A DNA stretch of 64,000 bases from Massalongia carnosa (Eukaryota): contig OZ287070.1 in NCBI GenBank assembly GCA_965645245.1, positions 434,001-498,000 of the forward strand. The letters run 5' to 3'. Made by a program: the position numbers and the translations under genes. The notes beneath the pieces were generated by a model, which ran no database searches, had not been told where the DNA came from, and worked only from the letters and a program-made list of their open reading frames with translations. Every line of letters begins with the position of its first letter. Positions within the stretch are counted from its first letter, which is position 1. This document shows positions 1 to 64,000 of this stretch, piece by piece.

Positions 1-847
1 CTCTTTGCAAGAGCAAAATACTAACCGCCCTAGTTCCCCTATCACGCCTATTCCAAAGCCACTTACGCCTCGGCAGCGTAATCCGGGCCACTCCAAATCC
101 GTCTCCCTCCCTTCTAGCCCAATCGATGACAAATTTTGCTCCCAAGCCTCAACCTTGACCCTTTCCGGCGCCAATCTTCAACAACGTCTAGACTACCTCC
201 TCCCTCCCGCTCCAAGGGGCTTCTCCAACTCGCCCTCGCCGCCTGAGCGCGGGCCAGAATCTCCTATGACAGCCCGCCAAGCAACCTACGAGATCGAGCT
301 CATAGCCGCCAACATGCCTTCAGCACAACAGCTGGCTAACCTCCACAACCGTTACCGTCGCTCTCCGTCCCCGCACCAACCCCTAGGTGTCGTCAATTCT
401 GAAGGCTACCGGCCGCTCACCACTAGCCCTGCACCTCCTCGCGGTGCGCTCGGCGCTGCTGGAAGCACTTCTCCGGCCGCGGAGCGCAGACGATTATCGA
501 TCTCGCAGCGCAACCCTTTCGCGGCGTCGTCACCAGCGCTGCTGCGACCCGTGGCAAGGAGGCTAGACACCATCCAGAGCATTTCTTCCGTAGTGATGAC
601 GGAGGACGAAGCAGGGAGGGGACGGAGCATGGACATAGTTGAGGGGCGAGAAAATGAATTGGCAATGACTGCAGTGAGGCACAGACGGAGCAGGAGCTTG
701 GGGCCTGTCATCGAAGGGGGGCGAGGGGAGGAGAGGAGGACGTGGTGGGGAGGGAGAAGGGCGGGCAGGAGGGAACGGGGGGGCGTGGAATGGGAAGGGG
801 AGGGAGGGGAGGAGAGAGCGAGGGGAGGGAAGTGTGTTCTTATGTGA
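1..847 (+). CDS. 3' part of a low-complexity Ser/Pro/Arg-rich hypothetical protein (5' end outside the window)
   Basis: Open frame from the window edge to TGA at 845-847; no recognisable domain. Confidence 0.5.
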   Translation, partial: SLQEQNTNRPSSPITPIPKPLTPRQRNPGHSKSVSLPSSPIDDKFCSQASTLTLSGANLQQRLDYLLPPAPRGFSNSPSPPERGPESPMTARQATYEIELIAANMPSAQQLANLHNRYRRSPSPHQPLGVVNSEGYRPLTTSPAPPRGALGAAGSTSPAAERRRLSISQRNPFAASSPALLRPVARRLDTIQSISSVVMTEDEAGRGRSMDIVEGRENELAMTAVRHRRSRSLGPVIEGGRGEERRTWWGGRRAGRRERGGVEWEGEGGEERARGGKCVLM

Positions 848-1419
848 GATTTACCATGTATCCCTGTCGTCGGACTATATGAAAGGAACAGGAGTTTTGA
901 TAGGGTTCTTGGCACATACTTGTGGGGGCACTTAAGTATAGATTCATATATTTTCGTTCCCGCGCTTTTTCAACCCCCTTCCCCCTTCTCCTGTCACCGG
1001 TTCACCTGTCTCTTCTCGCCTTCTCTTAAGGCGATCGATGGGAAGGAAAATCCAAAATTTTTGATGGCTTAGGGGATGAAACTACAGATTCCTCCCCGCC
1101 GGATAGGGTAGGTGTTATTCTGTATGCAGCTGCATACCTGTACATGGAAAAGTTGGTTGTTTGGGATTTTCGAGAGGATCCTTGGGTATTTCTTTCCCGA
1201 CAAATGGAGAAATTGTTTTGACAGCAGGTACTGAACAACCAATCATACATATTTGAAATCAAGGAATCGCTTGCTTTGACTGTTTCCTCTTTTTAGTTCG
1301 TTCGTTCATTCGTTTCTTCTATTGGGAGACAAAACGAGGCGGGAATCTTATGATCTCTGTTCTTTTCTTTTCTTTTCTTGAAAGGGGTTTTGATTCTGTT
1401 TGAAAAAGGCGAGGAGGTG

Positions 1420-1507
1420 AGAAGAAGAAGAAGAAGAAGAAGAAGAAGAAGAAGAAGAAGAAGAAGAAGAAGAAGAAGAAGAAGAAGAAGAAGAAGAAGA
1501 AGAAGAA
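1420..1507. repeat. (GAA)n microsatellite, about 29 units
   Basis: Perfect trinucleotide run. Confidence 0.95.
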
Positions 1508-2413
1508 ATTGAGTAAATGAATGGTTAAAGGAGAGGGGACGGATAAGGGAAACTATAAAATGAAATTAAACATAAGATGAAAGGGTGGTTTCATTTGTCA
1601 TTCATGTGCATGAATTGGGTTCCCATTTATATATGCGCAAGATATGGTGGCAGTAGATACAGTATGTAGGTATAAGATCGATAGAATAGATACTTGGTGG
1701 GGAAAGGGGGGACGTACAACGTCGTTCTTTGCTTTCCGTTCCGTTGTTTATATTGCTTTGCTCCCCTCTCTCTTTTTTTCTCTACCTACTTCTACGTAGA
1801 AAGACTAATAGATTATGCTTCTTGACTCCATACATAGAACCAACTCACTCACTCACTCACTCACCTTTTTGGCTCGCATGGATTATTTGGATGCCATTCC
1901 CGCGCTGTTGTTGCCTTAAGAGACACATCACACAGCTTGGTGTTCGAATTGAACAAGAATAACTAACAGACACATGCTCACTGGGGTCCTGCGGAGAGTC
2001 TCGTTTCTTCTCGCGCTCTTCTCGCGCTCTTGAACCCCGGGGTTAAATACGCCCCTTTAAATCCATCACGAGATGCAAATGTGGTCATTACGATAAAAGT
2101 GATGATGACGGAGTAGAGAGCTGCATGCTGCAAATTACCAGTAGTAATAGGGTAGGGTAGGTATTGCTTTGATGGATCGGTCGTTTCCTGCAGCATCCAG
2201 ATCTGAGGTGATGGGGTCTCGTGTCATAGCCCTCAGTCACGTGGTATGTCACCAGTCTTGTACAGAGTACTGACTTGGTACGAGTACTCTGTATGCTATG
2301 TTATAATCGGTACGAGTATACTTTGTACGAGTCTATACGGAGCTCTCGATGCCTATACTAGATACAGAATAGTCGAAACATGTCAACCGCCTCGAAGTGT
2401 CAGGCTAGTGCTG

Positions 2414-2453
2414 TTTCGTTTCGCTTCGTTTCGCTTCGTTTCGCTTCGTTTCG
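2414..2453. repeat. (GTTTCGCTTC)n short tandem repeat, 3-4 units
   Basis: Seen directly, upstream of the secreted-protein gene. Confidence 0.8.
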
Positions 2454-2595
2454 GGACTTCATTGTCGTCCTCCATCGACCATGGCTGCAGAGGAGTGATT
2501 ATGAACCCGAAGTTTTGTCCACACTTCTTGACCCGTCCGGCCGGGCAAGTCTGGCAAGTCTGGGCATGCTGGAGAACATGCCGTGTTGAACTTTC

Positions 2596-2601
2596 TATAA
2601 A
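2596..2601 (+). promoter_or_regulatory. Putative TATA box
   Basis: TATAAA about 70 nt upstream of ATG 2671. Confidence 0.4.
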
Positions 2602-2670
2602 GATAGCCTGCCCGCCTTTTGTTTCAGAGCGAGCTACATTCTCAGAGCCTGCTCTAGCAAAGTCTGCAAC

Positions 2671-3294
2671 ATGCTCGGTTTCTCAATCTTCAGTGTCTTC
2701 GCGCTTCTATCCTCAGTCACATCAACGCCTATCGGCGAGGATTACCTGACAACGGGAGATAACTTTGTGGCGCCAGAACCCGATGGACCTACTGCTTGCG
2801 ACCCTACCCATGGAGACTGCTTGTCCACCGCGAAAGACCTTTTCGCCAGCCCTGCTGGTTTAAGCCCATCAGCTCCCGACCTCGATATCGTCAGCAGCTT
2901 CTTAAACTCGCCACACACGACGTCGTCCACCGGATATAACATCCCTGGAGCCGACTCATCGACGGCCCCCACAGACACCAATCAGATTGCGGCCCTGCCA
3001 GCCGAGTGTGAGAGAAGAAGACTCGCCGCAACAGCTGACTGCAACCCAGACCGGACTCATTGTTTCATTTGCGATAGAGAGGGCGACTGTGTTGACTTTC
3101 TGGTCATCTGTCGGGATCCTTCACATCCAAGTATCTGCAACATCTGCGCCATAGTACCGCTGGACGGATCCTCTGGCCCCCCCCTTTGCCGGTACAATGT
3201 CGATATCGATTTGCTACCGTCACCGTCGAGTCTCTGGTGCCAAACTTGGAGTACGAGACCCGAATGTCGTATGTTTGCTCAGTATTGCAAGTAG
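2671..3294 (+). CDS. Small secreted cysteine-rich protein (207 aa), effector-like
   Basis: Hydrophobic signal peptide MLGFSIFSVFALLSSVTS; 14 Cys, 12 of them in the C-terminal half; intronless. Confidence 0.75.
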   Translation: MLGFSIFSVFALLSSVTSTPIGEDYLTTGDNFVAPEPDGPTACDPTHGDCLSTAKDLFASPAGLSPSAPDLDIVSSFLNSPHTTSSTGYNIPGADSSTAPTDTNQIAALPAECERRRLAATADCNPDRTHCFICDREGDCVDFLVICRDPSHPSICNICAIVPLDGSSGPPLCRYNVDIDLLPSPSSLWCQTWSTRPECRMFAQYCK

Positions 3295-4121
3295 TAAAAA
3301 AATCCCACCGAAAGGAGTTAGTTGGCTTTCGTTATCCGCCAAGCGACTTTCTTCATACCAGGACTCCAACACGCCAATGGCCCTGTATTGTTCCTCCTTT
3401 TTGGTTCTGACGTGTGGATTTTGGGATGAAGGTAGAACGCTGCAAAAACACCCCCTTGCGTTCTCGAGATGGCCTTGGCCGGTCTCGGCATGCCGAAAGG
3501 AAAGAAGAGCTATGCAATAAATGTACCAATCAAAGCCATGTCGTTCTCTAAATATACCCAACATCCCCCGTTCTCGAGAAACATCCAGACAGAGGAGGGG
3601 ACCGACTGTACGTTTCTCTAGTTAATTAACCTCTCTCTCTCTCTCTTTCTCTTTCCCCTTTTACAAATCCAGCTTTCCATGAACATGAAATCGCCCATGT
3701 AAATCACCGAAAGATACGGCTATAAAAAGCTCGGTCTCCTCCACGTAGAGTAATTGTCTCTCCCTACTCAGTCAACCTTCAGTCCCCGACCTTTTGGTTA
3801 TGTGCCAAGTCTGCCAGAAACCGAACTACTGCAATGTTCCACTTGTGCCGCCGTCACCAACCTCTTCCTCAGCATCATCAATCCTCCTAGACAGATAGAC
3901 ACACCTTCATATCTTCACATCTTATCTCATCCTGATACTACCCAACCCCCTTAGTCATACCCCACCTTTCTCACTCGTGCTCATTCGTCTTGACCTCCCC
4001 TGGGAGAAGAGAAAATAAATATAAAAACAACCAGACACACATGTATGAATCAATGTTAGGGAAGGCTAAGGATATATTCGAAACTAAAAGAGCACCCTGT
4101 AAAAAAAACCCCCCCAACCCT

Positions 4122-6808
4122 TCACCCCCTCTTCGCCCTCCACCCCTCCTCGCGCCAAAAACAGCACACCCCCCTTCCCTCGCACCACTCCTTGACCAGC
4201 GCGCCGGAGACCTCATCGTCAACGCCCACGCGCGCCAAGCCGACGGTGTTCAGCCACCGCGTCAGGTCCTCCAGCACGATAGGCTCGTAGAGCAGGATAC
4301 GTTCGTGGAAGCTGGGGTCGGTGGCGGAGTGGGTGGGGGGAAAGGTGGTGACGGCGAGGGTGATGAGGGCGTGGAGTGAGGGGGCCGGGGCCGGGGCGGT
4401 TGTGGTTATGTTTATGGGGCGGGAGTTCGTGAGGCGTGGAATGGTGGGGGAAAGGGCGGGGGTGGGGATCTCGGGGGCGGCCGGAGATGTTTTCTTGGGT
4501 CGACCTCGAGGTTTCTTGAGCTGGAGCGATGGGTCGGTGGCAGGATTCTCGTCGCCTTTGGCCGCCGAGATGCTTGCTTTCCGCGATCGACTTGTTTTCT
4601 TCGACGGGCTGGCTTGTTTAGGCATGTCCGCGTTAATCATGCTTGGTTGAGATTCGGGAAGGTTCGTCGGTGGCGGAAGCACTTGTAAGGCGATTCGGCT
4701 CTGGCTTTCCCAGCATCGTTCCAGCAGCGCAATCATCTCCGTTCGTTTCTTGATGGCTTTGAAGCCGTAAGCCGCGACTGCTTTGGCAAGATCCACCGTC
4801 GTGAAACCTGTATAATTGGGCATCTGGTTCAGGGCATTTGGAGGGTTGGGGATTTCTGACTCCGTGGGGGCCTTGGGTTTTTTGACTGGAGATCGACTCT
4901 TTCTACGTCGTAGAAAGGCTTCGGCGATCGATCTAGGGATTGAGTGTTCTAGAGGCGTGTCAACCTGCTCGATGAGCGTGCCCTTTCCGCTCGTATTCGA
5001 TAGCTGGTTTAGCTCGGAGATTTCATCGATGAGCTTCCACTCGATTGAGGGGTCGAGACCTCCACTTGATTTGTCAGGTACTGGTATTGCTCGTTGACCT
5101 GGAGCAGGGGCAGTTTTAGACGGGTTCGGCGTGTCGACCAGATCAACAACTTCAACGTTAAGCAAAGCCCCATCCATATTCCTGGTTGCCACCGACCAGA
5201 GATTTTTAGAAGATGCAAAAGGCGTAATAGCAGAGGCTCCGACCCCGGAAAAGCGTGGCATAGAGCTCATCGATGTTTCCTTTGTCGGCTTTGGGGTTAA
5301 TTGATTATCCGTCAACTCCGATGCCTGAGGGGATTGCCGCTTGCTCCTTGTATCTATTGGGGACTCATCTCGCGCAAGTTGACTGGATGTACCGAATATC
5401 AGCTCTTGATCTTCGGTAGACTTCATCGCCGTCTCGGGTGATAAGAGCAAAGGAGGGTCGACCTTTTTCTTAGCTTTCGAGGTGGGAGGATTTATTTTGT
5501 TCTTCGCCCTTGGCCGCCGTTGCACGTTCTTGGGGTTTGGAACGGCAGGTTGATTTTTAGTTTGAGTTTCTTCATTGGCTTCGGTCACCGGATTCTCAAC
5601 ATACTGCGGCACACATCGTAAAGCCGGTTCTTCGAACACAAAAGGAGCAGTCGCTTTCTCTGTGATTGTCTGCGCTTTCTTCTTGGGTGCTTTTGGCTTC
5701 TCAGACTGGAAACAAGGAACTGGAGGATAGCCGTTTATGTCAACCAACTAAAAAGAATCAGAAACGACATTTCATTATATGTTATTTGACATACTTCAAG
5801 TCTACGCCTTTTCGTTAGAGCTTCGCCAGCCATGTCCCTAAATTTGTCTATATCATATAATGGGCTTTCATTTCGCGTATACCCATAATCCCCAAAGAGG
5901 TTTTCAAATCCAGACAGAGATGACTGCCTCGTCTTACGTTCATTGGAGGAGTTTAGAGCACGCGGTGTTGTTCCATCCTCCAAATTAGAAAGGTGTCCTT
6001 TCGTATCTCTCGTAGGTGTCCAAGATTTCCGCCTCTTGATTGCTTCGACTAAACACAGATCCAGTGATTCCTCATCGAGAATTATAAGCTCGTCGCTCTC
6101 CTTAATTGAAGGCTTCACAGCCGATTCATAATCTATTCGAGGAAATTTTGCGGAGTTGGTTGGTTTAGATTTCTTAGAAATGCTGTCGCTAATAGCAGCA
6201 CCAGGTTTGGTAATCTTGCTCCTTTCGATTGTGGTTTGCCCTTCGTCCTTGCTTTTTTTTGTCCGCTTCTTCGCTGGAACTAGAACCTTTAACATCTCAC
6301 TATCCTGGGGTATATGAGGTTTTCCATCAAAGGCGACCGTTTTTGGCGCTGGTTTAGCTGGTGTTTTCCTGGGAACTTTGGTTTGCTTAATATTGACAGA
6401 GGAGTCAGATGAGAGTTTTCTTGAGTTGGCTGTCTTTTGCTTCCGATTCTCTGGGTTCACCCTGTTTTTCAGCTCCCTTGACTGGACCGTGTTCTTCTCC
6501 TGGTTCTCTGGAAACCCCCTCTCCCCACGTTGCTTTGTTGCCTCAGTCAAGAAGCCTTGAGTCTGCTCAATAGCATGCGCTTCACGGAGCAAATCCGATG
6601 CACTGGTAAACCTTGTAGTAGTGCGTTCAAGTACCGGACTTGCGTATATATTGGGCACAGTACTCGACGCCTTTCTTGCAAATAGTTTAGAAGGTGAGGG
6701 AAGCGTTGGTGACGACGACATCGCGTTAACTGACATAGGAGGTGGTGTTGTCGGAATGATTAAATGGTATGGAAAGGATGAGACGAGTGTAGGATTAGAA
6801 GTTGCCAT
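4122..6808 (-). CDS. SLX4: Structure-specific endonuclease subunit Slx4; exons 6808-5795 and 5747-4122
   Basis: C-terminal Slx4 domain SFHERILLYEPIVLEDLTRWLN...VKEWCEGRGVCCFW; SAP-like MPNYTGFTTVDLAKAVAAYGFK; 47-nt GTATG..TAG intron (5794-5748) joins the two ORFs in frame. Confidence 0.9.
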
Positions 6809-7386
6809 GACAGCGTAGCGCAGAACGCGCGTATGGAGAAACCAATTCAGCTTCGCTACTCTGTACTCTTACATCCTTTCAATATATACATGATTGGGTG
6901 CGTGTGAATGGGTGCATAATACTCTGTAGACATGTTAGAATAATCCCAAGTCGCGTAACCACTTGCCTCAGTACCTCAGACGTGCTGTGGCTCAGCCTTC
7001 GCCTTTATTAACCTTTTCCGGTAAACTCGGCGCTAACTTATTTAGCCTATAAGTCTAACTTTTTATAGTTAGACTTTGCTTACTAAGTTCGCTGTGCTGA
7101 AAATGTTAAAATACTAAGCCGCCTTACCCGATTAAGCGTAAAATATCAACTCGATTGTGTTATACCATACCATCGTTTTCTATGTGTGTGTTTTCCAACT
7201 CCACGACAGTCTATGCGCGCTGTAGAACGCCATCAAGGAACAATGAGCGCGCTTTTTAACCTCGATGCAAGTTAGACAAAAGGCCCGGATCTCAGTCTAC
7301 AATGGACATCTAGTCGAGTCACGAAAATAGTAAGAGAATGACAGCTGCAAGCGGTCATTGATTCATAATTAACTTGTCATCTCTAT

Positions 7387-9562
7387 CCCTCTCGCTGTTA
7401 TCCAAGCATCCCCCCCCCAAGCTAACCATTATTGGTTAAGAAGCGCTAAATCTTAATTATCTGACCAATCAATGTGAACCTGATTACCCCTATTTACAAA
7501 AAGTTCAAATTTATAACTATATCATTTACTCGTCCCAATTCATATGAATAGCTTCCCAACAATTGGCTTTTCTACAGCAAGGCCTGATTGGATGACATCC
7601 TCCACAAGCCCATATAGTCTGAGCACCTCTTCGCCTTTTTATTCGCCCATTAACATCTCTTTCAGCCAGTGGTTATCCCTTTCGCTTTGAAGGTCGTGTT
7701 TTGTTGACTTTACAATGCATACATCTTTGTTTTCTTTCAAGACGAACGTAATGATGAACCGGAGGTGCTACTAAAGCATCAATCGCGGTGTTAATGCTTA
7801 CCTTTGGTGGAACGGGCCTGATGCCCGCTTGATTTGACACCAATTCGAGGGCAATCTGACGAAGAAACTTGGAACGAGTAAGCTTTTTTTCCTCGAGGTG
7901 GAAAGAGTTCATCGAGTAAAGTTTAAACACGTTCAGTCCGACTGCATCCAATGTAAAAATGAATAAAGGCCACCAGTAACGATCCGTACGACGATCGTAT
8001 GAATAAACCGCTCGTTGCTGAGCGTTTCCATCCGACCCTCCCATATAGAGGTTATATTCTCTGATTGGGGCTGGTATTGGTAATCCAAGGGGCCATTGGG
8101 CCGCTTGATTGGGCGAAGGAGAGAAGTGAGCCAGAGTTGATGGGAAATATGGTACAATTGGTTGAAGTGAGGTCTCAGGAATTCCATGCCTTTTGTATGG
8201 ATTTATATAGTGTATTTCGTTCAGGTCCTGGGGAGTGTGGCCGGTGGTCATGTACTGCACACCATTATTATCCACCCAGCCCATACAAAGCACCTCATCA
8301 TCGACCACCATATGTGCTTGCAGGCCCCAGTCTTTTCCTTTTGAGGTGACGTCCCGTATGGCCAACAATTCTTCTTGAAAGCCTGAGCCCTTTTTAGCAG
8401 TCCCGCTGGCAGCTATTCCGATTGATCGAAGTGCCTTGAATAACTTCGTGCTAGTAAAGAAATTATCACAGAAAAGATGATAATCTAGAAAGGATGGAAG
8501 TTCTTTACATAACTGAATCACCACCAAAGCACTGACAGTTAGTCCGTCCTTCATCAAAAATCCCAATTGTTTAGCTGTTTTCAATTGACTTATTTTGCTA
8601 GTCTTGGAGGCAAACAAAAACGACAACAAATAATTATCCTGACAGAGGCTGTAGATTTTAAATCCATTGTGAGCACTTTTAGTAGCGATTTGCATGGTGT
8701 GTCGAGATCGGCCTTTAAATAGCACCAGTTGTTCATCTATAGAAATATTGCTTCCTGGTATGCAATGTTTCAACGAGGCCTTTCGAAAATCAGTGGCCAA
8801 CGGTTCTGGTTTCTTCCACCAATCAGGTCCTTTGCCCAGTCCCGGAGGCTCTGTTCGTCCATTATTGATTTTCAAAAATCGCTTGATTTGTTGAAATCGA
8901 TAAAGCGACATAGCGGACTGAATAGGCATGATGACTGGCTTGTCCGGGCGTTGATTCCAATAATCTTCTGTAGCAGGTAGACGAGTAAGACCCATAAGAA
9001 GTATTATGCCCAAAAATACCTCTATTTCCGAGCCAGTAGTATCAGTCCAATTTCGATGATTATTCTCCTTCTCCTTCTCCATGTAGTCGTGTGCTTTGAT
9101 ATTGGTATGATTTGCGATGATGCGACAATGCTGCCTTGTTATAAACAACTGAAATAATTCCAGAGGACTTCGAGCAATGTCTTCAATTAATGGAACAAAA
9201 GGCCTGTTGATAACACGAATAGGGGTATATTTAGAGGAAGTAGAAGGAATATCGATCAAGATGTTTTGGACACCTCTTTTGCGATTTATTTTATGCTGCT
9301 TCGCTGAGATTGGCGATTTGTCTGAAACACTCGGGATTTCTTCTTCGTTGAGCCCCATAATCACAGTAAAAATCCCGTATATAGAAAGACAGCAATTGAC
9401 GAGGTCTAAATTGATTGAATGAGGTTCAATGAAGTTCATTTGAAAGGTAAACAGTCAAGAAAAAATTGATGTTCGCATGACTAATTCAAATTTGCTAAAT
9501 GCGGAAGCTAGCTAATAATGGTTAGCTTAGAGGGGGGGGGTGCTTGGGTAACAGCGAGAGGG
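7387..9562 (-). mobile_element. piggyBac-superfamily transposon with ~50-bp imperfect TIRs
   Basis: Left CCCTCTCGCTGTTATCCAAGCATC(n)AAGCTAACCATTATT mirrors right AATAATGGTTAGCTTAGAG(n)TGCTTGGGTAACAGCGAGAGGG; CCCT...AGGG ends; encloses a PGBD transposase. Confidence 0.92.
7526..9439 (-). pseudogene. piggyBac transposase (DDE_Tnp_1_7) with one premature TAA at 7675-7673
   Basis: Catalytic motifs SIDEQ, FCDNFFTS, YNLYMGGSD; the frame continues past the stop for 48 codons, ending WACGGCHPIRPCCRKANCWEAIH...* at 7526. Confidence 0.85.
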
Positions 9563-9566
9563 ATAG

Positions 9567-10544
9567 CTAGACTATGTACGGCAAAGCTAGGATCGAGCGG
9601 CAATCATCCTTCATGAACAGGGTTGGACCTGGGTCGCGGAGGTCCTTCGAGCGGAGCTCAATGCACTGGTTGCAACGGCCGCATTTGGGGTTTTCCACCC
9701 ACCGTCGGAGACTGACGAGCTGGGCACCTTAAATAGCTTCAAGGGTGCCGCATCGGTCATCATGAGTGAGGCGCCACGATGGCTAGATCCTATTCAGCGC
9801 GTCTGTTGTGATGCCCACCGAGACGAGTCCACTCATCCTCAGCGCGCTATTCCGGTCGGGCGGCAGTTAACTATATTGTCCCTCTTTGTCACATGTTGCG
9901 CCCGAATACGTCAACAAATTTTCAGAGCGTCATGGGCCTTTATATCTATCAGGGTGGCGCCAGGCGCAGAGTTCTGGATACTTTATGTCAACTTGGCTTG
10001 ACAATGTCGTATTCCACTCTTCAACGGCGCATGTCAAGCTTAAGTGACGAAGCGAGGCGAAAAATAAGGACGATAGGGCGGGCTTCAACTACTGTTGTAG
10101 CCTATGATAATTTTGTTTTTGCAGAAGGCCGAAGAGGCGAGAGAAGCGGTGACGTAAGAGAGTTTCGATCAATTACGACAGCTTTGATATTTGAAGGACA
10201 GGCCCTTTGGGTAACGGTCTTGAGACAGAATATGTGACAACCTGAGAATTATCCTTTGTCCGCCATAGGACTCGCACTAATATTGAAACCAGATGACATA
10301 GACGCACAGGTAAGCATCGACCACTTTTTCAAGCGGCTTACTTGAAACTGATGAAATGTGGACGAAGATTCAAATTCATCATGTCGAGTCGGCAATCCAA
10401 GCCCTTTACAATGCTAAATTCAGCGACTTCAACTTTCCTCGGGTTACATCCATGCCTGTGTTGAAAAGACTGAATCGCCTTCGAACGAAGTATCATCCGT
10501 TGAAGCCGGTTATGAAAGACGAAAGAACAACTGTTGAAGATTAA
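9567..10544 (+). pseudogene. Academ-type (DUF6589-like) transposase fragment, frameshifted and 3'-truncated
   Basis: Motifs NFQSVMGLYIYQGGARRRVLDTLCQLGLTMSYSTL, VVAYDNF, RSITTA, YHPLKPVMKDERT; stop at 10235; intron ~10309-10367; the frame extends back towards the piggyBac junction. Confidence 0.65.
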
Positions 10545-11298
10545 GCATTCCAGCTTGTGATTTCAACAAAGAACTGACTTGAATGTAAATCTCTGGTCGA
10601 TCAAGAGGTGTTTTGATAAGTCGAGTTTCATCATGAAACCCACATTGACTTCTGACGCAGTTCAAGGTTTCTTCATCCAACGTTGCAGAAACTCCCAAAA
10701 AGGGTATTCCATCTGGCAATCGGGTTCGAAGCACCCCAAGATTGAAGTATTCTGGTCGAAAATCACGCCATTCCGATACCAGATGCAGCCCGTCGATAGC
10801 CAACAGACAAAGATTTGAGAAATAAGATGAATGACTGAGAACCATTTCATTAAACAATTTCGACGTTGCTATTTCTGGACTCGTGAATACTGTAAGTAAC
10901 AATTAGAGCGCTGACTTGTATACAAACAGATTTATTCGACTTACCATGAGTGTAACGACTATGACGAATAGCAGTCAAGGTAGACGAGTTGTTATTATCT
11001 CCGTTCAACACTATGGGTCGACAGTTGTCGACAAGAGTAAGTTTTTCACATTGCTCTTCTTCCAGTGCAATCAAAGGCATGATTATCAACACTGATTTGC
11101 AAGGCGAAACATCAAAGGAGCAGCTTGAAATAGTATGCTTTTTCCGAAGCCTGTTTTTGCTATCAAAATCAAATCCATCTTATCGCACAACAGATGATGA
11201 AGTGCATCCACCTGCGCCCTCTTTAGACGAAACCCGAAATAACGATCAACAACGCTCTCGATCTTCTCAAGAGTCAACGCCTGTATCGCGTCGTTCAT
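10510..11298 (-). pseudogene. RecQ-like SF2 helicase, N-terminal (DEAD) domain only, frameshifted
   Basis: Motif I AKTGFGKS, Ia IIMPLIALEEEQ, TSPE, motif II mutated to IDGLH, WRDFRPEY, motif III SAT, LDRPEI; frameshift ~11095; intron 10944-10890; no helicase C domain. Confidence 0.85.
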
Positions 11299-12095
11299 AT
11301 TGATGTAATAGCGCTACAATCTTGATCGAGTTTTCTAACTGTCAAAAAGCACGCTAGCAAGGACGACGACTAGATTTTCGAGTTCGGAGCCCTGAAGGAC
11401 TACAATAACTTGATCCGTCAAGGCAATATGATGGATATAAGCGCCGACCGTTGATTTGAAGAGCAAGACTCAGTTTGATATTGTCGTGCTGTTGTCGGGA
11501 TTTGAGAAACAATTTGAGTCGATGTTGCTCGACGAGGAAGATATTCGCGCAACGCATGCAGGGCGTTTAAATTTTAGGACATTCAATAAAGCATATCTGA
11601 AAGTAGCGGCGACAATGGAGTATTATATAACAATTATCATGTGTTGTCGTTGATCCTGTCCTGAACGTGAAAAACGATGATTTTTTCACGAAATAAATTT
11701 TACATGTGTTGTCACCAAAATAACGCGAACCTGGCAAAATTAGAACTCAGACCTGCCGCCCGAAGCATGCGTAGTAAGCTAAACAGAGTCTTAACCCAAA
11801 ACAATTAAACTATTCCCTAAAAAAGCTTAGCTTTAGACTAATATTTATACTAATTTGAATAGGTTTAGCTGTGGCGAGGGCAAGGCAAACAAAATAGAGC
11901 TTCCAGCTGGGCACGGGCCACTAATAGTTAGCTTATGTGTACTTACTTACATAGGACTAAGGAAGGCCTTTTAATAGTACCACAAACAGCTGCACTAGTA
12001 GCCTTATAACATGGAGCTGAACATTGATTCTCCGGAGAACTAGATACAGTCATCAATTTTATAGCATTTCATTCTATTTTCATCCTTCAAGTAGT

Positions 12096-13142
12096 ATGGC
12101 GATTTCCCAACAGGTAGGTACATAATGCAGGTCCAGTTTCAGATAGCTCGTTGATTAATGATAGCTGTAGAAAACCGGCATTCTCCCAGCTCCGTTTGCT
12201 CTTAATGTCTTCGATTCGGCAGCTTCAGCCATCACGAAAATCGAAGGAGGACACGCTCATACCCATCGTATTCCTCTCCACCCAGCCTCTTATCGCACGG
12301 GTAATCGTATTATAGTCGCGACACTGGAGAGTCCAGCGTATTTAGAATCTGAGCTTAATGTTCAAAGACTAAACGATATACATGAGTGGCTGAAGGTTGT
12401 TGGTCTGCCGATGAAACCTCGCCCGTTACATGTGCAGAGAATCAAGCTGCGGGATATTGTGGTCGCCGAACAAATGGACTTACACCTAGTATGGTCACCG
12501 AAACGAATATTTGTCAAACCTGTCCCACGATTTCTGCTCGACCCTCAATTCTGGAATCATCAATTGTGCGGCCGGGAAGATCTTTATAAATGCGCGCTGG
12601 GGTTTCTGCTGTCATACACAGCTCTCATCGAGCATGAAAGTGACTACCAAATCGCCAAAGATGCACGTCTCCTGCCGGAGGAAGTGACATGGTCACAATG
12701 GGTCTGTCTTGTTGAACAGCTCCTCAATGAAGAAAATCGTGGCAATACGAACATACGGTTTAAATACGGCGAACTGCGTTTAGGCCGGCTCAATATGATA
12801 TATCGATTCAGGAAGGGCCAGATCCGTGGCTATTTGAGCAATAGTACTACCTACGGGGACTTTGTCCGTGAAAACTTTAGTTCTCTCATCGCTTTTTTTG
12901 CTTTTATAACCATTATACTTTCAGCCATGCAAGTTGGCCTGGGTACGCACAATCTGCAAAACAGCACGGCTTTTCACTGGGCCTCGTACGTGTTTGCGAT
13001 ATTCTCAATGATTGCTCCTCTTTTTTCTCTTGCGGTTGTGTTGGTAATTCTGATTGCTTTGTTTTTCAACAATCTTATCGCAACCATGATTTATCATCGA
13101 CGGAAATCCCTTTCGTCAAGAAAATCAAGGGTAGAGGCATAA
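12096..13142 (+). CDS. DUF6601-family membrane protein; exons 12096-12113 and 12171-13142
   Basis: LESELNVQRLNDIHEWL..GLPMKPRPLH, LHLVW..RIFVKPVPRFLL, ALGFLLSY, RFKYGELRLGRLN; two C-terminal TM helices; in-frame GTAGGT..TAG intron. Confidence 0.8.
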
Positions 13143-14618
13143 TGGTTACAGTTGACGATCCTTTTTCTACGCCTTGTGATCCGGGATATGGTAGGCGTAT
13201 CGCGTCTTACAAAATATACACTGAATCATTCGCTGGACTTCGCCAACTGGCCATTATTCAGATCAAAGCTAAACTCGATCGATCCTCGATCAATCCAGCC
13301 CAAAATCACCGCGATCACAACGCCAGACAGCCTTACTAGCTTTGTCCTAGCTATGATACAGCTTTACCAGTTATCCGATTAGCGAACCCATGGGCTTGGA
13401 AGTCATGACCATCATTGAAGCTAACTGGCAGGCTTCTCAGGGAACAACCGCAATCCTATGTAATAACCGTGTTTAAGGTATAGGATTAACCCAACGAAGT
13501 CGAGATTGGGTTGCAAATGGTTTAATGTTAAATGCTTGGCTCTTTAACGATGTATATTATGGTAGATTCACAAAATCTGTGATGAAATTACTCGGTTAAA
13601 CCACGAATCATTTGGGCCGATTCTCATGTAAGGCGCCAACCTATGCCCTAGTTAGTCTATGCTCTTGGTGGATTATAAGACGCACTTGATATATTTAAGG
13701 AAAAGTGCCTACTTTTCGGGCGCCAATCGTTGCTCAATGATCGAGATAAACCAGGAATTCGTTAAGCTCTGTTTATACATCGACATCTTGGTCTTAACCT
13801 ATAGAGTCTGGTCCAAAGATCAAGGTAATTTTGAGGGCTTAGGGCTCACATCGCCATGGGCAAACCCCCATCTCAAGCGAAAAAGGACGCCCATTTGGAA
13901 TATCCCGCTTTAGACATAAGGAGGTGGTGATGTTGTTAAATGTCTTTGAGGACAACGAGGAACTTAAGGACCAAAGAGGAAGTCATAACATATTCCCTCC
14001 ATTTATACTATAATCTTGAAACAATGAAAGATCTTACCGCCGCTTGGCTTCGGCGTCAGCGGTTTCCCCACGGCTCTATGTCTGATCTTGGCATAAAGGA
14101 CTTGATTAACTCGGTATTTGCATACTTTGGAGCGATCTCAAACACACTGGAGCTTGACTGGAGGCGGCTAGAGGATAGTGAGGATAAAGGGGAACCCCCC
14201 GCAAGAAATAATCTTGACATTAGATTAGGTTATTATGGGTGATGGCTAAAGGGAGCGGCAGCAGAATAGGGGGTGCTAAAACAAGATCCGGTGGGATGTG
14301 GGAAGTCTTACATTGTATTTTGATTGTACTCAAATACCTCCTACGTAACTCGAAAGGTTTAGCAGTCTCTGTTCGTACCATGAAATTTGTACGTATACGC
14401 TTACAATTAAGGGTTCTGTGTAGGTATCCACTCTGGAGTTGTTGTTCCACCTTTCTCGACCTGCGTTAAGTAAGCACTCTTGGTACGTAGTAGTTGGGGA
14501 CCGCACGGGCTCTGCAAACGCTAGTTGAAGCGATCGGGCGGTAGAACGTACATCCATAATCATCCGTACAGAGCGCAGTTTCCCATCCGTGCCATCGAAA
14601 AGGAAGCCTCAAGGACTG

Positions 14619-14655
14619 ATCAACCAATCAGTCGTATCAACCAATCAGTCGTATC
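14619..14655. repeat. Perfect 17-bp tandem duplication ATCAACCAATCAGTCGT containing CCAAT
   Basis: Seen directly; ~700 bp upstream of the NLR-like gene. Confidence 0.85.
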
Positions 14656-15338
14656 CCAGAGTACTTAAACAGCTTTGCCCCACCATCCATGGGACGCCTT
14701 AAAATGATGCGCCGTATGAACCCGTCGCCAATGCAGACGATTGAACCTGCGTTCTGGCCGATGAATGATAAATCCGAGCGGCTGAGACTTCGGAAAGGAT
14801 ACCCAATATACTCACATTCGTTTCCATCATCAGTGCACACTCGCACATTCGCTAGTCAGGCCGTGCGATATGTGGTCACCCTGCTGATCGAATGGTGCTT
14901 TTCTTGGACACTTGGATGTGCGCTAGGAAACTTAGTATGAGGTCCCCCTAATAGGCTTGCAGCGGCCGCTGTGTCTCAATCTGGAGCCAGGAGATTTGCT
15001 TGCGGGTTTGACGACGATCGTTTGGGTTATTTTTGGGTGTTAGAGTATCGCTACATATGGAGCTGTTTCTTTATCGCTCGCCATTTCTACTTTTCTTCCT
15101 TATCTTCCGTCTCTCCCTTCTCCATTCCGACAAATATATGTAGAAGTGGCAACTAGTTATTCTGGCTTGATCTTTTAAGCGCTAGATTGTCGCTGAGGAT
15201 GAATTAGCATATCAGGCTGAGCGCGGAATCTTTGCACGCTCGAGTACTCTATTGCTAGACATCCTGCCGCTAGCGAAATATCGATTGTTGAATTGGATTT
15301 CAAGTGTGTGACCAACTCATAGGCCCTACCCCGCAATA

Positions 15339-18300
15339 ATGGCGACCGCTACCCGTAGCAAGCATTCGAAGCTCGATGCTGTTGTACGTTCGTATCTTTA
15401 CTCGTGGAAATGTAGTGCGCTGAACTCGATTCATCCAGCAAATAAATCAAGGGCTTACAGTGGTGTATCCGGATCCGGATGAGCCGCGAAAGCTGTCAAA
15501 TGAAGAGATATCGGTCGAGTAGGTGTGTTGCTTGGCAGTATCGCAGCTGTTTAATAAAATTGCAGTATCATTGCCGTTCCCGGCCTGGGTGCGAACCCTG
15601 AATGGACCTGGAAAAACAAGAACAAGGTGGACTGGCTTCGAGACTCGAATATGCTTGCCCGTACGACTCCAAACGCGAGAATTCTGATTTTCGAATATGA
15701 AAGTCAGTGGTTTGGGAAGGGATCCATTGACCAGAGACTCGCGAGCGTGGCCAATCAGCTTGTGCAGGCGGTGTTGTACTCAAGACCGGTATATAATCGC
15801 ATAAAACCAAGGTTTCAGGCACAGGCGCATTGAGTGTGCTGACTGTCTGCATAGAGAGGATCTACGCGGCCGATTGTTTTTGTCTGTCATTGTTTGGGAG
15901 GTATCATCGTGGAAAAGGTTAGTCGAAGACCGACACTGCTGACATGCCTGCTCACAACATCCTCAAGGCACTCCTTACGGCGAAGCTCCGCCAAAGCGAC
16001 TACCCCAACATATTCATGTCGGCAGTAGGCTGCATCTTTCTAGGTACCCCATTTCGAGGTACCAAATCCCAGTCCAAAGCGTCTCTATTAGCCGACATGG
16101 CTCAGACGGTGGGACTCGGAATAAATTCAGGACTGGTAAAGCTGCTTGAAGGTGGTTCTGAGACCCTGAAAGATTTGCTCGACGACTTTGTTGCTGCGGC
16201 CAAAGAAGCGAACATGCGGTTGTTTTGCTTCTTTGAACAGCACGAGAGCGATATGATGAGACTCCTTTCGAAGAGTTCTCCGATCAAGCACAAGGTATCG
16301 AGATAGCCTCCGAATCCAATCTGTTTGATGCACCAGCTGAACTTTCCTTGCAGGAAATTATTGTCGAAGAGGATTCAGCAACATTCCCTGGCTTCAATCA
16401 TGGATCCTTAGCATCAGACCATTTTGAGCTGAACAAGTTTAATGGACCAAAAGACGGACGGTACATCTCCGTCTCCAGTGAAATCAGTGCCACTGTCCAG
16501 AAGGCCCGCGGGATTCTCAAGTCCCGTCAAAATGGTAGGATTTTATGAAACCCTGTGTACTTATCTGGTTGACCAATACCATACAGCGGTTCGCCAGACT
16601 CTCATAGATGACGGCACTTATCAAACGATTCTGGACGCTTTGAAAGTCACAGATCCAGCGAAAGACAAGGACGATAGCGTAAGAGGTAGGCCGATAAGTC
16701 AAGCAAAATGGGTGCTCGGCAATGAAAACTACATGACTTGGAAAGATAAACAGGCCTCTAAAGTGCTATGGATTCATGGCACCGCCGGTCAGGGGCAAGC
16801 CGTCATTGCTTCTTCTCTTGTGCAAGAATTATCGGAGCAGGCAAAGAAAGACGACAGCATATTCTTGGCGTATTTTTTCTGTGACGAGAAAGACTCTCAT
16901 CGACGTAGTATACTCGATATTCTGAAGGTCCTCATTCGCCAAATGATCCTCAGGAAGCGTGATCTAACAGAATACCTACTTGTGGATCAACGTAAGGTGA
17001 AGAAAGGTGATCAAAGTTCCCAGAATTTGGAGGCTACATCGGTATCAGCGCTTTGGAACAATCTCCAGAACATGCTTAAAGATCCTTCGATTGGGACGGT
17101 ATATTTTCTTGTGAATGGCCTCGATGAAACGGATCAAGAATCGCGAGAAGAATTTCTTAGCTCACTGGTTCCTTACCTAGAGACCCAGCCTGATGAAGAA
17201 AGCACTTCGGAGGAAAGCATTATTAAATGGGTATTCCTGAGCAGATCTGGCAGGCCTGATATCGAGGCCAAACTACAAAAGGGTCTCGTCATCAATATGG
17301 AAGATAAAGAGAACGTTAGTCACGTTAACGATGCGGTAAAGGCAGAGATATCTGGTCAAGTCGAAAAATTGGCCCAGCAGAAGAGTTATAACGCTGCCCT
17401 TGCGTACTTCATCAAGAGACATATTCATTCAAGAGCCGAGGGGAATTATATATACGTTAACCTTGTGATTCAGGAGCTGAAAAACCTTGAAACGACCCGA
17501 CTGAATAACTCTGGTATCAGGAAATTTTTGGAAGGATTTCCCTATGGCTTGACAAACATGTTTGAGCACATTCGCCGCCGGGTAAGTTTCTCTGAGCATT
17601 TTCCAACTTTCTTCGCTACCCTCAGTTTTGCTACGCCTCTTTTCCTCAAGTGCCATTCGCCGTCAAAGTCTCCGAACCAAAGTTGATATCTGTCAAGAGT
17701 TCTCTAATTTTGAATCGCCTGGCTTTCTGTATCTTGCTAATGAGTTCTAACGCAGGTTTTGGACCCTCAAAGTGAAGGTATTGAATATACCAAAGAGATC
17801 TTCCGATGCCTTATTCTTGCGCACCGATCGCCAACACTGTTCGAACTTGCGCTAATAGCGGACTTGCCGCAAGAAGACCGAAACGACGAGACAAGCTTGA
17901 GACGCTACATCACTCGATGTGGAGCATTCGTCACAATATCCGAGATTGATAATGAAACAGTTGAATGGATTGATGTGGCTGCAAAGGAGCATCTGGAAAC
18001 CTATGCGAAAGATCAGTTATCACTGTCGCTAACAGATGTTCAACATGGTATTGTAGCTCTTCGGTGCCTGGATTTTGTGCGCAAGTATGCGATTGTGCAG
18101 AAGGAAGAGGAAGCTGACGAGGAACCTCCCGATAATCAGGAAGAACCCGATCAGCCAGACCTCACACCTATTGGCCAAGATGCTTCTAATACCCAGGTTG
18201 ACGAGAAGCCCATTGAGGAAGAAGATTATCTAAGTCAAGGCGATCAGACTCAAACTTATCAAGCTTCTAGTTATTCTGACGAATACCCCCAACAGGGCCG

Positions 18301-21300
18301 GCAACCTTTTCTTCATCAGGCTCAAACTTACGATGGCCAGGGCTACGACGGATGGCCCGATCCAGAACAAGACTATGACAATCAAGGGCACGAACATCAG
18401 AATGATTCATTCCCACCTCATATAGATGCCTTGAATGACAAAGATCAAGTTATTGATGGGCAAGAGGATCCAGGCCAACCCGGACCAACTGAAAACAATC
18501 GCCAAGCCGAGCTAGCGAGCAACTCTGGTGAAATAGCCGCTTCGGAGGTCCCTGAGGAAATTCAAATGGATTTAGGATACGCGGGTGAATGCTGGATACA
18601 ACACGCGAAGCTAGCACCAGTCGACGTTGTCGAAGAGTTTAACTTGAACGACGAATTCTGGGTCGAGAATTCTCGCCCCCGAAATGTATGGTGGAGTGCA
18701 TATGCATTAGACAATGGACTCGCTGGCCTGGCAGATGTCACTACTCTTCACATTGGTGCGCTATCCGGCTTTTCTGCGCTAGTAGACCATTTACTCCTAC
18801 AAGAGCGCACGGACGAGATTCATAAGTCAGACTCATGGGGTTTCCGCCCTTTTTACTGGGCTTGTCGGAACGGCGATATTTACCTGGTTCAACGGCTTCT
18901 CAAGGCCGGATCAGATGTAAACGCACACCGCCACGATGGGAATATTACCGCCTTGTGGATCGCAGCATCGGAGGGCCATCTGGAGGTTGTACGATACCTC
19001 CTTAGCCAGAACGCCGAGCTTGACGTACAGGATGAAGAGCTTGGCACGCCGCTATACGTCGCTGCGGAGAACGGTTGCAGCCAGGTGGTCCGACAGCTTT
19101 TAGAACATCAAGCAGATGTGAATCTGGCTGGAGGGTTACATCGCAACCCACTCAACGCGGCTTCATATAACGGACACCTTGAGGTAGTGCAGCTCCTACT
19201 CCAAGCTCATGCAGAAGTAGACCCGGAGGAGGAATATCGATACGGCAGCGCTCTTGGAGCCAGTGCACGAAAGGGCCACATCGATATAGTGCGGCTGTTG
19301 CTGCAGAAGGGTTGGAATGCTAATCGAAAGATCGGGACCTATGGGAGCCCTATAGTTGCAGCTGCTACATACGGCCACGCGGACGTAGTGCAAGCCCTAC
19401 TTGAGCAGAATGTAGATACTTCCTCAAAAGAGCAGGCATTGGAAATTGCCTCAAAGAATGGGAAGACTGATGTTGTCAAGAAGCTTCTGGAGCAGTCCAA
19501 TTACCTGCGACACCAAAAGGCGTTCCTGCTTGCAGCGTCTTTTGGTCGGGATGATGTACTTGAGCTCCTGCAAACGCGAGGCACTAATCCCGACATGTTA
19601 AACAATGCTCTTTATGAGGCATCGGATCATGAACATGAATCCACTGTTGACTTGTTGGTTAAGTTTGGTGCAAATCCCGACGCTGAGGGCGTGGAGTATG
19701 CCACCTATATACCCACCTGCATGTGGACAGGCTAACCTCTCTGTAGATACGGGACCGCACTGACGGCAGCAGCGTTTGACGGCAGCGAAGGAATCGTGCA
19801 AATTCTACTCGATCATGGGGCCAACGTAAACAAGCAAGGGGGCAACTATGGCAATGCCCTCCAAGCTGCTGCATGCTGCGGTAATGTGGATGTCGCTCGA
19901 AAGCTTCTTGACCACGGAGCCCACGTCAACAGGGAAGCCATTGGGATATATGGTAACGCGCTCCAGGCGGCTTGTTATTCTGGAAGTGGTGATCTGGTAG
20001 ATCTATTACTAACGTATGGCGCGGATGTGAATGCCTATGGTGGTACATATGGCTATCCAATTATCGCTGCGGTAGATGAGTGCGATTCAAATGTCCTTAG
20101 GAAACTTCTGGAACATGGTGCCGACGTCAACGTAAAAGGCAGCGAAGATAATACCCCAGTCTTGGTCCTTGCAGGATATGGATTGCTCAAGGATGACATG
20201 GAGTTGCTCCTGCATTACGGAGCGGAAATCGATATTGCAGATGACTGTGGCAATACCGCCTTGATCGCCACAGCAAGCTCCGGAGACACAGAAGGCATTG
20301 AGTTTTTGCTTGATCGTGGAGCAAACATTCACGCCGTTAGCAGCGAGTATGGAGCCGCGCTTCATGCGGCAGCCTCCGAGGGCGATGAAGAATGTCTTCG
20401 AATCCTGATCAGCCGCGGAGCGAATGTAAATCAGGAGGGGGGACCTTGGAATACTTCTTTGCAAGCAGCGGCAATAGCTGCGGACCTTGATTGTATTAGA
20501 ATGCTCATTGACGCCGGCGCAGACGTCAACTTGGGTGGAGGCGATTACGACTCGGCCTTGCAAGCCGCCGCATTTTCCGGTGATCTCGAGTGTCTCCAAG
20601 CGATTTTGGCTGCTGGAGCCGACGTCAGTCATGGAGGCGGCAAGTACGGTAGCGCTCTGCAGGCCGCAGCCATAGTGGGAGAACCCAAATGTCTCCAAGT
20701 TCTTCTGGAAGCAGGCTCGGATGTTAACCAGGCAGGCGGATTATACGGCTCAGCACTGCAAGCAGCGGTCTCCAAAAATCGGAACATCGATTGCGTCGAG
20801 CTACTCTTGGATCATGGCGCCACTGTTCATGCTTACGGTGGACTTTACGGCTCGGTCATGCAGGCTGCGGCCGTAGGTAACAACTTGAACATGTGGGGTC
20901 TACTTGTTGACAATCATGGAGCTGACGCCCATGTGGTTGGGGGGAAATATGGTAATGCTCTCCAGGCTGCAGCTGTGAAGGCTACAGACGATTTTGTGCT
21001 GCGACTGCTGGAGTCTTCCGTCGATGTTTCTAACGAGGTCGGGGGAAAGTACAACACCGCCTTGCAAGCTGCTGCGTACGCCAATCGGCCCGAGGTTGTG
21101 ACAATGCTGCTGGAACATGGTGCGGATGTTAGCATTCAGGGTGGATTCTATGGAAATGCGCTGACTGCCGCGGCGTGTAAGGGCAATACGCGCGTGTTGT
21201 CTCTTTTGCTTGTAAAATCGCTGCCCACAAATATTCTCGATGAGGCGCTTCTGCAAGCCGTTCATCATCGCCAAGCTGGAGTGGTGGAAATGCTCCTCAA

Positions 21301-21424
21301 GCATGGTGCGAATGTCGAGGCGAGAGACGAGACTCTTGGATCTGCTCTAGACGCAATTCAGAAGGAGTTCCAAGCAGACACCAATAGCGACGATGGTGGC
21401 GATGGGTATGAAGAAGAAGATAGC

Positions 21425-21462
<38 letters not shown>

Positions 21463-23116
21463 CGATGAAGAGGGCGAAGGAGAAGCGATTGAGGAGATTG
21501 TGCCTGACGTTCAAGATAATGATGCGAGCGTTGCCAGCCTTCAGCTCGGAGATCCAACCACGGAAGAGAGCAAGATCCTGAAGCTTCTGGAAGACGCCCA
21601 GACAAAGCTAAAGCGGAACCCAAGCGTCAAACGAGTCCGCTCGGTTAGACGTAAACCAGTCTCTCCGAATCCGGCCGGTGGAAATGGCAAAGAGGCGGGG
21701 GTTCGCAATCATGCGCAGTATCTGAACGCTGAACCGGTTGCAGGAAGTCATCCATTTCATAACAACACTTTGCAAGCTTCACAGCCTCAGAACCCTCAGT
21801 ATTCCCAACATCCTATCGCGATGCAACCCCAAGACGCTAGGCCCATGAGTAGCAGCCATGAAGCGTACGGTAGCATTGATCACATTCCTCGGCCTCAGAA
21901 CACCAAAACCTCTTCATATGCTGAATACGGACGAACTCAGCTCCAAAGTGGACAAGCCCCAAGTTCTATGTCGATGAACAGCAACCATACAGGTTATGGG
22001 GGTGGTGTGCAGGTTCCACCCTCTCCTGCTCTCGATTACTCCCAACTTCCCAACCCCGTACAACATCAGCCCCAAGTGCATGATGGCAGCGGCCAAGTAC
22101 CACAGTCTCAGTATCAGGACCCCGTATCGCTTCAGGCCGTTGAACTTGCAGACAGCAACTACCACTTATACGGCGGAAGCGGCCAGATCCCACCGTCTCA
22201 ATCCCTTCAACCCCAATATCCCGTCGCTGGACAGTCCCAGGGGGATGTGCGTCCGCAAAGCAGCCATCATGCATATAGCAGCAGTGGACAAATGCAAACT
22301 CCTCAGCCTCAATATCCTGCCACCGGAATGTCTTACAGTGTTGAGCTTCTTGACAGTCAAGCCTATCCCAACAGCGGCCAGACGTTACAATCTCAATCTC
22401 CTAAACCGCAGTATTCACCCACCAGCAGCCATTATCCATCCTACAGTGGGAGTGGCCTTATCACACCGTCTGCGTCTCCTCATCCCCAGTATTCTGCCAC
22501 AGCTGGTCCACCTTCCGGTGTCGAACGTCCAAATAGCACGCATCAAGCGTCCTACAGTAGCGAACAGTCTCCACGTCCTCAATACTCCCATATGGGACCA
22601 TCTCAGAGCGTTGAACTCCCGCATCACCAAACCTACGGCAGCAACAGTCAAGTCCCGCAAGCGTACAATACCAGCGCCGCAATCCCTCAATCCCAGTCTC
22701 CCCATCCCCAATACGCCACTCCGGGACCACCGCAAGGCGCCGAACCGCAAAACCCCAATTACCATACTTACAGCAACAAACCCCCACCCCCTCCATCGCA
22801 ATCCCCCCACTCCCAATACTCTCAATCCCCCCAACCTCCACCCGCCCGCCCCCAATATCCCCCTAGCAGCAGCAGCGGCGGTGGGCCACCGCTGCCATAT
22901 TCCGGCGCCAGCACGCCACTGCCTCCGCCTCCTGGTTCGTCCCAGCCATACCAGCAGTATTCCAACACACCGCCCCCACCTCCGCCACCGGGAACACAGC
23001 AGGGGTATGGCACTCAGCCGCAGCGGCCGGGCGCGGACGGGTCCGATTTCACCCGGTTGCAGGCCAAGGCGATGAAGTTTGGCTCGTCATTTACGAAGAA
23101 GTTTGGCATTCAGTGA
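15339..23116 (+). CDS. NLR-like protein (~2407 aa): SesB/DUF676-type alpha/beta hydrolase, NACHT-like NTPase, ankyrin array, P/Q/S/Y-rich tail. Exons 15339-15383, 15439-15518, 15566-15788, 15855-15917, 15968-16294, 16354-16534, 16587-17581, 17756-19695, 19747-23116
   Basis: DIIAVPGLGA..WTW, WLRD..L...PNARIL.FEY.SQWFG, RPIVFVCHCLGGIIVEKAL, IFLGTPFRG, FCFFEQ, DHFELNKF; NACHT LWIHG..G.G, YFFCD, GLDE, RAEGNYIYVNLV; many G.YG.ALQAA ankyrin repeats; all eight GT-AG introns keep frame (7224 nt). Confidence 0.9.
21424..21466 (+). repeat. (GAT)n coding microsatellite (poly-Asp)
   Basis: Seen directly, inside the last NLR exon. Confidence 0.9.
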
Positions 23117-23915
23117 GATGGTTGGGATTGGGAGAATAGGGACAGACATGGGGCTTTCTGACAACGCGTGAGGTTGAGAATCTTTGGGTTAGATTTTGGG
23201 GGGGGGGGGGGTTTATGGAGGCTGTAGGAGAAGATGTTTATTGTTGGTCTTGGATTTCGATTGTCATAACTAGGCACTTGGGTATTTGGCCAGCGAAAAA
23301 AATAGAGGATGTAAGATGTTAGTTCTGGACTTGGTAATTTGTATGTATACTGTACCTATTACTTCGGTGTCTACCGACACATCCTCTCCTCTTTATTCAA
23401 TCCGTTGACAAACCCTCCACTAGCATCTCTTCTTCTCTCTATCCATTCATCTATATATCGAAAGATTTAAGCACCACATAACCTCCAACAAACAGTCCGA
23501 GCCAAACTTCCCGCTAACCAGCACACCCCGCTGTACGCTGTTAAAGCGCAAGATGCCCCGACTCCGAAAAAAAGTGATGAATGGGAAGGTTATCGATCTC
23601 GTTACAGGATTGTTGAGCCTCCCCTTGAAAGGGGGGGGAGGGGGGGGAGTAAAATGAAGCTGTTCTAGCCCACCAACCAAAAAAAGAAAACAACCCAAAA
23701 AAATCAGATCCTCCCTACAGGAACACGAGACATATGAATAGAGTAGTAATGTAATGTAGGTGTTATGCATACAGTACCTGTCATATCATCATGCCACAAG
23801 ATAGATAGAACAGATACCCAGATGCTGTACAGCTAAGTAAGCGTGAGAGGAATGGAAGGGGGAGGGAGATGGGTGGATGGTTAAAGGATGAGGAGGACGA
23901 GAAGGAAGGAAAGAT

Positions 23916-24981
23916 TCAAGTAGCGCCTTTCAGCGCGATAGCGCCCAAAACGCACATTTCCAGCTCGTGCCTCTCAGCCTTGCCCGTCGCCATTTCTTCC
24001 CTCTCTCCTTCTTGTCTGTTTCCCTCTTGCTCGCCCTCAACCACTCTCGTCTCGCCGCCTTCTCCTCTCCTCCTTTCCCCCTTCTTCCGTTCTCGCTTCC
24101 CTCCTCCCCGCTTCCCCCCATCGCTGCCGCCGCCGCCACCGTCGCCACCAAGCCGATACGCCCGTCTCACACGGGCCCAGTCCGTGTGGTTGGCGATTTC
24201 CCCGTCGAGGAAGGGGAGGGGGATTCCGTGGACGTGGGTGGCGAGGTGGGTTTGGATGGAGTGGGGGGTGGAGGTGACTTTGATGATTAGGAGGGAGGTG
24301 GTGGTGGGCTGGATGCCAAACGTGCGGAACGCGTCGGCGATCTGGGGATTGTTTCTTAAGCCTGGTTTCTTCGGTTTCTTGGGGGGGGGATTGAACAGCA
24401 GATGTAGGGGAGAAAGAGAAAGTCTGGGACGAGATGGGTAAAATAGAGAGACACAAAACCCCGCGTACAAAAGAAACACCCCACAAAAACGCACATTGTT
24501 GTTCATACCCAGCGCAAACACGATTTCCGAATGCACGTTGCGGGATTTCAGCCGCGAGGCAGCGGCGTCGGTGCAGGCGCGAAACACGGCGGCGAGGATG
24601 TGGGTGGTGGAGATGATCTATTGGTTTTTTGGGGGGGTTGGAGGGGTGGTTAGATGAAAGGGATGGAGAACGATTGATTGATAGCCGACAGTATAAAATT
24701 CCTTTTTTCCCCTTCTTTCCCCAAAGATAGCGATAGATAGATGCATATATTCCAATAAAATCAAAAACCAAAAATCAAAAACAAACAAAAGAACTCACCA
24801 TCTCCGCATCCACCAACGCATACTCGAAGTCGGCGTTCCCGTCCAGCAGCTGCTGCCGCAGGAACGGCGCGTTCTGGACGTCGCGGTACAGCGCGATGTG
24901 CACGTGCACCGTGGGGGCGGTGTGGGCGAGGTGGAGGGTTGTGAGGGTGGAAGTGGAGGAGGTGGAAAGGGAGAGGGACAT
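23916..24981 (-). CDS. CGI121: EKC/KEOPS complex subunit Cgi121; exons 24981-24799, 24617-24495, 24341-23916
   Basis: [74 protein letters not shown]; canonical introns. Confidence 0.9.
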
Positions 24982-25428
24982 TGTGGTGTGAGTGGTAGAC
25001 CAAGAAGGCGAAGGGCCAGAGAACGGTTTGGGTTGAGGTTGCGCGAATCAGAGTGAGCATATGAAATTTTACATTCATCGTTCAGGTGCAAGATTAGCAA
25101 TCCTTTCGATTATCCTTCAAAGGTTTAGAACGAACTACATATATATTAATAAACTGGTTTGGACGACTTGACTTGCATTCGTGAACTAAATGGCGGTTTT
25201 TGTCAATCGCCAGGGATAACTTTATCGTAACTACGATCATGGGTATCGTGGAAGAGTCATGTTATAATCGTGACATGAACAGTCAGTTCCAAGCCTGAAC
25301 GAAGCTTCTGAACAGCGATATTAATTAAAATTTCTTTCTGTCCAACGAGACCTGGCCCGAGAGCGTTCCAAGGCAAGAGAAACTCAGATCGTCATAGCCT
25401 GGACGCAACGGAATCACAATCCTGGATT

Positions 25429-26714
25429 CTAATAACTGCTCACATCGGCATCTCTCTGAGGTCCACCCTTCCTCACAAACTCCACCTCCGGAAAGCTTTT
25501 CCCCACCCTTCCCTTGAGGCTTTTCCCCAGCTTACCTTTCAAACTCCCTCCCTCGTCGCCGGCGAACACAAACTCCGCAAACGCGGTCACGTAAGAGCTG
25601 ATGATCTCCAACCCTCGGAGCCCCGACAACGGCCCAATCGGTGAGGGCCCCACGTTGGAGAACGCTGCTCGAAGGCCGAGGACGTCGGCCAGGAGCGGGA
25701 GGTCGGAGAAGCTCAAGTGTGTGGTTTTGGCAAGATCCAGTTCCAACTTCCAGCCGACAAGCTTCCTCCACGCATTTTCCCAGTTGCTCCCATGGAGGGA
25801 GGTTGAGGAACCGAACAGGAGGACAGGCTTCGAGATTTTATGGTTGGACGAATTCAGTTCGCCCTCAAAGTTGCCGTCCCAGTTCATCCCCCCAAAGATG
25901 CGCTTGTCGTGGAGCATAATTTCCACCGCGGTGTCGCCGCCAAGGGAATGGCCAAACGCAACAACATGACTCGTGTCGATCGCAAAGGGATGGGATGGAG
26001 CGGGTCGAGATAGTTCGTCGAGAACGAAAGAGACGTCTTGCAGCCGCGGGGCGAGATATTCGGCAAAGTCGGACTCGGCGGTGAGATTTGCTTCTCGGAT
26101 GACTTTCCCGTTAGGAAATTCTAAAATGGCGGCATCATAGGGGTGATCGATGGCAGCGACAATATAGCCGTTTCGTGCAATCTCTTCCAGTATGGTAGTG
26201 TACAAGCGAAACGTGACGCCAAAGCCTGGGGAGAAAACGAGCAGCGGCAAAGCGCGTCGGCCATGGCTATAAAGCGGCGCGTTGATTTGATTGTAGGTAA
26301 ATATTCGTTCGATGAGGCCGGGTAGACTTGCACTCGTGTCGAGCTGATTGTCGTAAAATTCTGCAGTAGCATTTGGTAGATATCTCGTTACAGGTCGCTT
26401 CTGTGGGGCATCCTCATTGGCTTGGGCAGGGTAGAAGAGAGAGACCACTACCTCCCGGCACATGGGATAGGTGCGAAAGCATCGCGGCGTGATTTATCGG
26501 TCAAGGCGATGGTTCGAACCCCCACGATGGGCTCATCTTTGAGTGTCGGAAGGTAGATGGGTTGAGAAGATTGAGCAGTTGCTACATGGAGCAAGCTGTA
26601 GCCCAGCAAGCCCAAAAAGCAACCTTTTAATTTCTTAAAGCCTTTTACTACCGTCATCAAAGTGTTTAAGGGCCTGTTGCTGTTTGCGTCCGAATCGACC
26701 ACATTCACCATCAC
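25429..26714 (-). pseudogene. Secreted PAF-acetylhydrolase-like alpha/beta hydrolase with an apparent frameshift near 26463
   Basis: Signal-like segment and LTDKSRRDAFAP in one frame; REVVVSLFYPA, VFSPGFG, AIDHPYDA, GHSLGG, NWDG, HLSFSD in the next; no intron signals at the join. Confidence 0.65.
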
Positions 26715-27761
26715 TCAAGCAACAGCGAAGCTCTTCATACATTTCATATTTGAGTCTGTGTGCGTTCGATGAGGGGAAGGCGATAAGCCACCAGAAAGAG
26801 TTAGTCGATCGAGGAGATCCGACTGAACGGTTCCGTATCTGCTATTTGGAAATTTGCTTTTGTTTTTACTTTTGTTGTTCCCAACACCGCAGATGCCACT
26901 GAGGCACCCTATCGTCCATCAATTTGCACGCCAAAACAGGTCGTTTTCGCCGCGTCACAATGTTGATCCTTGTACTATGCAGAGTTATGGATGGATATAC
27001 TCTGTATCATGAGGTGCTTTCGTGTTACAGATCTCAGACATTCTGACTTGAAGCGGATAGGAGAAGGAGGGAAATAATCAGCTTGCGTTCTTTGCGTTCG
27101 TGCGCGTATATGCTCAAGCTAGATCCAGTCACCATCGATTAGTTAACGCTATGCTATGCACAGGCGGAGCTGCACCTGGCCTGACACTTTACTCTATACA
27201 GAGTACCGGGTACCGAGTACTTCTGGCTGTCCAGAGTAGGAGAGCTGAACGTGCTCTATCACTGCGAGTAGGCAAAGGCGTACAGGATATGGACGACATT
27301 CTGATCTGTATCGCGACAAATTCATCTGAACTATGCAGTCACGTGGAAAACCCCCTCCGGCAATACTTTCCTGTCCTTTCTTTCTTTGTCGTTTCCAGGC
27401 AGCTCTTAACGAGTACGCTAATTTATAGCGTATGTTGGGAATTACTTGTCACATACAGAGTACAGAGCATCTGCACCAAAAGACGTCGAGTGAAGATTAA
27501 CCAAGCCCTTCGAATCTGTCATTCTCATCATAAAGATCATGCAAAACATCGGTGGCTGTCTTCCGCATCTACGGATCATCAAGTAGCAGTGGCAAATCAA
27601 CCGAGCGTGGATGAACGAAAGATGTGATAGGAAAACCACTAAGGAAAGTCGGGAAAGCAGAAAAAATTGAAAATAAATCCTCAGGCCCGCCCGCCCGGCA
27701 AACTCCACGGTTCATGCCGCAGCAAGGTAAAAATATAAAGCCGACCATTGGAAATACAAAC

Positions 27762-30665
27762 ATGCCTTCACACAAGGCCCTCAAAACCCGTGCCGACTCC
27801 TCGCCGTCAAACTATTCTAACGATGTCAAGAAAAAACTGGCAGCGTCCAACCGGACGGGTCAAGCGTGTGACCGCTGTCGCGTAGGTTCCTCCATCCAAC
27901 CATAGTCTGACTAAGGTACTCACGACTTCCAGATCCGGAAGATGCGCTGTGACGAGCATGCAGAAGGATGCTCTCCATGCCAACAGAATCACTCCGAGTG
28001 TAAAACCACCGACCGAATCACGGGTATTGCGACCGTGCGAGGCTATGTGCAGAACTTGGAACGTCGGGTGCGTGAGCTCCAAGAGCAAAATAATGAATAT
28101 GAAGAGCGATTGATGGCCATGGGAGTGGATGTGAGGCCAACGATGGATTACTCCGATGCAACAACCGCATCGCTGCTGCGCTGGAACGAGACACAAGGAG
28201 ATAGAAACCGTCAAGTCTGGGGGAACCATGGAAACGGGTTAGTTCCACCGGCCAATAACGCACCCCAACGCACGGGCAATGAGGCTGGACCCACGAATGA
28301 GCCCTTACCAGATACCAATTCATGTCGTCTTCCCAACTTTCGTGGTGGCCTTGCAGGAAACAATTACTTGGGAGTATCGTCAGGCAATTCTCTATTGAGC
28401 TCAATTCGTGGAACGGCTCTGAGTGTGTTGGGCATGGAAATTGATATTGCCGATTACGTATCCCCGGACTTGGATGAGCCAGATCCATCAGTGCTCTTGA
28501 CCAGACCTCTACACAACAAATCTTACCATGCCTTTGTACAAACCGCCTTTAGCACAGGCCCAAAGCTTGAAAAGGTTGAGCTGCCGCCAAAGGACGAGGG
28601 TCTCACATACGCGCAGTGGTTTTTCAGGGTGATCAATCCCTACCTTCCGATTTTACATAAGCCGACTTTTATGACTTTGGTAAGGCAATCAATCTTATCC
28701 CCCAGCGAGTCGATTGCTGATTTCCGATAGCTCACGACAATTTACGACAATCAGGGTGCTCATATATTCCAGCCATCCACCGCAGAGACAGTCATGGTAC
28801 ACATGATGTTCGCCATCATGTTTTTCCAATATGCAGCACGGAATTGGGAGAACTCTAGCCAGCAGTCGGAGCTAAATGATTTATCAAATCGGCATTATCA
28901 TTACGCTTTAGGCTTCTTTCCTCAACTTATTTCGAGCCATACCTTTCAAGATGTCCAGGCTTTGACTTTGATTTGCCTGCATCTGCGGAGCTTCCCTAAA
29001 CCGGGCGCGTGCTGGATGATGACGACAATGACAATCAACCTAGCCATTGAACTTGGCCTTCATCGTTCGGAGAGGCAATGGGCGTCTTCAACGCCACGGC
29101 GAAGCGTGTTGGAGAGCGAGATGCGGAAGCGCATATTTTGGTCGATTCTAGTTATCCATGTGCTCATATCTGGGAAACTAGGCCGTCCAATGGCCTTACG
29201 GCCTGATGACTTTGATGTCGAGTTGCCCAGGGTAGTAGACGATGATCTTCTTGGAGAGAATGGGGTCGATGCTTCAAGGCCTGGAAAATGCGGCTTTCTG
29301 GTTGGCATGGAGGCATTCAAGGTCGAACTGATCTTCATGGATCTTTACAACAACATCTACGCTGTTAAGAGATCTCCAAAAACCTACATTGAGACCGTGC
29401 GACGCTTGGACAACCGGATTCGTCAGTGGTGCGACCAGTGGCCTGTCGAACTGCTTCCAGAGACAGCCTCCAACGACGAAGAAGGTCGTGTACATGCGCA
29501 ATACATGAGCGTCTGGCTGTTCGAGTTTCTGCTTTTACTTCGCCACCCCTCTTTGTCTTTGACTTTATCTGCAGAGTTTAACAGCGAGAATCTTTCCGTC
29601 TGCATGGATGCGTCGCAGAGAATGTTACACCACGTGAAGCAAATCCAAAGATATCGGAGTTTGGATACCAACTGGCAGAACGCAGCGTTGTATGTCCTCG
29701 CCATCTCGACCAGTCTGTACGGGCATTGGGAGCGTAGAGACGATATCACTCGGGCCATCCATGATACCTTGAAAGACGACATGAACGCTTGGTTAAGCAT
29801 CTTAGGCGATGTGGGCGCGCTGCTTGGTTTGTCCGAGGTTGCCAATGCTTGAGGGCAGAAAGCTAACGATGTAACAGGTTCAGGAAACCGCCTTCAAGAA
29901 GCAGTGCGCGGGACGGTTGACAACACTCTTGGGCTTCTGTCCCGACATTTGGCACACAAAACGGCCACATCCGCGCTTTCCGCTCCCCCTGGTGGCAGTT
30001 CGTCTCCTCTTGGCGGAAGTTCCTCGCCTCTCTCCCATCACCTGCAGGCCGTTCAGTCACCCCCGCAAGTCTACCACCCAGCGCCATGGGCGCCTCAAAT
30101 GCCAGTCTCCACGAGCAATACCACGAATCCAGCCGACCTTAGCAACCAGCATGCACCCAATTTCCTCAGCCCGGAAATCATCGCTCCACCGCCAGCCTCA
30201 TTCCCCGGTTCTACGCACTTTACCTACCCCGAACCGTTCCCAGCGACATACCCGACCAGCCATAGTTCAGCCCCTTATCCGCCGAACCCAACAATTGCAC
30301 CGTACCATCCTCACCCGCCTTCTTTCCCACCATCTCAATATCCGCACCCCACGCAACAAGCGACTGCTACTGCAGCGAATCCCTTTGTCTACCCTAACCA
30401 GCATTCGTACCACACTTATGCTGGCGCGGGCAGCTCGTCTTCCTGGCGCCTATGGGCGTGCAACATCACCGCTACCCAGGAACCCCAGGAATACATTAAC
30501 TCCGCCTCGGCGCTCATGCAGCTTGGAGGCCGTGGCGAGACGCAGTCTACAGCGGGAACAGGCGTGACGGCTGCAGAGGGAATTGGGGAAGGAGATGCAG
30601 CGGCGGGTTTAGCCGGGCAGCCGTGGCCACTAATGCTTTTCGACCCCGCACAGGGAAGTGGATGA
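27762..30665 (+). CDS. Zn(II)2Cys6 transcription factor with fungal-specific TF domain; exons 27762-27881, 27933-28679, 28731-29826, 29878-30665 (alternative ATG at 27714)
   Basis: RTGQACDRCR/IRKMRCD....CSPC.....C; INPYLPILHKPTF; LAIELGLHR; RKRIFWS; LGRP; introns keep frame. Confidence 0.92.
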
Positions 30666-31370
30666 GTTGAATGTTTCAAGCGGCAATACAGCAGGGTCAC
30701 CTTTTTTATCTTACAGAATCGTTTTCGTCTTTCAAGCGCTGAACGCAGAAACGAATCATGATATGGAATTGATTCCCGGCGTTCAAGATCCATAGGTAGT
30801 CACGGGGTGATCTAATACGGAGTGCCAGACAGGGATTTTCTTTTTTTTTCCCCAAAGCAATCAAAGGATACGTACAGTAATAAATCTAGCACAGCAATAC
30901 GGACGGGAGGATGGAAAATCCGTCGCCGACAGAATCATCCTCCACGGCGCTTTCTTTCTTTTAAATCAACAAGTTCTCAATGATAGCGGGGGCGAGAAGA
31001 CGAAACGAGACTGGAGAGACTTTAAAGAAAGGGAAGGAGAGGTTGTCAATTACTCTCATGTTCCTTTCATATTTGCTCCTACCGAGTAGGTAGCTAGCTA
31101 GCCAACGGTAGCGGTTTTTTTTACGGCCTTTATTTCCGAGAGGGAGAGAGAGACTGGAGGGAAAAATAGGGGGTTGGATTTTACTTTTTTACGTTCGCTC
31201 CTGCCCAACTACTACGCACCTACCCCGTGTACTTTATGTACGTAGCGAAGTGGTAGCTAGGTTTAGGTTAGCTAACGGTAGCGTTTTGTCCGATTTCTCC
31301 TTCCGGCTTTTTCCACCATACTTTACGTTTCCGTTGCCAATGTAATACATAGCCTCACGTACCTACCTAC

Positions 31371-31465
31371 TAGGCAGGTAGGCAGGCAGGCAGTTAAGCA
31401 AGTATGTATGTAGGTAGGTAGGTAGGTAGGTAGGTAGGTAGGTAGGTAGGTAGGTAGAGTAGGTA
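31371..31465. repeat. (GGTA/GGCA)n tetranucleotide microsatellite
   Basis: Seen directly. Confidence 0.9.
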
Positions 31466-31917
31466 CATATGCGCCAAATCTCCATCTCTCCACCACCTCG
31501 TCGCAACCTGTTTTCTTTTTTGTGCGAGGGAGGGGGTTGTTTTCTCGTGAGTTGTTTCTTCTTTTCTTCTTTTTTCCAAGGTAGATAGATGGGATAGAGA
31601 GGGCGGTTTTTGTGGTTTCGGGCTGGGGGATGAAGGAATGGGTGGAGCGATGATGATGAGAGTCTGGGTAGGTACTGACTAACTCACTGTAGATGGAGTA
31701 TTGATACATACATTGATTCATAGATAGGTAGAATACTTAGTTAGGTATGTTTCCTGGAGTCCCTTTTTTCCTTTCCCTCCCTATTTCTATCTATATATCT
31801 CCCTATATCTTCCATTCTCCCCCCCTTCCGCCCTCCGCCCTCCGGGTTTCCGTTTCTCCAGGTGCAGGCAGGCATTGATGCGTCGGATAGATAGTTACTA
31901 ATCTATGTAACTAACTA

Positions 31918-31952
31918 GATGGATGGATGGATGGATGGATGGATGGATGGAT
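31918..31952. repeat. (GATG)n microsatellite
   Basis: Seen directly. Confidence 0.9.
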
Positions 31953-34284
31953 TCACCCACGCAACGAGCGTGCGTGGTGTCTATACAGAAGAGCGACGTT
32001 GCAACAAACTCCCGGGCTTTTGGTTTTACTTTTTATTGTTACTACTATTTTTCTTTTTAGAACTAGTTTTGTTTTCTTATTACTTTATATTTTGGGGCGG
32101 GGAAACCTCCCTCTACCTAGCCCCTAGGCACCTTCCCCTTCCTAACCTCCTAATTCTAAACAATCCCCCAATCCCCTGTCCGATCAAAAGTCAGCACCTT
32201 ATGCCCGTACAGAAACAAGAACGGTCACTGCGCAAACGTCTAGGCGTCGGCGCGAGGAGGGCGGAGATGAGGGAGAGAATGGTCAGGGTGGGAACACACA
32301 TGTTGTGTGACCTAGGATCAATATGATGTCAGGAGTTTCGCGATACGACCTGGAGTGATTTATTTCGAATTTTACAAGTTATCGCTTTGCGTCTTCATTC
32401 CTTTGCTGAGTGGACAATCTGTCTACGAGGAGACAACATCACCGTTTTATATCTTCAACCTCCCATGCCCTCCCTCAGACAACACAACCAAGTCTGCCGC
32501 TACCTGTCCTCGACAGCATTTTCTTTCAGGGATCTCGGTATGCTCTCTGTTTGCCACAAGAACGGTCAAATGCAGTAGGCCGGGATGTTTGACTACTATG
32601 ATAACTAGGGGATTTGGACCACGAGTTTGGGTCAGTCTCTCTGTTTTCGGGAGGTATTCCCAACACCCTGCTTCCTTGAACAGATGCTTGAACGAAGTAC
32701 CTTATGCGCTTGGGGTCGACTAGAATCTGTGCCAAGGCAAGTGGGTATTTCGTACAAAAATCACTCGGACTAAATGGAGAAGCGGGGGCTTGGCTCCAAA
32801 CGAAATTTAGCAAATAGAAATTCCAAGAAGAAGCCTGCAATTTTGGGTAAAGTTTGGAATATTTTGGGGATCACGATTGGATTGTGAACAGCCTCTCGAG
32901 TCGCCTCAAGATGCCACTGCTAAACCTTTCCCAACCAAGAGCTTAATGAGGATTTCAGTCGACTGCGTATGCGACTAGTGGGAAGAGGATCACAGCCGAG
33001 AACATTGCAAGGCTCGCTGACTCCAAACCCAATCAGGTAAAGAATGGCACTTTTCTTGGTTTCTTAGTTAGATCAGCTTTGAGCTAGGGGCCGAAATACA
33101 AGCTGCATGTCGATTCCGAAACCGTCACACCGACAACGTTAAGATACTCATAGTACTGTGAGCAAGGCCAACTCACACAGAAGAGATGTTACAACGAAAT
33201 TGTGGAAAGAGAGAAACCAGAACAGAATACTCTGCGAGATAGTAACTCTAGGCTAAAGTTTGCCCAAAAGATTTCTCGAGCGCTCTGTACCTTTTATCCT
33301 CAGAATGTGGCTATGTGTGATAGAGATCCTAACTTGACGCAACCATTAGGGTCTAAAAGCCGAGAATTAAGAGCCGGGCCTTGAAAACCGTTGGACTCGG
33401 CCGATTAAAGAAAGCATAGCGTTGCGCCACGTTAGGACCACTCCATATGGTTGGTGGAAACTTAATGTTTCTGCGGGTGTAAAAAATAGCCATATCTAGA
33501 TGACTAGCAGAAGGACACTAATCGTGCCAAAAGACTAAACCCCAACCGAGTCAGGGTCTAGTGCCCGACGGTCTACTGACGCATACAGTCTACTGACGCA
33601 CTTTTCCCATTTGTACTACCATTTTCACCACGTTGTTCATCTACCATCACCATGTCTAATTCATATTCTAGTAAGGAGGATCAAATTGTCGATGCTATGA
33701 ACGCGTGGAACACGGGTGAATTTCGAAGTATACGCGCAGTAGCCCTTGATTTCGATGTCGATATTCGTACGCTTCAAAGACGACTTGCTGGAGGAGGTTC
33801 GCGCATCGGTCGACCTGGCCCCAACAAGGCCTTATCTGATGAGCAAGAGCTGGCCTTTTGTGAGTATATTATGAGCAAGAGCTGACCCTTTGTGAGTATA
33901 TTGAGCTGCTCGATCAAGCCGAACAATCAGTCAGGTTTTCAATGGTTCGGGGGGCTGTCAATTATCTACTTCGAGAAGCTCATTCAGACGTCTTCATTCC
34001 CTCTCCTCACGTCAGCAATGCCTGGATCAAACGTTTTCTCAATCGTCATCCTCAATTCTTCAAACGAAAACAAAAACCTCTGGCGGTTGAGCGAAAACAC
34101 GCGCACAATGCGAAGAATATGCTTGAATATTTTGAAGCATATCGAGCTGCGCGAAAGACGCGGGGAATAGCGAACGAGGATGTTTGAAACATGGATGAAA
34201 CGAGCTTTCGAATTGATTGTGGCAAAGCTCATTGAATTATATCAACTCACTCCAGAAAGCCGTTGCTATTGACAGATCCAGATA

Positions 34285-36311
34285 CAGTGAAACCTGGTTA
34301 AAACGAACCTTTTTCCAACGAATTCGGCTTATAAGGAATTTTTTTCATGGATGAGCGATTCTTGTATGTAAAATAACGAATGTCGGCCTATTGCGAATTC
34401 GTAAGCAATTTTAGAAAGTTTCTTAGTGATTCGCTATAACTAGACCTCGGCAATTACCCTTTTAGGATTAGCTGATAAAAATTCTTGATACGTAGTACTA
34501 CATGCTGCGCATCCTATCGATAGATAACATATCCTTTTAATAACCAACAACTCATCATGAATTCTTCCTCCAAAAAACGTCGTCGACCTATCACAGATGC
34601 AGAAAAACACGCGCTTCGTCAGTATGTTCAGAATAATTTCGTTAAAAGACCTTTCGGCAAAGCTCTTCAAGTCTGGTTTGAAGCTGAATTCGGTCATACA
34701 CCTTCGGAATCTACAATATCGGATATTCTTTCTCGAAAATACGATCGTTTAAATGAGAAGGAGACATTTCAACCTGATATCAAAAGATTGAAAGCTTCTT
34801 TTTGGCCGGATCTTGAAGCGGCTCTTTTCGAATGGCAACAACGAATGCAGACAAAGCAGGCGACTGTGACGGGAGAGTTATTGAAGGAGATGGCAAAGAA
34901 AATCTGGACAAGACTTCCTCAATACTCTCATGAAGAAATGCCCAAATTTTCTAACGGTTGGCTAGATGCTTTTAAAGCTCGTCATTCCATCTCCTTTCGT
35001 ATTCGACATGGAGAAGCGGCATCAGTTGACAAGGAGACAGTGGAAGAAGAATTGAGGGACTTGAGAATTAAGTTGGCTCCGTACGATCAAGACGATGTAT
35101 ACGACATGGATGAGGCTGCCTTGTATTGGAAGATGAATCCGAATGGAACGTTGGCTACAGCTTCATCTGCTGGATTGAAGCTTGAGAAAGCTAGAATAAC
35201 CGTTAATTTTTGCGTTAATGCAACGGGCACTCATAAACTTCCACTTTTGTTCATTGGTACGGCAAAAACACCTCGCTGTTTTACGCGTGAGGGGATCAAC
35301 GTTAGCAACCTGAATATGCTATGGCGAAGCAATAGAAAGGCATGGATGACGGGAGTATTATTTCAAGAGTATTTGCAATGGTTTAGTCGTCAAACAAATC
35401 GCAAAGTAGTCTTGCTAGTCGATGGATTTTCAGCTCATGTTGCTGGCTATCGTCAGTATTCAGAATCAAATCCTGAATCATACGTTAAAGTGATATTTCT
35501 TCCTGCCAATGCTACAAGCATCTGTCAACCATTGGATCAAGGCATCATCAAGACGTTTAAGGCTCACTACAAGCGAAAATGGCTAGCCTTTTTATGTGAT
35601 CAGTATGATGCGGACAAAGATCCTTTTAAGAACATGCATATTTTGCAAGCTATTCGTTGGTCAATGACTGCTTGGGAGTATGACGTCAAACCCGCTACTA
35701 TCGTCAACTGCTGGATTAAGTCTTTGGTATTCTCAGCAAATTACGGACCTACTACGCAATTACAAGCGAAGAAAATAGGCTGGACGAAAGAAAAGGGTTG
35801 GTCGAAGGCAGTTGATCAAGAGACGGAAGACTACAATCAACTAGTAAAAGAGATGAGCACTACATTGCAGCAGTTGAAGAAGAATGATCGCATTCAAGAC
35901 GTCATAAGTATTGAACGATGTCTCAATCCCGCGGAAGAAATCATTGAGGATGATGATGATGACATTCTTGATACTATTGTGGATGCATACGCCGAGGGTC
36001 AAATTGAAGAATCGGATGAAGATGAGATCGTCAAACCTACAGTGAAATACTCTGAAGCTATTCAAGCTTTGAGAATACTACGTACATTTGATGAGCAACA
36101 GGAAGATGGCGACATCGATCTGATTCAACGTTTGAATGCTTCGGAGCAGGTTATGCTAAATGGGGAAATCAATACTAGAAAGCAGATGACCATTACCAGC
36201 TATTTTAGGTAGAAAATGAGATGTTTTCGTAGAAATTAAGGTTATAACGAAAACTGGTTATAACGAATTTTTTTCATGGAATCATCGATTCGTTATAGCC
36301 AGGGTTCACTG
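34285..36311 (+). mobile_element. Tigger/CENP-B-like pogo transposon, structurally intact, nested in the Fot1-like element
   Basis: TIRs CAGTGAAACCTGGTTAAAACGAA / TTCGTTATAGCCAGGGTTCACTG (20/23 match); TA at 34283-34284 and 36312-36313; removing it restores host frame ...TDPD-NREY... Confidence 0.95.
34557..36212 (+). CDS. Intact pogo/Tigger-type transposase (551 aa): CENP-B/Abp1-like HTH, HTH_Tnp_Tc5, DDE_1, acidic tail
   Basis: WFEAEFGH..S.STISDIL, PDLEAALFEW, FSNGWLDAFKARH, DMDEAALYW, LLVDGFSAH, QPLDQGIIKTFKAHY (37 residues between 2nd and 3rd Asp). Confidence 0.92.
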   Translation: MNSSSKKRRRPITDAEKHALRQYVQNNFVKRPFGKALQVWFEAEFGHTPSESTISDILSRKYDRLNEKETFQPDIKRLKASFWPDLEAALFEWQQRMQTKQATVTGELLKEMAKKIWTRLPQYSHEEMPKFSNGWLDAFKARHSISFRIRHGEAASVDKETVEEELRDLRIKLAPYDQDDVYDMDEAALYWKMNPNGTLATASSAGLKLEKARITVNFCVNATGTHKLPLLFIGTAKTPRCFTREGINVSNLNMLWRSNRKAWMTGVLFQEYLQWFSRQTNRKVVLLVDGFSAHVAGYRQYSESNPESYVKVIFLPANATSICQPLDQGIIKTFKAHYKRKWLAFLCDQYDADKDPFKNMHILQAIRWSMTAWEYDVKPATIVNCWIKSLVFSANYGPTTQLQAKKIGWTKEKGWSKAVDQETEDYNQLVKEMSTTLQQLKKNDRIQDVISIERCLNPAEEIIEDDDDDILDTIVDAYAEGQIEESDEDEIVKPTVKYSEAIQALRILRTFDEQQEDGDIDLIQRLNASEQVMLNGEINTRKQMTITSYFR

Positions 36312-37775
36312 TAATAGAGAATATGTTACCTCGTGTGAGTGTATTAGTGCTGGGGGGCGAAACATTCCCCCCCATGTTGATTATCGCGGGAGTTTTGATT
36401 CTCGAAAAATGGGCACAACAAAACGATCTGAATGACGATGTTTTGATGACTACTAATCCTACCGGCTATTCCAATGATGATTTGGCTATTGATTGATTGA
36501 AACATTTCGATAAACACAATCGAAAGGGTCAGATAGGTGCCTGACGTATGTTGATCATGAACGAATATGGATCTCATATAACATACGAGTTTTTTACATA
36601 TGCCAAACGAAATCAAATCGAGCTGTTTCGTTTGCCTCCTCATTCAACACATCTTAGCCAGCCATTAGATGTAGGATGTTTTCAGCCGTTCAAACATTAT
36701 CATTCCGAAGGCATTGACGAAGTGGTACGACTCGGAGAGGCAGATTTCGACAAACTAGATTTTTTGTCGATTTTTCAGCGCATGCGAAACCAAACATTCA
36801 CCTCATCTACCATATTCTCGTCATTCAGAAACACGGGTCTAATGCCTTATAATCCCAGTGTGATAATTCGAAAGCTGGAGGCAATTCAAACTCGACGACC
36901 TGCTACCCCGCCCCCACCTTTGTCAGCCCCACTGCTCGCCAGAACGCCTCGTACGACTAAAGAGGTGGTTGAATATGGTTACATCTTCGAATGAGTCTGA
37001 AGAAATATAACGTGCTGGACAATGAATGGGATTGTCATGTGGGTCGATTTGTGAAGGGCTCTATCTCCAATGCGCATGCACGTCAGATTATTGAGCGAGA
37101 CCTTCGGGCCAGTCAACAACAGTCCAATGCGAAGGCGGCCCGTAGAAAACTGGCCCGTAGAAAACTGGATGGAAAGGTCGCCCAGAAAGGGAGGGGTCAT
37201 AACTGTGGGAGATGTACGGGCGAAAACATCGAAACGCTGTCAGAACGAGGTGGAAAAGACCAGAACTGGCCTATGATCGTGCCAAACTAGCTGCTGAAAA
37301 GAAGCAGATAGCCCTGAACGAAAGGTATAAAACAATCGCCAAATCGATGCCCAGACAAGCGAAGCTATTTTACCAGCGTAATAATAAATCAATTTCTACA
37401 TAACCGTTGTTGTCCCCAATTTGTAGCAGAAATGGTAGTAAAAATGGGAAAAGTGCGTCAGTAGACCGTCGGGCACTAGACCCTGACTCGGTTGGGGTTT
37501 AGTCTTTGGGCATGATTATCGGATCACCGCCGTACTCCCTAACACTTCCCTTGATTGAAGGCTCAAGATTTTTAGCGGTCAACCCAGCGGCGCTGCAAAG
37601 CTAGATGACCATCGGTGATCGTATTATGCTTTATTCAAGACTTCTCCAGGTACGTTAGCTGATAAGACATCACCTTTCTGATCTGTGTAAGAAGGGAAAA
37701 TAAGCTGACGAAGCACGATTGAAATTCTGCTTTCTATTTGCCATGTTTCTCGTTACGTAGATACCTAAATTTACC

Positions 37776-40334
37776 CTATACTTTGAGAGACTCAGCAGCG
37801 TCGTCAATCTTCTCTATGATAATTTCACTCCATCGCTATATTGAAGTGAGCAACGGTTAGCAAGTTTCGTTTTGCCATCAGCTCACAGCAAAGGGGTGGA
37901 CATCGGAATGAGCACATAAGGGTAATCATATCAAAGGGACAAAGTTGCGGGAACTTGATTGAACGGATTAAAGAATGACAAAATAACCTCACCTCTATAC
38001 CCCCAATGTCCACGCTTTCTATGCTCTCCGTGATCCCGGGGAAAGTTACGCCTGTATATACCACCCAATACCCTGGCGCGAAGACGACATGTTTATAGAA
38101 AGGTCTTCCGTCCAGGCCTTTGGAGAAGATGAATTTTTTCTCAAAGTGCTTATACCGGTCGTTTACCCGCCGGAGTTCATAGTATAATTTGACCTTGCGC
38201 CACCAATTCCACCATGGAATAGACTCATCAATGGAAGCCGCCAGAGCGGCGGCATGTGCGTCAAAGGTCGAGGTGGCGATGACGAGGGAAGCGATAGATT
38301 TGGTCAACGAAACGAAGGAAAGTGCTCGAATGAAAGGGTCAGGGGAAGCCGCGGCTTTTTCCTGGATTTTGGAAAGATAGGAGGAGAGACTGATGGCGTA
38401 GTCTGTGGTGTTGAAGGCGATGACAGGAGACTCAATCAACGCGGCAGCGAGAATAGCCCAGACCTTAGTCGTGGTGATATGGTAGTGCCAACCTGGATCG
38501 CCAGATTTGTCCATCCACGCAAAAGAGTCGTAATTGGAGTGGTAGTGGTAAACGGGTGTCCGCAAGTTGCCGCGAAAACCAAGATCAACGCTGGGAACGC
38601 CTGCTACAAATTGAAAGGCCGCATAGTCAGAGCCCGAACCTAGAGTGGCCATAGTGCCATGCCAGAGATCTCGAACGGTCTGTCCTGGAATGGTTTGATT
38701 GGGAGACGGCACGATTGAGGTGGCATCATGAATGACTTTGTGTAAAAGGGGGGTGGTTCGGGCTTCAAAGTAAGGGCCGTCGGTCCCAACGTCGACATTT
38801 AGGTAAACAACCGCAGCCTTAGAAAGCCATGGGATGTGCTCTTCGACCCATTCCGTGGAGCCAAGCAGACCGTATTCCTCGCCATCCCAACTGGCAAAAA
38901 CGATTGTGCGTAGAGGTTTCCAGCCTTTTTGAAGTGCAACACCAAAACTCCGAACAACTTCATTCAATGCGGCGGACCCGCTATTCGGATCCCCAGCTCC
39001 CCCAGCAATCCAGGCATCACGGTGATTCCCGAGGATAACCACCTCGTCCGGGAGCGTGCCATTGATAATACCTATGACGTTCCAGATTGGAGTGATAGTA
39101 TAATCTTGTTCGTTGAAAAGATTGAGCACGACATCTTCCGTTGATGGGCCGATGTTGTATTCAACACTTTTGTACCCAAGCCCACCCCCCTGCCAATATC
39201 TGTTAAAATCTGCCGCCCTTGGACCAAGACCGTTCAAAGCTTTCAATAGAGGAAGAGCATCTCGGTATGAGATCGGTAACGATGGGATAGAAGGTGCAAA
39301 GTGTCCTGGGGATTGACGAGGCGCGCCGGGTTTGGACGGATAACCTGGGGTTGTTGGATCACCAGAAACTATATCTATAAAATCCATTAGCTTTTGGCAT
39401 TTCGGTGGATAGTAAAGCCTATACTCAACAGCTCTACGCTGCCTCTCTGAACACTGCTGGGGTTCCTAGCAGGGCCATCGGGATACGGCTTGTATCCGTT
39501 TGCTTCTGTGATCTCCCCGTCCTCCTGAGGATCGCTATAAATTACCACCCCTACCATACCAAGCTCCTCCGCCCGCTGCACCTTCAATGCTCGGTAGACG
39601 CGTCCATATTTTACAATGGCAATTCTCCCCTTTAAACTGACATTGGCTTTGACGAGGTCATCGTAATCCCACCAAGTGCCGAAATTTGCATATACGAACT
39701 GTGCAGTTACGTTGCCGTTGGCAGAGTATCCATGAAATGTAGGCACTCTTCCTTCCAGCCCACTCGTTTCATCTTCATCCAAGATATCCTCTTCCAAGCT
39801 GCACTCATATTTGACTACATAGTTTTTATTGGCGGCTGTTTCGTTGTGGTCCCGCGTGCCGTTCACTTTATTTTCCAAGAGAGCTAGCCGATGGCCCAAA
39901 GGGTAGTTAAGAAACACATCATATGTCACCAGACTAGAATCCTGAACTCCGAACTCTTGCCAGCGCTCTCTCGTCCACACCGCCTGACTTAGGTTTCTTC
40001 CGGCCAGATGGGGCCCGGAAGTGTAGTATTGACTCCATTCTCTTGCCTTTTCTTCCTTCGGTGTTGTCAAAAGAATTTCTTGTAACTCCTTATATGACAC
40101 TTTCTCGCCCTGCAGAATTGGTGAAGGCCATGGGAAACCTTTAGTGAAACGCGCATGGCTATTATGGTGGGTTGGCAACCAGCGATCAGGAATCAGGAAC
40201 CGGATGATGATAGTTAGGAGAGCTGTGGTCAGAGCGATTGTACAAAAATATCTGATGGTACTGTGAGGGTGTCGCTGACGTGGAGGAGATATGATTACCG
40301 TCTGTAGCAATGGAGTTCGTTCTGTAGAGCCCAT
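37776..40334 (-). CDS. M28 glutamate carboxypeptidase II-like protein (Vps70/Tre-like; PA and TfR-dimer domains); exons 40334-39425, 39374-37993, 37835-37776
   Basis: N-terminal TM; YYTSGPHLAG, PTFHGYS, VQRGSV, GDPTTPGYPS, GNHRDAW, GAGDPNSG, SWDGEEYGLLGSTEW, GSGSDY, YHYHSNYD, GLDGRPFYKHVVFAPG. Confidence 0.93.
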
Positions 40335-41239
40335 CGTAGCGGGGTGGTCGACAAATCTTGGAATACTTACACGACAGAAGTGGCTAGTTAACTAGTTACA
40401 ATAAGGATTCTACCCCCACATTCCACCTTGCCATCCCCGCATTCCCCACACCACCTGCAGCTTAGTATGTCTCCGAGAAGGTTGGCACTGTTGACTGACC
40501 TGGTACCTGGATTTCAACATACATCCCTAACAGTTACCTGAATTAACAGGCTAGGCTTCTAACGATATCTGGCGAGACGAGATCTCGGGTCACCTCTTTT
40601 ACCATCGGCTGTATAACTAACTGTAGTATAACAACCATTACGGAGTACTTAACTCTAATTATGTAGGCCCCTCTAATAGGTCTTCGAGGTGAAAGATCTC
40701 TATCGGCGTACCCCCTGATTTCTAGGACACTTGCAATCATCATTTAAATCAAACATCTCTTCCAGTGTTTCTCATTAGCTCTACTCCGTAACCTCAACCG
40801 CATCAATTTCTCTGCTACAGATCAAGCTCGCCACTGTCTTCAGATCGCGATGACGGCTGTCACGCACACCGAACCCATAAACGCGGCGAAATGTCCGAGT
40901 TGTAACTATAACAATATAACTGGGGCGGAAACTTGCGCAGGAACCTTGAAGGACGGAACTACCTGCGGTCATGCGCTCTCTACAACAGCTTAGCAAGGTG
41001 ATAAGCACCTTATAACCCAACTCCTTTGCAATCAAATTAAATCTCCTCTAGCAGTATATTCCGAACAAGGAAGTGGCTAGGACACCATAAGCTGGTGACG
41101 GAGGCGTGGCTTTCGACGATTGTGCTTGCCGGGAACGCGAGCAGACACTCTTTTGATACAATGATGTAGCTTCTAGAGAAGCCTCAAACATTCATCCAGC
41201 CCTACAAATTCTATCTAAATGCTATATTTGAATTTCTGG

Positions 41240-42178
41240 TCACTGCTGAGGTGGTTTCGACCTCCGCCACTCCATCCAAGCTTGTGAGAAATCGTCAAAT
41301 CCGTAAAATTCAAGCGCCTTCTGAACTTCTGCTCTCCACAATGTCGGACGATCACTGGCTAGATCAGACAGGTCCATCCCACTAGAGAGTCGAAACTTAG
41401 TTCTAATCCAGCCGCGGGGGAAGTAACCGGATATTTCAAAGTCAATGATCCCGACCTTTCCTGAGCTTGGTTCATCCTCCACAATGATATTCGTGGGTCC
41501 AAGGTCAGCATGATAAAAGATGAAGCTTGAGCAGTCCATGCCTAACGCTTCACATCCTGCCTGAAGCGAGCTGAAGTCGTCGCTACCTCGAGGTGTGATT
41601 AGGAACGCTTCGCGTATGTGTTGACCGTCGACTCCACCAAGTCTATGCCCTTTCCACCCCGACATCTCCTTACAGATCTTTACCACAACATCAACATAGT
41701 GTTGTCGCCAGTAGTCATTTAGACTTGGCCATGCGGCGTCGAGGGTCCGACCCGGAACTCTTTGGAGAAAGAGGTAAGATCGATCATGGCCGAAGGCATG
41801 GTGTAGTACCTTAGGTGTCTCAAAGCTTGGTTGCTGGTTCCGGACAAAGTTTAAGGTAGCTGATTCAGGCGTGACTGCCTCGTCAATATACCGAACTTTG
41901 CAGAAGGCGCTTTCTCCTATTGACCAGACAGCAGAGGCGTCGCCAGCTTCATGAACCAGCTTGATGAAAGGGCTGTTGGGCATGGTCGTAGAGGGAGGTG
42001 GATGAGGTAATTCTGTAAGAGTATAGCTTGAATTATCGCTGTCGTCATTCCAAGTGGCTGTATCGGATGAATAGGGCGATCGATGGAGGATGAGGGGACC
42101 AATAAGCCAGGTGCTAGAATCAATTTGTTTGAGGGACTTATTGATGTGGTCCTCGCCCCATTTGCGCACGACCACCAT
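41240..42178 (-). CDS. Aminoglycoside-phosphotransferase (APH)/kinase-like protein
   Basis: HEAGDASAVWSIG, FCKV, PESATL, VPGRTL..AW, FYHADLGPTNI, GIIDFE; start taken at first ATG (42178). Confidence 0.85.
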   Translation of the reverse strand: MVVVRKWGEDHINKSLKQIDSSTWLIGPLILHRSPYSSDTATWNDDSDNSSYTLTELPHPPPSTTMPNSPFIKLVHEAGDASAVWSIGESAFCKVRYIDEAVTPESATLNFVRNQQPSFETPKVLHHAFGHDRSYLFLQRVPGRTLDAAWPSLNDYWRQHYVDVVVKICKEMSGWKGHRLGGVDGQHIREAFLITPRGSDDFSSLQAGCEALGMDCSSFIFYHADLGPTNIIVEDEPSSGKVGIIDFEISGYFPRGWIRTKFRLSSGMDLSDLASDRPTLWRAEVQKALEFYGFDDFSQAWMEWRRSKPPQQ

Positions 42179-42499
42179 TTGGGCTGTCAATTCTATTGAT
42201 GCCTGATCGACAAGTGTTCACTGATAATTGACTGCTGATGATTTGTAAATACAGCTCCGCACTCGCAGCAAATCTATGATCGGACAGCTTACTCACCCTG
42301 GTAGAGCTAAGAAGACACAAGGCATCGGAGTTATGAGATGAAAGGATGTACGGAGAATAGATTCTCAACTTATCCGTGTTCCCAAAATTTTGTCCGGGTA
42401 ACTATTTTATCTGGAGCTTACCTAATTAGGCTACCTCTCACTCGAGAAAACAACAAAAATATCAACAAATCATAAAGAACTTTGACCGCTTCATACGTC

Positions 42500-43250
42500 T
42501 GTGCTTCCTAGAGTATATCTAATAATTGCGAAACATAAGTTGCGACATCTTCGTGATCCACGAGCTGCAAGCCGTCAATATTAACGAAGAGTAGGGACCG
42601 GAGCTAATTTGAATAATGACTTTAGTAGCAATAGGCCCGTTTGGATGCTCATGCAGTACCATCGAGATTGTCTAGAAGAACCTCGAGCAATTGCCCGTCC
42701 TGAAGATTTGAGGATACCTGGCTTACTAATTGACGAATCAAGGAGTAAATCAAGGCAATCAGTCCATCACTCGAGCTTGTCCTAGCAGCGTCTACTACAT
42801 TGCGTCCTTTCGTTTTGGGGTTACAGACATGGCAAACTACTGGCGCTCCGATCCGTTCAACCGATGATACCACGTATGTAGCGGTCAAGGTAAGTTCGGA
42901 AGGGTATAGGGGGACGTCATAATGGCCTGCTATCCAGGGCTCCTTGTGTTCGGTCTTTGTAAGCCAATTTTGCAGAGCGGACATGATGAACAAAAGGGGT
43001 TCTACTCCGTAAACTCTCTCGAACGCTTGAGCAGTGAGGCGAGTAATCCATACTCGATGTACTCATCGAAATGAGGTGCGCTGCTTTGAATATCATCTTT
43101 AGGATGTATAAACGAGCCTTCTGTGATGGAGGTTGTTATGTCAGCTTAACTATTATTTATTGCGGATTAATGCAAACCTGAGCTCGCCTCTCCAATATCA
43201 TCTGCTGTGCGGACACCAAAAGCCTCAAAATCTTAACGTCAGCAATGGAA
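42500..43250 (-). pseudogene. Degraded gene fragment, distantly P-loop/NACHT-like
   Basis: ALQNWL...WIAG, GLIALIYSLIRQL followed by stops; no intact ORF. Confidence 0.4.
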
Positions 43251-43268
43251 ACGAATAACCCGCTTTAT

Positions 43269-43333
43269 TGATGGGGTGAACCACGGCTGATGGGGTAGAC
43301 CACAGCTCGTTGGGTGGACTACGGCTCGTGGGC
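43269..43333. repeat. 19-bp degenerate tandem repeat, three units plus a partial
   Basis: TGATGGGGTGAACCACGGC / TGATGGGGTAGACCACAGC / TCGTTGGGTGGACTACGGC. Confidence 0.75.
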
Positions 43334-45039
43334 TTAGTTTCCCATGAGAATTCTTCTATGCGCAGTAAAGCCCTTTGTGTTGTCTAAAATCGGAAAACGC
43401 CCTCGAACCATCTTCCAAAGCACTCGAGATAAAGAGCTTGCGGATTACGTCACCAGGAGCAGCTAGTGGAGCACGAAGAACGCGGTGAAAAGTTGGTCCC
43501 CAGTCCGGAAGGTTTAATGGCGTTAAACATCAAGAAGTGCGTGCTGCAGGTGCGGAAATTCTGTTTGAGAGACCTGGCCGTTGAAGAGAACCACGTCGAA
43601 GGTTCCGCACAACTTCCTGACGGAACTCGACGAAGACTCGATGCGCCAAAACATTCCTTAAGTTCTGGTGCACATGTGGACTCTAAATGCCGGTCGATGA
43701 TTTAGCCCCTCCGGGGCCCACATTATGGGCATGACTGAGGTCTGCATCGACATGCCAGATTCCCTAGAGATCTTTGCGCCGTAGGTCTCCTTCTCCATGG
43801 TCAATCCTAGTAGTGACGATATAAAGGCAGATAACGACGCTGATTATATTCCGTTAAGCACAGAGCGGCGGCGTGCACCCCAAGCAGCCTTGACGCCGTC
43901 CAGCACAGAGGGCAGCAACTTGCAGGGGCTAGGGTGACGATAAGGGGAACTCAATGGGTGGCGGACTGGGCAAATAGCAGGAAAGGCAATGGAGTCAAGC
44001 ATCTTAAATTTCTATTTGAATCATTGGAGTCTTCGGCCTGTTCCCACCCCACTATACCTAACACATTTGCACTCTTTCTCGTCTCTATACCCCTAGGTGG
44101 GTTTCAATTCCTCTCCCGTGTATTCGTCCTGCCTGGATTGAAAAGTCCTTCCACTTACCTAACGTTTTGCATTGGTTGGATGGGTTTCCAATCCCCTATC
44201 GGAGATTTAGCGATTGGACTGGATAGTTACGTGAGTAGGTAGGTAGGTAGGTAGATACATAGTAAGACGAATTGGCAAAAACGTAGTATGGTAGGTACAT
44301 AAAACGGGCAAATAAGTACTCTGTAAGCAAAAAATATGTCCCAGAAGCTAAAAGGTTAGTTACTTAAGTGCTTGTTCCACTAGCAAGCTCTCGTACAACC
44401 TAGCCTTTGGTTCTGGCCAATCAACCCCCAGAAGCTGAGTCAAAACTTACTTAAGCTTGAAAGAAAGATTTGGAGATTTAAGTTCTATTGGTCAAAGCTC
44501 CTTGCGGCACACATTAGTTAAGCAAAAAGATAATCAACAGATAAGCAACAGATAAGCCTAATTATCGCCCGTGACACTTAGCGGCGTTTAAAATCCTAAA
44601 TCCCGCCAAATAGCCTTAGTAACCCGAAGTTGTAGTCTCGCGTAGCGAGAAAAAAATTTATTTTGAAGCAATTTAAACCGTCAAATAGAGCATCCTTCAA
44701 GGAGTAGACCCGTGCCTGAATTGTCTGAGTTGATGTGCTGTGAAGTGTAGGATCGCCATGCAAAACCGACGCCCTGCTTGGCCCTGGTCGTTGCGAAAGT
44801 CGACATTTGCGCTTCGCAATCGAACCACAAAAGGGTTTTGCTAGAATTTTGAAACTGGGTTTGCTGAAAAGAGCTTCTTCTGAATAGAAGAAACATCTTA
44901 CCCCGAGTAGTGTTAACGTAGCGCTGATGGCGCGATACGTGGTGCAGTTGCACGCCTCGTCACAAGATGTCCCAGTCACAGGAACGAGAAGGAGGTACTA
45001 CGGGCACATTACGAGTGATCGCTTCTTAGTAGAACGGTG

Positions 45040-47943
45040 TTACAGGCCTCCATGACTAGTACTCGTAGAGAGAAAGAGAGGTACCATTGGCCTATCTACG
45101 AAGCAGATCCTCTCCAGCGTCAATACGCTTAGAGATCTGATGTCCAGAGAGCCCCAAACTGTCAACTTCCCGCGCAATATCCCACGGATCCCTCCCTGCT
45201 CATTCGCCTTCCCCTGAAGGTACCGACGGATCCGTCTCTTGACGTAGAACCGCTGCCTCAGGGCAGGAGTGTACCTCCACTTAGCCCCGAAGAGGCGGTC
45301 CAACTTGTCGAGAGACGTACGCCGGACCCCCTCCACCAACGTCCCCACCGCGAATTCCTCCAACACCGCCTCCGCCGAGGTCACGCCGCCGAGAATGGGC
45401 TCCGCCGAGTAGTTAGGCGGACGTTGAGGCGGCCCCTCTTGGGGGAGGGAGCCACAGGGCGCAGAGACCGTAGACGCCTCTCTGGGGACGGAAGTGAGGA
45501 CGACAGAAGGTGTAGGAAGGAGAGAAGCGACTGGGTCGACGTACGAGGACGCCGACGCAGCAGGCTCTTCACCAACGGAGTGCGCCGCCGTCGCAAGAGC
45601 AGTCGCCTGCCCTCGCCAAGACGCCTCGTCCAGCAGCCAGTCCCTCCGAACAGCCTCCACAGGAACCGTCAGAAAGGATCGAGATAGCGTCGAGACCGTG
45701 GCCTGCAACTGTGAGAGCTGCGAACCCAGGACTCGAGCTATCTCCTGGGCATTTGCCGCCGGCAGCGCACTCAAGGTGGTCGTCAGCTGGCTCTGCCCGG
45801 AGAGCAACCTCTCCACAGCGTTGAGCGTGCGATCTTGCTTGATCGCAACACCGCTGACCTTGTTACTGACGCCATCAACGGAGTCAGCAACAAGAGGCAG
45901 CACGCCATGGATGGCCACGTGCAAAGGTTCCTTTTCTACGGCCTCCAACTCCCGTATCTTCGTCGCGAACGCAGGCCAAAGGGGATCTCTGAAGACTTGG
46001 TGTCTCCAGAGCGAAAGCTCAGGAAACTGAGGCTGTAGAAGCGCCGCGTCTTGCAGGAAGACACAACGCAGCCGCAGCAACATCTCCAGAACCTTCTTCC
46101 CTGCCTTATCCGCATCAGGAAAAAGACCGCCTTTGTACGCCGCCAGAGCGTCATCCACCCAAGGCCACACCTGCCGCTGCAGGGCCAGATCCGGTGAGTG
46201 TCCTCCTCTTCTCAAAAAGTAACTCCCGGGGGAGTTGCCAAAGCCGGCGGCGCGACGCATGTAGACACGCGGCAGGCGGGTGAGGTAGTTAGTGGCCCAG
46301 ACGCCACGTTCCCATCCGCCTGCTCCCATGATCTGTAGTAGTTGATATAAGGGTAATGCTAGTAAGTATAAGGGGCCATGAATCGTAGAGTACTTACCTG
46401 GTCCGCGGGGACCTCCCACATGTCGGCCAGCCGTGACGAGGACTGCCGCATGGTGTGGACCGTCTTGGAGCTGTCGACGCCGACAGCATCCAAAGCCGGC
46501 TTGATCCATCGGGCCTGTGTTTTGTCGGAGATCTCCTCCTTAGATCGCGCCATGCTCCCGGAGATGACCTTCGTGAAATACCACGAAGATCGATCCTGGA
46601 AGTCCGGCCGCTTCTCCAGGAGGAGGTCCCAGCGCAAGACGAGCCAGTGGGCGAGGGCGCCGAGAGGACAGAGGACGACATCACTGCTCCGCAAAGCACC
46701 ATGGTAATGCTGGCGGCGCGAGTTGCCCCCGTCCGCCAGAGGAATGCTCTTGCCCTGGTCAATTCGAAGGATCAACGCAAGGCATTCGGACCCCTCGTTA
46801 GGGAGGTCGTAGGCGCAGAGGTCAGGTAGCTCAGCCCTCCGCGTTGACTCCCCTCGCAGCATCATCGAATGCATTAGGAGGAAGTCGAGGCGAGTCCGCA
46901 GGAGGTCCCACTCGCCGCCCGCCACGCCCTCCTCCCCCAAAACCTTGCCCCCGGCGAGCAGCATTGCCGACAATTGAGCGGCCTGCTCAGTCGTGTAACC
47001 GTTGGTGAGGCCGTGGATCGCGCGATCCTCGAACGAGGCCCGCTTGAAAGCGCTCCAACCGATGCGTAAGCGCGTCATCAGGGCTTTGGTGGCCTTCCCT
47101 CTGGGATGGGGCACCACCAAATTCTCTTCGAGATGCTGGTCATCGAAGAGGGCGCAGAGGCAGAGACGTAGCCCGATTCCACGCTATCGGGCGCCAGGGC
47201 CGGGATAAAGGGTCGTCGGCTTGCTGTAAGACGAGTCAGTAAGCTACAAAAAGATGATTCTATCCCTGAATTCGAGTTCAGGGGGCGACTCACCGTCTCA
47301 ACGAGCTCCTCGCCGTCGGAGAATTCCTCGAATTTTTCCACCTCCTCCACCTCCTCTCCCTCTACCGCTAGCGAGGCTTCCACCGCCTCCATCGCCTTCC
47401 CCTTCCCCCTCTTCAACGCGCGGCGCTTAGCCTGCCGTTGGCGATTCTGATCCCGCCGCCTGGCCTGCGCTGCTGCGCCTGTGAGCTTGGGACGTGGGAC
47501 GAAGCGCAGGCGGAGGACGACCTCTTCGAGGAAGAGGAGCATCTTCCCCTCCCACACAAGAACGCCGTTAGGAAAATTGCGACGTCGGCACCACTTCTGT
47601 AGGATGTTAGCGTAGCCCCAAATTTGTAGGGCATACCTATCGTAGTTACCTCCCATAGATGCTAGCACTTGCGGTACGTCTTAAGGGTGTTGGCCCTCCG
47701 ATCCTCCTCCCGCATCCCGCGGACGCGCCTCATGATGGCGGCCATGGCGGCCTCGTTGTTGCCGTGGGTGGCATAGGCCTGAGACTCACGCTTGACGGCG
47801 TCGACATCAACGTAAGCCTCAGGAGGAGGCCAAGAAAGAGGCGCCGCCGTCTCCGGATCTGCGACAGCGGGGCCTGCAGCGGAGGGGCCCGGGTCCATTG
47901 TGCGGTCGCCAAAGAGGGTATCCGTGGTATGTAGAACGCTCAT
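45040..47943 (-). pseudogene. Crypton tyrosine recombinase (Ndc10 domain II-like plus C-terminal GCR1_C); introns 47649-47597, 47293-47224, 46397-46333; stop at 47664-47662 and 1-2 single-base frameshifts at ~47210-47158
   Basis: NTLKTYRKC*HLWE/KWC..F..G.LV.EGK..LFL; PHPRG; DFLL.H.MMLRGE..R..EL.DL; QGK; GALR..D..LCPLGALA; PDF..R.SWY; HTMR; AGGW; NYLTRLP..YMR.AAGF; LRLR.VFLQDA; LD..FGAKWR. Confidence 0.88.
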
Positions 47944-48064
47944 TGATCAGCAAGTCACTCGCGGCGCAAAACGGGGACAGGCAGGCTTTTTGCAGTTCGA
48001 CTGAATGGGTCGAGGAGAGAAAATCGTGGTATGGAGCTTGGTCACGGGCGATATTGTCCATATA

Positions 48065-49551
48065 CGGAGGATGACACAGGAAGTTCTGGCCGACGCTAAT
48101 ATGCACGCTAAATAAGCCACCTACAAGGGGCTCAGCCCTACGAAGATAAACTCCTACCTTCTTATCCACCTCCTCATCAGTCTACATTGGCCCACTCCTC
48201 ATCTTCAGTAGGACCTCTCTTTAAACGCAGATATTGACTGCGCCGCTCCTCAGCATTGTAAGGTCGTACCATTCCTCCTGTTCTTCCTTCTCTGTACTCG
48301 TTCCGGTTCAATCATGTTGAGATCAGGTGAGTTGCTAGGCCACAAAAAGCGAAGCACTCGAAAGTCCATAAACACCACATCCTGATGTTTGGAAGTATGA
48401 CAGGGGGCCTTATCTTCTTGAACCACCATATTTGGACGATCTTTCGTGCATTCGGTAGCGAATAGAAGAAGTTTGTCTATCAAAATATTCTTTTGATAGC
48501 GATACCAGTCAATTCCTCCCTTTTTATTATCTCGCACGATCTTTCCATGTTTTTGATCCCATATCCATCGAGGCTGTCGTCCTCCTGAATTTCTTAGTCT
48601 CATTCGTCTCATTCCATTTTCTAACTCCCAATTGAGCTTCGCCTCTGATTCCAACTTCTTATTGATAAGCTTCAGCTCTTCCTCAGCTGTCTTCTTTTCT
48701 TTTGCAGACTCAGTCTTCCAGATATGAAAAGGACCTTTTTTATCGTACGAAAACACCCCCAAAACATGAACTCTGAGTGTCCTTTCCATCGACGACGAAT
48801 GCATGTTTTATCATTCATTTCTTTCGAGGTTCTCCATTGCAGTCTTTTTCCTCTTACTGCATTCAGCATCACGCTCGTCTCGTCACTCCAGATGACGTTC
48901 TTCCAGTCTTCAAGAGTCCAATGCTGATGATCAATGCAAAATTTCAGACGTGCTTCCTTCATGATCGAAGGCCAGGCTTTTTCGTTGATTTACAGGCTCG
49001 AAATCCATTCTTTTTAAGAACCTTCAAAATAGTGGAAGAACTCAGCTCATGATCAAAAGCCAGCATAGCTGAAGACTTCTCCCTTCCGTTTCGATCTTTG
49101 CGTACATCAGTCAATATAGCCTCCTCCAATGCAGGTGTTACTTTAGAAGGTTGGCCTGAACGAGGTGCATCTTCTACATATTCCATCTTCAAGACTCGTG
49201 AGATCTCGGGATCATATCCTCTGCTTCTTGCTTTCCTCTTGGTATGACTGATAGATCTCGTCGAGACTTCAGTGATTTCCTCTACTCATTTGGCTGATAC
49301 TCCATGCTCTAGGAGAGTCAAGGCCTGAAGTCTTTGAGCGAGAGTCAGTGTGTTATCTTGAGGACGAGTCATGATGATGATAGCTACAAAATAGCAACTA
49401 AAATCAACTATAAATTACAAATATTAAAGCATTTTATCTCTTGATGCGCGGAGAACCTCCTTTTTTTTAAGATTTTACCACCCCCTTGTCTAGTGGCGGA
49501 AGCTAATGCAAGCTAAAATACGCTAGCCAGAACTTCCTGTGTCATCCTCCG
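48065..49551 (-). mobile_element. Tc1-family (DD34E) transposon, inactive
   Basis: Perfect 26-bp TIRs CGGAGGATGACACAGGAAGTTCTGGC; TA at 48063-48064 and 49552-49553. Confidence 0.95.
48250..49372 (-). pseudogene. Tc1 transposase with a stop (49288-49286), two frameshifts and loss of sequence after IEP
   Basis: EDAPRSGQP, ARLKFC...WTLEDWKNVIWSDETSV, MFWGCF, QEDKAPCH, WPSNSPDLNMIE (34 residues D to E). Confidence 0.9.
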
Positions 49552-50283
49552 TACAGCGTGACGATTTTGCAGGGTCACGCCTATAAGTGGGTTTAGTTAT
49601 AACCCCAAGTCACAGGATTTTTTACGCTAAATCTCAACCCCGCGGCCCCAAAAAAAAAATCGGCCTCGGATAAGCAGTCACACATGCAGACACTAACAAC
49701 AGCAGCAGTGTCCTAAACGGTACCCGCCCCATCTTCACACCACCAATCAAACCTCTTATTCGTTCACCTGTCCGTGACATGCAGTCACGATTATCCTATG
49801 AAAAAAACGTAATCATGTTGATGAGTTTGGAAGCTTCAGGCTCGTAAGAGGCTATTACTAGTTATGCTTTTTGGCATCCAGAGCATTTCTCTCAATGCAA
49901 CCGGCTTGTGCGGGTGACTGGTCATCACAAACTGTCATTGCTGACCATTAGCCGAATTTGCCAAAGCAACAACGATAGATGTTTTGAAGACGTGGAATAG
50001 CATAAGGTTTTTGGTAACTCTTGTCAGCACTCACGTCGTGATTCTGGCAATGGGGATGTTGCATGACCTTTCTCTGTCACGTCTCAAGTCAGGGGGTTGT
50101 CGTATTTCTATAAAGTTTACGAGTAGCTTCATTTATCTTGGCTGGCGGATTAGGGCTCTAACTTGATGGACATCGTTAGATCTAGTTTTTTCTCAGCTCC
50201 TTTCAGTTCACCTCTTCTCAGTCATCATATTTTCCGGTTTGGTTGTCTCAGCCTAGTGAGCTCGTGAGAGCCAATCTTATAAC

Positions 50284-51146
50284 ATGTCAAGCCATTTACG
50301 TAAAAACTATCGGATCAATCTCAGCAGAACAATCCTCCAAGACGTTCAATAGCTCTTTCATATAAATTATCACTTTTTGGGATTCCTAACTTAAATTATT
50401 TATGCAAAGGCTTCGGAGTCGTCGTATGCAAATCTAAGGGAGATACTCTTTCGGTGCGATCTCGTCCACCAACCAAGAAGCTTGAACTCAGCTAATATGT
50501 TTCAGTCTATACCAATGGAGAGGTTGTGCAGACCTACAGATCATTTTTGGTGGCAGGAGTATCCTCGTTCATAGCTTTCTCATCTAGCCGAGGTCAAACT
50601 CTTTGAGGACTTATACAAAACGGTACTGAGTTAAGTGCGTGGAGTGACTCGCCTGATACTGACATAATTATCAAGAAAAACACATTCAATCTTTCCAATG
50701 ATAACTACTTCATAGTATAGAGAATGATCTAATAGTTTTATGGTCATATATACACATCTAGGCAGATTGAGAGCGCCTTAGAGCGCGAATAAGCCTATTC
50801 GACTCCGCTCATAATCCACATAGAAATATTTACTCTCAGGGTGAAATATTGAATCAACGATCTCAAGGAGGAGGCTAAGACTCGATTCATGAATGACTGT
50901 CGGCACGCCAGAACAGCAGCTGAATTCTTTACAGCAATTCCTTTTGTTTTCGAGAAAACGCCGTGCTCAGAACGGGCCTTGCGGGATGGAGTTCTTCTCT
51001 CCGTCCAAGTATATTGGCATGTGTTGTCGCGTTATCCAGCCTTCAAAGATGTCGTGGATCGGACATCGGAGTTCTCGGCTGATGTCCTCAAACTGATACT
51101 TCCATCTCGTGTGGCTTCAAGACGCCTCCTCGAAGGTGGAAGATGA
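50284..51146 (+). pseudogene. BTB/POZ-domain protein relic
   Basis: Fungal BTB C-terminal pattern H.EI..L.VKY*INDLKEEAKTRF...F..AI..VF..TP..ERALRD.V...EFSADVLK; many stops in the 5' part. Confidence 0.6.
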
Positions 51147-52512
51147 CCCCAGCAGGAGAAGCATTAACATATGCGCTGTTAGTTTCTCCTCCGCCGCTGA
51201 AAGAGCCATAGCGGATCCGACTCTCTTCTCGCGTGAGATTGTAAAAAGCCTCTAGATGTAGCAGTCGCAAGGGCTAATTTCTCTAGGGTTAGCTGATCTC
51301 AAGCTTGTCTTGACGTGGGTTATCCCGCCAAAATTCGGAATTGCGCCTGTGTACATACGGGGGCTTTCGTCGCTAGGGAGAGGGCGGGAGAAAGGTTCTT
51401 TTTATTTAAAGGCCCCTATTTCTCAAAATTCATAGCCTTTACCTTTGAGTTTAGCGCCTATCTCTTACCCTCGTGAAGTTTCTTGAATATTCGACGCTTA
51501 ACGCCATTTTCTAGGGGGCTCGTCTGCGCCAGGGAAACAAATAGGAACCCTATTCAAGTTTTCAGTGTATATGTATCGTATTGGGGCAAGGAAAAAACAC
51601 AGGGATATTCTCGCATTTACGTTATCAACTGAACCTATTATGTATTGAGACATAATGTTCCGGTAACCGGAAAACCTAACGTCCCCTTTTTGCTACCTGC
51701 CTGCGAGATCCCCTATTATGTATCCTTCCTGGTTTGTGGGGCCTTCTCTTCCCAACCCCCCCTTATTTCTATTTTTATTTTATTTTAAATCATTTTAAAT
51801 TTTATAGAGGTGTGTAATAAGTACCTTCTTTCACGCAACACTTCTACATACATATACCTACATACAGGTACAGAAGCCCTTTCGACCCTACAACTAGACC
51901 AGCTTTCCAAACCATAATGGCATTACGATCTTTCGAACATGATGGCTTTCGTCCTTGTAGATAGTTACCTTTACAATAGAGCTTGGCAATCCCTGGGAAA
52001 CTTTTGGGGTAAGTAAGTACATGAGGCGAAAATGGACCCCGTGGGGCCCCCCCCCGGGGGGGTGAGGGGGGGGTTTATGGAGGTAGCACCAAGAGCCTGC
52101 GTAAGTGGGTAATGGGATGGGCTATGGATATGAAAGGATTGGGTGGTAGATTGAGGATCTGGAGATATGTGGGAATGTATGTATGGAGACTGCTGTATTG
52201 TGTTGTGCTGCGGGGTGGGGCCGGAATGGCTGGAACGGAGAAACTCCTTTTCGACTATTGGAAGATTCAATGCGGCCTGGGATGTATTACTCGGTTGGTT
52301 GTTTGGCAGCAAAACTCCACGCGGGTCACGAAATCCGTAAACTCATACTGGCAGCAGACAACCTGGATGGAAAGTCTCAAGAAATCGATTTTCATCTCGT
52401 TAATAGAGAGCTCCCCAACCCTTTGCCCTTTCCCCTCTCCCCGCCCAAATCTTCCATTTATCTTCCTCTCACCTCCCTTATCTCAAGCCGCCGGTACACC
52501 AATCCCTTCCGC

Positions 52513-53123
52513 TCAACGCTTCTTCTGCTGCGACTCCTTCAGCACCTTCTTCACAATCTTCTGTTCCTCGATCAGAAACGCGCGCACGATCCGGTCCTTA
52601 ACACAGTTCGAGCACCGCGAGCCGCCGTAGGCGCGCTGCACGGTTTTCCTGGGCTTGGAGATGGTGGCGTATTCGCGGGGCCTGAGGGCGGGGATCTGTT
52701 TTTAGAGCGTTAGAGGTTTGGGTTTGGAAAGAGGTCGATATACTGGGATGGATGTAGGGAGCTCTTGGGAATGGGTTTTGGTGAGGAGAAGGAAGAGGGG
52801 ACAGACGCCGGGGAGTTTGATGCCGCAGTCACCGCATTTCGGAGGGGTGCCGCATTTCTTGATGTGCTGGTATCGGAGTTTTCCGCCGGGGGTTTTGATG
52901 ATGCGGACTTTGTTGGAGCGCGTATTGTAGCTGAATGGGAAAGATATGCAGTTAGTGGTGGAGTTCTTCCTTGAGGCCTGGTTCTTAGGCGCGATGAGAT
53001 ATTAAATTGGAGACTTACGGATTTCTCCGTCGCTGGGGGGTCGGGGTGGAGAAGGTTAGTAATTCGCACATTGTAGTTGCTGAGGGAGGGATAGCTAACA
53101 TATGTAAGTCTGGTAGATACCAT
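52513..53123 (-). CDS. RPL34: 60S ribosomal protein L34 (eL34); exons 53123-53100, 53032-53019, 52930-52807, 52695-52513
   Basis: Spliced product [106 protein letters not shown]. Confidence 0.97.
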
Positions 53124-53492
53124 TTTGGCTTGTTATGGGAAGATGGGAGTTTGGAGGATGTCGTCGCCGCGAAATTGAATGGAGTTTGTGTGTGCTGCAA
53201 GGTTTGGAATAGCCGAGGAGCTACTAACTAGACTGAAACGGGTTAGCTTAGCTACTCACGGCTTTTAGCGTTACAGCTTTGCTTCGGCGGCGAGAGCTTT
53301 CTGTACTCACTGTCACTCGCTTGCAGCAACGTTCTATCGGCTGTTATGAGAGCGTAGAGGCTGCTGTTGAACATTGAAGTTCAGGCCACCGCTGGTCATT
53401 AACCGCTATTGTTCACAGGAGCGTTGAAGATTGGGGAGCTAGGATTCTGATCGCGTCTATACCTCCACCATCACATTACCATACTGCTCAGC
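53124..53492. promoter_or_regulatory. Compact divergent intergenic region between RPL34 and PRP8, probable bidirectional promoter
   Basis: 369 bp between opposed ATGs. Confidence 0.5.
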
Positions 53493-56400
53493 ATGCCTTC
53501 CCTTCCACCTCCTCCAGGATGGGGAGCAGCACCGCTGTCTATGCCATCTGCTCCACCCCCGCCTGGCTATCAACCGCCTTCCGACCCTCAGGTGGCGAAG
53601 TTCGCACAGAAGAAGAAGGAATGGCTACGATCACAACGGAACCGATTCGGCGAAAAGCGAAAAACAGGGTTTGTCGAGACCCAGAAAGCAGACATGCCGC
53701 CGGAGCATCTTCGCAAGATTGTCAAGGACATTGGCGATGTATCGCAGAAGAAGTTTAGCAGCGACAAGAGGAGTTATCTGGGAGCTCTGAAGTTCATGCC
53801 CCATGCTGTGCTGAAGCTCTTGGAAAATATGCCTATGCCGTGGGAGTCATCGAGGGAGGTTAAAGTTCTGTATCACGTCAATGGATGTTTAACGATGGTC
53901 AATGAGATTCCGAGGGTTATCGAGCCGGTGTTTCATGCACAGTGGGCGACCATGTGGGTGTGCATGCGAAGGGAGAAGAGTGATCGAAGGCATTTTAAGC
54001 GCATGCGCTTCCCTCCATTCGATGATGAAGAGCCGCCGCTCTCATGGTCGGAGAATATCGAGGACGTGGAGCCTCTTGAGCCGATTCAGATGGAACTAGA
54101 CGAAGCCGAAGACGGGCCTGTCTTTGAATGGCTGTATGAACATCGGCCATTACTGGATACGCCCCACGTCAACGGTCCAAGCTACAAAGAATGGAATCTC
54201 ACTTTACCGCAGATGGCGACCCTCTATCGGCTCAGCCATCAACTTCTTAGCGATCTTGTTGATAAGAACTACTTCCATATGTTTGACCTCAACAGCTTCC
54301 TAACCGCCAAGGCGTTGAATGTTGCAATCCCTGGGGGCCCAAGGTTTGAGCCTTTGTATAAGGATGTTGATCCGAACGACGAGGATTTTGGAGAGTTCAA
54401 CGCTATTGATCGCATCATTTTCCGAGCACCGATTCGAACAGAATACCGCGTTGCGTTCCCTTTCCTCTACAATTCCCTCCCTCGCAGCGTTAAACTCTCG
54501 CATTACTCGTATCCACAAGTGGTATACGTGCGCGCCGAAGACCCGAGTCTTCCTGCTTTCTACTTCGACCCTATTATTAATCCGATCTCCTCTCGGTCGG
54601 TAGTCCCCAAGAACATCACTGTTAGCCATGAAGATGAGATATTCGGATTCGGCAATAACGAGGACGAGGAGTTCTCGCTACCGCCCAGTGTGGAGCCTTT
54701 CCTGGCAGACGAGGAACTCTATACTAGCGAAACATCTTCAGCTATTGCTCTTTGGTGGGCACCATTCCCATTCGATCGTCGATCCGGTCGTATGGTGCGT
54801 GCGCAAGACGTGCCCTTGGTAAAGCAATGGTATCTTGAGCATTGTCCGCAAGGCCAGCCGGTGAAGGTCCGAGTATCTTACCAGAAGCTGCTGAAGACTT
54901 ATGTCTTGAATGAGTTACACAAGAAGAAACCAAAGGCCCAGAATAAGCAGAACCTGATGACCTCTCTTCGATCCACCAAATTTTTCCAGCAAACCACCAT
55001 TGATTGGGTTGAAGCGGGTCTTCAAGTTTGCCGTCAGGGCTTCAATATGCTGAATTTACTCATCCACCGAAAGAATCTTACATACTTGCACTTGGACTAT
55101 AATTTCAACCTTAAGCCTGTGAAGACGCTAACCACAAAGGAGCGGAAAAAGTCACGTTTTGGGAATGCCTTCCATTTGATGCGGGAGATCCTTCGGTTGA
55201 CCAAGCTAATTGTTGATGCCCAAGTTCAATATCGCCTTGGTAACATTGATGCCTTCCAATTAGCAGACGGTATACTTTATGCCTTCAACCACGTTGGGCA
55301 ACTTACAGGGATGTATCGATACAAGTATAAGCTGATGCACCAGATTCGATCGTGTAAAGATCTTAAGCATCTTATTTATTACCGGTTCAACTCCGGTCCT
55401 GTAGGAAAGGGCCCGGGATGTGGGTTTTGGGCACCGGCCTGGAGGGTATGGTTGTTCTTCATGAGAGGCATCATTCCATTGCTTGAGCGATGGTTGGGGA
55501 ATCTGCTTTCCAGACAGTTTGAAGGTCGGCACAGTAAAGGCGTCGCAAAGACCGTTACGAAGCAAAGAGTGGAGTCACACTTTGATCTTGAGCTGCGTGC
55601 ATCCGTCATGGCAGATCTTATGGATATGATGCCTGAAGGGATCAAACAGAACAAGGTCAACACTGTATTGCAGCATCTGTCTGAGGCATGGAGATGCTGG
55701 AAGAGTAATATTCCTTGGAAGGTGCCAGGCCTGCCTGCGCCCATCGAAAACATTATCTTACGATATGTTAAGAGTAAAGCGGATTGGTGGATTTCCGTTG
55801 CGCATTACAATCGTGAACGCATCAGAAGGGGTGCAACGGTTGACAAGACCGTTGCCAAGAAAAATCTAGGCCGACTGACACGACTTTGGCTAAAGGCTGA
55901 GCAGGAACGACAGCACAACTATATGAAAGACGGTCCCTACGTATCTTCCGAAGAAGCTGTTGCAATTTACACTACTACTGTTCATTGGCTCGAGTCCAGG
56001 AAATATTCTCCTATTCCATTCCCAGCAGTCTCCTATAAGCACGATACCAAAATCTTGATCCTGGCTTTAGAGCGATTGCGAGAAGCCTACTCTGTAAAGG
56101 GGCGTCTCAATCAGAGCCAGAGAGAAGAGCTTGCGCTAATTGAACAAGCTTATGACTCTCCTGGGACAACGCTAACCCGGATCAAGCGGTTCTTACTGAC
56201 TCAACGGGCCTTTAAAGAAGTTGGTATCGACATGAACGATAATTATAGCAGTATCAATCCTGTCTATGACATCGAGCCAATCGAGAAGATCACCGATGCT
56301 TATCTTGATCAGTATCTATGGTATCAAGCAGATCAACGGCATCTTTTCCCTGCATGGATCAAACCTTCAGACTCCGAAGTACCACCACTCCTCACATACA

Positions 56401-59400
56401 AGTGGGCTCAAGGAATCAATAACCTTGGTGGTGTATGGGAGACTGCAGAAGGGGAGTGTAACGTGATGATCGAAACTCAATTATCGAAGGTGTATGAGAA
56501 AATTGATCTTACGCTGCTAAATCGACTCACACGGTTGATTATGGATCACAACTTGGCGGATTACATCTCCTCCAAGAACAATGTTCAATTGAACTACAAA
56601 GACATGAATCACACCAATAACTATGGCATGATCAGAGGCTTGCAGTTCTCGGCGTTTGTGTTCCAATATTATGGACTGGTTCTGGATTTACTACTTCTTG
56701 GTTTACAGCGTGCGAGCGAGATTGCTGGCCCGCCCCAGAGTCCAAACGACTTCTTGCAGTTTCGAGATCGCACCACGGAAACCAAACATCCAATTCGTCT
56801 CTACACTAGGTACATTGACCGTATCTGGGTCTTCTTAAGATTTTCTGCAGACGAGTCGAGGGATCTGATCCAGCGATTTCTGACAGAGCAGCCAGATCCT
56901 AATTTTGAAAATGTAATTGGTTATCGCAACAAGAAGTGCTGGCCGCGAGACTCGCGAATGAGGCTAATGCGACACGATGTCAATTTGGGCCGGGCGGTAT
57001 TTTGGGACCTGAAAAACAGGCTTCCGAGATCCGTTACAACTATTGAATGGGATGATACGTTTGCTAGCGTGTATAGTAAGGACAACCCAAACCTGCTGTT
57101 CTCGATGAGTGGGTTTGAGGTACGGATTTTGCCTAAGATCCGCAACATGAACGAAGAATTCCAGGTAAAGGACAGCGTCTGGTCACTTGTGGATAACACA
57201 ACGAAAGAGCGAACAGCCCATGCGTTCCTTCAGGTTACAGAGGAGGACATTCAAAAATTCAATAATCGGATCCGGCAAATTCTGATGTCTTCTGGTTCAA
57301 CTACCTTCACCAAAATTGCCAATAAATGGAATACAAGCCTAATCGCACTATTCACCTATTATCGCGAAGCTGCTGTCTCCACCGTCAATCTTCTAGATAC
57401 GATAGTGAAATGCGAGACAAAAATCCAAACACGGGTCAAGATCGGCCTGAACTCCAAAATGCCCTCCAGGTTTCCACCCGCCGTTTTCTATACGCCAAAA
57501 GAATTGGGTGGTTTGGGTATGATATCCGGTTCACATATCCTAATTCCAACCAGTGACAAGCGGTGGTCAAAGCAAACCGATACTGGTGTAACACATTACC
57601 GGGCAGGTATGAGTCACGATGAAGAAACGCTTATCCCAAATATCTTCAGATATATCATCCCTTGGGAGGCTGAGTTCATCGACTCACAACGTGTCTGGAC
57701 CGAATACTCGCAGAAGCGACAAGAGGCTAATCAGCAAAATCGTCGTCTGACTCTTGAGGACTTGGAGGATAGTTGGGATCGGGGTTTGCCTCGCATTAAT
57801 ACCCTGTTCCAGAAGGATCGAAGTACACTTAGCTTCGACAAAGGGTTTAGGGCGCGGACAGAGTTTAAGACCTATCAGCTGATGAAGAGCAATCCGTTTT
57901 GGTGGACGAGCCAAAGACACGATGGTAAGCTGTGGAATCTAAACGCATACCGGACGGATGTTATCCAAGCTCTTGGTGGTGTCGAAACCATCCTCGAACA
58001 TACCTTGTTCAAGGCTACAGCATTTCCATCTTGGGAAGGTCTCTTCTGGGAAAAGGCTTCGGGATTCGAGGAGTCGATGAAATTTAAGAAACTGACCAAT
58101 GCGCAGCGTTCCGGTCTGAACCAAATTCCAAATCGGCGCTTCACATTATGGTGGTCGCCCACAATCAATCGCGCCAATGTCTATGTAGGCTTTCAAGTGC
58201 AGCTTGATCTGACTGGTATATTTTTGCACGGCAAGATTCCAACACTTAAGATCTCTCTGATTCAGATATTCCGAGCCCATCTATGGCAGAAAATCCACGA
58301 ATCGGTGGTCATGGATTTGTGTCAAGTTTTCGATCAAGAGTTGGATCAATTAGGCATTGAAACCGTACAAAAGGAGACCATCCATCCTAGAAAGTCCTAC
58401 AAGATGAACAGCTCCTGCGCTGATATACTTCTCTTTGCCACTCACAAATGGAACGTTACAAGGCCTTCGATCTTATTCGATACCAAGGATATTACGGAGC
58501 CGACAACCACTAACAAATTCTGGGTCGATGTTCAACTTCGGTATGGTGATTATGATTCGCATGACATTGAGCGGTATGTACGTGCAAAGTATCTAGATTA
58601 TACTACCGATAGCATGAGTATATATCCATCTCCAACAGGGTTGATGATTGGTATTGATCTTGCCTATAACTTATACTCGGCATACGGCCAGTATTTCCCT
58701 GGGCTTAAAAGTTTGATCCAGCATGCAATGGCAAAGATCATGAAAGCCAATCCTGCTCTCTACGTTCTTCGCGAACGTATCAGGAAAGGTTTACAGCTAT
58801 ATGCGTCGGAGAGTAACCAAGAGTTTTTGAACTCGCAGAATTATTCAGAGCTCTTTAGCAATCAGATACAGCTGTTCATTGATGACACGAACGTATACCG
58901 GGTTACCATTCATAAGACGTTTGAGGGCAATCTCACCACGAAACCCATAAATGGAGCAATTTTTATCTTCAATCCTAGGACTGGCCAGCTATTCCTCAAG
59001 ATCATCCACACTAGTGTCTGGGCCGGACAAAAACGGTTGGGTCAGTTAGCTAAATGGAAGACCGCGGAGGAAGTAGCAGCCTTGATCCGATCGCTACCAG
59101 TCGAAGAGCAGCCAAAACAGCTTATTGTAACGAGAAAAGGCTTATTGGATCCACTGGAAGTACACTTGTTAGACTTTCCTAACATTTCGATTCGAGCTTC
59201 TGAGCTTCAACTGCCCTTCCAAGCGGCCATGAAGGTGGAGAAACTGGCAGATATGATCCTTCGTGCCACCGAGCCAAAGATGATGCTATACAATCTTTAT
59301 GATGAATGGCTGAAGACGATATCCTCGTACACAGCCTTCTCGCGGCTCATCCTTATCCTGCGCGCGCTGCATGTCAATCAAGACAAGACTAAACTGCTTC

Positions 59401-60660
59401 TGCGTCCCGATAAAACTGTTATCACCAAGGAGCATCATATATGGCCAACCCTTTCCGATGAGGATTGGATGAAAGTAGAAGTGCAACTACGAGATCTGAT
59501 CTTGAATGATTATGGGAAGAAGAACAATGTCAATACCTCGAGCTTAACCAGCAGTGAAGTTCGGGACATAATTCTAGGCATGGAAATCAGCGCACCGTCA
59601 ATGCAACGGCAACAAGCTGCCGAAATCGAAAAGCAGAAAGAAGAGCAGCAGCAGCTTACGGCTGTTACCACCAAAACCCAAAACGTTCATGGCGAAGATA
59701 TCATCGTCACGACTACTTCACAGTTCGAACAGCAATCCTTTGCCTCGAAAACCGAATGGCGCACCCGAGCCATAGCCACTTCTAATCTTCGAACCCGCGC
59801 CAACAACATTTACATTTCCTCTGACGATATACGCGAAGACGATCACTTCACCTACATCATGCCCAAAAACATTCTCAAGCGCTTTATCACCATCGCTGAT
59901 CTGCGCGTTCAAGTTGCCGGCTACCTTTATGGCAGCTCACCACCAGACAACGCCCAAGTCAAGGAAATCCGCACCATAGTCATGATTCCTCAAGTCGGCA
60001 ACACCCGAGACATTCAGCTGCCGCATCAACTACCCCAACACCCGAACCTCACCAGCCTTGAACCCCTAGGTCTTATCCACACCGTTTCCGGCAACGAAAC
60101 TTCTTACATGACCGCTCCCGACACGACTCAGCACGCGCGTCTTATGGCCGTGCACCCAACCTGGGACAAGAAAACCGTCACCATGACCGTCTCCTTCACG
60201 CCCGGCTCCGTCTCGCTGGCTGCATGGGCCCTCACGCCTGCAGGCTACAAATGGGGCAGCGAAAACCGTGACCTGAGCAGCGACCAGCCGCAGGGGTTCT
60301 CGACTACATCCATGAGCGAGAAATGTCAGCTTCTGCTTAGCGATAAGATTAGAGGGTACTTCCTTGTGCCGGAAGGGAATTTGTGGAATTATAGTTTTAT
60401 GGGTAGTTCGTTTGGGAGTGTGGAGAAAAAGGGAGTTTTTGTGAAGATGGATACGCCGTTGGTAAGTCTAGGTGTCTTGTCTTTTTCTCTTTTTTGGTGT
60501 AATCTATCTTTCTTGCAGCTTTACCCTGGAAAAAGGCATGCCGCAACTGTGCTAATAAGTTCCATAGTCGTTCTATGCCGACCAGCACCGCCCGCTGCAT
60601 TTCCAGAATTTCGCCGAGCTCGAGGACATTTGGGTCGATCGCACCGACAATTTCGAATAG
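53493..60660 (+). CDS. PRP8: Pre-mRNA splicing factor Prp8, no intein; exons 53493-60461 and 60568-60660
   Basis: [32 protein letters not shown] and the other Prp8 blocks; terminal intron GTAAGT..GCTAAT..TAG gives the conserved end [25 protein letters not shown]. Confidence 0.98.
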
Positions 60661-61578
60661 ATTATCTCAAGTCACTTCTACACACTTCCTCTTATCATGA
60701 ATGAGAGCATCGTTTTAGTTATCTGCCGAGCCGAAGGAAAAAGGACGGGGCATCTTAGCTCTCCTATAACTTTATGGCTTGAAGAGGGAGAAAACTAGGG
60801 GGGGGAAGGTTAGGGGGGGGGGGGGTAAAAGGAATGGCAAGGGTTGCGGACATGCGACAGGGTCAGGCTGCCATGCGCTGTTACGAGGTGCGGAGATTTT
60901 CGTTGCTGATGGTTATTTATTCTACTGTACAACAGCCGCCAAGGAACCTTTCTATCGTTCCCCTTCCAGTTGGAGAGATGGTGATGATAAGCCGCGTACG
61001 TACGTACGTACCTATGGATTGGACGCTTCCGCATTAAGAAAAATCGCGAGGGAAGAGAGAGCAAGGGATGGGGCTGGCAAGGCCTTGGTGTGGGGGGGGG
61101 TTGTAAAAGTAAATAGTAATAGAAAAATATAAAAAATATAAAAAATCAAACACAGCTAGCCAAGTAATCGTGAGCAGCTTTAACTACCCATGCAGTTAAA
61201 GCTTACCTCGCTCGCTACGTACATACATACAGAGTACCTATTGTAGCTAGTGATGTACCTCACCTAAGTCCCATACGGGAGTGCATACCAACCACCCGCC
61301 GAATTATCACGCCCCCCCCAATCGGCAACCCCCGGGTCTGCTATCCCAAAAACCAAAAAAAAACAGGTCGGTTATGTGTTTGTGTGGGGGAGATATACGT
61401 ACATGCGTACGTACGTACGTATTCTTCTTCTTACCTATCTAATAAATACACTTCCCCTCCGCTCCCCAAGCCGCGGAACCCTTCTTCGCTTCGCTCGCTG
61501 AACTCCCCAACCGCCGTGCGGTACGGCGCCCTCCCCCCAAAAAGCACATAAACAGCAAAGAATAAAGAACGGAAAGCC

Positions 61579-63023
61579 CTAGCATCGATATTCAGGCTTC
61601 ACGTAATCCGCAAAGGTCTTGGGTTCCTCGTAGTTGTGATGGCCGTCATCGTCTGCACGTTGGAGAAAAGGGATTAGCATACTGCTGGTTTCCTCCCCAA
61701 AACTCCTTTCGTCTTCCCCCTTCGCCAGGAAATGCTATCCGGACGGGTTACATGAACACCAACGCCCCTGGGACCAAAAGAAAACACCGAGTTCCTGCAG
61801 CAAGGATCGAGAAGAGGAAGAGAAGGGATGACGCGGAAGAGAAAGAGGGCAACATACGATGCGCGTGAGGATCGTCGGCCGGGCCTACGTATTCCATTTT
61901 GAGAACGTTGCCGCACTCGGGACAGCGCTCGACAGGACGATCCCGGGACATCTGGTGTTTTCGAACATGCGAGGTTAGATTCAGAAGCGAAAGAGAATGG
62001 GAGTGAGAGGAAATACAGTCAACCAGAGAACGACATGCGAGTCGGCGGGGTAGCCTGTACAGCCGGCGTATTGCTCATCGCCGAAGGATTTGACCATAAT
62101 GGGGTTGTCTAAGGTTCCTATTTGCATTTGGTGTCAGCAGCAGGCTTGGGCTGAAACTCCTCCAGTCTCTTTCTTCTCAAAACTTTGTACTCAACGCCCG
62201 CTCGATATCCCAGGACCTCCCCAATTAAAATCTCCTCATATAACCACAACTCCCCAGCTCAATCCCTTTTTTCCCTTTTCACATAGCCTCAAGAAACCCA
62301 AAAAAACACAGCAAAAGAAAAACGCACACACCTTTCCGCGAGGCATCCAGAGGTTTCATATCAAACACATCAATCCCCTGCATCTTGCCCAATATCTCCA
62401 GTCGCTCCAACCCCGTAGCTTGCTCAAGGTCCGTGGGTACGGTGCCGGGCTCTGCGCCGGGCCCATAGAGGTCGTCAAAGGATTTGACTTCTGTATAGAC
62501 ACGCGCGGGAAGCTCGGGGAATTAGTGAGTGTGGTTTAGACGAGATAGATAATGCGAATAGCGTGGAGAGCGCGTTGGAGATAGGGTTTTGCAAGGAGGA
62601 TGAGGTATGCGCGTGAAGTAAAAACGCCACGCTCTTCATCGTCCCCCTCCCTCCCCCCCCAAAACCCTCCAATCCTCCAGGAGATCAAAACCCCCAGCCA
62701 AGCATACCTTCAAAAGGAACCATCCGCTTCACAGGCGCCGATCCCTCCGCATCCTTAGGTTTCGCCGCCTCCGCATTTCCTAGATGAACAGAGTAGGAAA
62801 GTCAGCATCAAGGAGCGCTACAAATTGCAAAATGGGGTGCAGAGTAGGAAAGTCAGCATCAAGGAGCGCTACAAATTGCAAAATGGGGTGCATAGAAGGG
62901 GAAAGGGAGGGAGAGAAACCCACGGCGCACAACAGAGAAAGAGATGAAGCTGCGCTGCACCGCTACGGGCGGTACGATGGCGGCGCGCCGGGCGAGGGCA
63001 ATGGCTGAACGGCGGAGTAACAT
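61579..63023 (-). CDS. COX4: Cytochrome c oxidase subunit IV (Cox4/COX5B family); exons 63023-62924, 62779-62708, 62490-62332, 62117-62017, 61951-61858, 61652-61579
   Basis: Arg-rich mitochondrial presequence; GPGAEPGTVPTDLEQATGLERLEILGK, GTLDNPI, GCTGYPADSH, RCPECGNVLKM, EPKTFADYVKPEY. Confidence 0.95.
62789..62890. repeat. Perfect 51-bp tandem duplication in COX4 intron 1
   Basis: CAGAGTAGGAAAGTCAGCATCAAGGAGCGCTACAAATTGCAAAATGGGGTG twice. Confidence 0.95.
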
Positions 63024-63794
63024 GCTGGTATTTTGTGATTGGGTGTTTTAGGGTGGAGTGGTGAGGTGAGGTTTCTGGATGTTCGGGTACGAGAGATGGT
63101 CACGTGTTATTGATTCTTTCGCGAGGAGGTAACAAACGCTAGGCTTGTTTTGGAACGAGGTACATGGAGGGTTGAGCTAATCGGTAGGGAAGGGAAGCGG
63201 TCAGGCAGGGTCGCATGGTTTTTGGGGGAGAGAAGATGCCAATCAGGGAGGACCACGTTGAAAGACATCCTAATTCTGGATAAACACTTTGGAAAGGATA
63301 GGAATAGGTGGGCAGAGTTGGGCAAAGGTTGATATACATATATCGAACCATATCGCTCACGGAATGCTTTCCAAACTTCCTTCCATTTATATTACTCAAC
63401 TATTTATCCTTTTTGAGCATATTGAGAATAATCCGTTCTTCTCATTCCTTCTCCTCTCCTTCTCCTCCTCGATCATCGTCCTTTGATATCTCCTCCACCA
63501 CCTTCATCAAACACAAAAAATAGGCTAGGTATCAAGTACCCACGTCCCAGGTTGCCATGTAGAGAAAAAGGCCGAGCAAGTCATGCTCGTATCTCGCTTT
63601 ATCATATCCGCTCCAGCCGTTCCAACGAGAGTGCACTTCTTGCGCTGACGCATGAAGCAGCACATCGGATGTTATCCGAACTATGCTTGTCGCCGGGTCG
63701 GCCGGAGTAGGTCATCGGGGAACCAGCCCCGATTAGTCATTACGGAAATTGATCGCATGAATATGCTGTATCAACTTCTGCCTCTTTGGTTCAC

Positions 63795-64000
63795 TCATCT
63801 CCTGCGGAACTCGGCGCGTCGACTGGTACGGGTTTCGGGTTCGGAGTCGCTGTCGGATTCCTCGGTGCTCGAACAGCCGGATGAGCTATCGTCGCTGTAC
63901 CCACATCGGCTTCCGCCGCAGTCAAGCTTAACGCGGTCGCCCTTGCGCGTGACGCCGTAGCGGTTGCATCGGCAGGATCCAACGCTGGAGGGGTCGCTGA
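63795..64000 (-). CDS. 3' end of a hypothetical protein entering from beyond the window
   Basis: ATG-less open frame not in the ORF track: SDPSSVGSCRCNRYGVTRKGDRVKLDCGGSRCGYSDDSSSGCSSTEESDSD...RRR*. Confidence 0.55.
   Translation of the reverse strand, partial: SDPSSVGSCRCNRYGVTRKGDRVKLDCGGSRCGYSDDSSSGCSSTEESDSDSEPETRTSRRAEFRRR

Follow-up and report, generated by a model that had tools for sequence, protein, structure and literature searches.

A probable internally deleted derivative of a helicase-carrying Academ-type transposon, with a nested piggyBac-like insertion, in the lichen fungus Massalongia carnosa

Anatomy of the locus

In a 64-kb stretch of Massalongia carnosa DNA (64,000 nucleotides, hereafter the window), two broken genes meet tail to tail at approximately position 10533. 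The first is the 5' part of a DUF6589-family gene on the + strand (9570-10532), and the second is the 5' part of a RecQ-like helicase gene on the - strand (11298-10534). The original prediction had described a + strand transposase relic facing a - strand helicase relic, each with one intron; the strings it quoted are all present, the similarities lie far beyond chance, and an in-phase GT-AG intron is supported in both genes. Its interval, 9567..11298, has meaningful coordinates (9567 is the first base past the inverted repeat that bounds an adjacent piggyBac-like element, and 11298 is the ATG of the helicase relic), but it missed that this core lies within a larger unit, 6992-11867, which runs on beyond the piggyBac-like insertion and also rightward. 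No further copies of the unit were found within the window, and its surroundings (Slx4, Prp8 and other single-copy genes) are not chromosome-end-like. From left to right, the features are as follows.

6984..6991, no strand: left 8-bp direct repeat GCTGTGGC, putative target site duplication
6992..7098, no strand: left terminal inverted repeat, imperfect, ~105 bp
7099..7384, + strand: left internal segment without recognisable coding similarity, joined directly to the sequence from 9563 on in contigs of all four runs compared
7385..9562, - strand: nested piggyBac-like element of 2178 bp, a later insertion that does not belong to the Academ-type unit
7673-9454, - strand: piggyBac-like transposase open reading frame, intact, 593 aa
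9570..10309, + strand: transposase relic exon 1, profile positions ~126-370 of 380, N-terminal third absent
10310..10367, + strand: transposase intron, 58 nt, phase 0, with GTAAGC donor, ACTGAT branch and AG acceptor read directly
10368..10532, + strand: start of transposase relic exon 2, first part of DUF6589, truncated by a probable internal deletion
10534..10889, - strand: start of helicase relic exon 2, motifs II and III (DExH decayed to DGLH), truncated by the same probable deletion that cut the transposase
10890..10944, - strand: helicase intron, 55 nt, GTAAGT...CTAAT...ACAG read directly, splitting a Val codon
10945..11298, - strand: helicase relic exon 1, from the ATG, motifs I and Ia, one frameshift near 11107
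11299..11763, no strand: right internal segment, lying upstream of the helicase gene and within the high-depth block 6968-11881
11764..11867, no strand: right terminal inverted repeat, partner of 6992-7098
11868..11875, no strand: right 8-bp direct repeat GCTGTGGC, exact copy of 6984..6991

The transposase relic

The strings GARRRVLDTLCQLGLTMSY and AYDNF lie within a + strand open reading frame at 9812-10237, and HPLKPVMKDE lies within another at 10314-10544. AYDNF is the first catalytic motif, retained in exon 1, and the sole Academ motif left in the stump. Exon 1 is matched at 9591-9923 (frame 0) and 9824-10324 (frame 2), with E values down to 4e-82 (tblastn and HMM searches). It carries two lesions, the loss of one base after 9884 and a TGA at 10235-10237; in all four runs compared, part of the contigs have an extra T after 9884, and all covering contigs have a G at 10237.

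A 141-aa fragment of this gene has 18 relatives (E 6e-44 to 1e-18, 42-67% identity), and all 18 are exon-1 ORF calls that terminate just past 10310; beyond the intron, similarity to full-length DUF6589 proteins resumes in a different frame. The exon 2 stump matches Pfam DUF6589 at an E value of 0.087 (11.9 bits, profile positions 19-82 of 410), which is below the gathering cut-off of 27 bits because the first fifth of the domain alone remains. A profile of seven full-length relatives matches exon 2 more strongly (i-E 3.9e-6, positions 342-414 of 853), ending at 10532. Relatives sharing the upstream region reach 51-235 bits, so the family as a whole belongs to DUF6589 and the window copy is a remnant of one of its members.

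Two further candidates were rejected. A truncated transposase acting as a repressor does not fit the frame, which TAG closes at 9588-9590 and which lacks an ATG close by. An N-terminal transposase remnant to the left of the piggyBac-like insert, suspected by eye, has no profile match (profile A1 gives none in 7099..7384, even at E 1000). On the other side, the ORF list and profile searches gave no coding similarity in 11299..11763.

The helicase relic

The helicase motifs AKTGFGKS, DGLH (the decayed DExH box), DFRPEY and SAT are spread over three - strand open reading frames (11313-11086, 11179-10850 and 10902-10510). A 130-aa fragment has 51 relatives, with E values from 1e-45 to 4e-11. Exon 1 matches Pfam DEAD at 8e-4; residues 1-64 of the relative P0019 cover 11298-11107, and residues 65-135 continue in a different frame (tblastn). 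The intron is read through in frame in P0019 and is absent from P0040, and splicing it out restores ...RYTH-V-FTSPEIA, as in the uninterrupted P0040. Exon 2 is 69% identical to P0019 over 119 aa and is matched by the helicase profile at 4.9e-64 (positions 2-122 of 624), ending at 10528-10534.

The closest solved relatives are RecQ, WRN, RECQ1, BLM, RECQ5 and RECQ4 (3e-31 to 6e-22), whereas solved DEAD-box RNA helicases reach 7e-10. The top NCBIfam match is recQ_fam (TIGR00614) at 8e-48, although its 163.3 bits fall below the cut-off of 219.8, and it covers positions 6-329 of 470, the helicase core alone. Neither RecQ_Zn_bind, RQC nor HRDC was found in nine helicase relatives, for which Pfam gives DEAD and Helicase_C only, and the nearest Atlas clusters also lack RecQ_Zn_bind. 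The RecQ-like character that had been proposed for this gene is upheld at the level of domains: its core is RecQ-like, whereas the RecQ C-terminal region, RQC and HRDC, all typical of Sgs1/BLM-type host enzymes, are absent.

The junction between the two relics

By profile search and tblastn, transposase similarity stops at 10532 and helicase similarity at 10528-10534. Could two unrelated pseudogenes, such as a host RecQ-like or telomere-linked helicase in decay and a lone DUF6589 relic, have become neighbours by chance? Fungi contain many stray RecQ-like helicase genes, and a full-length two-gene copy was not seen as DNA in the public contigs or metagenome loci examined. However, the two similarities abut within a few bases, the window has single-copy genes rather than the character of a chromosome end, and the joined form is repeated. 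In a 2116-nt contig with another organism label (X6), 7000-7384 is joined to 9563-10893 at ~96% identity, junction included. Summed contig depth is also raised across the junction in runs X1, X2 and X5.

Among more distant relatives, three transposase/helicase pairs lie on equal-sized contigs from the same source: P0001/P0022 (10167, ENA), P0017/P0033 (6339, Logan) and P0237/P0019 (28673, JGI). This amounts to 3 of 47 transposase-family entries, compared with 51 helicase entries, and a third batch of relatives held no further size-matched pair. Though indirect as evidence, these pairs suggest that transposase and helicase relatives share contigs elsewhere too and, with the junction on the X6 contig, they agree with the earlier expectation that both genes co-occur outside this locus. 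We regard a chance neighbourhood as highly improbable.

A scan of metagenomes for exon 1 gave at least 597 pattern matches, and two loci were confirmed among the matches listed. The two are 94% alike and amount to one locus, in which exon 1 is followed by DNA of 21-37% GC. No helicase or DUF6589 signal was found downstream of exon 1 in these loci, even with stops read as X.

Copies, ends and the nested insertion

Many diverged copies of the internally deleted form are present in lichen-associated fungi, including copies without the piggyBac-like insert. Between 132 and 1646 public contigs aligned per run, with identities from >99% to <90%. The summed contig depth over 6968-11881 was ~15-150x that of the flanks in three runs, a ratio that is not a copy number. 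Shorter derivatives also occur, with 7078-7098 joined directly to 11760-11784, and the inner end of the left inverted repeat, 7098, is a recurrent breakpoint of these. The 6992-11867 copy itself is dead and encodes nothing functional.

The nested element has inverted repeats of 35 nt (7383-7417 and 9532-9566, 94% identity), and its open reading frame matches Pfam DDE_Tnp_1_7 (7e-48) and the piggyBac transposase of PDB entry 6x67 (9e-16). Contigs skipping exactly 2178 bases (joint 7384->9563, with two shared letters) occur in 4/4 runs, so that forms with and without the insert exist side by side. The element has the transposase and the short inverted ends starting CCC of the piggyBac superfamily; the TTAA duplication is absent, and by comparison with insert-free contigs only AT, the centre of a CTATAG palindrome, is duplicated. 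The locus also illustrates how three mobile layers can come to lie one within another.

The terminal inverted repeats of the larger unit are weak, with 73/98 ungapped columns identical (74%) between 6992-7098 and 11764-11869. Their score of 47 compares with 27.4 +/- 5.2 in shuffled sequences and is reached by 3/1000 shuffles and by 0/89 other window segments. The flanking 8-mer GCTGTGGC is the only exact direct repeat of at least 8 bp between 6940-7010 and 11850-11905. It occurs four times in the window, and its two + strand copies lie exactly at the inverted-repeat borders; a unique flank contig of run X5 terminates at 6991. Alternative ends at 6963/11888 (TTGCCT...AGGCAA) have no flanking duplication, and 6992/11867 was preferred. 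Since ~30 bases outside each duplication seem to be repeated too, these borders are a model. A target site duplication of 9-10 bp had been expected, but the 6992-11867 copy has one of 8 bp; read longer, the flanking repeat is 8/9 and 8/10 identical, in a single copy with borders taken from a weak inverted repeat.

The ends may have an origin different from that of the genes: the coding block would still be an Academ-type relic, inserted into or captured by a different small element, a ~250-bp MITE, to which the inverted ends and the 8-bp duplication would belong. The ends and the length of the duplication would then be uninformative about Academ. The contigs joining 7078-7098 to 11760-11784 do look like empty sites of an insertion at 7098/11764, copies differ in length by 18 and by ~54 bases at 7098, and 8 bp is not the published AcademH length. 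However, the breakpoints vary (7078, 7096 and 7098 on the left; 11760, 11764, 11775 and 11784 on the right) and carry filler letters, which is better explained by separate internal deletions than by a single exact empty site. There are also neither duplication nor inverted ends at 7099/11759, and in the X6 contig, with its other organism label, the left end runs straight into the coding block. We therefore consider a MITE origin of the ends unlikely.

The DUF6589 family and its link to Academ

The profile of the 18 relatives matches 1427 cluster representatives at E<=0.001. DUF6589 follows directly after the matched region in 8 of the 11 longest matches tested and is present in 15/15 full-length alignment members (best E 1e-72), although the first catalytic D sits upstream of the Pfam DUF6589 border. 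Those relatives that carry a name are annotated as 'hypothetical proteins' and come from Sclerophora, Geoglossum, Metarhizium, Ilyonectria and Xylographa. Look-alike clusters of DUF6589 and of the helicase are most frequent in Basidiomycota, and one helicase cluster is most frequent in Cnidaria, a distribution that agrees with that of Academ in fungi in the text and Table 1 of PMC5751038. On full-length relatives, Pfam at E<=1 gives no second transposase family, and their profile finds no transposase among solved structures (the best match, E 0.014, is a designed repeat protein).

Our literature search on DUF6589 or PF20231 returned no paper linking the domain to Academ. The only paper found that names DUF6589 suggests, in its available text, a virulence or epigenetic role (bioRxiv 10.1101/2025.10.24.684071). 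In the available supplements of PMC10799480, DUF6589, PF20231, AcademH and KolobokH are all absent.

For the comparison with Academ we used the RNase_H_Academ profile in the supplement of PMC5751038 (parts 1, 2, 8, 10, 18 and 19), which derives from the alignment of Yuan and Wessler as extended by Muszewska et al. 2017. Its consensus has f-D-N-[w/f]-D at 2-6, v-l-t-g-d-q at 187-192, f-F-H at 221-223 and G-[W/F]...D-x3-E...K at 443-462 (PMC5751038). The DUF6589 family has, in matching order, [YW]DNF[DE], hhxGDQKT, LFHLxMN and GW..D-x3-E-x2-N-x3-K. In P0233, for example, D277, D429, H464 and E672 correspond to Academ profile positions 3, 191, 223 and 454, although D191 has a probability of only ~0.4 in the profile. 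Part 7 of the profile (positions 143-168) has no matching motif in the DUF6589 family.

We scored four ordered blocks (profile positions 2-6, 186-194, 220-229 and 450-457), which were picked after the matches had been seen. The score was 37-50.5 bits in 9/12 full-length relatives, each above 300/300 shuffles (mean ~23.5, sd ~3.9), and in the remaining 3/12 it was equalled or exceeded by 6, 7 and 8 of the 300 shuffles. None of seven unrelated control proteins beat all its shuffles (score reached by 5-74 of 100). The fourth block falls on the conserved D-x3-E in just 6/12 proteins. The D-to-E span of the DUF6589 relatives is 374-587 aa (n=9; 374-437 in 8/9), and the profiles have 465 positions for Academ, 339 for KDZ, 304 for Dada and 273 for Kolobok; the domain length thus fits Academ rather than Kolobok, Dada or KDZ. 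Taken at motif level, with ~130 of 465 profile positions covered, the comparison supports the DUF6589 family as an Academ-type transposase.

A different reading of the same motifs is that DUF6589 is a separate, unnamed DDE superfamily that is Academ-like at a few catalytic motifs, so that the element would be helicase-carrying and non-Academ. The comparison is limited to motif blocks, HMMER searches matched the family neither to a further Pfam transposase family nor to any solved transposase, and an 8-bp duplication is unlike both Academ lineages (PMC10045372). We nevertheless judge this improbable: four to five motifs recur in matching order with similar spacing, including an invariant D-N pair and F-H, and both the domain length and the cluster distribution in Basidiomycota and Cnidaria point the same way.

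We conclude that 6992-11867, which contains the nested 2178-bp piggyBac-like insertion, probably represents a class II (here meaning cut-and-paste) transposon of the Academ superfamily, helicase-carrying and AcademH-like, in the form of a single non-autonomous copy that descends from it by internal deletion.

Proposed history

In the parent element, two convergent genes would have been flanked by inverted ends that were long but imperfect. One presumably encoded a transposase of ~800-950 aa, with an N-terminal region and a DUF6589 domain containing the DDE catalytic core, and the other a RecQ-like SF2 helicase of ~700-950 aa, perhaps unwinding or processing DNA during transposition. A single deletion probably then took the 3' parts of both genes, fusing their 5' parts tail to tail at ~10533; the N-terminal third of the transposase gene is missing as well. 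The resulting stump can make neither protein any more but has retained both ends, so that enzymes from full-length copies could perhaps still mobilise it in trans. The 6992-11867 copy later gained its two private lesions and the piggyBac-like insertion.

Significance

Few superfamilies of eukaryotic DNA transposons have been studied as little as Academ. Taken by itself, the locus is genuine but rather unremarkable, being what is left of the core of a known, little-studied kind of transposon, and it indicates that amplified deletion derivatives of helicase-carrying Academ-type elements persist in lichen-associated ascomycetes. A bolder reading, which we put forward only tentatively and consider doubtful, is that these copies represent a distinct helicase-carrying Academ lineage of Pezizomycotina (lichen fungi), with an 8-bp stagger, ~105-bp ends and recent activity (copies >99% alike), and that DUF6589 as a whole is the missing database handle for Academ transposases. 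If so, that handle would cover the >1,400 clusters (50% identity) that the upstream profile matches, every one of which is annotated as hypothetical. In 2017, the Academ catalytic domain was reported to be without a Pfam match (PMC5751038, in its available parts). A motif link between DUF6589 and Academ would let ordinary domain scans recognise Academ elements, and would set right interpretations in which DUF6589 genes are candidates for virulence or regulation. It would help to name a large family of proteins of "unknown function", while leaving the understanding of transposition unchanged.

Comparison with known systems

Full-length relatives of the + strand gene are members of Pfam PF20231 (DUF6589), and the stump weakly matches its first 80 positions. 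The Pfam entry gives no function, whereas here the domain is read, at motif level, as an Academ-type transposase core. The helicase family shares with the RecQ helicases (bacterial RecQ, WRN, BLM/Sgs1, RECQ1, RECQ4/Hrq1 and RECQ5) the two RecA-like domains and RecQ-type motifs including DFRPEY, and differs from them in its sub-cut-off match and its absent C-terminal RecQ domains.

KolobokH is the other lineage of fungal DNA transposons known to carry a RecQ helicase, and in a red-algal Kolobok the helicase lies on the complementary strand (PMC9587614). Like the element described here, KolobokH is a cut-and-paste transposon of fungi that carries a helicase of the RecQ type. However, Kolobok elements have TTAA duplications and 5'-RR...YY-3' termini, and in KolobokH the helicase lies downstream of the transposase and on its strand (PMC9587614), whereas the unit described here has the duplication GCTGTGGC, a left terminus starting TC and converging genes. 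The Kolobok core profile is also much shorter, its 273 positions comparing with a D-to-E span of at least 374 aa here. The probability that this is a KolobokH element seems to us minimal.

The AcademH-like identity is retained as the preferred one. The AcademH lineage of the Academ superfamily is said to go back to Kojima 2020, Mobile DNA 11:15. It is reported, in low copy numbers, from Basidiomycota, Ascomycota and Mucoromycota (PMC10799480), so the ascomycete host, put forward earlier as the novelty, is not new, and 6992-11867 adds a member to a known kind of element. AcademH target site duplications are reported to be 9 or 10 bp (PMC10045372), which differs from the putative 8 bp of the 6992-11867 copy. 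The AcademH-like transposon of the original prediction stands at motif level, and the refutation tests applied to it gave no result against it, but this copy is a non-autonomous deletion derivative rather than a two-gene element; non-autonomous AcademH derivatives have likewise been noted for Marasmius (PMC8290104). Like AcademH, the family described here is a fungal DNA transposon with an SF2 helicase gene beside a DDE transposase gene and with Academ catalytic motifs in the transposase family, and the helicase is carried within the element itself, as a single repeated unit, bounded by inverted ends, holds the fused 5' parts of the two genes.

Two truncated genes on opposite strands

The original prediction described a + strand transposase relic facing a - strand RecQ-like helicase relic, each with an intron. 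The strings it quoted (GARRRVLDTLCQLGLTMSY, AYDNF and HPLKPVMKDE) are all found in the window, and homology searches returned 18 relatives of the + fragment (E 6e-44 to 1e-18) and 51 of the helicase fragment (E 1e-45 to 4e-11), bearing out both relics and their introns.

Features of the two relics
9812-10237, +, ORF with GARRRVLDTLCQLGLTMSY and AYDNF, read from sequence
10314-10544, +, ORF with HPLKPVMKDE, read from sequence
10310-10367, +, intron of 58 nt, phase 0, donor GTAAGC, branch ACTGAT
between 11313 and 10510, -, three ORFs with RecQ-type helicase motifs, read from sequence
11298 (ATG) to 10945, -, helicase exon 1, frameshift near 11107
10944-10890, -, helicase intron of 55 nt, interrupting a Val codon
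to 10534, -, helicase exon 2, only positions 2-122 of 624 of the downstream-exon profile remaining

Similarity of the + gene begins at 9570-9591 in frame 0, switches to frame 2 near 9884 and continues across a TGA (10235-10237) up to the donor at 10310; it restarts at 10368, and the last position similar to anything is 10532. All 18 relatives are intron-blind ORF calls stopping just beyond the equivalent donor, which confirms the intron. Compared with the profile of its relatives, the window's gene lacks positions 1-125 of 380. We also aligned contigs of four public runs to window positions 6500-13500. After 9884, part of the contigs in all four runs have an extra T, unlike the window, and at 10237 all covering contigs in all four runs have G, which turns the window's TGA into TGG.

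On the - strand, Pfam detects DEAD in the stumps at 8e-4 and 3e-4, and decay has turned the DExH box into DGLH. A full-length helicase relative (P0040) matched solved structures of bacterial RecQ (3e-31), WRN (7e-27), RECQ1 (7e-24), BLM (6e-23), RECQ5 (3e-22) and RECQ4 (6e-22), against 7e-10 for the best DEAD-box RNA helicase structure. Judged by sequence, the helicase is RecQ-related and not a host Sgs1/BLM-type gene, because only the two motor domains are matched by NCBIfam recQ_fam (163 bits, below the 219.8 cut-off), and nine helicase relatives have Pfam matches to DEAD and Helicase_C, with none to RecQ_Zn_bind, RQC or HRDC. In the Atlas, the closest clusters are labelled 'DNA 3'-5' helicase' and lack RecQ_Zn_bind; they are mostly basidiomycete, with one cnidarian, which we take as a lead only.

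One helicase relative with 69% identity to the relic (P0028) represents a 43-member 90%-identity cluster on contigs of 1.3-3.8 Mb, including one exact sequence on 10 contigs (P0072). There must thus be an assembled genome with many near-identical copies, which suggests that a related element has been active recently.

Co-occurrence of transposase and helicase

Since the + similarity ends at 10532 and helicase exon 2 at 10534, the two genes abut tail to tail at ~10533, at most a few bases apart, and each has lost its 3' part there. A 2116-nt contig from a differently labelled organism (X6) carries 7000-7384 plus 9563-10893 at ~96% identity. This contig spans the junction of the two genes, so it is the deleted form that is repeated.

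We compared the size and source of the longest encoding contig between 47 transposase-family entries and the 51 helicase relatives. Three of the 47 match a helicase relative exactly in both, with contigs of 10167 (ENA), 6339 (Logan) and 28673 (JGI), the last pairing with the best helicase match (P0019); by rough estimate, well under one such match is expected by chance. Together with the X6 contig, these pairs indirectly favour the predicted occurrence of both genes elsewhere. A metagenome scan for transposase-family loci gave no helicase-linked DNA among the matches listed. It yielded one RIP-like locus, recovered twice (contigs L001 and L002, 94% alike), with exon 1 of a related gene at 42% identity (4167-5180 and 710-1723, respectively). 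The exon lies in DNA of 50-54% GC, as an open 361-aa frame in L001 and split in two in L002; downstream, GC is 21-37% with hardly any ORF. This drop looks RIP-like, with a sharp border where exon 1 ends.

The DUF6589 family and its probable relation to Academ

The DUF6589 model, with which the original prediction proposed to check the + gene, is weak on the window's stump alone (E 0.087), but full-length relatives do carry the domain. Searching 1.84 billion cluster representatives with a profile built from the window and the 18 relatives gave 1427 at E<=0.001, 563 of them at E<=1e-10. Among the longest 11 of 150 listed matches, DUF6589 (Pfam) lies directly after the matched region in eight; the other three are 500-aa exon-1 calls. 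A search with one family member (P0157) gave full-length Pezizomycotina relatives, all annotated as hypothetical protein, in Sclerophora amabilis (four paralogues), Geoglossum umbratile, Metarhizium anisopliae (16 member sequences) and Ilyonectria destructans; Xylographa carneopallida has a further one. Residues conserved without exception, or almost so, across 15 aligned full-length proteins are D277-N278 (YDNF), T300-T301, E394, the D of GDQKT, F463-H464, N656 and E672-x2-N675 (numbering of family member P0233).

We compared the family with the Academ RNase H-like HMM (465 positions, 44 sequences) of Muszewska et al. 2017 (PMC5751038 supplement) at positions 1-40, 143-194, 220-245 and 424-465, so that ~130 of the 465 positions form the basis.

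Academ motifs and their DUF6589-family counterparts
1-6: q-f-D-N-w-D (D, N each ~0.9); [YW]-D-N-F-[DE]
185-194: y-v-v-l-t-g-d-q-p-l; h-h-h-x-G-D-Q-K-T
220-229: g-f-F-H-i-e-k-q-a-l; [AG]-L-F-H-L-x-M-N
428-462: l-l-S-f-t-G...G-[W/F]-a-y-v-h-l-D-e-a-l-E-...-K; L-V-N-x-x-G...G-W-x3-D-x3-E-x2-N-x3-K

The motifs follow one another in the same order at similar spacing (Academ 3, 191, 223 and 454; P0233 277, 429, 464 and 672); no family motif matched Academ positions 143-168. Each protein was scored by its best ordered chain of the four Academ blocks (emission rows) and compared with shuffles. With 37-50.5 bits, nine of the 12 full-length relatives exceeded all 300 shuffles (mean ~23.5, sd ~3.9). The scores of the other three, one with a mutated second D and one a gene model without that region, were reached by 6, 7 and 8 of 300. 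None of seven unrelated controls (the window's piggyBac-like, pogo-like, Prp8 and ankyrin ORFs, and three helicases) beat all shuffles, 5-74 of 100 reaching their scores. Blocks 1-3 fall on conserved motifs in 11/12 proteins and block 4 in 6/12. Among the profile lengths in the same supplement (Academ 465, KDZ 339, Dada 304, Kolobok 273), Academ fits best. The predicted Academ similarity of the + gene's family thus holds at the level of motifs, as support rather than proof, since the blocks were picked after the matches were known.

A larger repeated element and its derivatives

Features of the element
6990-7098 / 11869-11764, inverted ends, 73/98 ungapped columns matching
outer borders of the inverted ends (exactly), 8-bp direct repeat GCTGTGGC, no other exact 8-bp direct repeat being shared by the two flanks
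7385-9562, -, piggyBac-like element left of 9567, inverted repeats 7383-7417 / 9532-9566, ends starting CCC

The inverted-end score was reached by 3/1000 shuffles and by none of 89 other window segments. We model the element as 6992-11867, 2698 bp without its nested insert, with borders taken from one copy. In three runs, summed depth over 6968-11881 is 15-150x that of the flanks, which is not a copy number, and 132-1646 contigs align over 6500-13500 at identities from >99% to <90%, showing that the element exists in many diverged copies. In all four runs some contigs pass directly from 7384 to 9563; they represent copies that lack the piggyBac insert and place 7099-7384 within the relic too. 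Other contigs, seen in three runs, join 7078-7098 to 11760-11784 with variable breakpoints and filler, and are still shorter derivatives of two ends only (~250 bp). Internal deletions with filler are a typical outcome of interrupted gap repair after class II excision. The ~30 bases on the outer side of each direct repeat likewise look repeated and, put together, make a small palindrome; the element is thus probably lodged within a further small repeat.

The piggyBac-like element has an intact 593-aa DDE_Tnp_1_7 ORF (7673-9454, - strand) and very high summed depth in the runs compared. Contigs without the insert show a duplication of AT alone, the middle of a CTATAG palindrome, where canonical piggyBac would duplicate TTAA.

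Several other features lie in the window. The right neighbour (12171-13142, +) belongs to DUF6601 (3.5e-89), a functionally uncharacterised fungal family predicted to have membrane segments. An intact 562-aa pogo/Tc5-like transposase ORF (34524-36212, +; DDE_1 5e-48, HTH_Tnp_Tc5, HTH_ABP1_N) is either another DNA transposon, perhaps still active, or a CENP-B-like gene that has been domesticated. A 60% GC block (45001-48000; ~47% for the window) contains a 499-aa ORF (45040-46539, -) with an NDC10_II domain (4e-13), also found in Crypton-type elements. At 16433-23116 (+), an NPHP3_N (NACHT-type) ORF is followed by two long ankyrin-repeat ORFs, an NLR-like architecture common in filamentous ascomycetes.

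Possible mechanism and known lineages

What the sequence shows is a repeated unit that has inverted ends, is flanked by a duplication and carries the 5' stumps of two genes, one for a DDE-type protein and one for a helicase. Its parent would be a cut-and-paste element whose transposase, with D, D and E in the DUF6589 region, would bind DNA through its N-terminal region, cut at the long inverted ends and insert via a staggered cut of ~8 bp. The deletion derivative would be mobile only with enzymes supplied by intact copies. The helicase may affect the opening of the ends or the target, a role of this kind being proposed for AcademH in the accessible part of PMC10045372.

The Academ motifs and helicase stump agree with the predicted AcademH-like transposon in an ascomycete, but this kind of element is already known, as AcademH has been published from animals and from fungi, Ascomycota included (accessible part of PMC10799480). 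Our literature search, which covered papers but not bioRxiv supplements (possibly with DUF6589 domain tables), found none linking DUF6589 to Academ; the single paper found naming DUF6589 proposes, in its accessible part, a virulence role (bioRxiv 10.1101/2025.10.24.684071). That link, a Pezizomycotina family with 105-bp ends and the 8-bp duplication (one copy) appear to be absent from print, and would be the new parts of an element of known kind and modest interest. The other fungal lineage with a RecQ helicase, KolobokH, is ruled out because its duplication, termini and gene order differ and its core is shorter, with a profile of 273 positions against 465 for Academ.

Follow-up and report, generated by a model that had tools for sequence, protein, structure and literature searches.

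An intact NLR gene from an ascomycete clade in which the canonical nucleotide contacts of the NACHT module are jointly replaced

The window, a stretch of 64,000 nucleotides from Massalongia carnosa (contig OZ287070.1, positions 434,001 to 498,000), carries an intact NLR gene whose predicted product appears to belong to an old ascomycete NLR clade without the canonical Mg-NTP switch. The standard account of NLR activation, for animals, plants, fungi and bacteria alike, is exchange of ADP and ATP at the NOD module. In the aligned sequences of this clade, Lys and Ser/Thr of Walker A, Asp of Walker B and the winged-helix 'sensor 2' His are replaced together. We give a probability of roughly 60% to the reading that the clade is functional and that its NACHT serves as a nucleotide-independent scaffold.

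The gene itself is intact. An earlier note on this DNA had described a frame of 9 exons and about 2407 codons without stop or frameshift, and the gene model gives exactly 9 exons and 2407 codons (Table 1). The 7224 nt of coding sequence contain no internal stop, all 8 predicted introns (47-174 nt) run GT..AG, and orthologous proteins match the gene model over the N-terminal exons and at the junction of exons 7 and 8. A 417-aa open stretch (16433-17686) holds Walker A and Walker B in one frame. The encoded protein comprises, in order, an alpha/beta-hydrolase-like N-terminus, NACHT/NPHP3_N, about 25 ankyrin repeats and a P/Q/S/Y-rich tail, so that the three-part fungal NLR architecture of effector-type domain, NOD and C-terminal ANK repeats is found in one protein. 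The same gene is present in a second sample, X4, with 16 differences (3 intronic, 5 synonymous and 8 non-synonymous), none of which falls in the motifs or breaks the frame. Four sequence runs compared with the gene consisted of contigs in unspliced genomic form, and no splice joints were seen in them. The 13 coding differences give a pN/pS of about 0.48, which at counts this small is not significantly off neutral. Many database gene calls for clade members end inside the intron after the NACHT exon.

Table 1. Features of the NLR gene and neighbouring open reading frames (positions in the window; residue numbers in the predicted protein)
Feature	Position	Strand	Basis or remark
Whole NLR gene	15339-23116	+	9 exons, 2407 codons plus TGA; GT..AG introns
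Exons 1-3	15339-15383, 15439-15518, 15566-15788	+	assembled gene model
Exons 4-6	15855-15917, 15968-16294, 16354-16534	+	assembled gene model
Exons 7-9	16587-17581, 17756-19695, 19747-23116	+	assembled gene model
Exons 1-6, alpha/beta-hydrolase-like (sesB-like type) putative effector domain, ~aa 1-306	15339-16534	+	full-length alignment to orthologues
Nucleophile elbow C-H-C-L-G-G	15885-15902	+	Cys TGT 15891-15893 in place of GxSxG Ser
Exon 7, NACHT / NPHP3_N P-loop module, aa 307-638	16587-17581	+	Pfam; AlphaFold2 model
Degenerate Walker A G371-T-A-G-Q-G-Q377-A378	16778-16801	+	Gln for Lys, Ala for Ser/Thr
Degenerate Walker B V478-Y-F-L-V-N483-G-L-D486-E487	17099-17128	+	Asn for first Asp; D-E pair kept
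Sensor-1 region F-L-S-R526-S-G-R529-P-D	17234-17260	+	R526 clade-invariant; R529 conserved only in clade
Winged-helix motif V-E-W-I-D711-V-A-A-K-E-H-L	17960-17995	+	Asp for canonical 'sensor 2' His (F-V-H-Q-S-A-K-D-Y-L)
Acidic/Gln-rich low-complexity linker, ~aa 740-930	18059-18631	+	D 12%, E 12%, Q 13%
Ankyrin region, ~aa 975-1815, ~25 units of 33 aa, interrupted by intron 8	18764-21337	+	Pfam Ank, repeat-pattern counts
Poly-Asp/Glu run (D14E2)	21425-21472	+	composition
P/Q/S/Y-rich low-complexity tail, five P-x-P-Q-Y units, then short basic C-terminal end	21770-23032	+	
Scanned ORFs upstream of NLR gene			Slx4, piggyBac-like transposase, DUF6601
Scanned ORFs downstream of NLR gene			PAF-AH, fungal transcription factor, others

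Both degenerate motifs claimed by the earlier note, GTAGQGQA and YFLVNGLDE, agree with the DNA to the base: the Walker A codons are GGC ACC GCC GGT CAG GGG CAA GCC and those of Walker B (VYFLVNGLDE) are GTA TAT TTT CTT GTG AAT GGC CTC GAT GAA, and the span 16778-17128 starts exactly with the Gly codon of Walker A and ends exactly with the Glu codon of Walker B. The Walker A sequence keeps its glycines and departs from GxxxxGK[ST]; the Walker B sequence departs from hhhhD[GAS]hDE (motif as given in PMC12258605) at Asn483, with G-L-D-E present. The sensor-1 Arg, expected after strand 4, is found as R526 in FLSRSGRPD, while the place of the winged-helix 'sensor 2' His (F-h-H-x-x-h) is taken by D711 in VEWIDVAAKEHL. 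Pfam NPHP3_N (PF24883) matches at 97 bits (E 1.7e-27; cut-off 24.8), and Pfam NACHT (PF05729) at 21.7 bits falls short of its cut-off of 26.7. The module is predicted to fold as a STAND NTPase domain: the structure prediction that the earlier note had proposed yields, for the exon-7 module, an AlphaFold2 model (pLDDT 87.2, pTM 0.86) with a P-loop core and helical domain of STAND/AAA+ type. Fold matches to Cdc6/Orc1 (Z 14.2), Avs3 (13.1), MalT (13.0), ZAR1 (12.3), Apaf-1 (10.3) and NLRP2 (9.4), and Foldseek matches to ORC/Cdc6, MalT and CED-4, cannot by their scores tell NACHT from other STAND/AAA+ folds. Searched by sequence against solved structures, the NACHT exon gave chance matches only (E >0.5).

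The motif losses are clade-wide in the aligned proteins and do not mark one copy in decay. GK[ST] is missing in 35 of the 37 first matches, and only the most distant two, P0036 and P0037, have GKT and DALDE; the orthologues have thus not retained the signature, whereas its retention is what the earlier note had named as telling against its reading. Each of the 175 aligned rows, namely the query and 174 database proteins, covers 260 aa or more of the domain; 109 of them are canonical, 51 have lost both motifs, 13 only the Walker B Asp and 2 only Walker A. One clade unites 49 double-loss rows including the query, with SH-aLRT support of 98 in a 106-row tree and of 99 on all 175 rows after removal of 20 motif columns. 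Together with rows that have lost Walker B only, it forms a 67-row group (support 99) apart from the canonical rows. The double-loss clade is therefore one branch of the NACHT tree; its named members come from Lecanoromycetes (lichen-forming; Xanthocarpia, Heterodermia, Pyrenodesmia and Flavoplaca) and Dothideomycetes (Lentithecium, Polyplosphaeria, Clohesyomyces, Lophium, Amniculicola, Byssothecium and a Phaeosphaeriaceae sp.).

Within this clade the place of the Walker A Lys is held by Gln in 98% of rows, and the next position is variable and never Ser or Thr. At the Walker B Asp place, Asn is found in 55%, and Tyr, Phe or His in the Dothideomycete branch; Lecanoromycete members, including the window copy, keep the Walker B D-E pair. 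The assignment of these motifs is not a product of chance, because the same columns in the 109 canonical relatives read K (100%), T (94%) and D (100%). Compensation by a shifted lysine was considered and rejected: G-x-A-G-K-G-Q is the reading in many Lecanoromycete orthologues and puts a Lys two positions upstream of the usual one, but canonical relatives often already read G-x-P-G-K-G-K-T, and the upstream position is Thr in the Dothideomycete branch and Gln in the window copy, P0008 and P0021.

The alignment points to strong purifying selection on the fold and on many other positions. The window copy deviates at none of the 50 clade columns conserved in at least 90% of rows, and its end branch in the 106-row tree is short at 0.17, where the sister has 0.33 and the median is 0.36. 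It is not accelerated, and the relaxed selection that the earlier note had named as a possible counter-sign is not seen. Many polar positions conserved only in the clade (R106, R117, R222, D239, Y273, K276, N286, Q295, N299 and R311, among others, in exon-7 translation numbering) fit new constraints rather than decay. Orthologous DNA sought in metagenome contigs comprised only L001 and L002, which at 26-30% identity are too distant for dN/dS. That the gene is a decaying or recently inactivated copy with a fortuitously open frame is thus highly improbable and close to refuted already. Such a reading could draw on the absent family-defining residues, on the frequent pseudogenisation of fungal NLR genes reported in PMC13449251, on the transposase ORFs nearby and on a pN/pS compatible with neutrality, but it would have to accommodate an open frame of 7.2 kb, free of stops and interrupted by 8 introns of consensus type, a second intact frame in X4, identical substitutions conserved in two fungal classes, the lack of deviations at clade-conserved columns and the short terminal branch.

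The combination of losses suggests how the module might behave. Hydrolysis of NTP in the canonical manner would not be possible, because the Lys that contacts the beta/gamma-phosphates and both Mg ligands (Thr and Asp) are gone. Of 97 canonical rows, 95 carry the winged-helix His; its place in 26 double-loss rows is held by Asp in 19, Asn in 3 and His in 3, with one gap. Since the His that points at the phosphates of ADP has given way to an acidic residue, ADP presumably could not hold the module shut as it does in classical NLRs, and this replacement strengthens the reading that the canonical NTP switch has been lost. The sister lineages keep GK[ST] and have already lost the Walker B Asp, which suggests a stepwise path in which hydrolysis was lost first and binding second; here the canonical majority is taken as outgroup, and the root of the tree was not inferred.

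Other features of the clade sit less easily with a scaffold. The P-loop glycines are conserved at 100%, 90% and 96%, the sensor-1 Arg is present in 100% of the clade (93% of canonical rows) and the Gln in place of Lys is nearly fixed; as a ligand-free loop might drift, this conservation favours some retained anion or ligand contact. The His retained in 3 double-loss rows and the D-E pair kept in Lecanoromycete members also count against the scaffold reading. An alternative is that the module could bind a nucleotide or phosphate ligand non-canonically, independently of Mg and without hydrolysis, as a binding-only switch or with a permanent structural cofactor, through the backbone amides of the Gly-rich loop, Gln377, Arg526 and clade-specific Arg/Lys. 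This is possible, if on balance unlikely. Besides the conserved glycines, Gln and Arg, a second Arg, R529, is conserved at 98% in the clade and not among canonical rows, the Lecanoromycete branch keeps the Walker B D-E pair, and selection for a specific residue, Gln, at a dead site begs explanation. However, the phosphate-contacting Lys and both Mg ligands are gone, the acid that stands in place of the His in 19 of the 26 rows ought to repel phosphate, the residue next to Gln is unconstrained (Pro is commonest at 37%, with Ala, Gly, Asp, Glu or Lys in other rows), and the glycines may be purely structural, serving a tight strand-to-helix turn. A further proposal, which we consider doubtful, is that the switch has been exchanged rather than lost, with Gln377, the Gly-rich loop, the sensor-1 Arg and clade-specific Arg, Lys, Tyr and Asp forming either a latch made of protein alone or a pocket that accepts another ligand. 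If true, this would be the first eukaryotic NLR lineage gated other than by ADP/ATP exchange, and it would span two ascomycete classes, lichen-forming fungi among them.

Under the preferred scaffold reading, a ligand would bind the roughly 25 ankyrin repeats, NACHT would act as a structural and oligomerisation scaffold with no need of nucleotide, and the signal would be relayed through protein-protein rearrangement alone. By analogy with other NLRs, from which oligomerisation too is taken, this rearrangement would bring together or free the N-terminal Cys/Ser alpha/beta-hydrolase effector. The elbow C-H-C-L-G-G of that domain lies between a predicted strand and a predicted helix, and its Cys is found in most aligned orthologues, with Ser in P0014, P0018 and P0020. 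Pfam matches on the orthologues (DUF676, Abhydrolase_6, Hydrolase_4 and PGAP1) are weak and all below cut-off, and the name 'sesB-like' is taken from the literature (PMC4986451) and not from a profile match. In a moderate model of the P0001 hydrolase domain (pLDDT 70.4, with residues 227-279 under 50), the top match outside AAA+ proteins is a thioesterase domain, 8w2c_A (E 2.9e-5). Candidate triad motifs D/E-S-A and D-H (S254, A255, D268 and H269 in P0001 numbering) are invariant or nearly so among 24 orthologues and lie in the stretch modelled at pLDDT <50. A search of solved structures with the A2 profile was dominated by ankyrin-repeat proteins, since its longer members carry ANK, and does not inform on the hydrolase domain.

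The protein might instead be one partner, sensor or regulator, in a pair or network of NLRs, sensing through its ankyrin repeats while a helper NLR with an intact P-loop signals, in the manner of plant NLRs whose P-loop motif is absent (Pb1) or degenerate. Helpers would not be scarce, canonical NACHT relatives being plentiful in ascomycetes (109 rows), but the scanned ORFs around the gene include no neighbouring second NLR, and a conserved effector-type domain of its own with a conserved nucleophile means that the protein is not an effector-less decoy. We consider this division of labour quite improbable.

How far the system is new depends on the comparison. The earlier note had called it the best candidate for an undescribed signalling system, which overstates the case: a sesB-like hydrolase followed by NACHT and ankyrin repeats is reported among the commonest fungal NLR layouts (PMC4986451, PMC12258605), and non-canonical P-loops in fungal NLRs were noted as early as 2014 (Dyrka et al., PMC4986451). 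Fungal sesB-like / NACHT (TLP1-like, 'T-NACHT') / ankyrin NLRs (Dyrka 2014, Bonometti 2025) share the three-part layout with the window protein as described there, and the NACHT of both matches Pfam NPHP3_N. The nearest non-degenerate homologues are canonical relatives of about 30% identity that read LWIHGDPGKGKTML ... DALDEC ... FVHQSAKDYL; in contrast to such canonical fungal NLRs, the window clade has other residues for the Lys and Thr of Walker A, the Asp of Walker B and the His of the winged helix, a state fixed throughout the clade. Table S1 of PMC4986451 lists single-residue P-loop variants only, with no G-x4-G-Q row. Our search of a literature collection with few subscription journals found no conserved fungal NACHT clade with G-Q for G-K-[ST], and the other supplements of PMC4986451 and those of PMC12258605 may list such proteins. 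A 2026 survey of Podospora gives GxxxxGK[ST] plus the Walker B Asp as its inclusion rule (PMC13449251), and fungal NLR surveys based on GxxxxGK[ST], of which it is an example, would miss the clade. Membership in iSTAND (PF19995) was rejected for the window protein, whose score of 20.0 bits lies under the cut-off of 24 and in which no single stretch passes.

Inactive STAND modules of bacteria (iSTAND) were reportedly described by Kaur et al. in 2020. The iSTAND and iSTAND2 modules (Kaur et al. 2021, PMC8195603) are presented as having eroded NTP-binding motifs in a STAND fold, as in the window protein, and as being retained as sensor or assembly parts of conflict systems; they are, however, bacterial and sit in three-gene MoxR-vWA systems, whereas the window gene is a eukaryotic single gene with introns. 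As the window protein descends clearly from fungal NACHT, its motif loss is independent of iSTAND. Plant NLRs with a naturally missing or mutated P-loop (rice Pb1; Arabidopsis proteins with a degenerate P-loop, PMC3478704) resemble it as well, and are taken in that source as scaffold or helper types outside the nucleotide-cycling paradigm. These are NB-ARC proteins of the plant lineage with other effector domains, whereas the window clade has NACHT and loses four nucleotide-contact positions jointly, conserved over two fungal classes. The NACHT of human NLRP3 and NLRP6 is described with the same motif set (GK[ST], hhhhDGxDE, sensor-1 Arg and sensor-2 His; PMC9633759). According to the same source, the sensor-2 His of NLRP3 points toward the alpha/beta phosphates of ADP, the change H522D lowers ATP turnover about 6-fold, and NLRP6 has a natural negative charge at this position. 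Both nevertheless retain two residues that the window protein lacks, Lys in Walker A and Asp in Walker B, and NLRP3 hydrolyses ATP (PMC9633759).

The clade is natural, conserved and taxonomically broad, with the canonical phosphate and Mg contacts gone and the receptor layout and effector domain kept. It would provide a clean test of whether NLR signalling can run without nucleotide, and the sister lineages with Walker B loss only would offer a ready-made intermediate series. It is prominent in lichen-forming fungi, and NLRs have been proposed as partner-recognition candidates in lichen-forming fungi (bioRxiv 10.1101/2024.08.16.608140).

C-terminal to the NACHT module, Pfam Ank families match the repeat region at E 1e-56 to 6e-62. 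The last 400 aa are composed of 18% P, 17% S, 14% Q and 7% Y, and tails of like composition are found in P0014, P0020, P0024 and P0046.

The window is nuclear DNA of fungal type with short GT..AG introns, and rebuilding the NLR-like gene from open frames gave nine exons on the + strand, with eight introns of 47-174 nt (GT..AG in 8/8) and a coding sequence of 7224 nt (2407 codons plus TGA) free of internal stops. This matches exactly the uninterrupted 9-exon, ~2407-codon frame of the earlier note, whose coordinates for the two Walker motifs (16778-17128, within exon 7) were likewise exact. Orthologous proteins align collinearly across the first exons and the junction of exons 7 and 8, which confirms both. 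The poly-Asp run and P/Q/S/Y-rich tail look like a disordered, prion-like region; the tails of the full-length orthologues P0014, P0020, P0024 and P0046 are alike in make-up and different in sequence. Many orthologue gene calls in the databases (P0001-P0013, P0015, P0016, P0018, P0021-P0023) stop shortly past the NACHT exon, at 640-680 aa. These appear to be read-through into the following intron, and true lengths are probably ~1900-2400 aa, as in the NCBI models P0014, P0019, P0020 and P0024.

Features of the NLR-like gene and its surroundings in the window
Feature	Position	Strand	Remarks
NLR-like gene	15339-23116	+	9 exons
alpha/beta-hydrolase-like domain	N-terminal	+	nucleophile elbow C-H-C-L-G-G
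Nucleophile elbow C-H-C-L-G-G	15885-15902, exon 4	+	Cys at Ser place of GxSxG hydrolases
P-loop module	exon 7	+	Pfam NPHP3_N 97 bits, E 1.7e-27
Walker A place	16778-16801	+	GTAGQGQA
Walker B place	17099-17128	+	VYFLVNGLDE
Intron 7	17582-17755	+	174 nt, ~3x length of other seven (47-66 nt)
Winged-helix region	C-terminal of P-loop module	+	
Linker	between winged helix and ankyrin repeats	+	acidic, Gln-rich
Ankyrin repeats, ~25	after Gln-rich linker	+	Pfam and repeat pattern counts
Poly-Asp run	21425-21472	+	14 Asp, 2 Glu
P/Q/S/Y-rich tail	21770-23032	+	~420 aa, five P-x-P-Q-Y units, short basic end
Transposase frame, piggyBac-like	7673-9454	-	DDE_Tnp_1_7, E 7e-48, 593 aa
Transposase frame, Tc5/pogo-like	34524-36212	+	DDE_1 and HTH_Tnp_Tc5, 562 aa
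ORF with NDC10_II domain	45040-46539	-	E 4e-13; adjoins 46001-48000
GC peak of window	46001-48000		GC 0.60 vs 0.41-0.54 elsewhere
Prp8	53451-60704	+	single uninterrupted 2417-aa open frame, 7/7 Pfam Prp8 domains

Both degenerate motifs claimed previously, a Walker A without its Lys and a Walker B with Asn for Asp, were read directly from the DNA: Gln377 stands at the Lys place, Ala378 at the Ser/Thr place and Asn483 at the first Asp place (full-length numbering), while the D486-E487 pair is retained. A further loss, additional to these, is that of the winged-helix His, where the window copy reads V-E-W-I-D-V-A-A-K-E-H-L, with Asp711 at the His place, against F-V-H-Q-S-A-K-D-Y-L in canonical relatives (His in 95/97 rows). 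This motif corresponds to the NACHT signature F-h-H-x-x-h-Q-E-[YF], as given in PMC12258605; according to PMC9633759, the equivalent "sensor 2" His of NLRP3 points towards the alpha- and beta-phosphates when ADP is bound, and the H522D change lowers ATP turnover about six-fold. Four phosphate/Mg-contact positions of a canonical NACHT are therefore replaced together. By its architecture the protein belongs to the fungal NLRs, and it derives from TLP1-type fungal NACHT proteins; the Pfam NACHT model scores its P-loop module at 21.7 bits, under the cut-off. Since three defining NACHT motifs (Walker A, Walker B and sensor 2) are degenerate in it, we class the module as NACHT-derived and catalytically degenerate, not as a NACHT NTPase.

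Relatives were collected by a word-indexed search for longer proteins (37 matches) and by HMMER, run exhaustively against 1.84 billion representative sequences (8175 matches at E<=0.001, 51 at E<=1e-30; the best 150 were used). The orthologues do not retain GK[ST]: 35 of the first 37 matches lack it, and the remaining two, which are also the most distant (at 28% and 24% identity), carry GKGKT or GCGKT together with DALDE. Motifs were mapped against the query in 183 proteins, including those from the best 150 of the 8175, and 175 rows, query included, covered 260 aa or more of the domain: 109 canonical, 51 without both motifs, 13 with GK[ST] but no Walker B Asp, and 2 without Walker A only. By maximum likelihood, an unrooted tree of 106 rows (40 of the 109 canonical rows and all of the other 66) placed 49 rows without both motifs, the window copy among them, in one clade (SH-aLRT 98), which together with the Walker-B-only rows forms a 67-row group (99) separate from canonical rows. 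Both groups were recovered, each at 99, by FastTree on all 175 rows with 20 motif columns deleted. Named clade members belong either to lichen-forming Lecanoromycetes or to Dothideomycetes, under uninformative names ("hypothetical protein", "ankyrin", "Nephrocystin 3-like N-terminal domain-containing protein").

The Walker-B-only proteins (P0052, P0054, P0098, P0105, P0111, P0114, P0118, P0132, P0165-P0167, P0174, P0179), one of them from Aspergillus venezuelensis, keep GK[ST] and have Asn or another residue for the Walker B Asp, e.g. V-I-N-N-L-H; the winged-helix His persists in 6 of the 8 that extend that far. These sister lineages are possible intermediates in switch loss. With the canonical majority assumed as outgroup of the unrooted tree, loss of the Walker B Asp would have preceded that of the Walker A Lys/Thr.

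Column statistics were computed for the 49 clade rows vs the 109 canonical rows. Gln occupies the Lys place in 98% of the clade (Lys in 100% of canonical rows), and Asn the Walker B Asp place in 55% (Asp, 100%), with Tyr, Phe or His followed by G-[IL]-[DE]-Q in the Dothideomycete branch. The place after the Lys site has no clade consensus (Pro commonest, 37%; Ala in the window), compared with Thr in 94% of canonical rows. At the winged-helix His place, Asp stands in 19 of the 26 rows without both motifs that extend to it; Asn and His occur in 3 each, and 1 has a gap. The three P-loop glycines are conserved at 100%, 90% and 96%, the sensor-1 Arg (R526) is invariant across the clade, and numerous polar positions are conserved within it and not among canonical rows.

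Relaxed selection on the window copy, and with it the reading of the gene as a decaying copy, appears highly improbable: we found 0 deviations at the 50 clade columns with at least 90% conservation, and a short terminal branch (0.17; sister P0038 0.33, median 0.36). The stretch is present in five public runs from three studies. The gene as carried in run X4 (a lichen metagenome of another study) has 16 differences over ~7.8 kb: 3 in intron 7, 5 synonymous and 8 non-synonymous (A392P, E566D, I1147V, Y1442H, A1449V, A2086P, S2232P, T2374A). None of the 16 lies in the motifs or breaks the frame, and the resulting pN/pS of ~0.48, from 13 coding sites, is compatible with constraint while not significantly below neutral.

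Structure prediction with AlphaFold2, proposed in the earlier note as a check, gave a confident model of the exon-7 module (alignment of 35 rows; pLDDT 87.2, pTM 0.86), which displays the P-loop NTPase order of strands and helices. Comparison with STAND and initiator AAA+ proteins gave Z of 14.2 for Cdc6/Orc1, 13.1 for Avs3, 13.0 for MalT, 12.3 for ZAR1, 11.9 for Dark and NRC2, 10.3 for Apaf-1 and 9.4 for NLRP2; Foldseek retrieved the same structural families. In the model the fold is retained; the canonical chemistry has very probably been lost.

An intact gene carries here a conserved module whose canonical contacts are gone clade-wide and whose fold is kept. With four contacts missing (Lys, the two Mg ligands and His), canonical Mg-NTP hydrolysis and ADP-locked autoinhibition have very probably been lost, as judged from P-loop chemistry. 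The earlier interpretation is supported in part: loss of the canonical switch is well supported, and nucleotide independence and a decoy role are conjectural. We favour, at roughly 60%, a nucleotide-independent scaffold: the ankyrin repeats would sense, and the NACHT module, without nucleotide, would couple sensing to a Cys/Ser hydrolase effector. That the module instead serves as a non-canonical ligand-binding switch is unlikely; the conserved glycines, invariant Gln and sensor-1 Arg speak for some retained role; phosphate binding is disfavoured by the Asp that replaces the His and by the unconstrained residue following Gln. It is more doubtful still that the protein is a sensor needing an intact helper NLR, which would not exclude the other readings.

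For the effector of the proposed scaffold, the elbow Cys is found in most orthologues and Ser in three (P0014, P0018, P0020), an exchange expected of a working nucleophile, which suggests that this residue may act as one. Pfam matches on orthologues (DUF676, Abhydrolase_6, Hydrolase_4, PGAP1) all fall below threshold. In a moderately confident model of orthologue P0001 (pLDDT 70.4 overall, <50 at residues 227-279), the best non-AAA+ match, 8w2c_A at rank 15 (E 2.9e-5), was the thioesterase domain of an NRPS. Lipase/esterase-like "sesB-like" domains are among the commonest fungal NLR N-termini according to PMC4986451 and PMC12258605; we take this putative label from the literature.

Inactive STAND modules are described in bacteria as iSTAND and iSTAND2 (PMC8195603), whereas the window protein falls under the iSTAND cut-off and arose separately. 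Among plant NLRs, too, members with a non-functional P-loop are known, e.g. Pb1 (PMC3478704). Among fungal NLR candidates, Dyrka et al. (2014) mention "noncanonical P-loop motifs"; their Table S1 (PMC4986451) holds single-residue P-loop variants only, none of them with Gln for the Lys. A 2026 Podospora study (PMC13449251) required GxxxxGK[ST] and the Walker B Asp for inclusion. In the part of the literature covered, we found no description of a conserved fungal NACHT clade with Gln for the Walker A Lys.

Elsewhere the window encodes, among others, Prp8, Slx4 and a transcription factor of fungal-specific type, and the two long transposase frames set the NLR gene among apparently intact DNA transposons.
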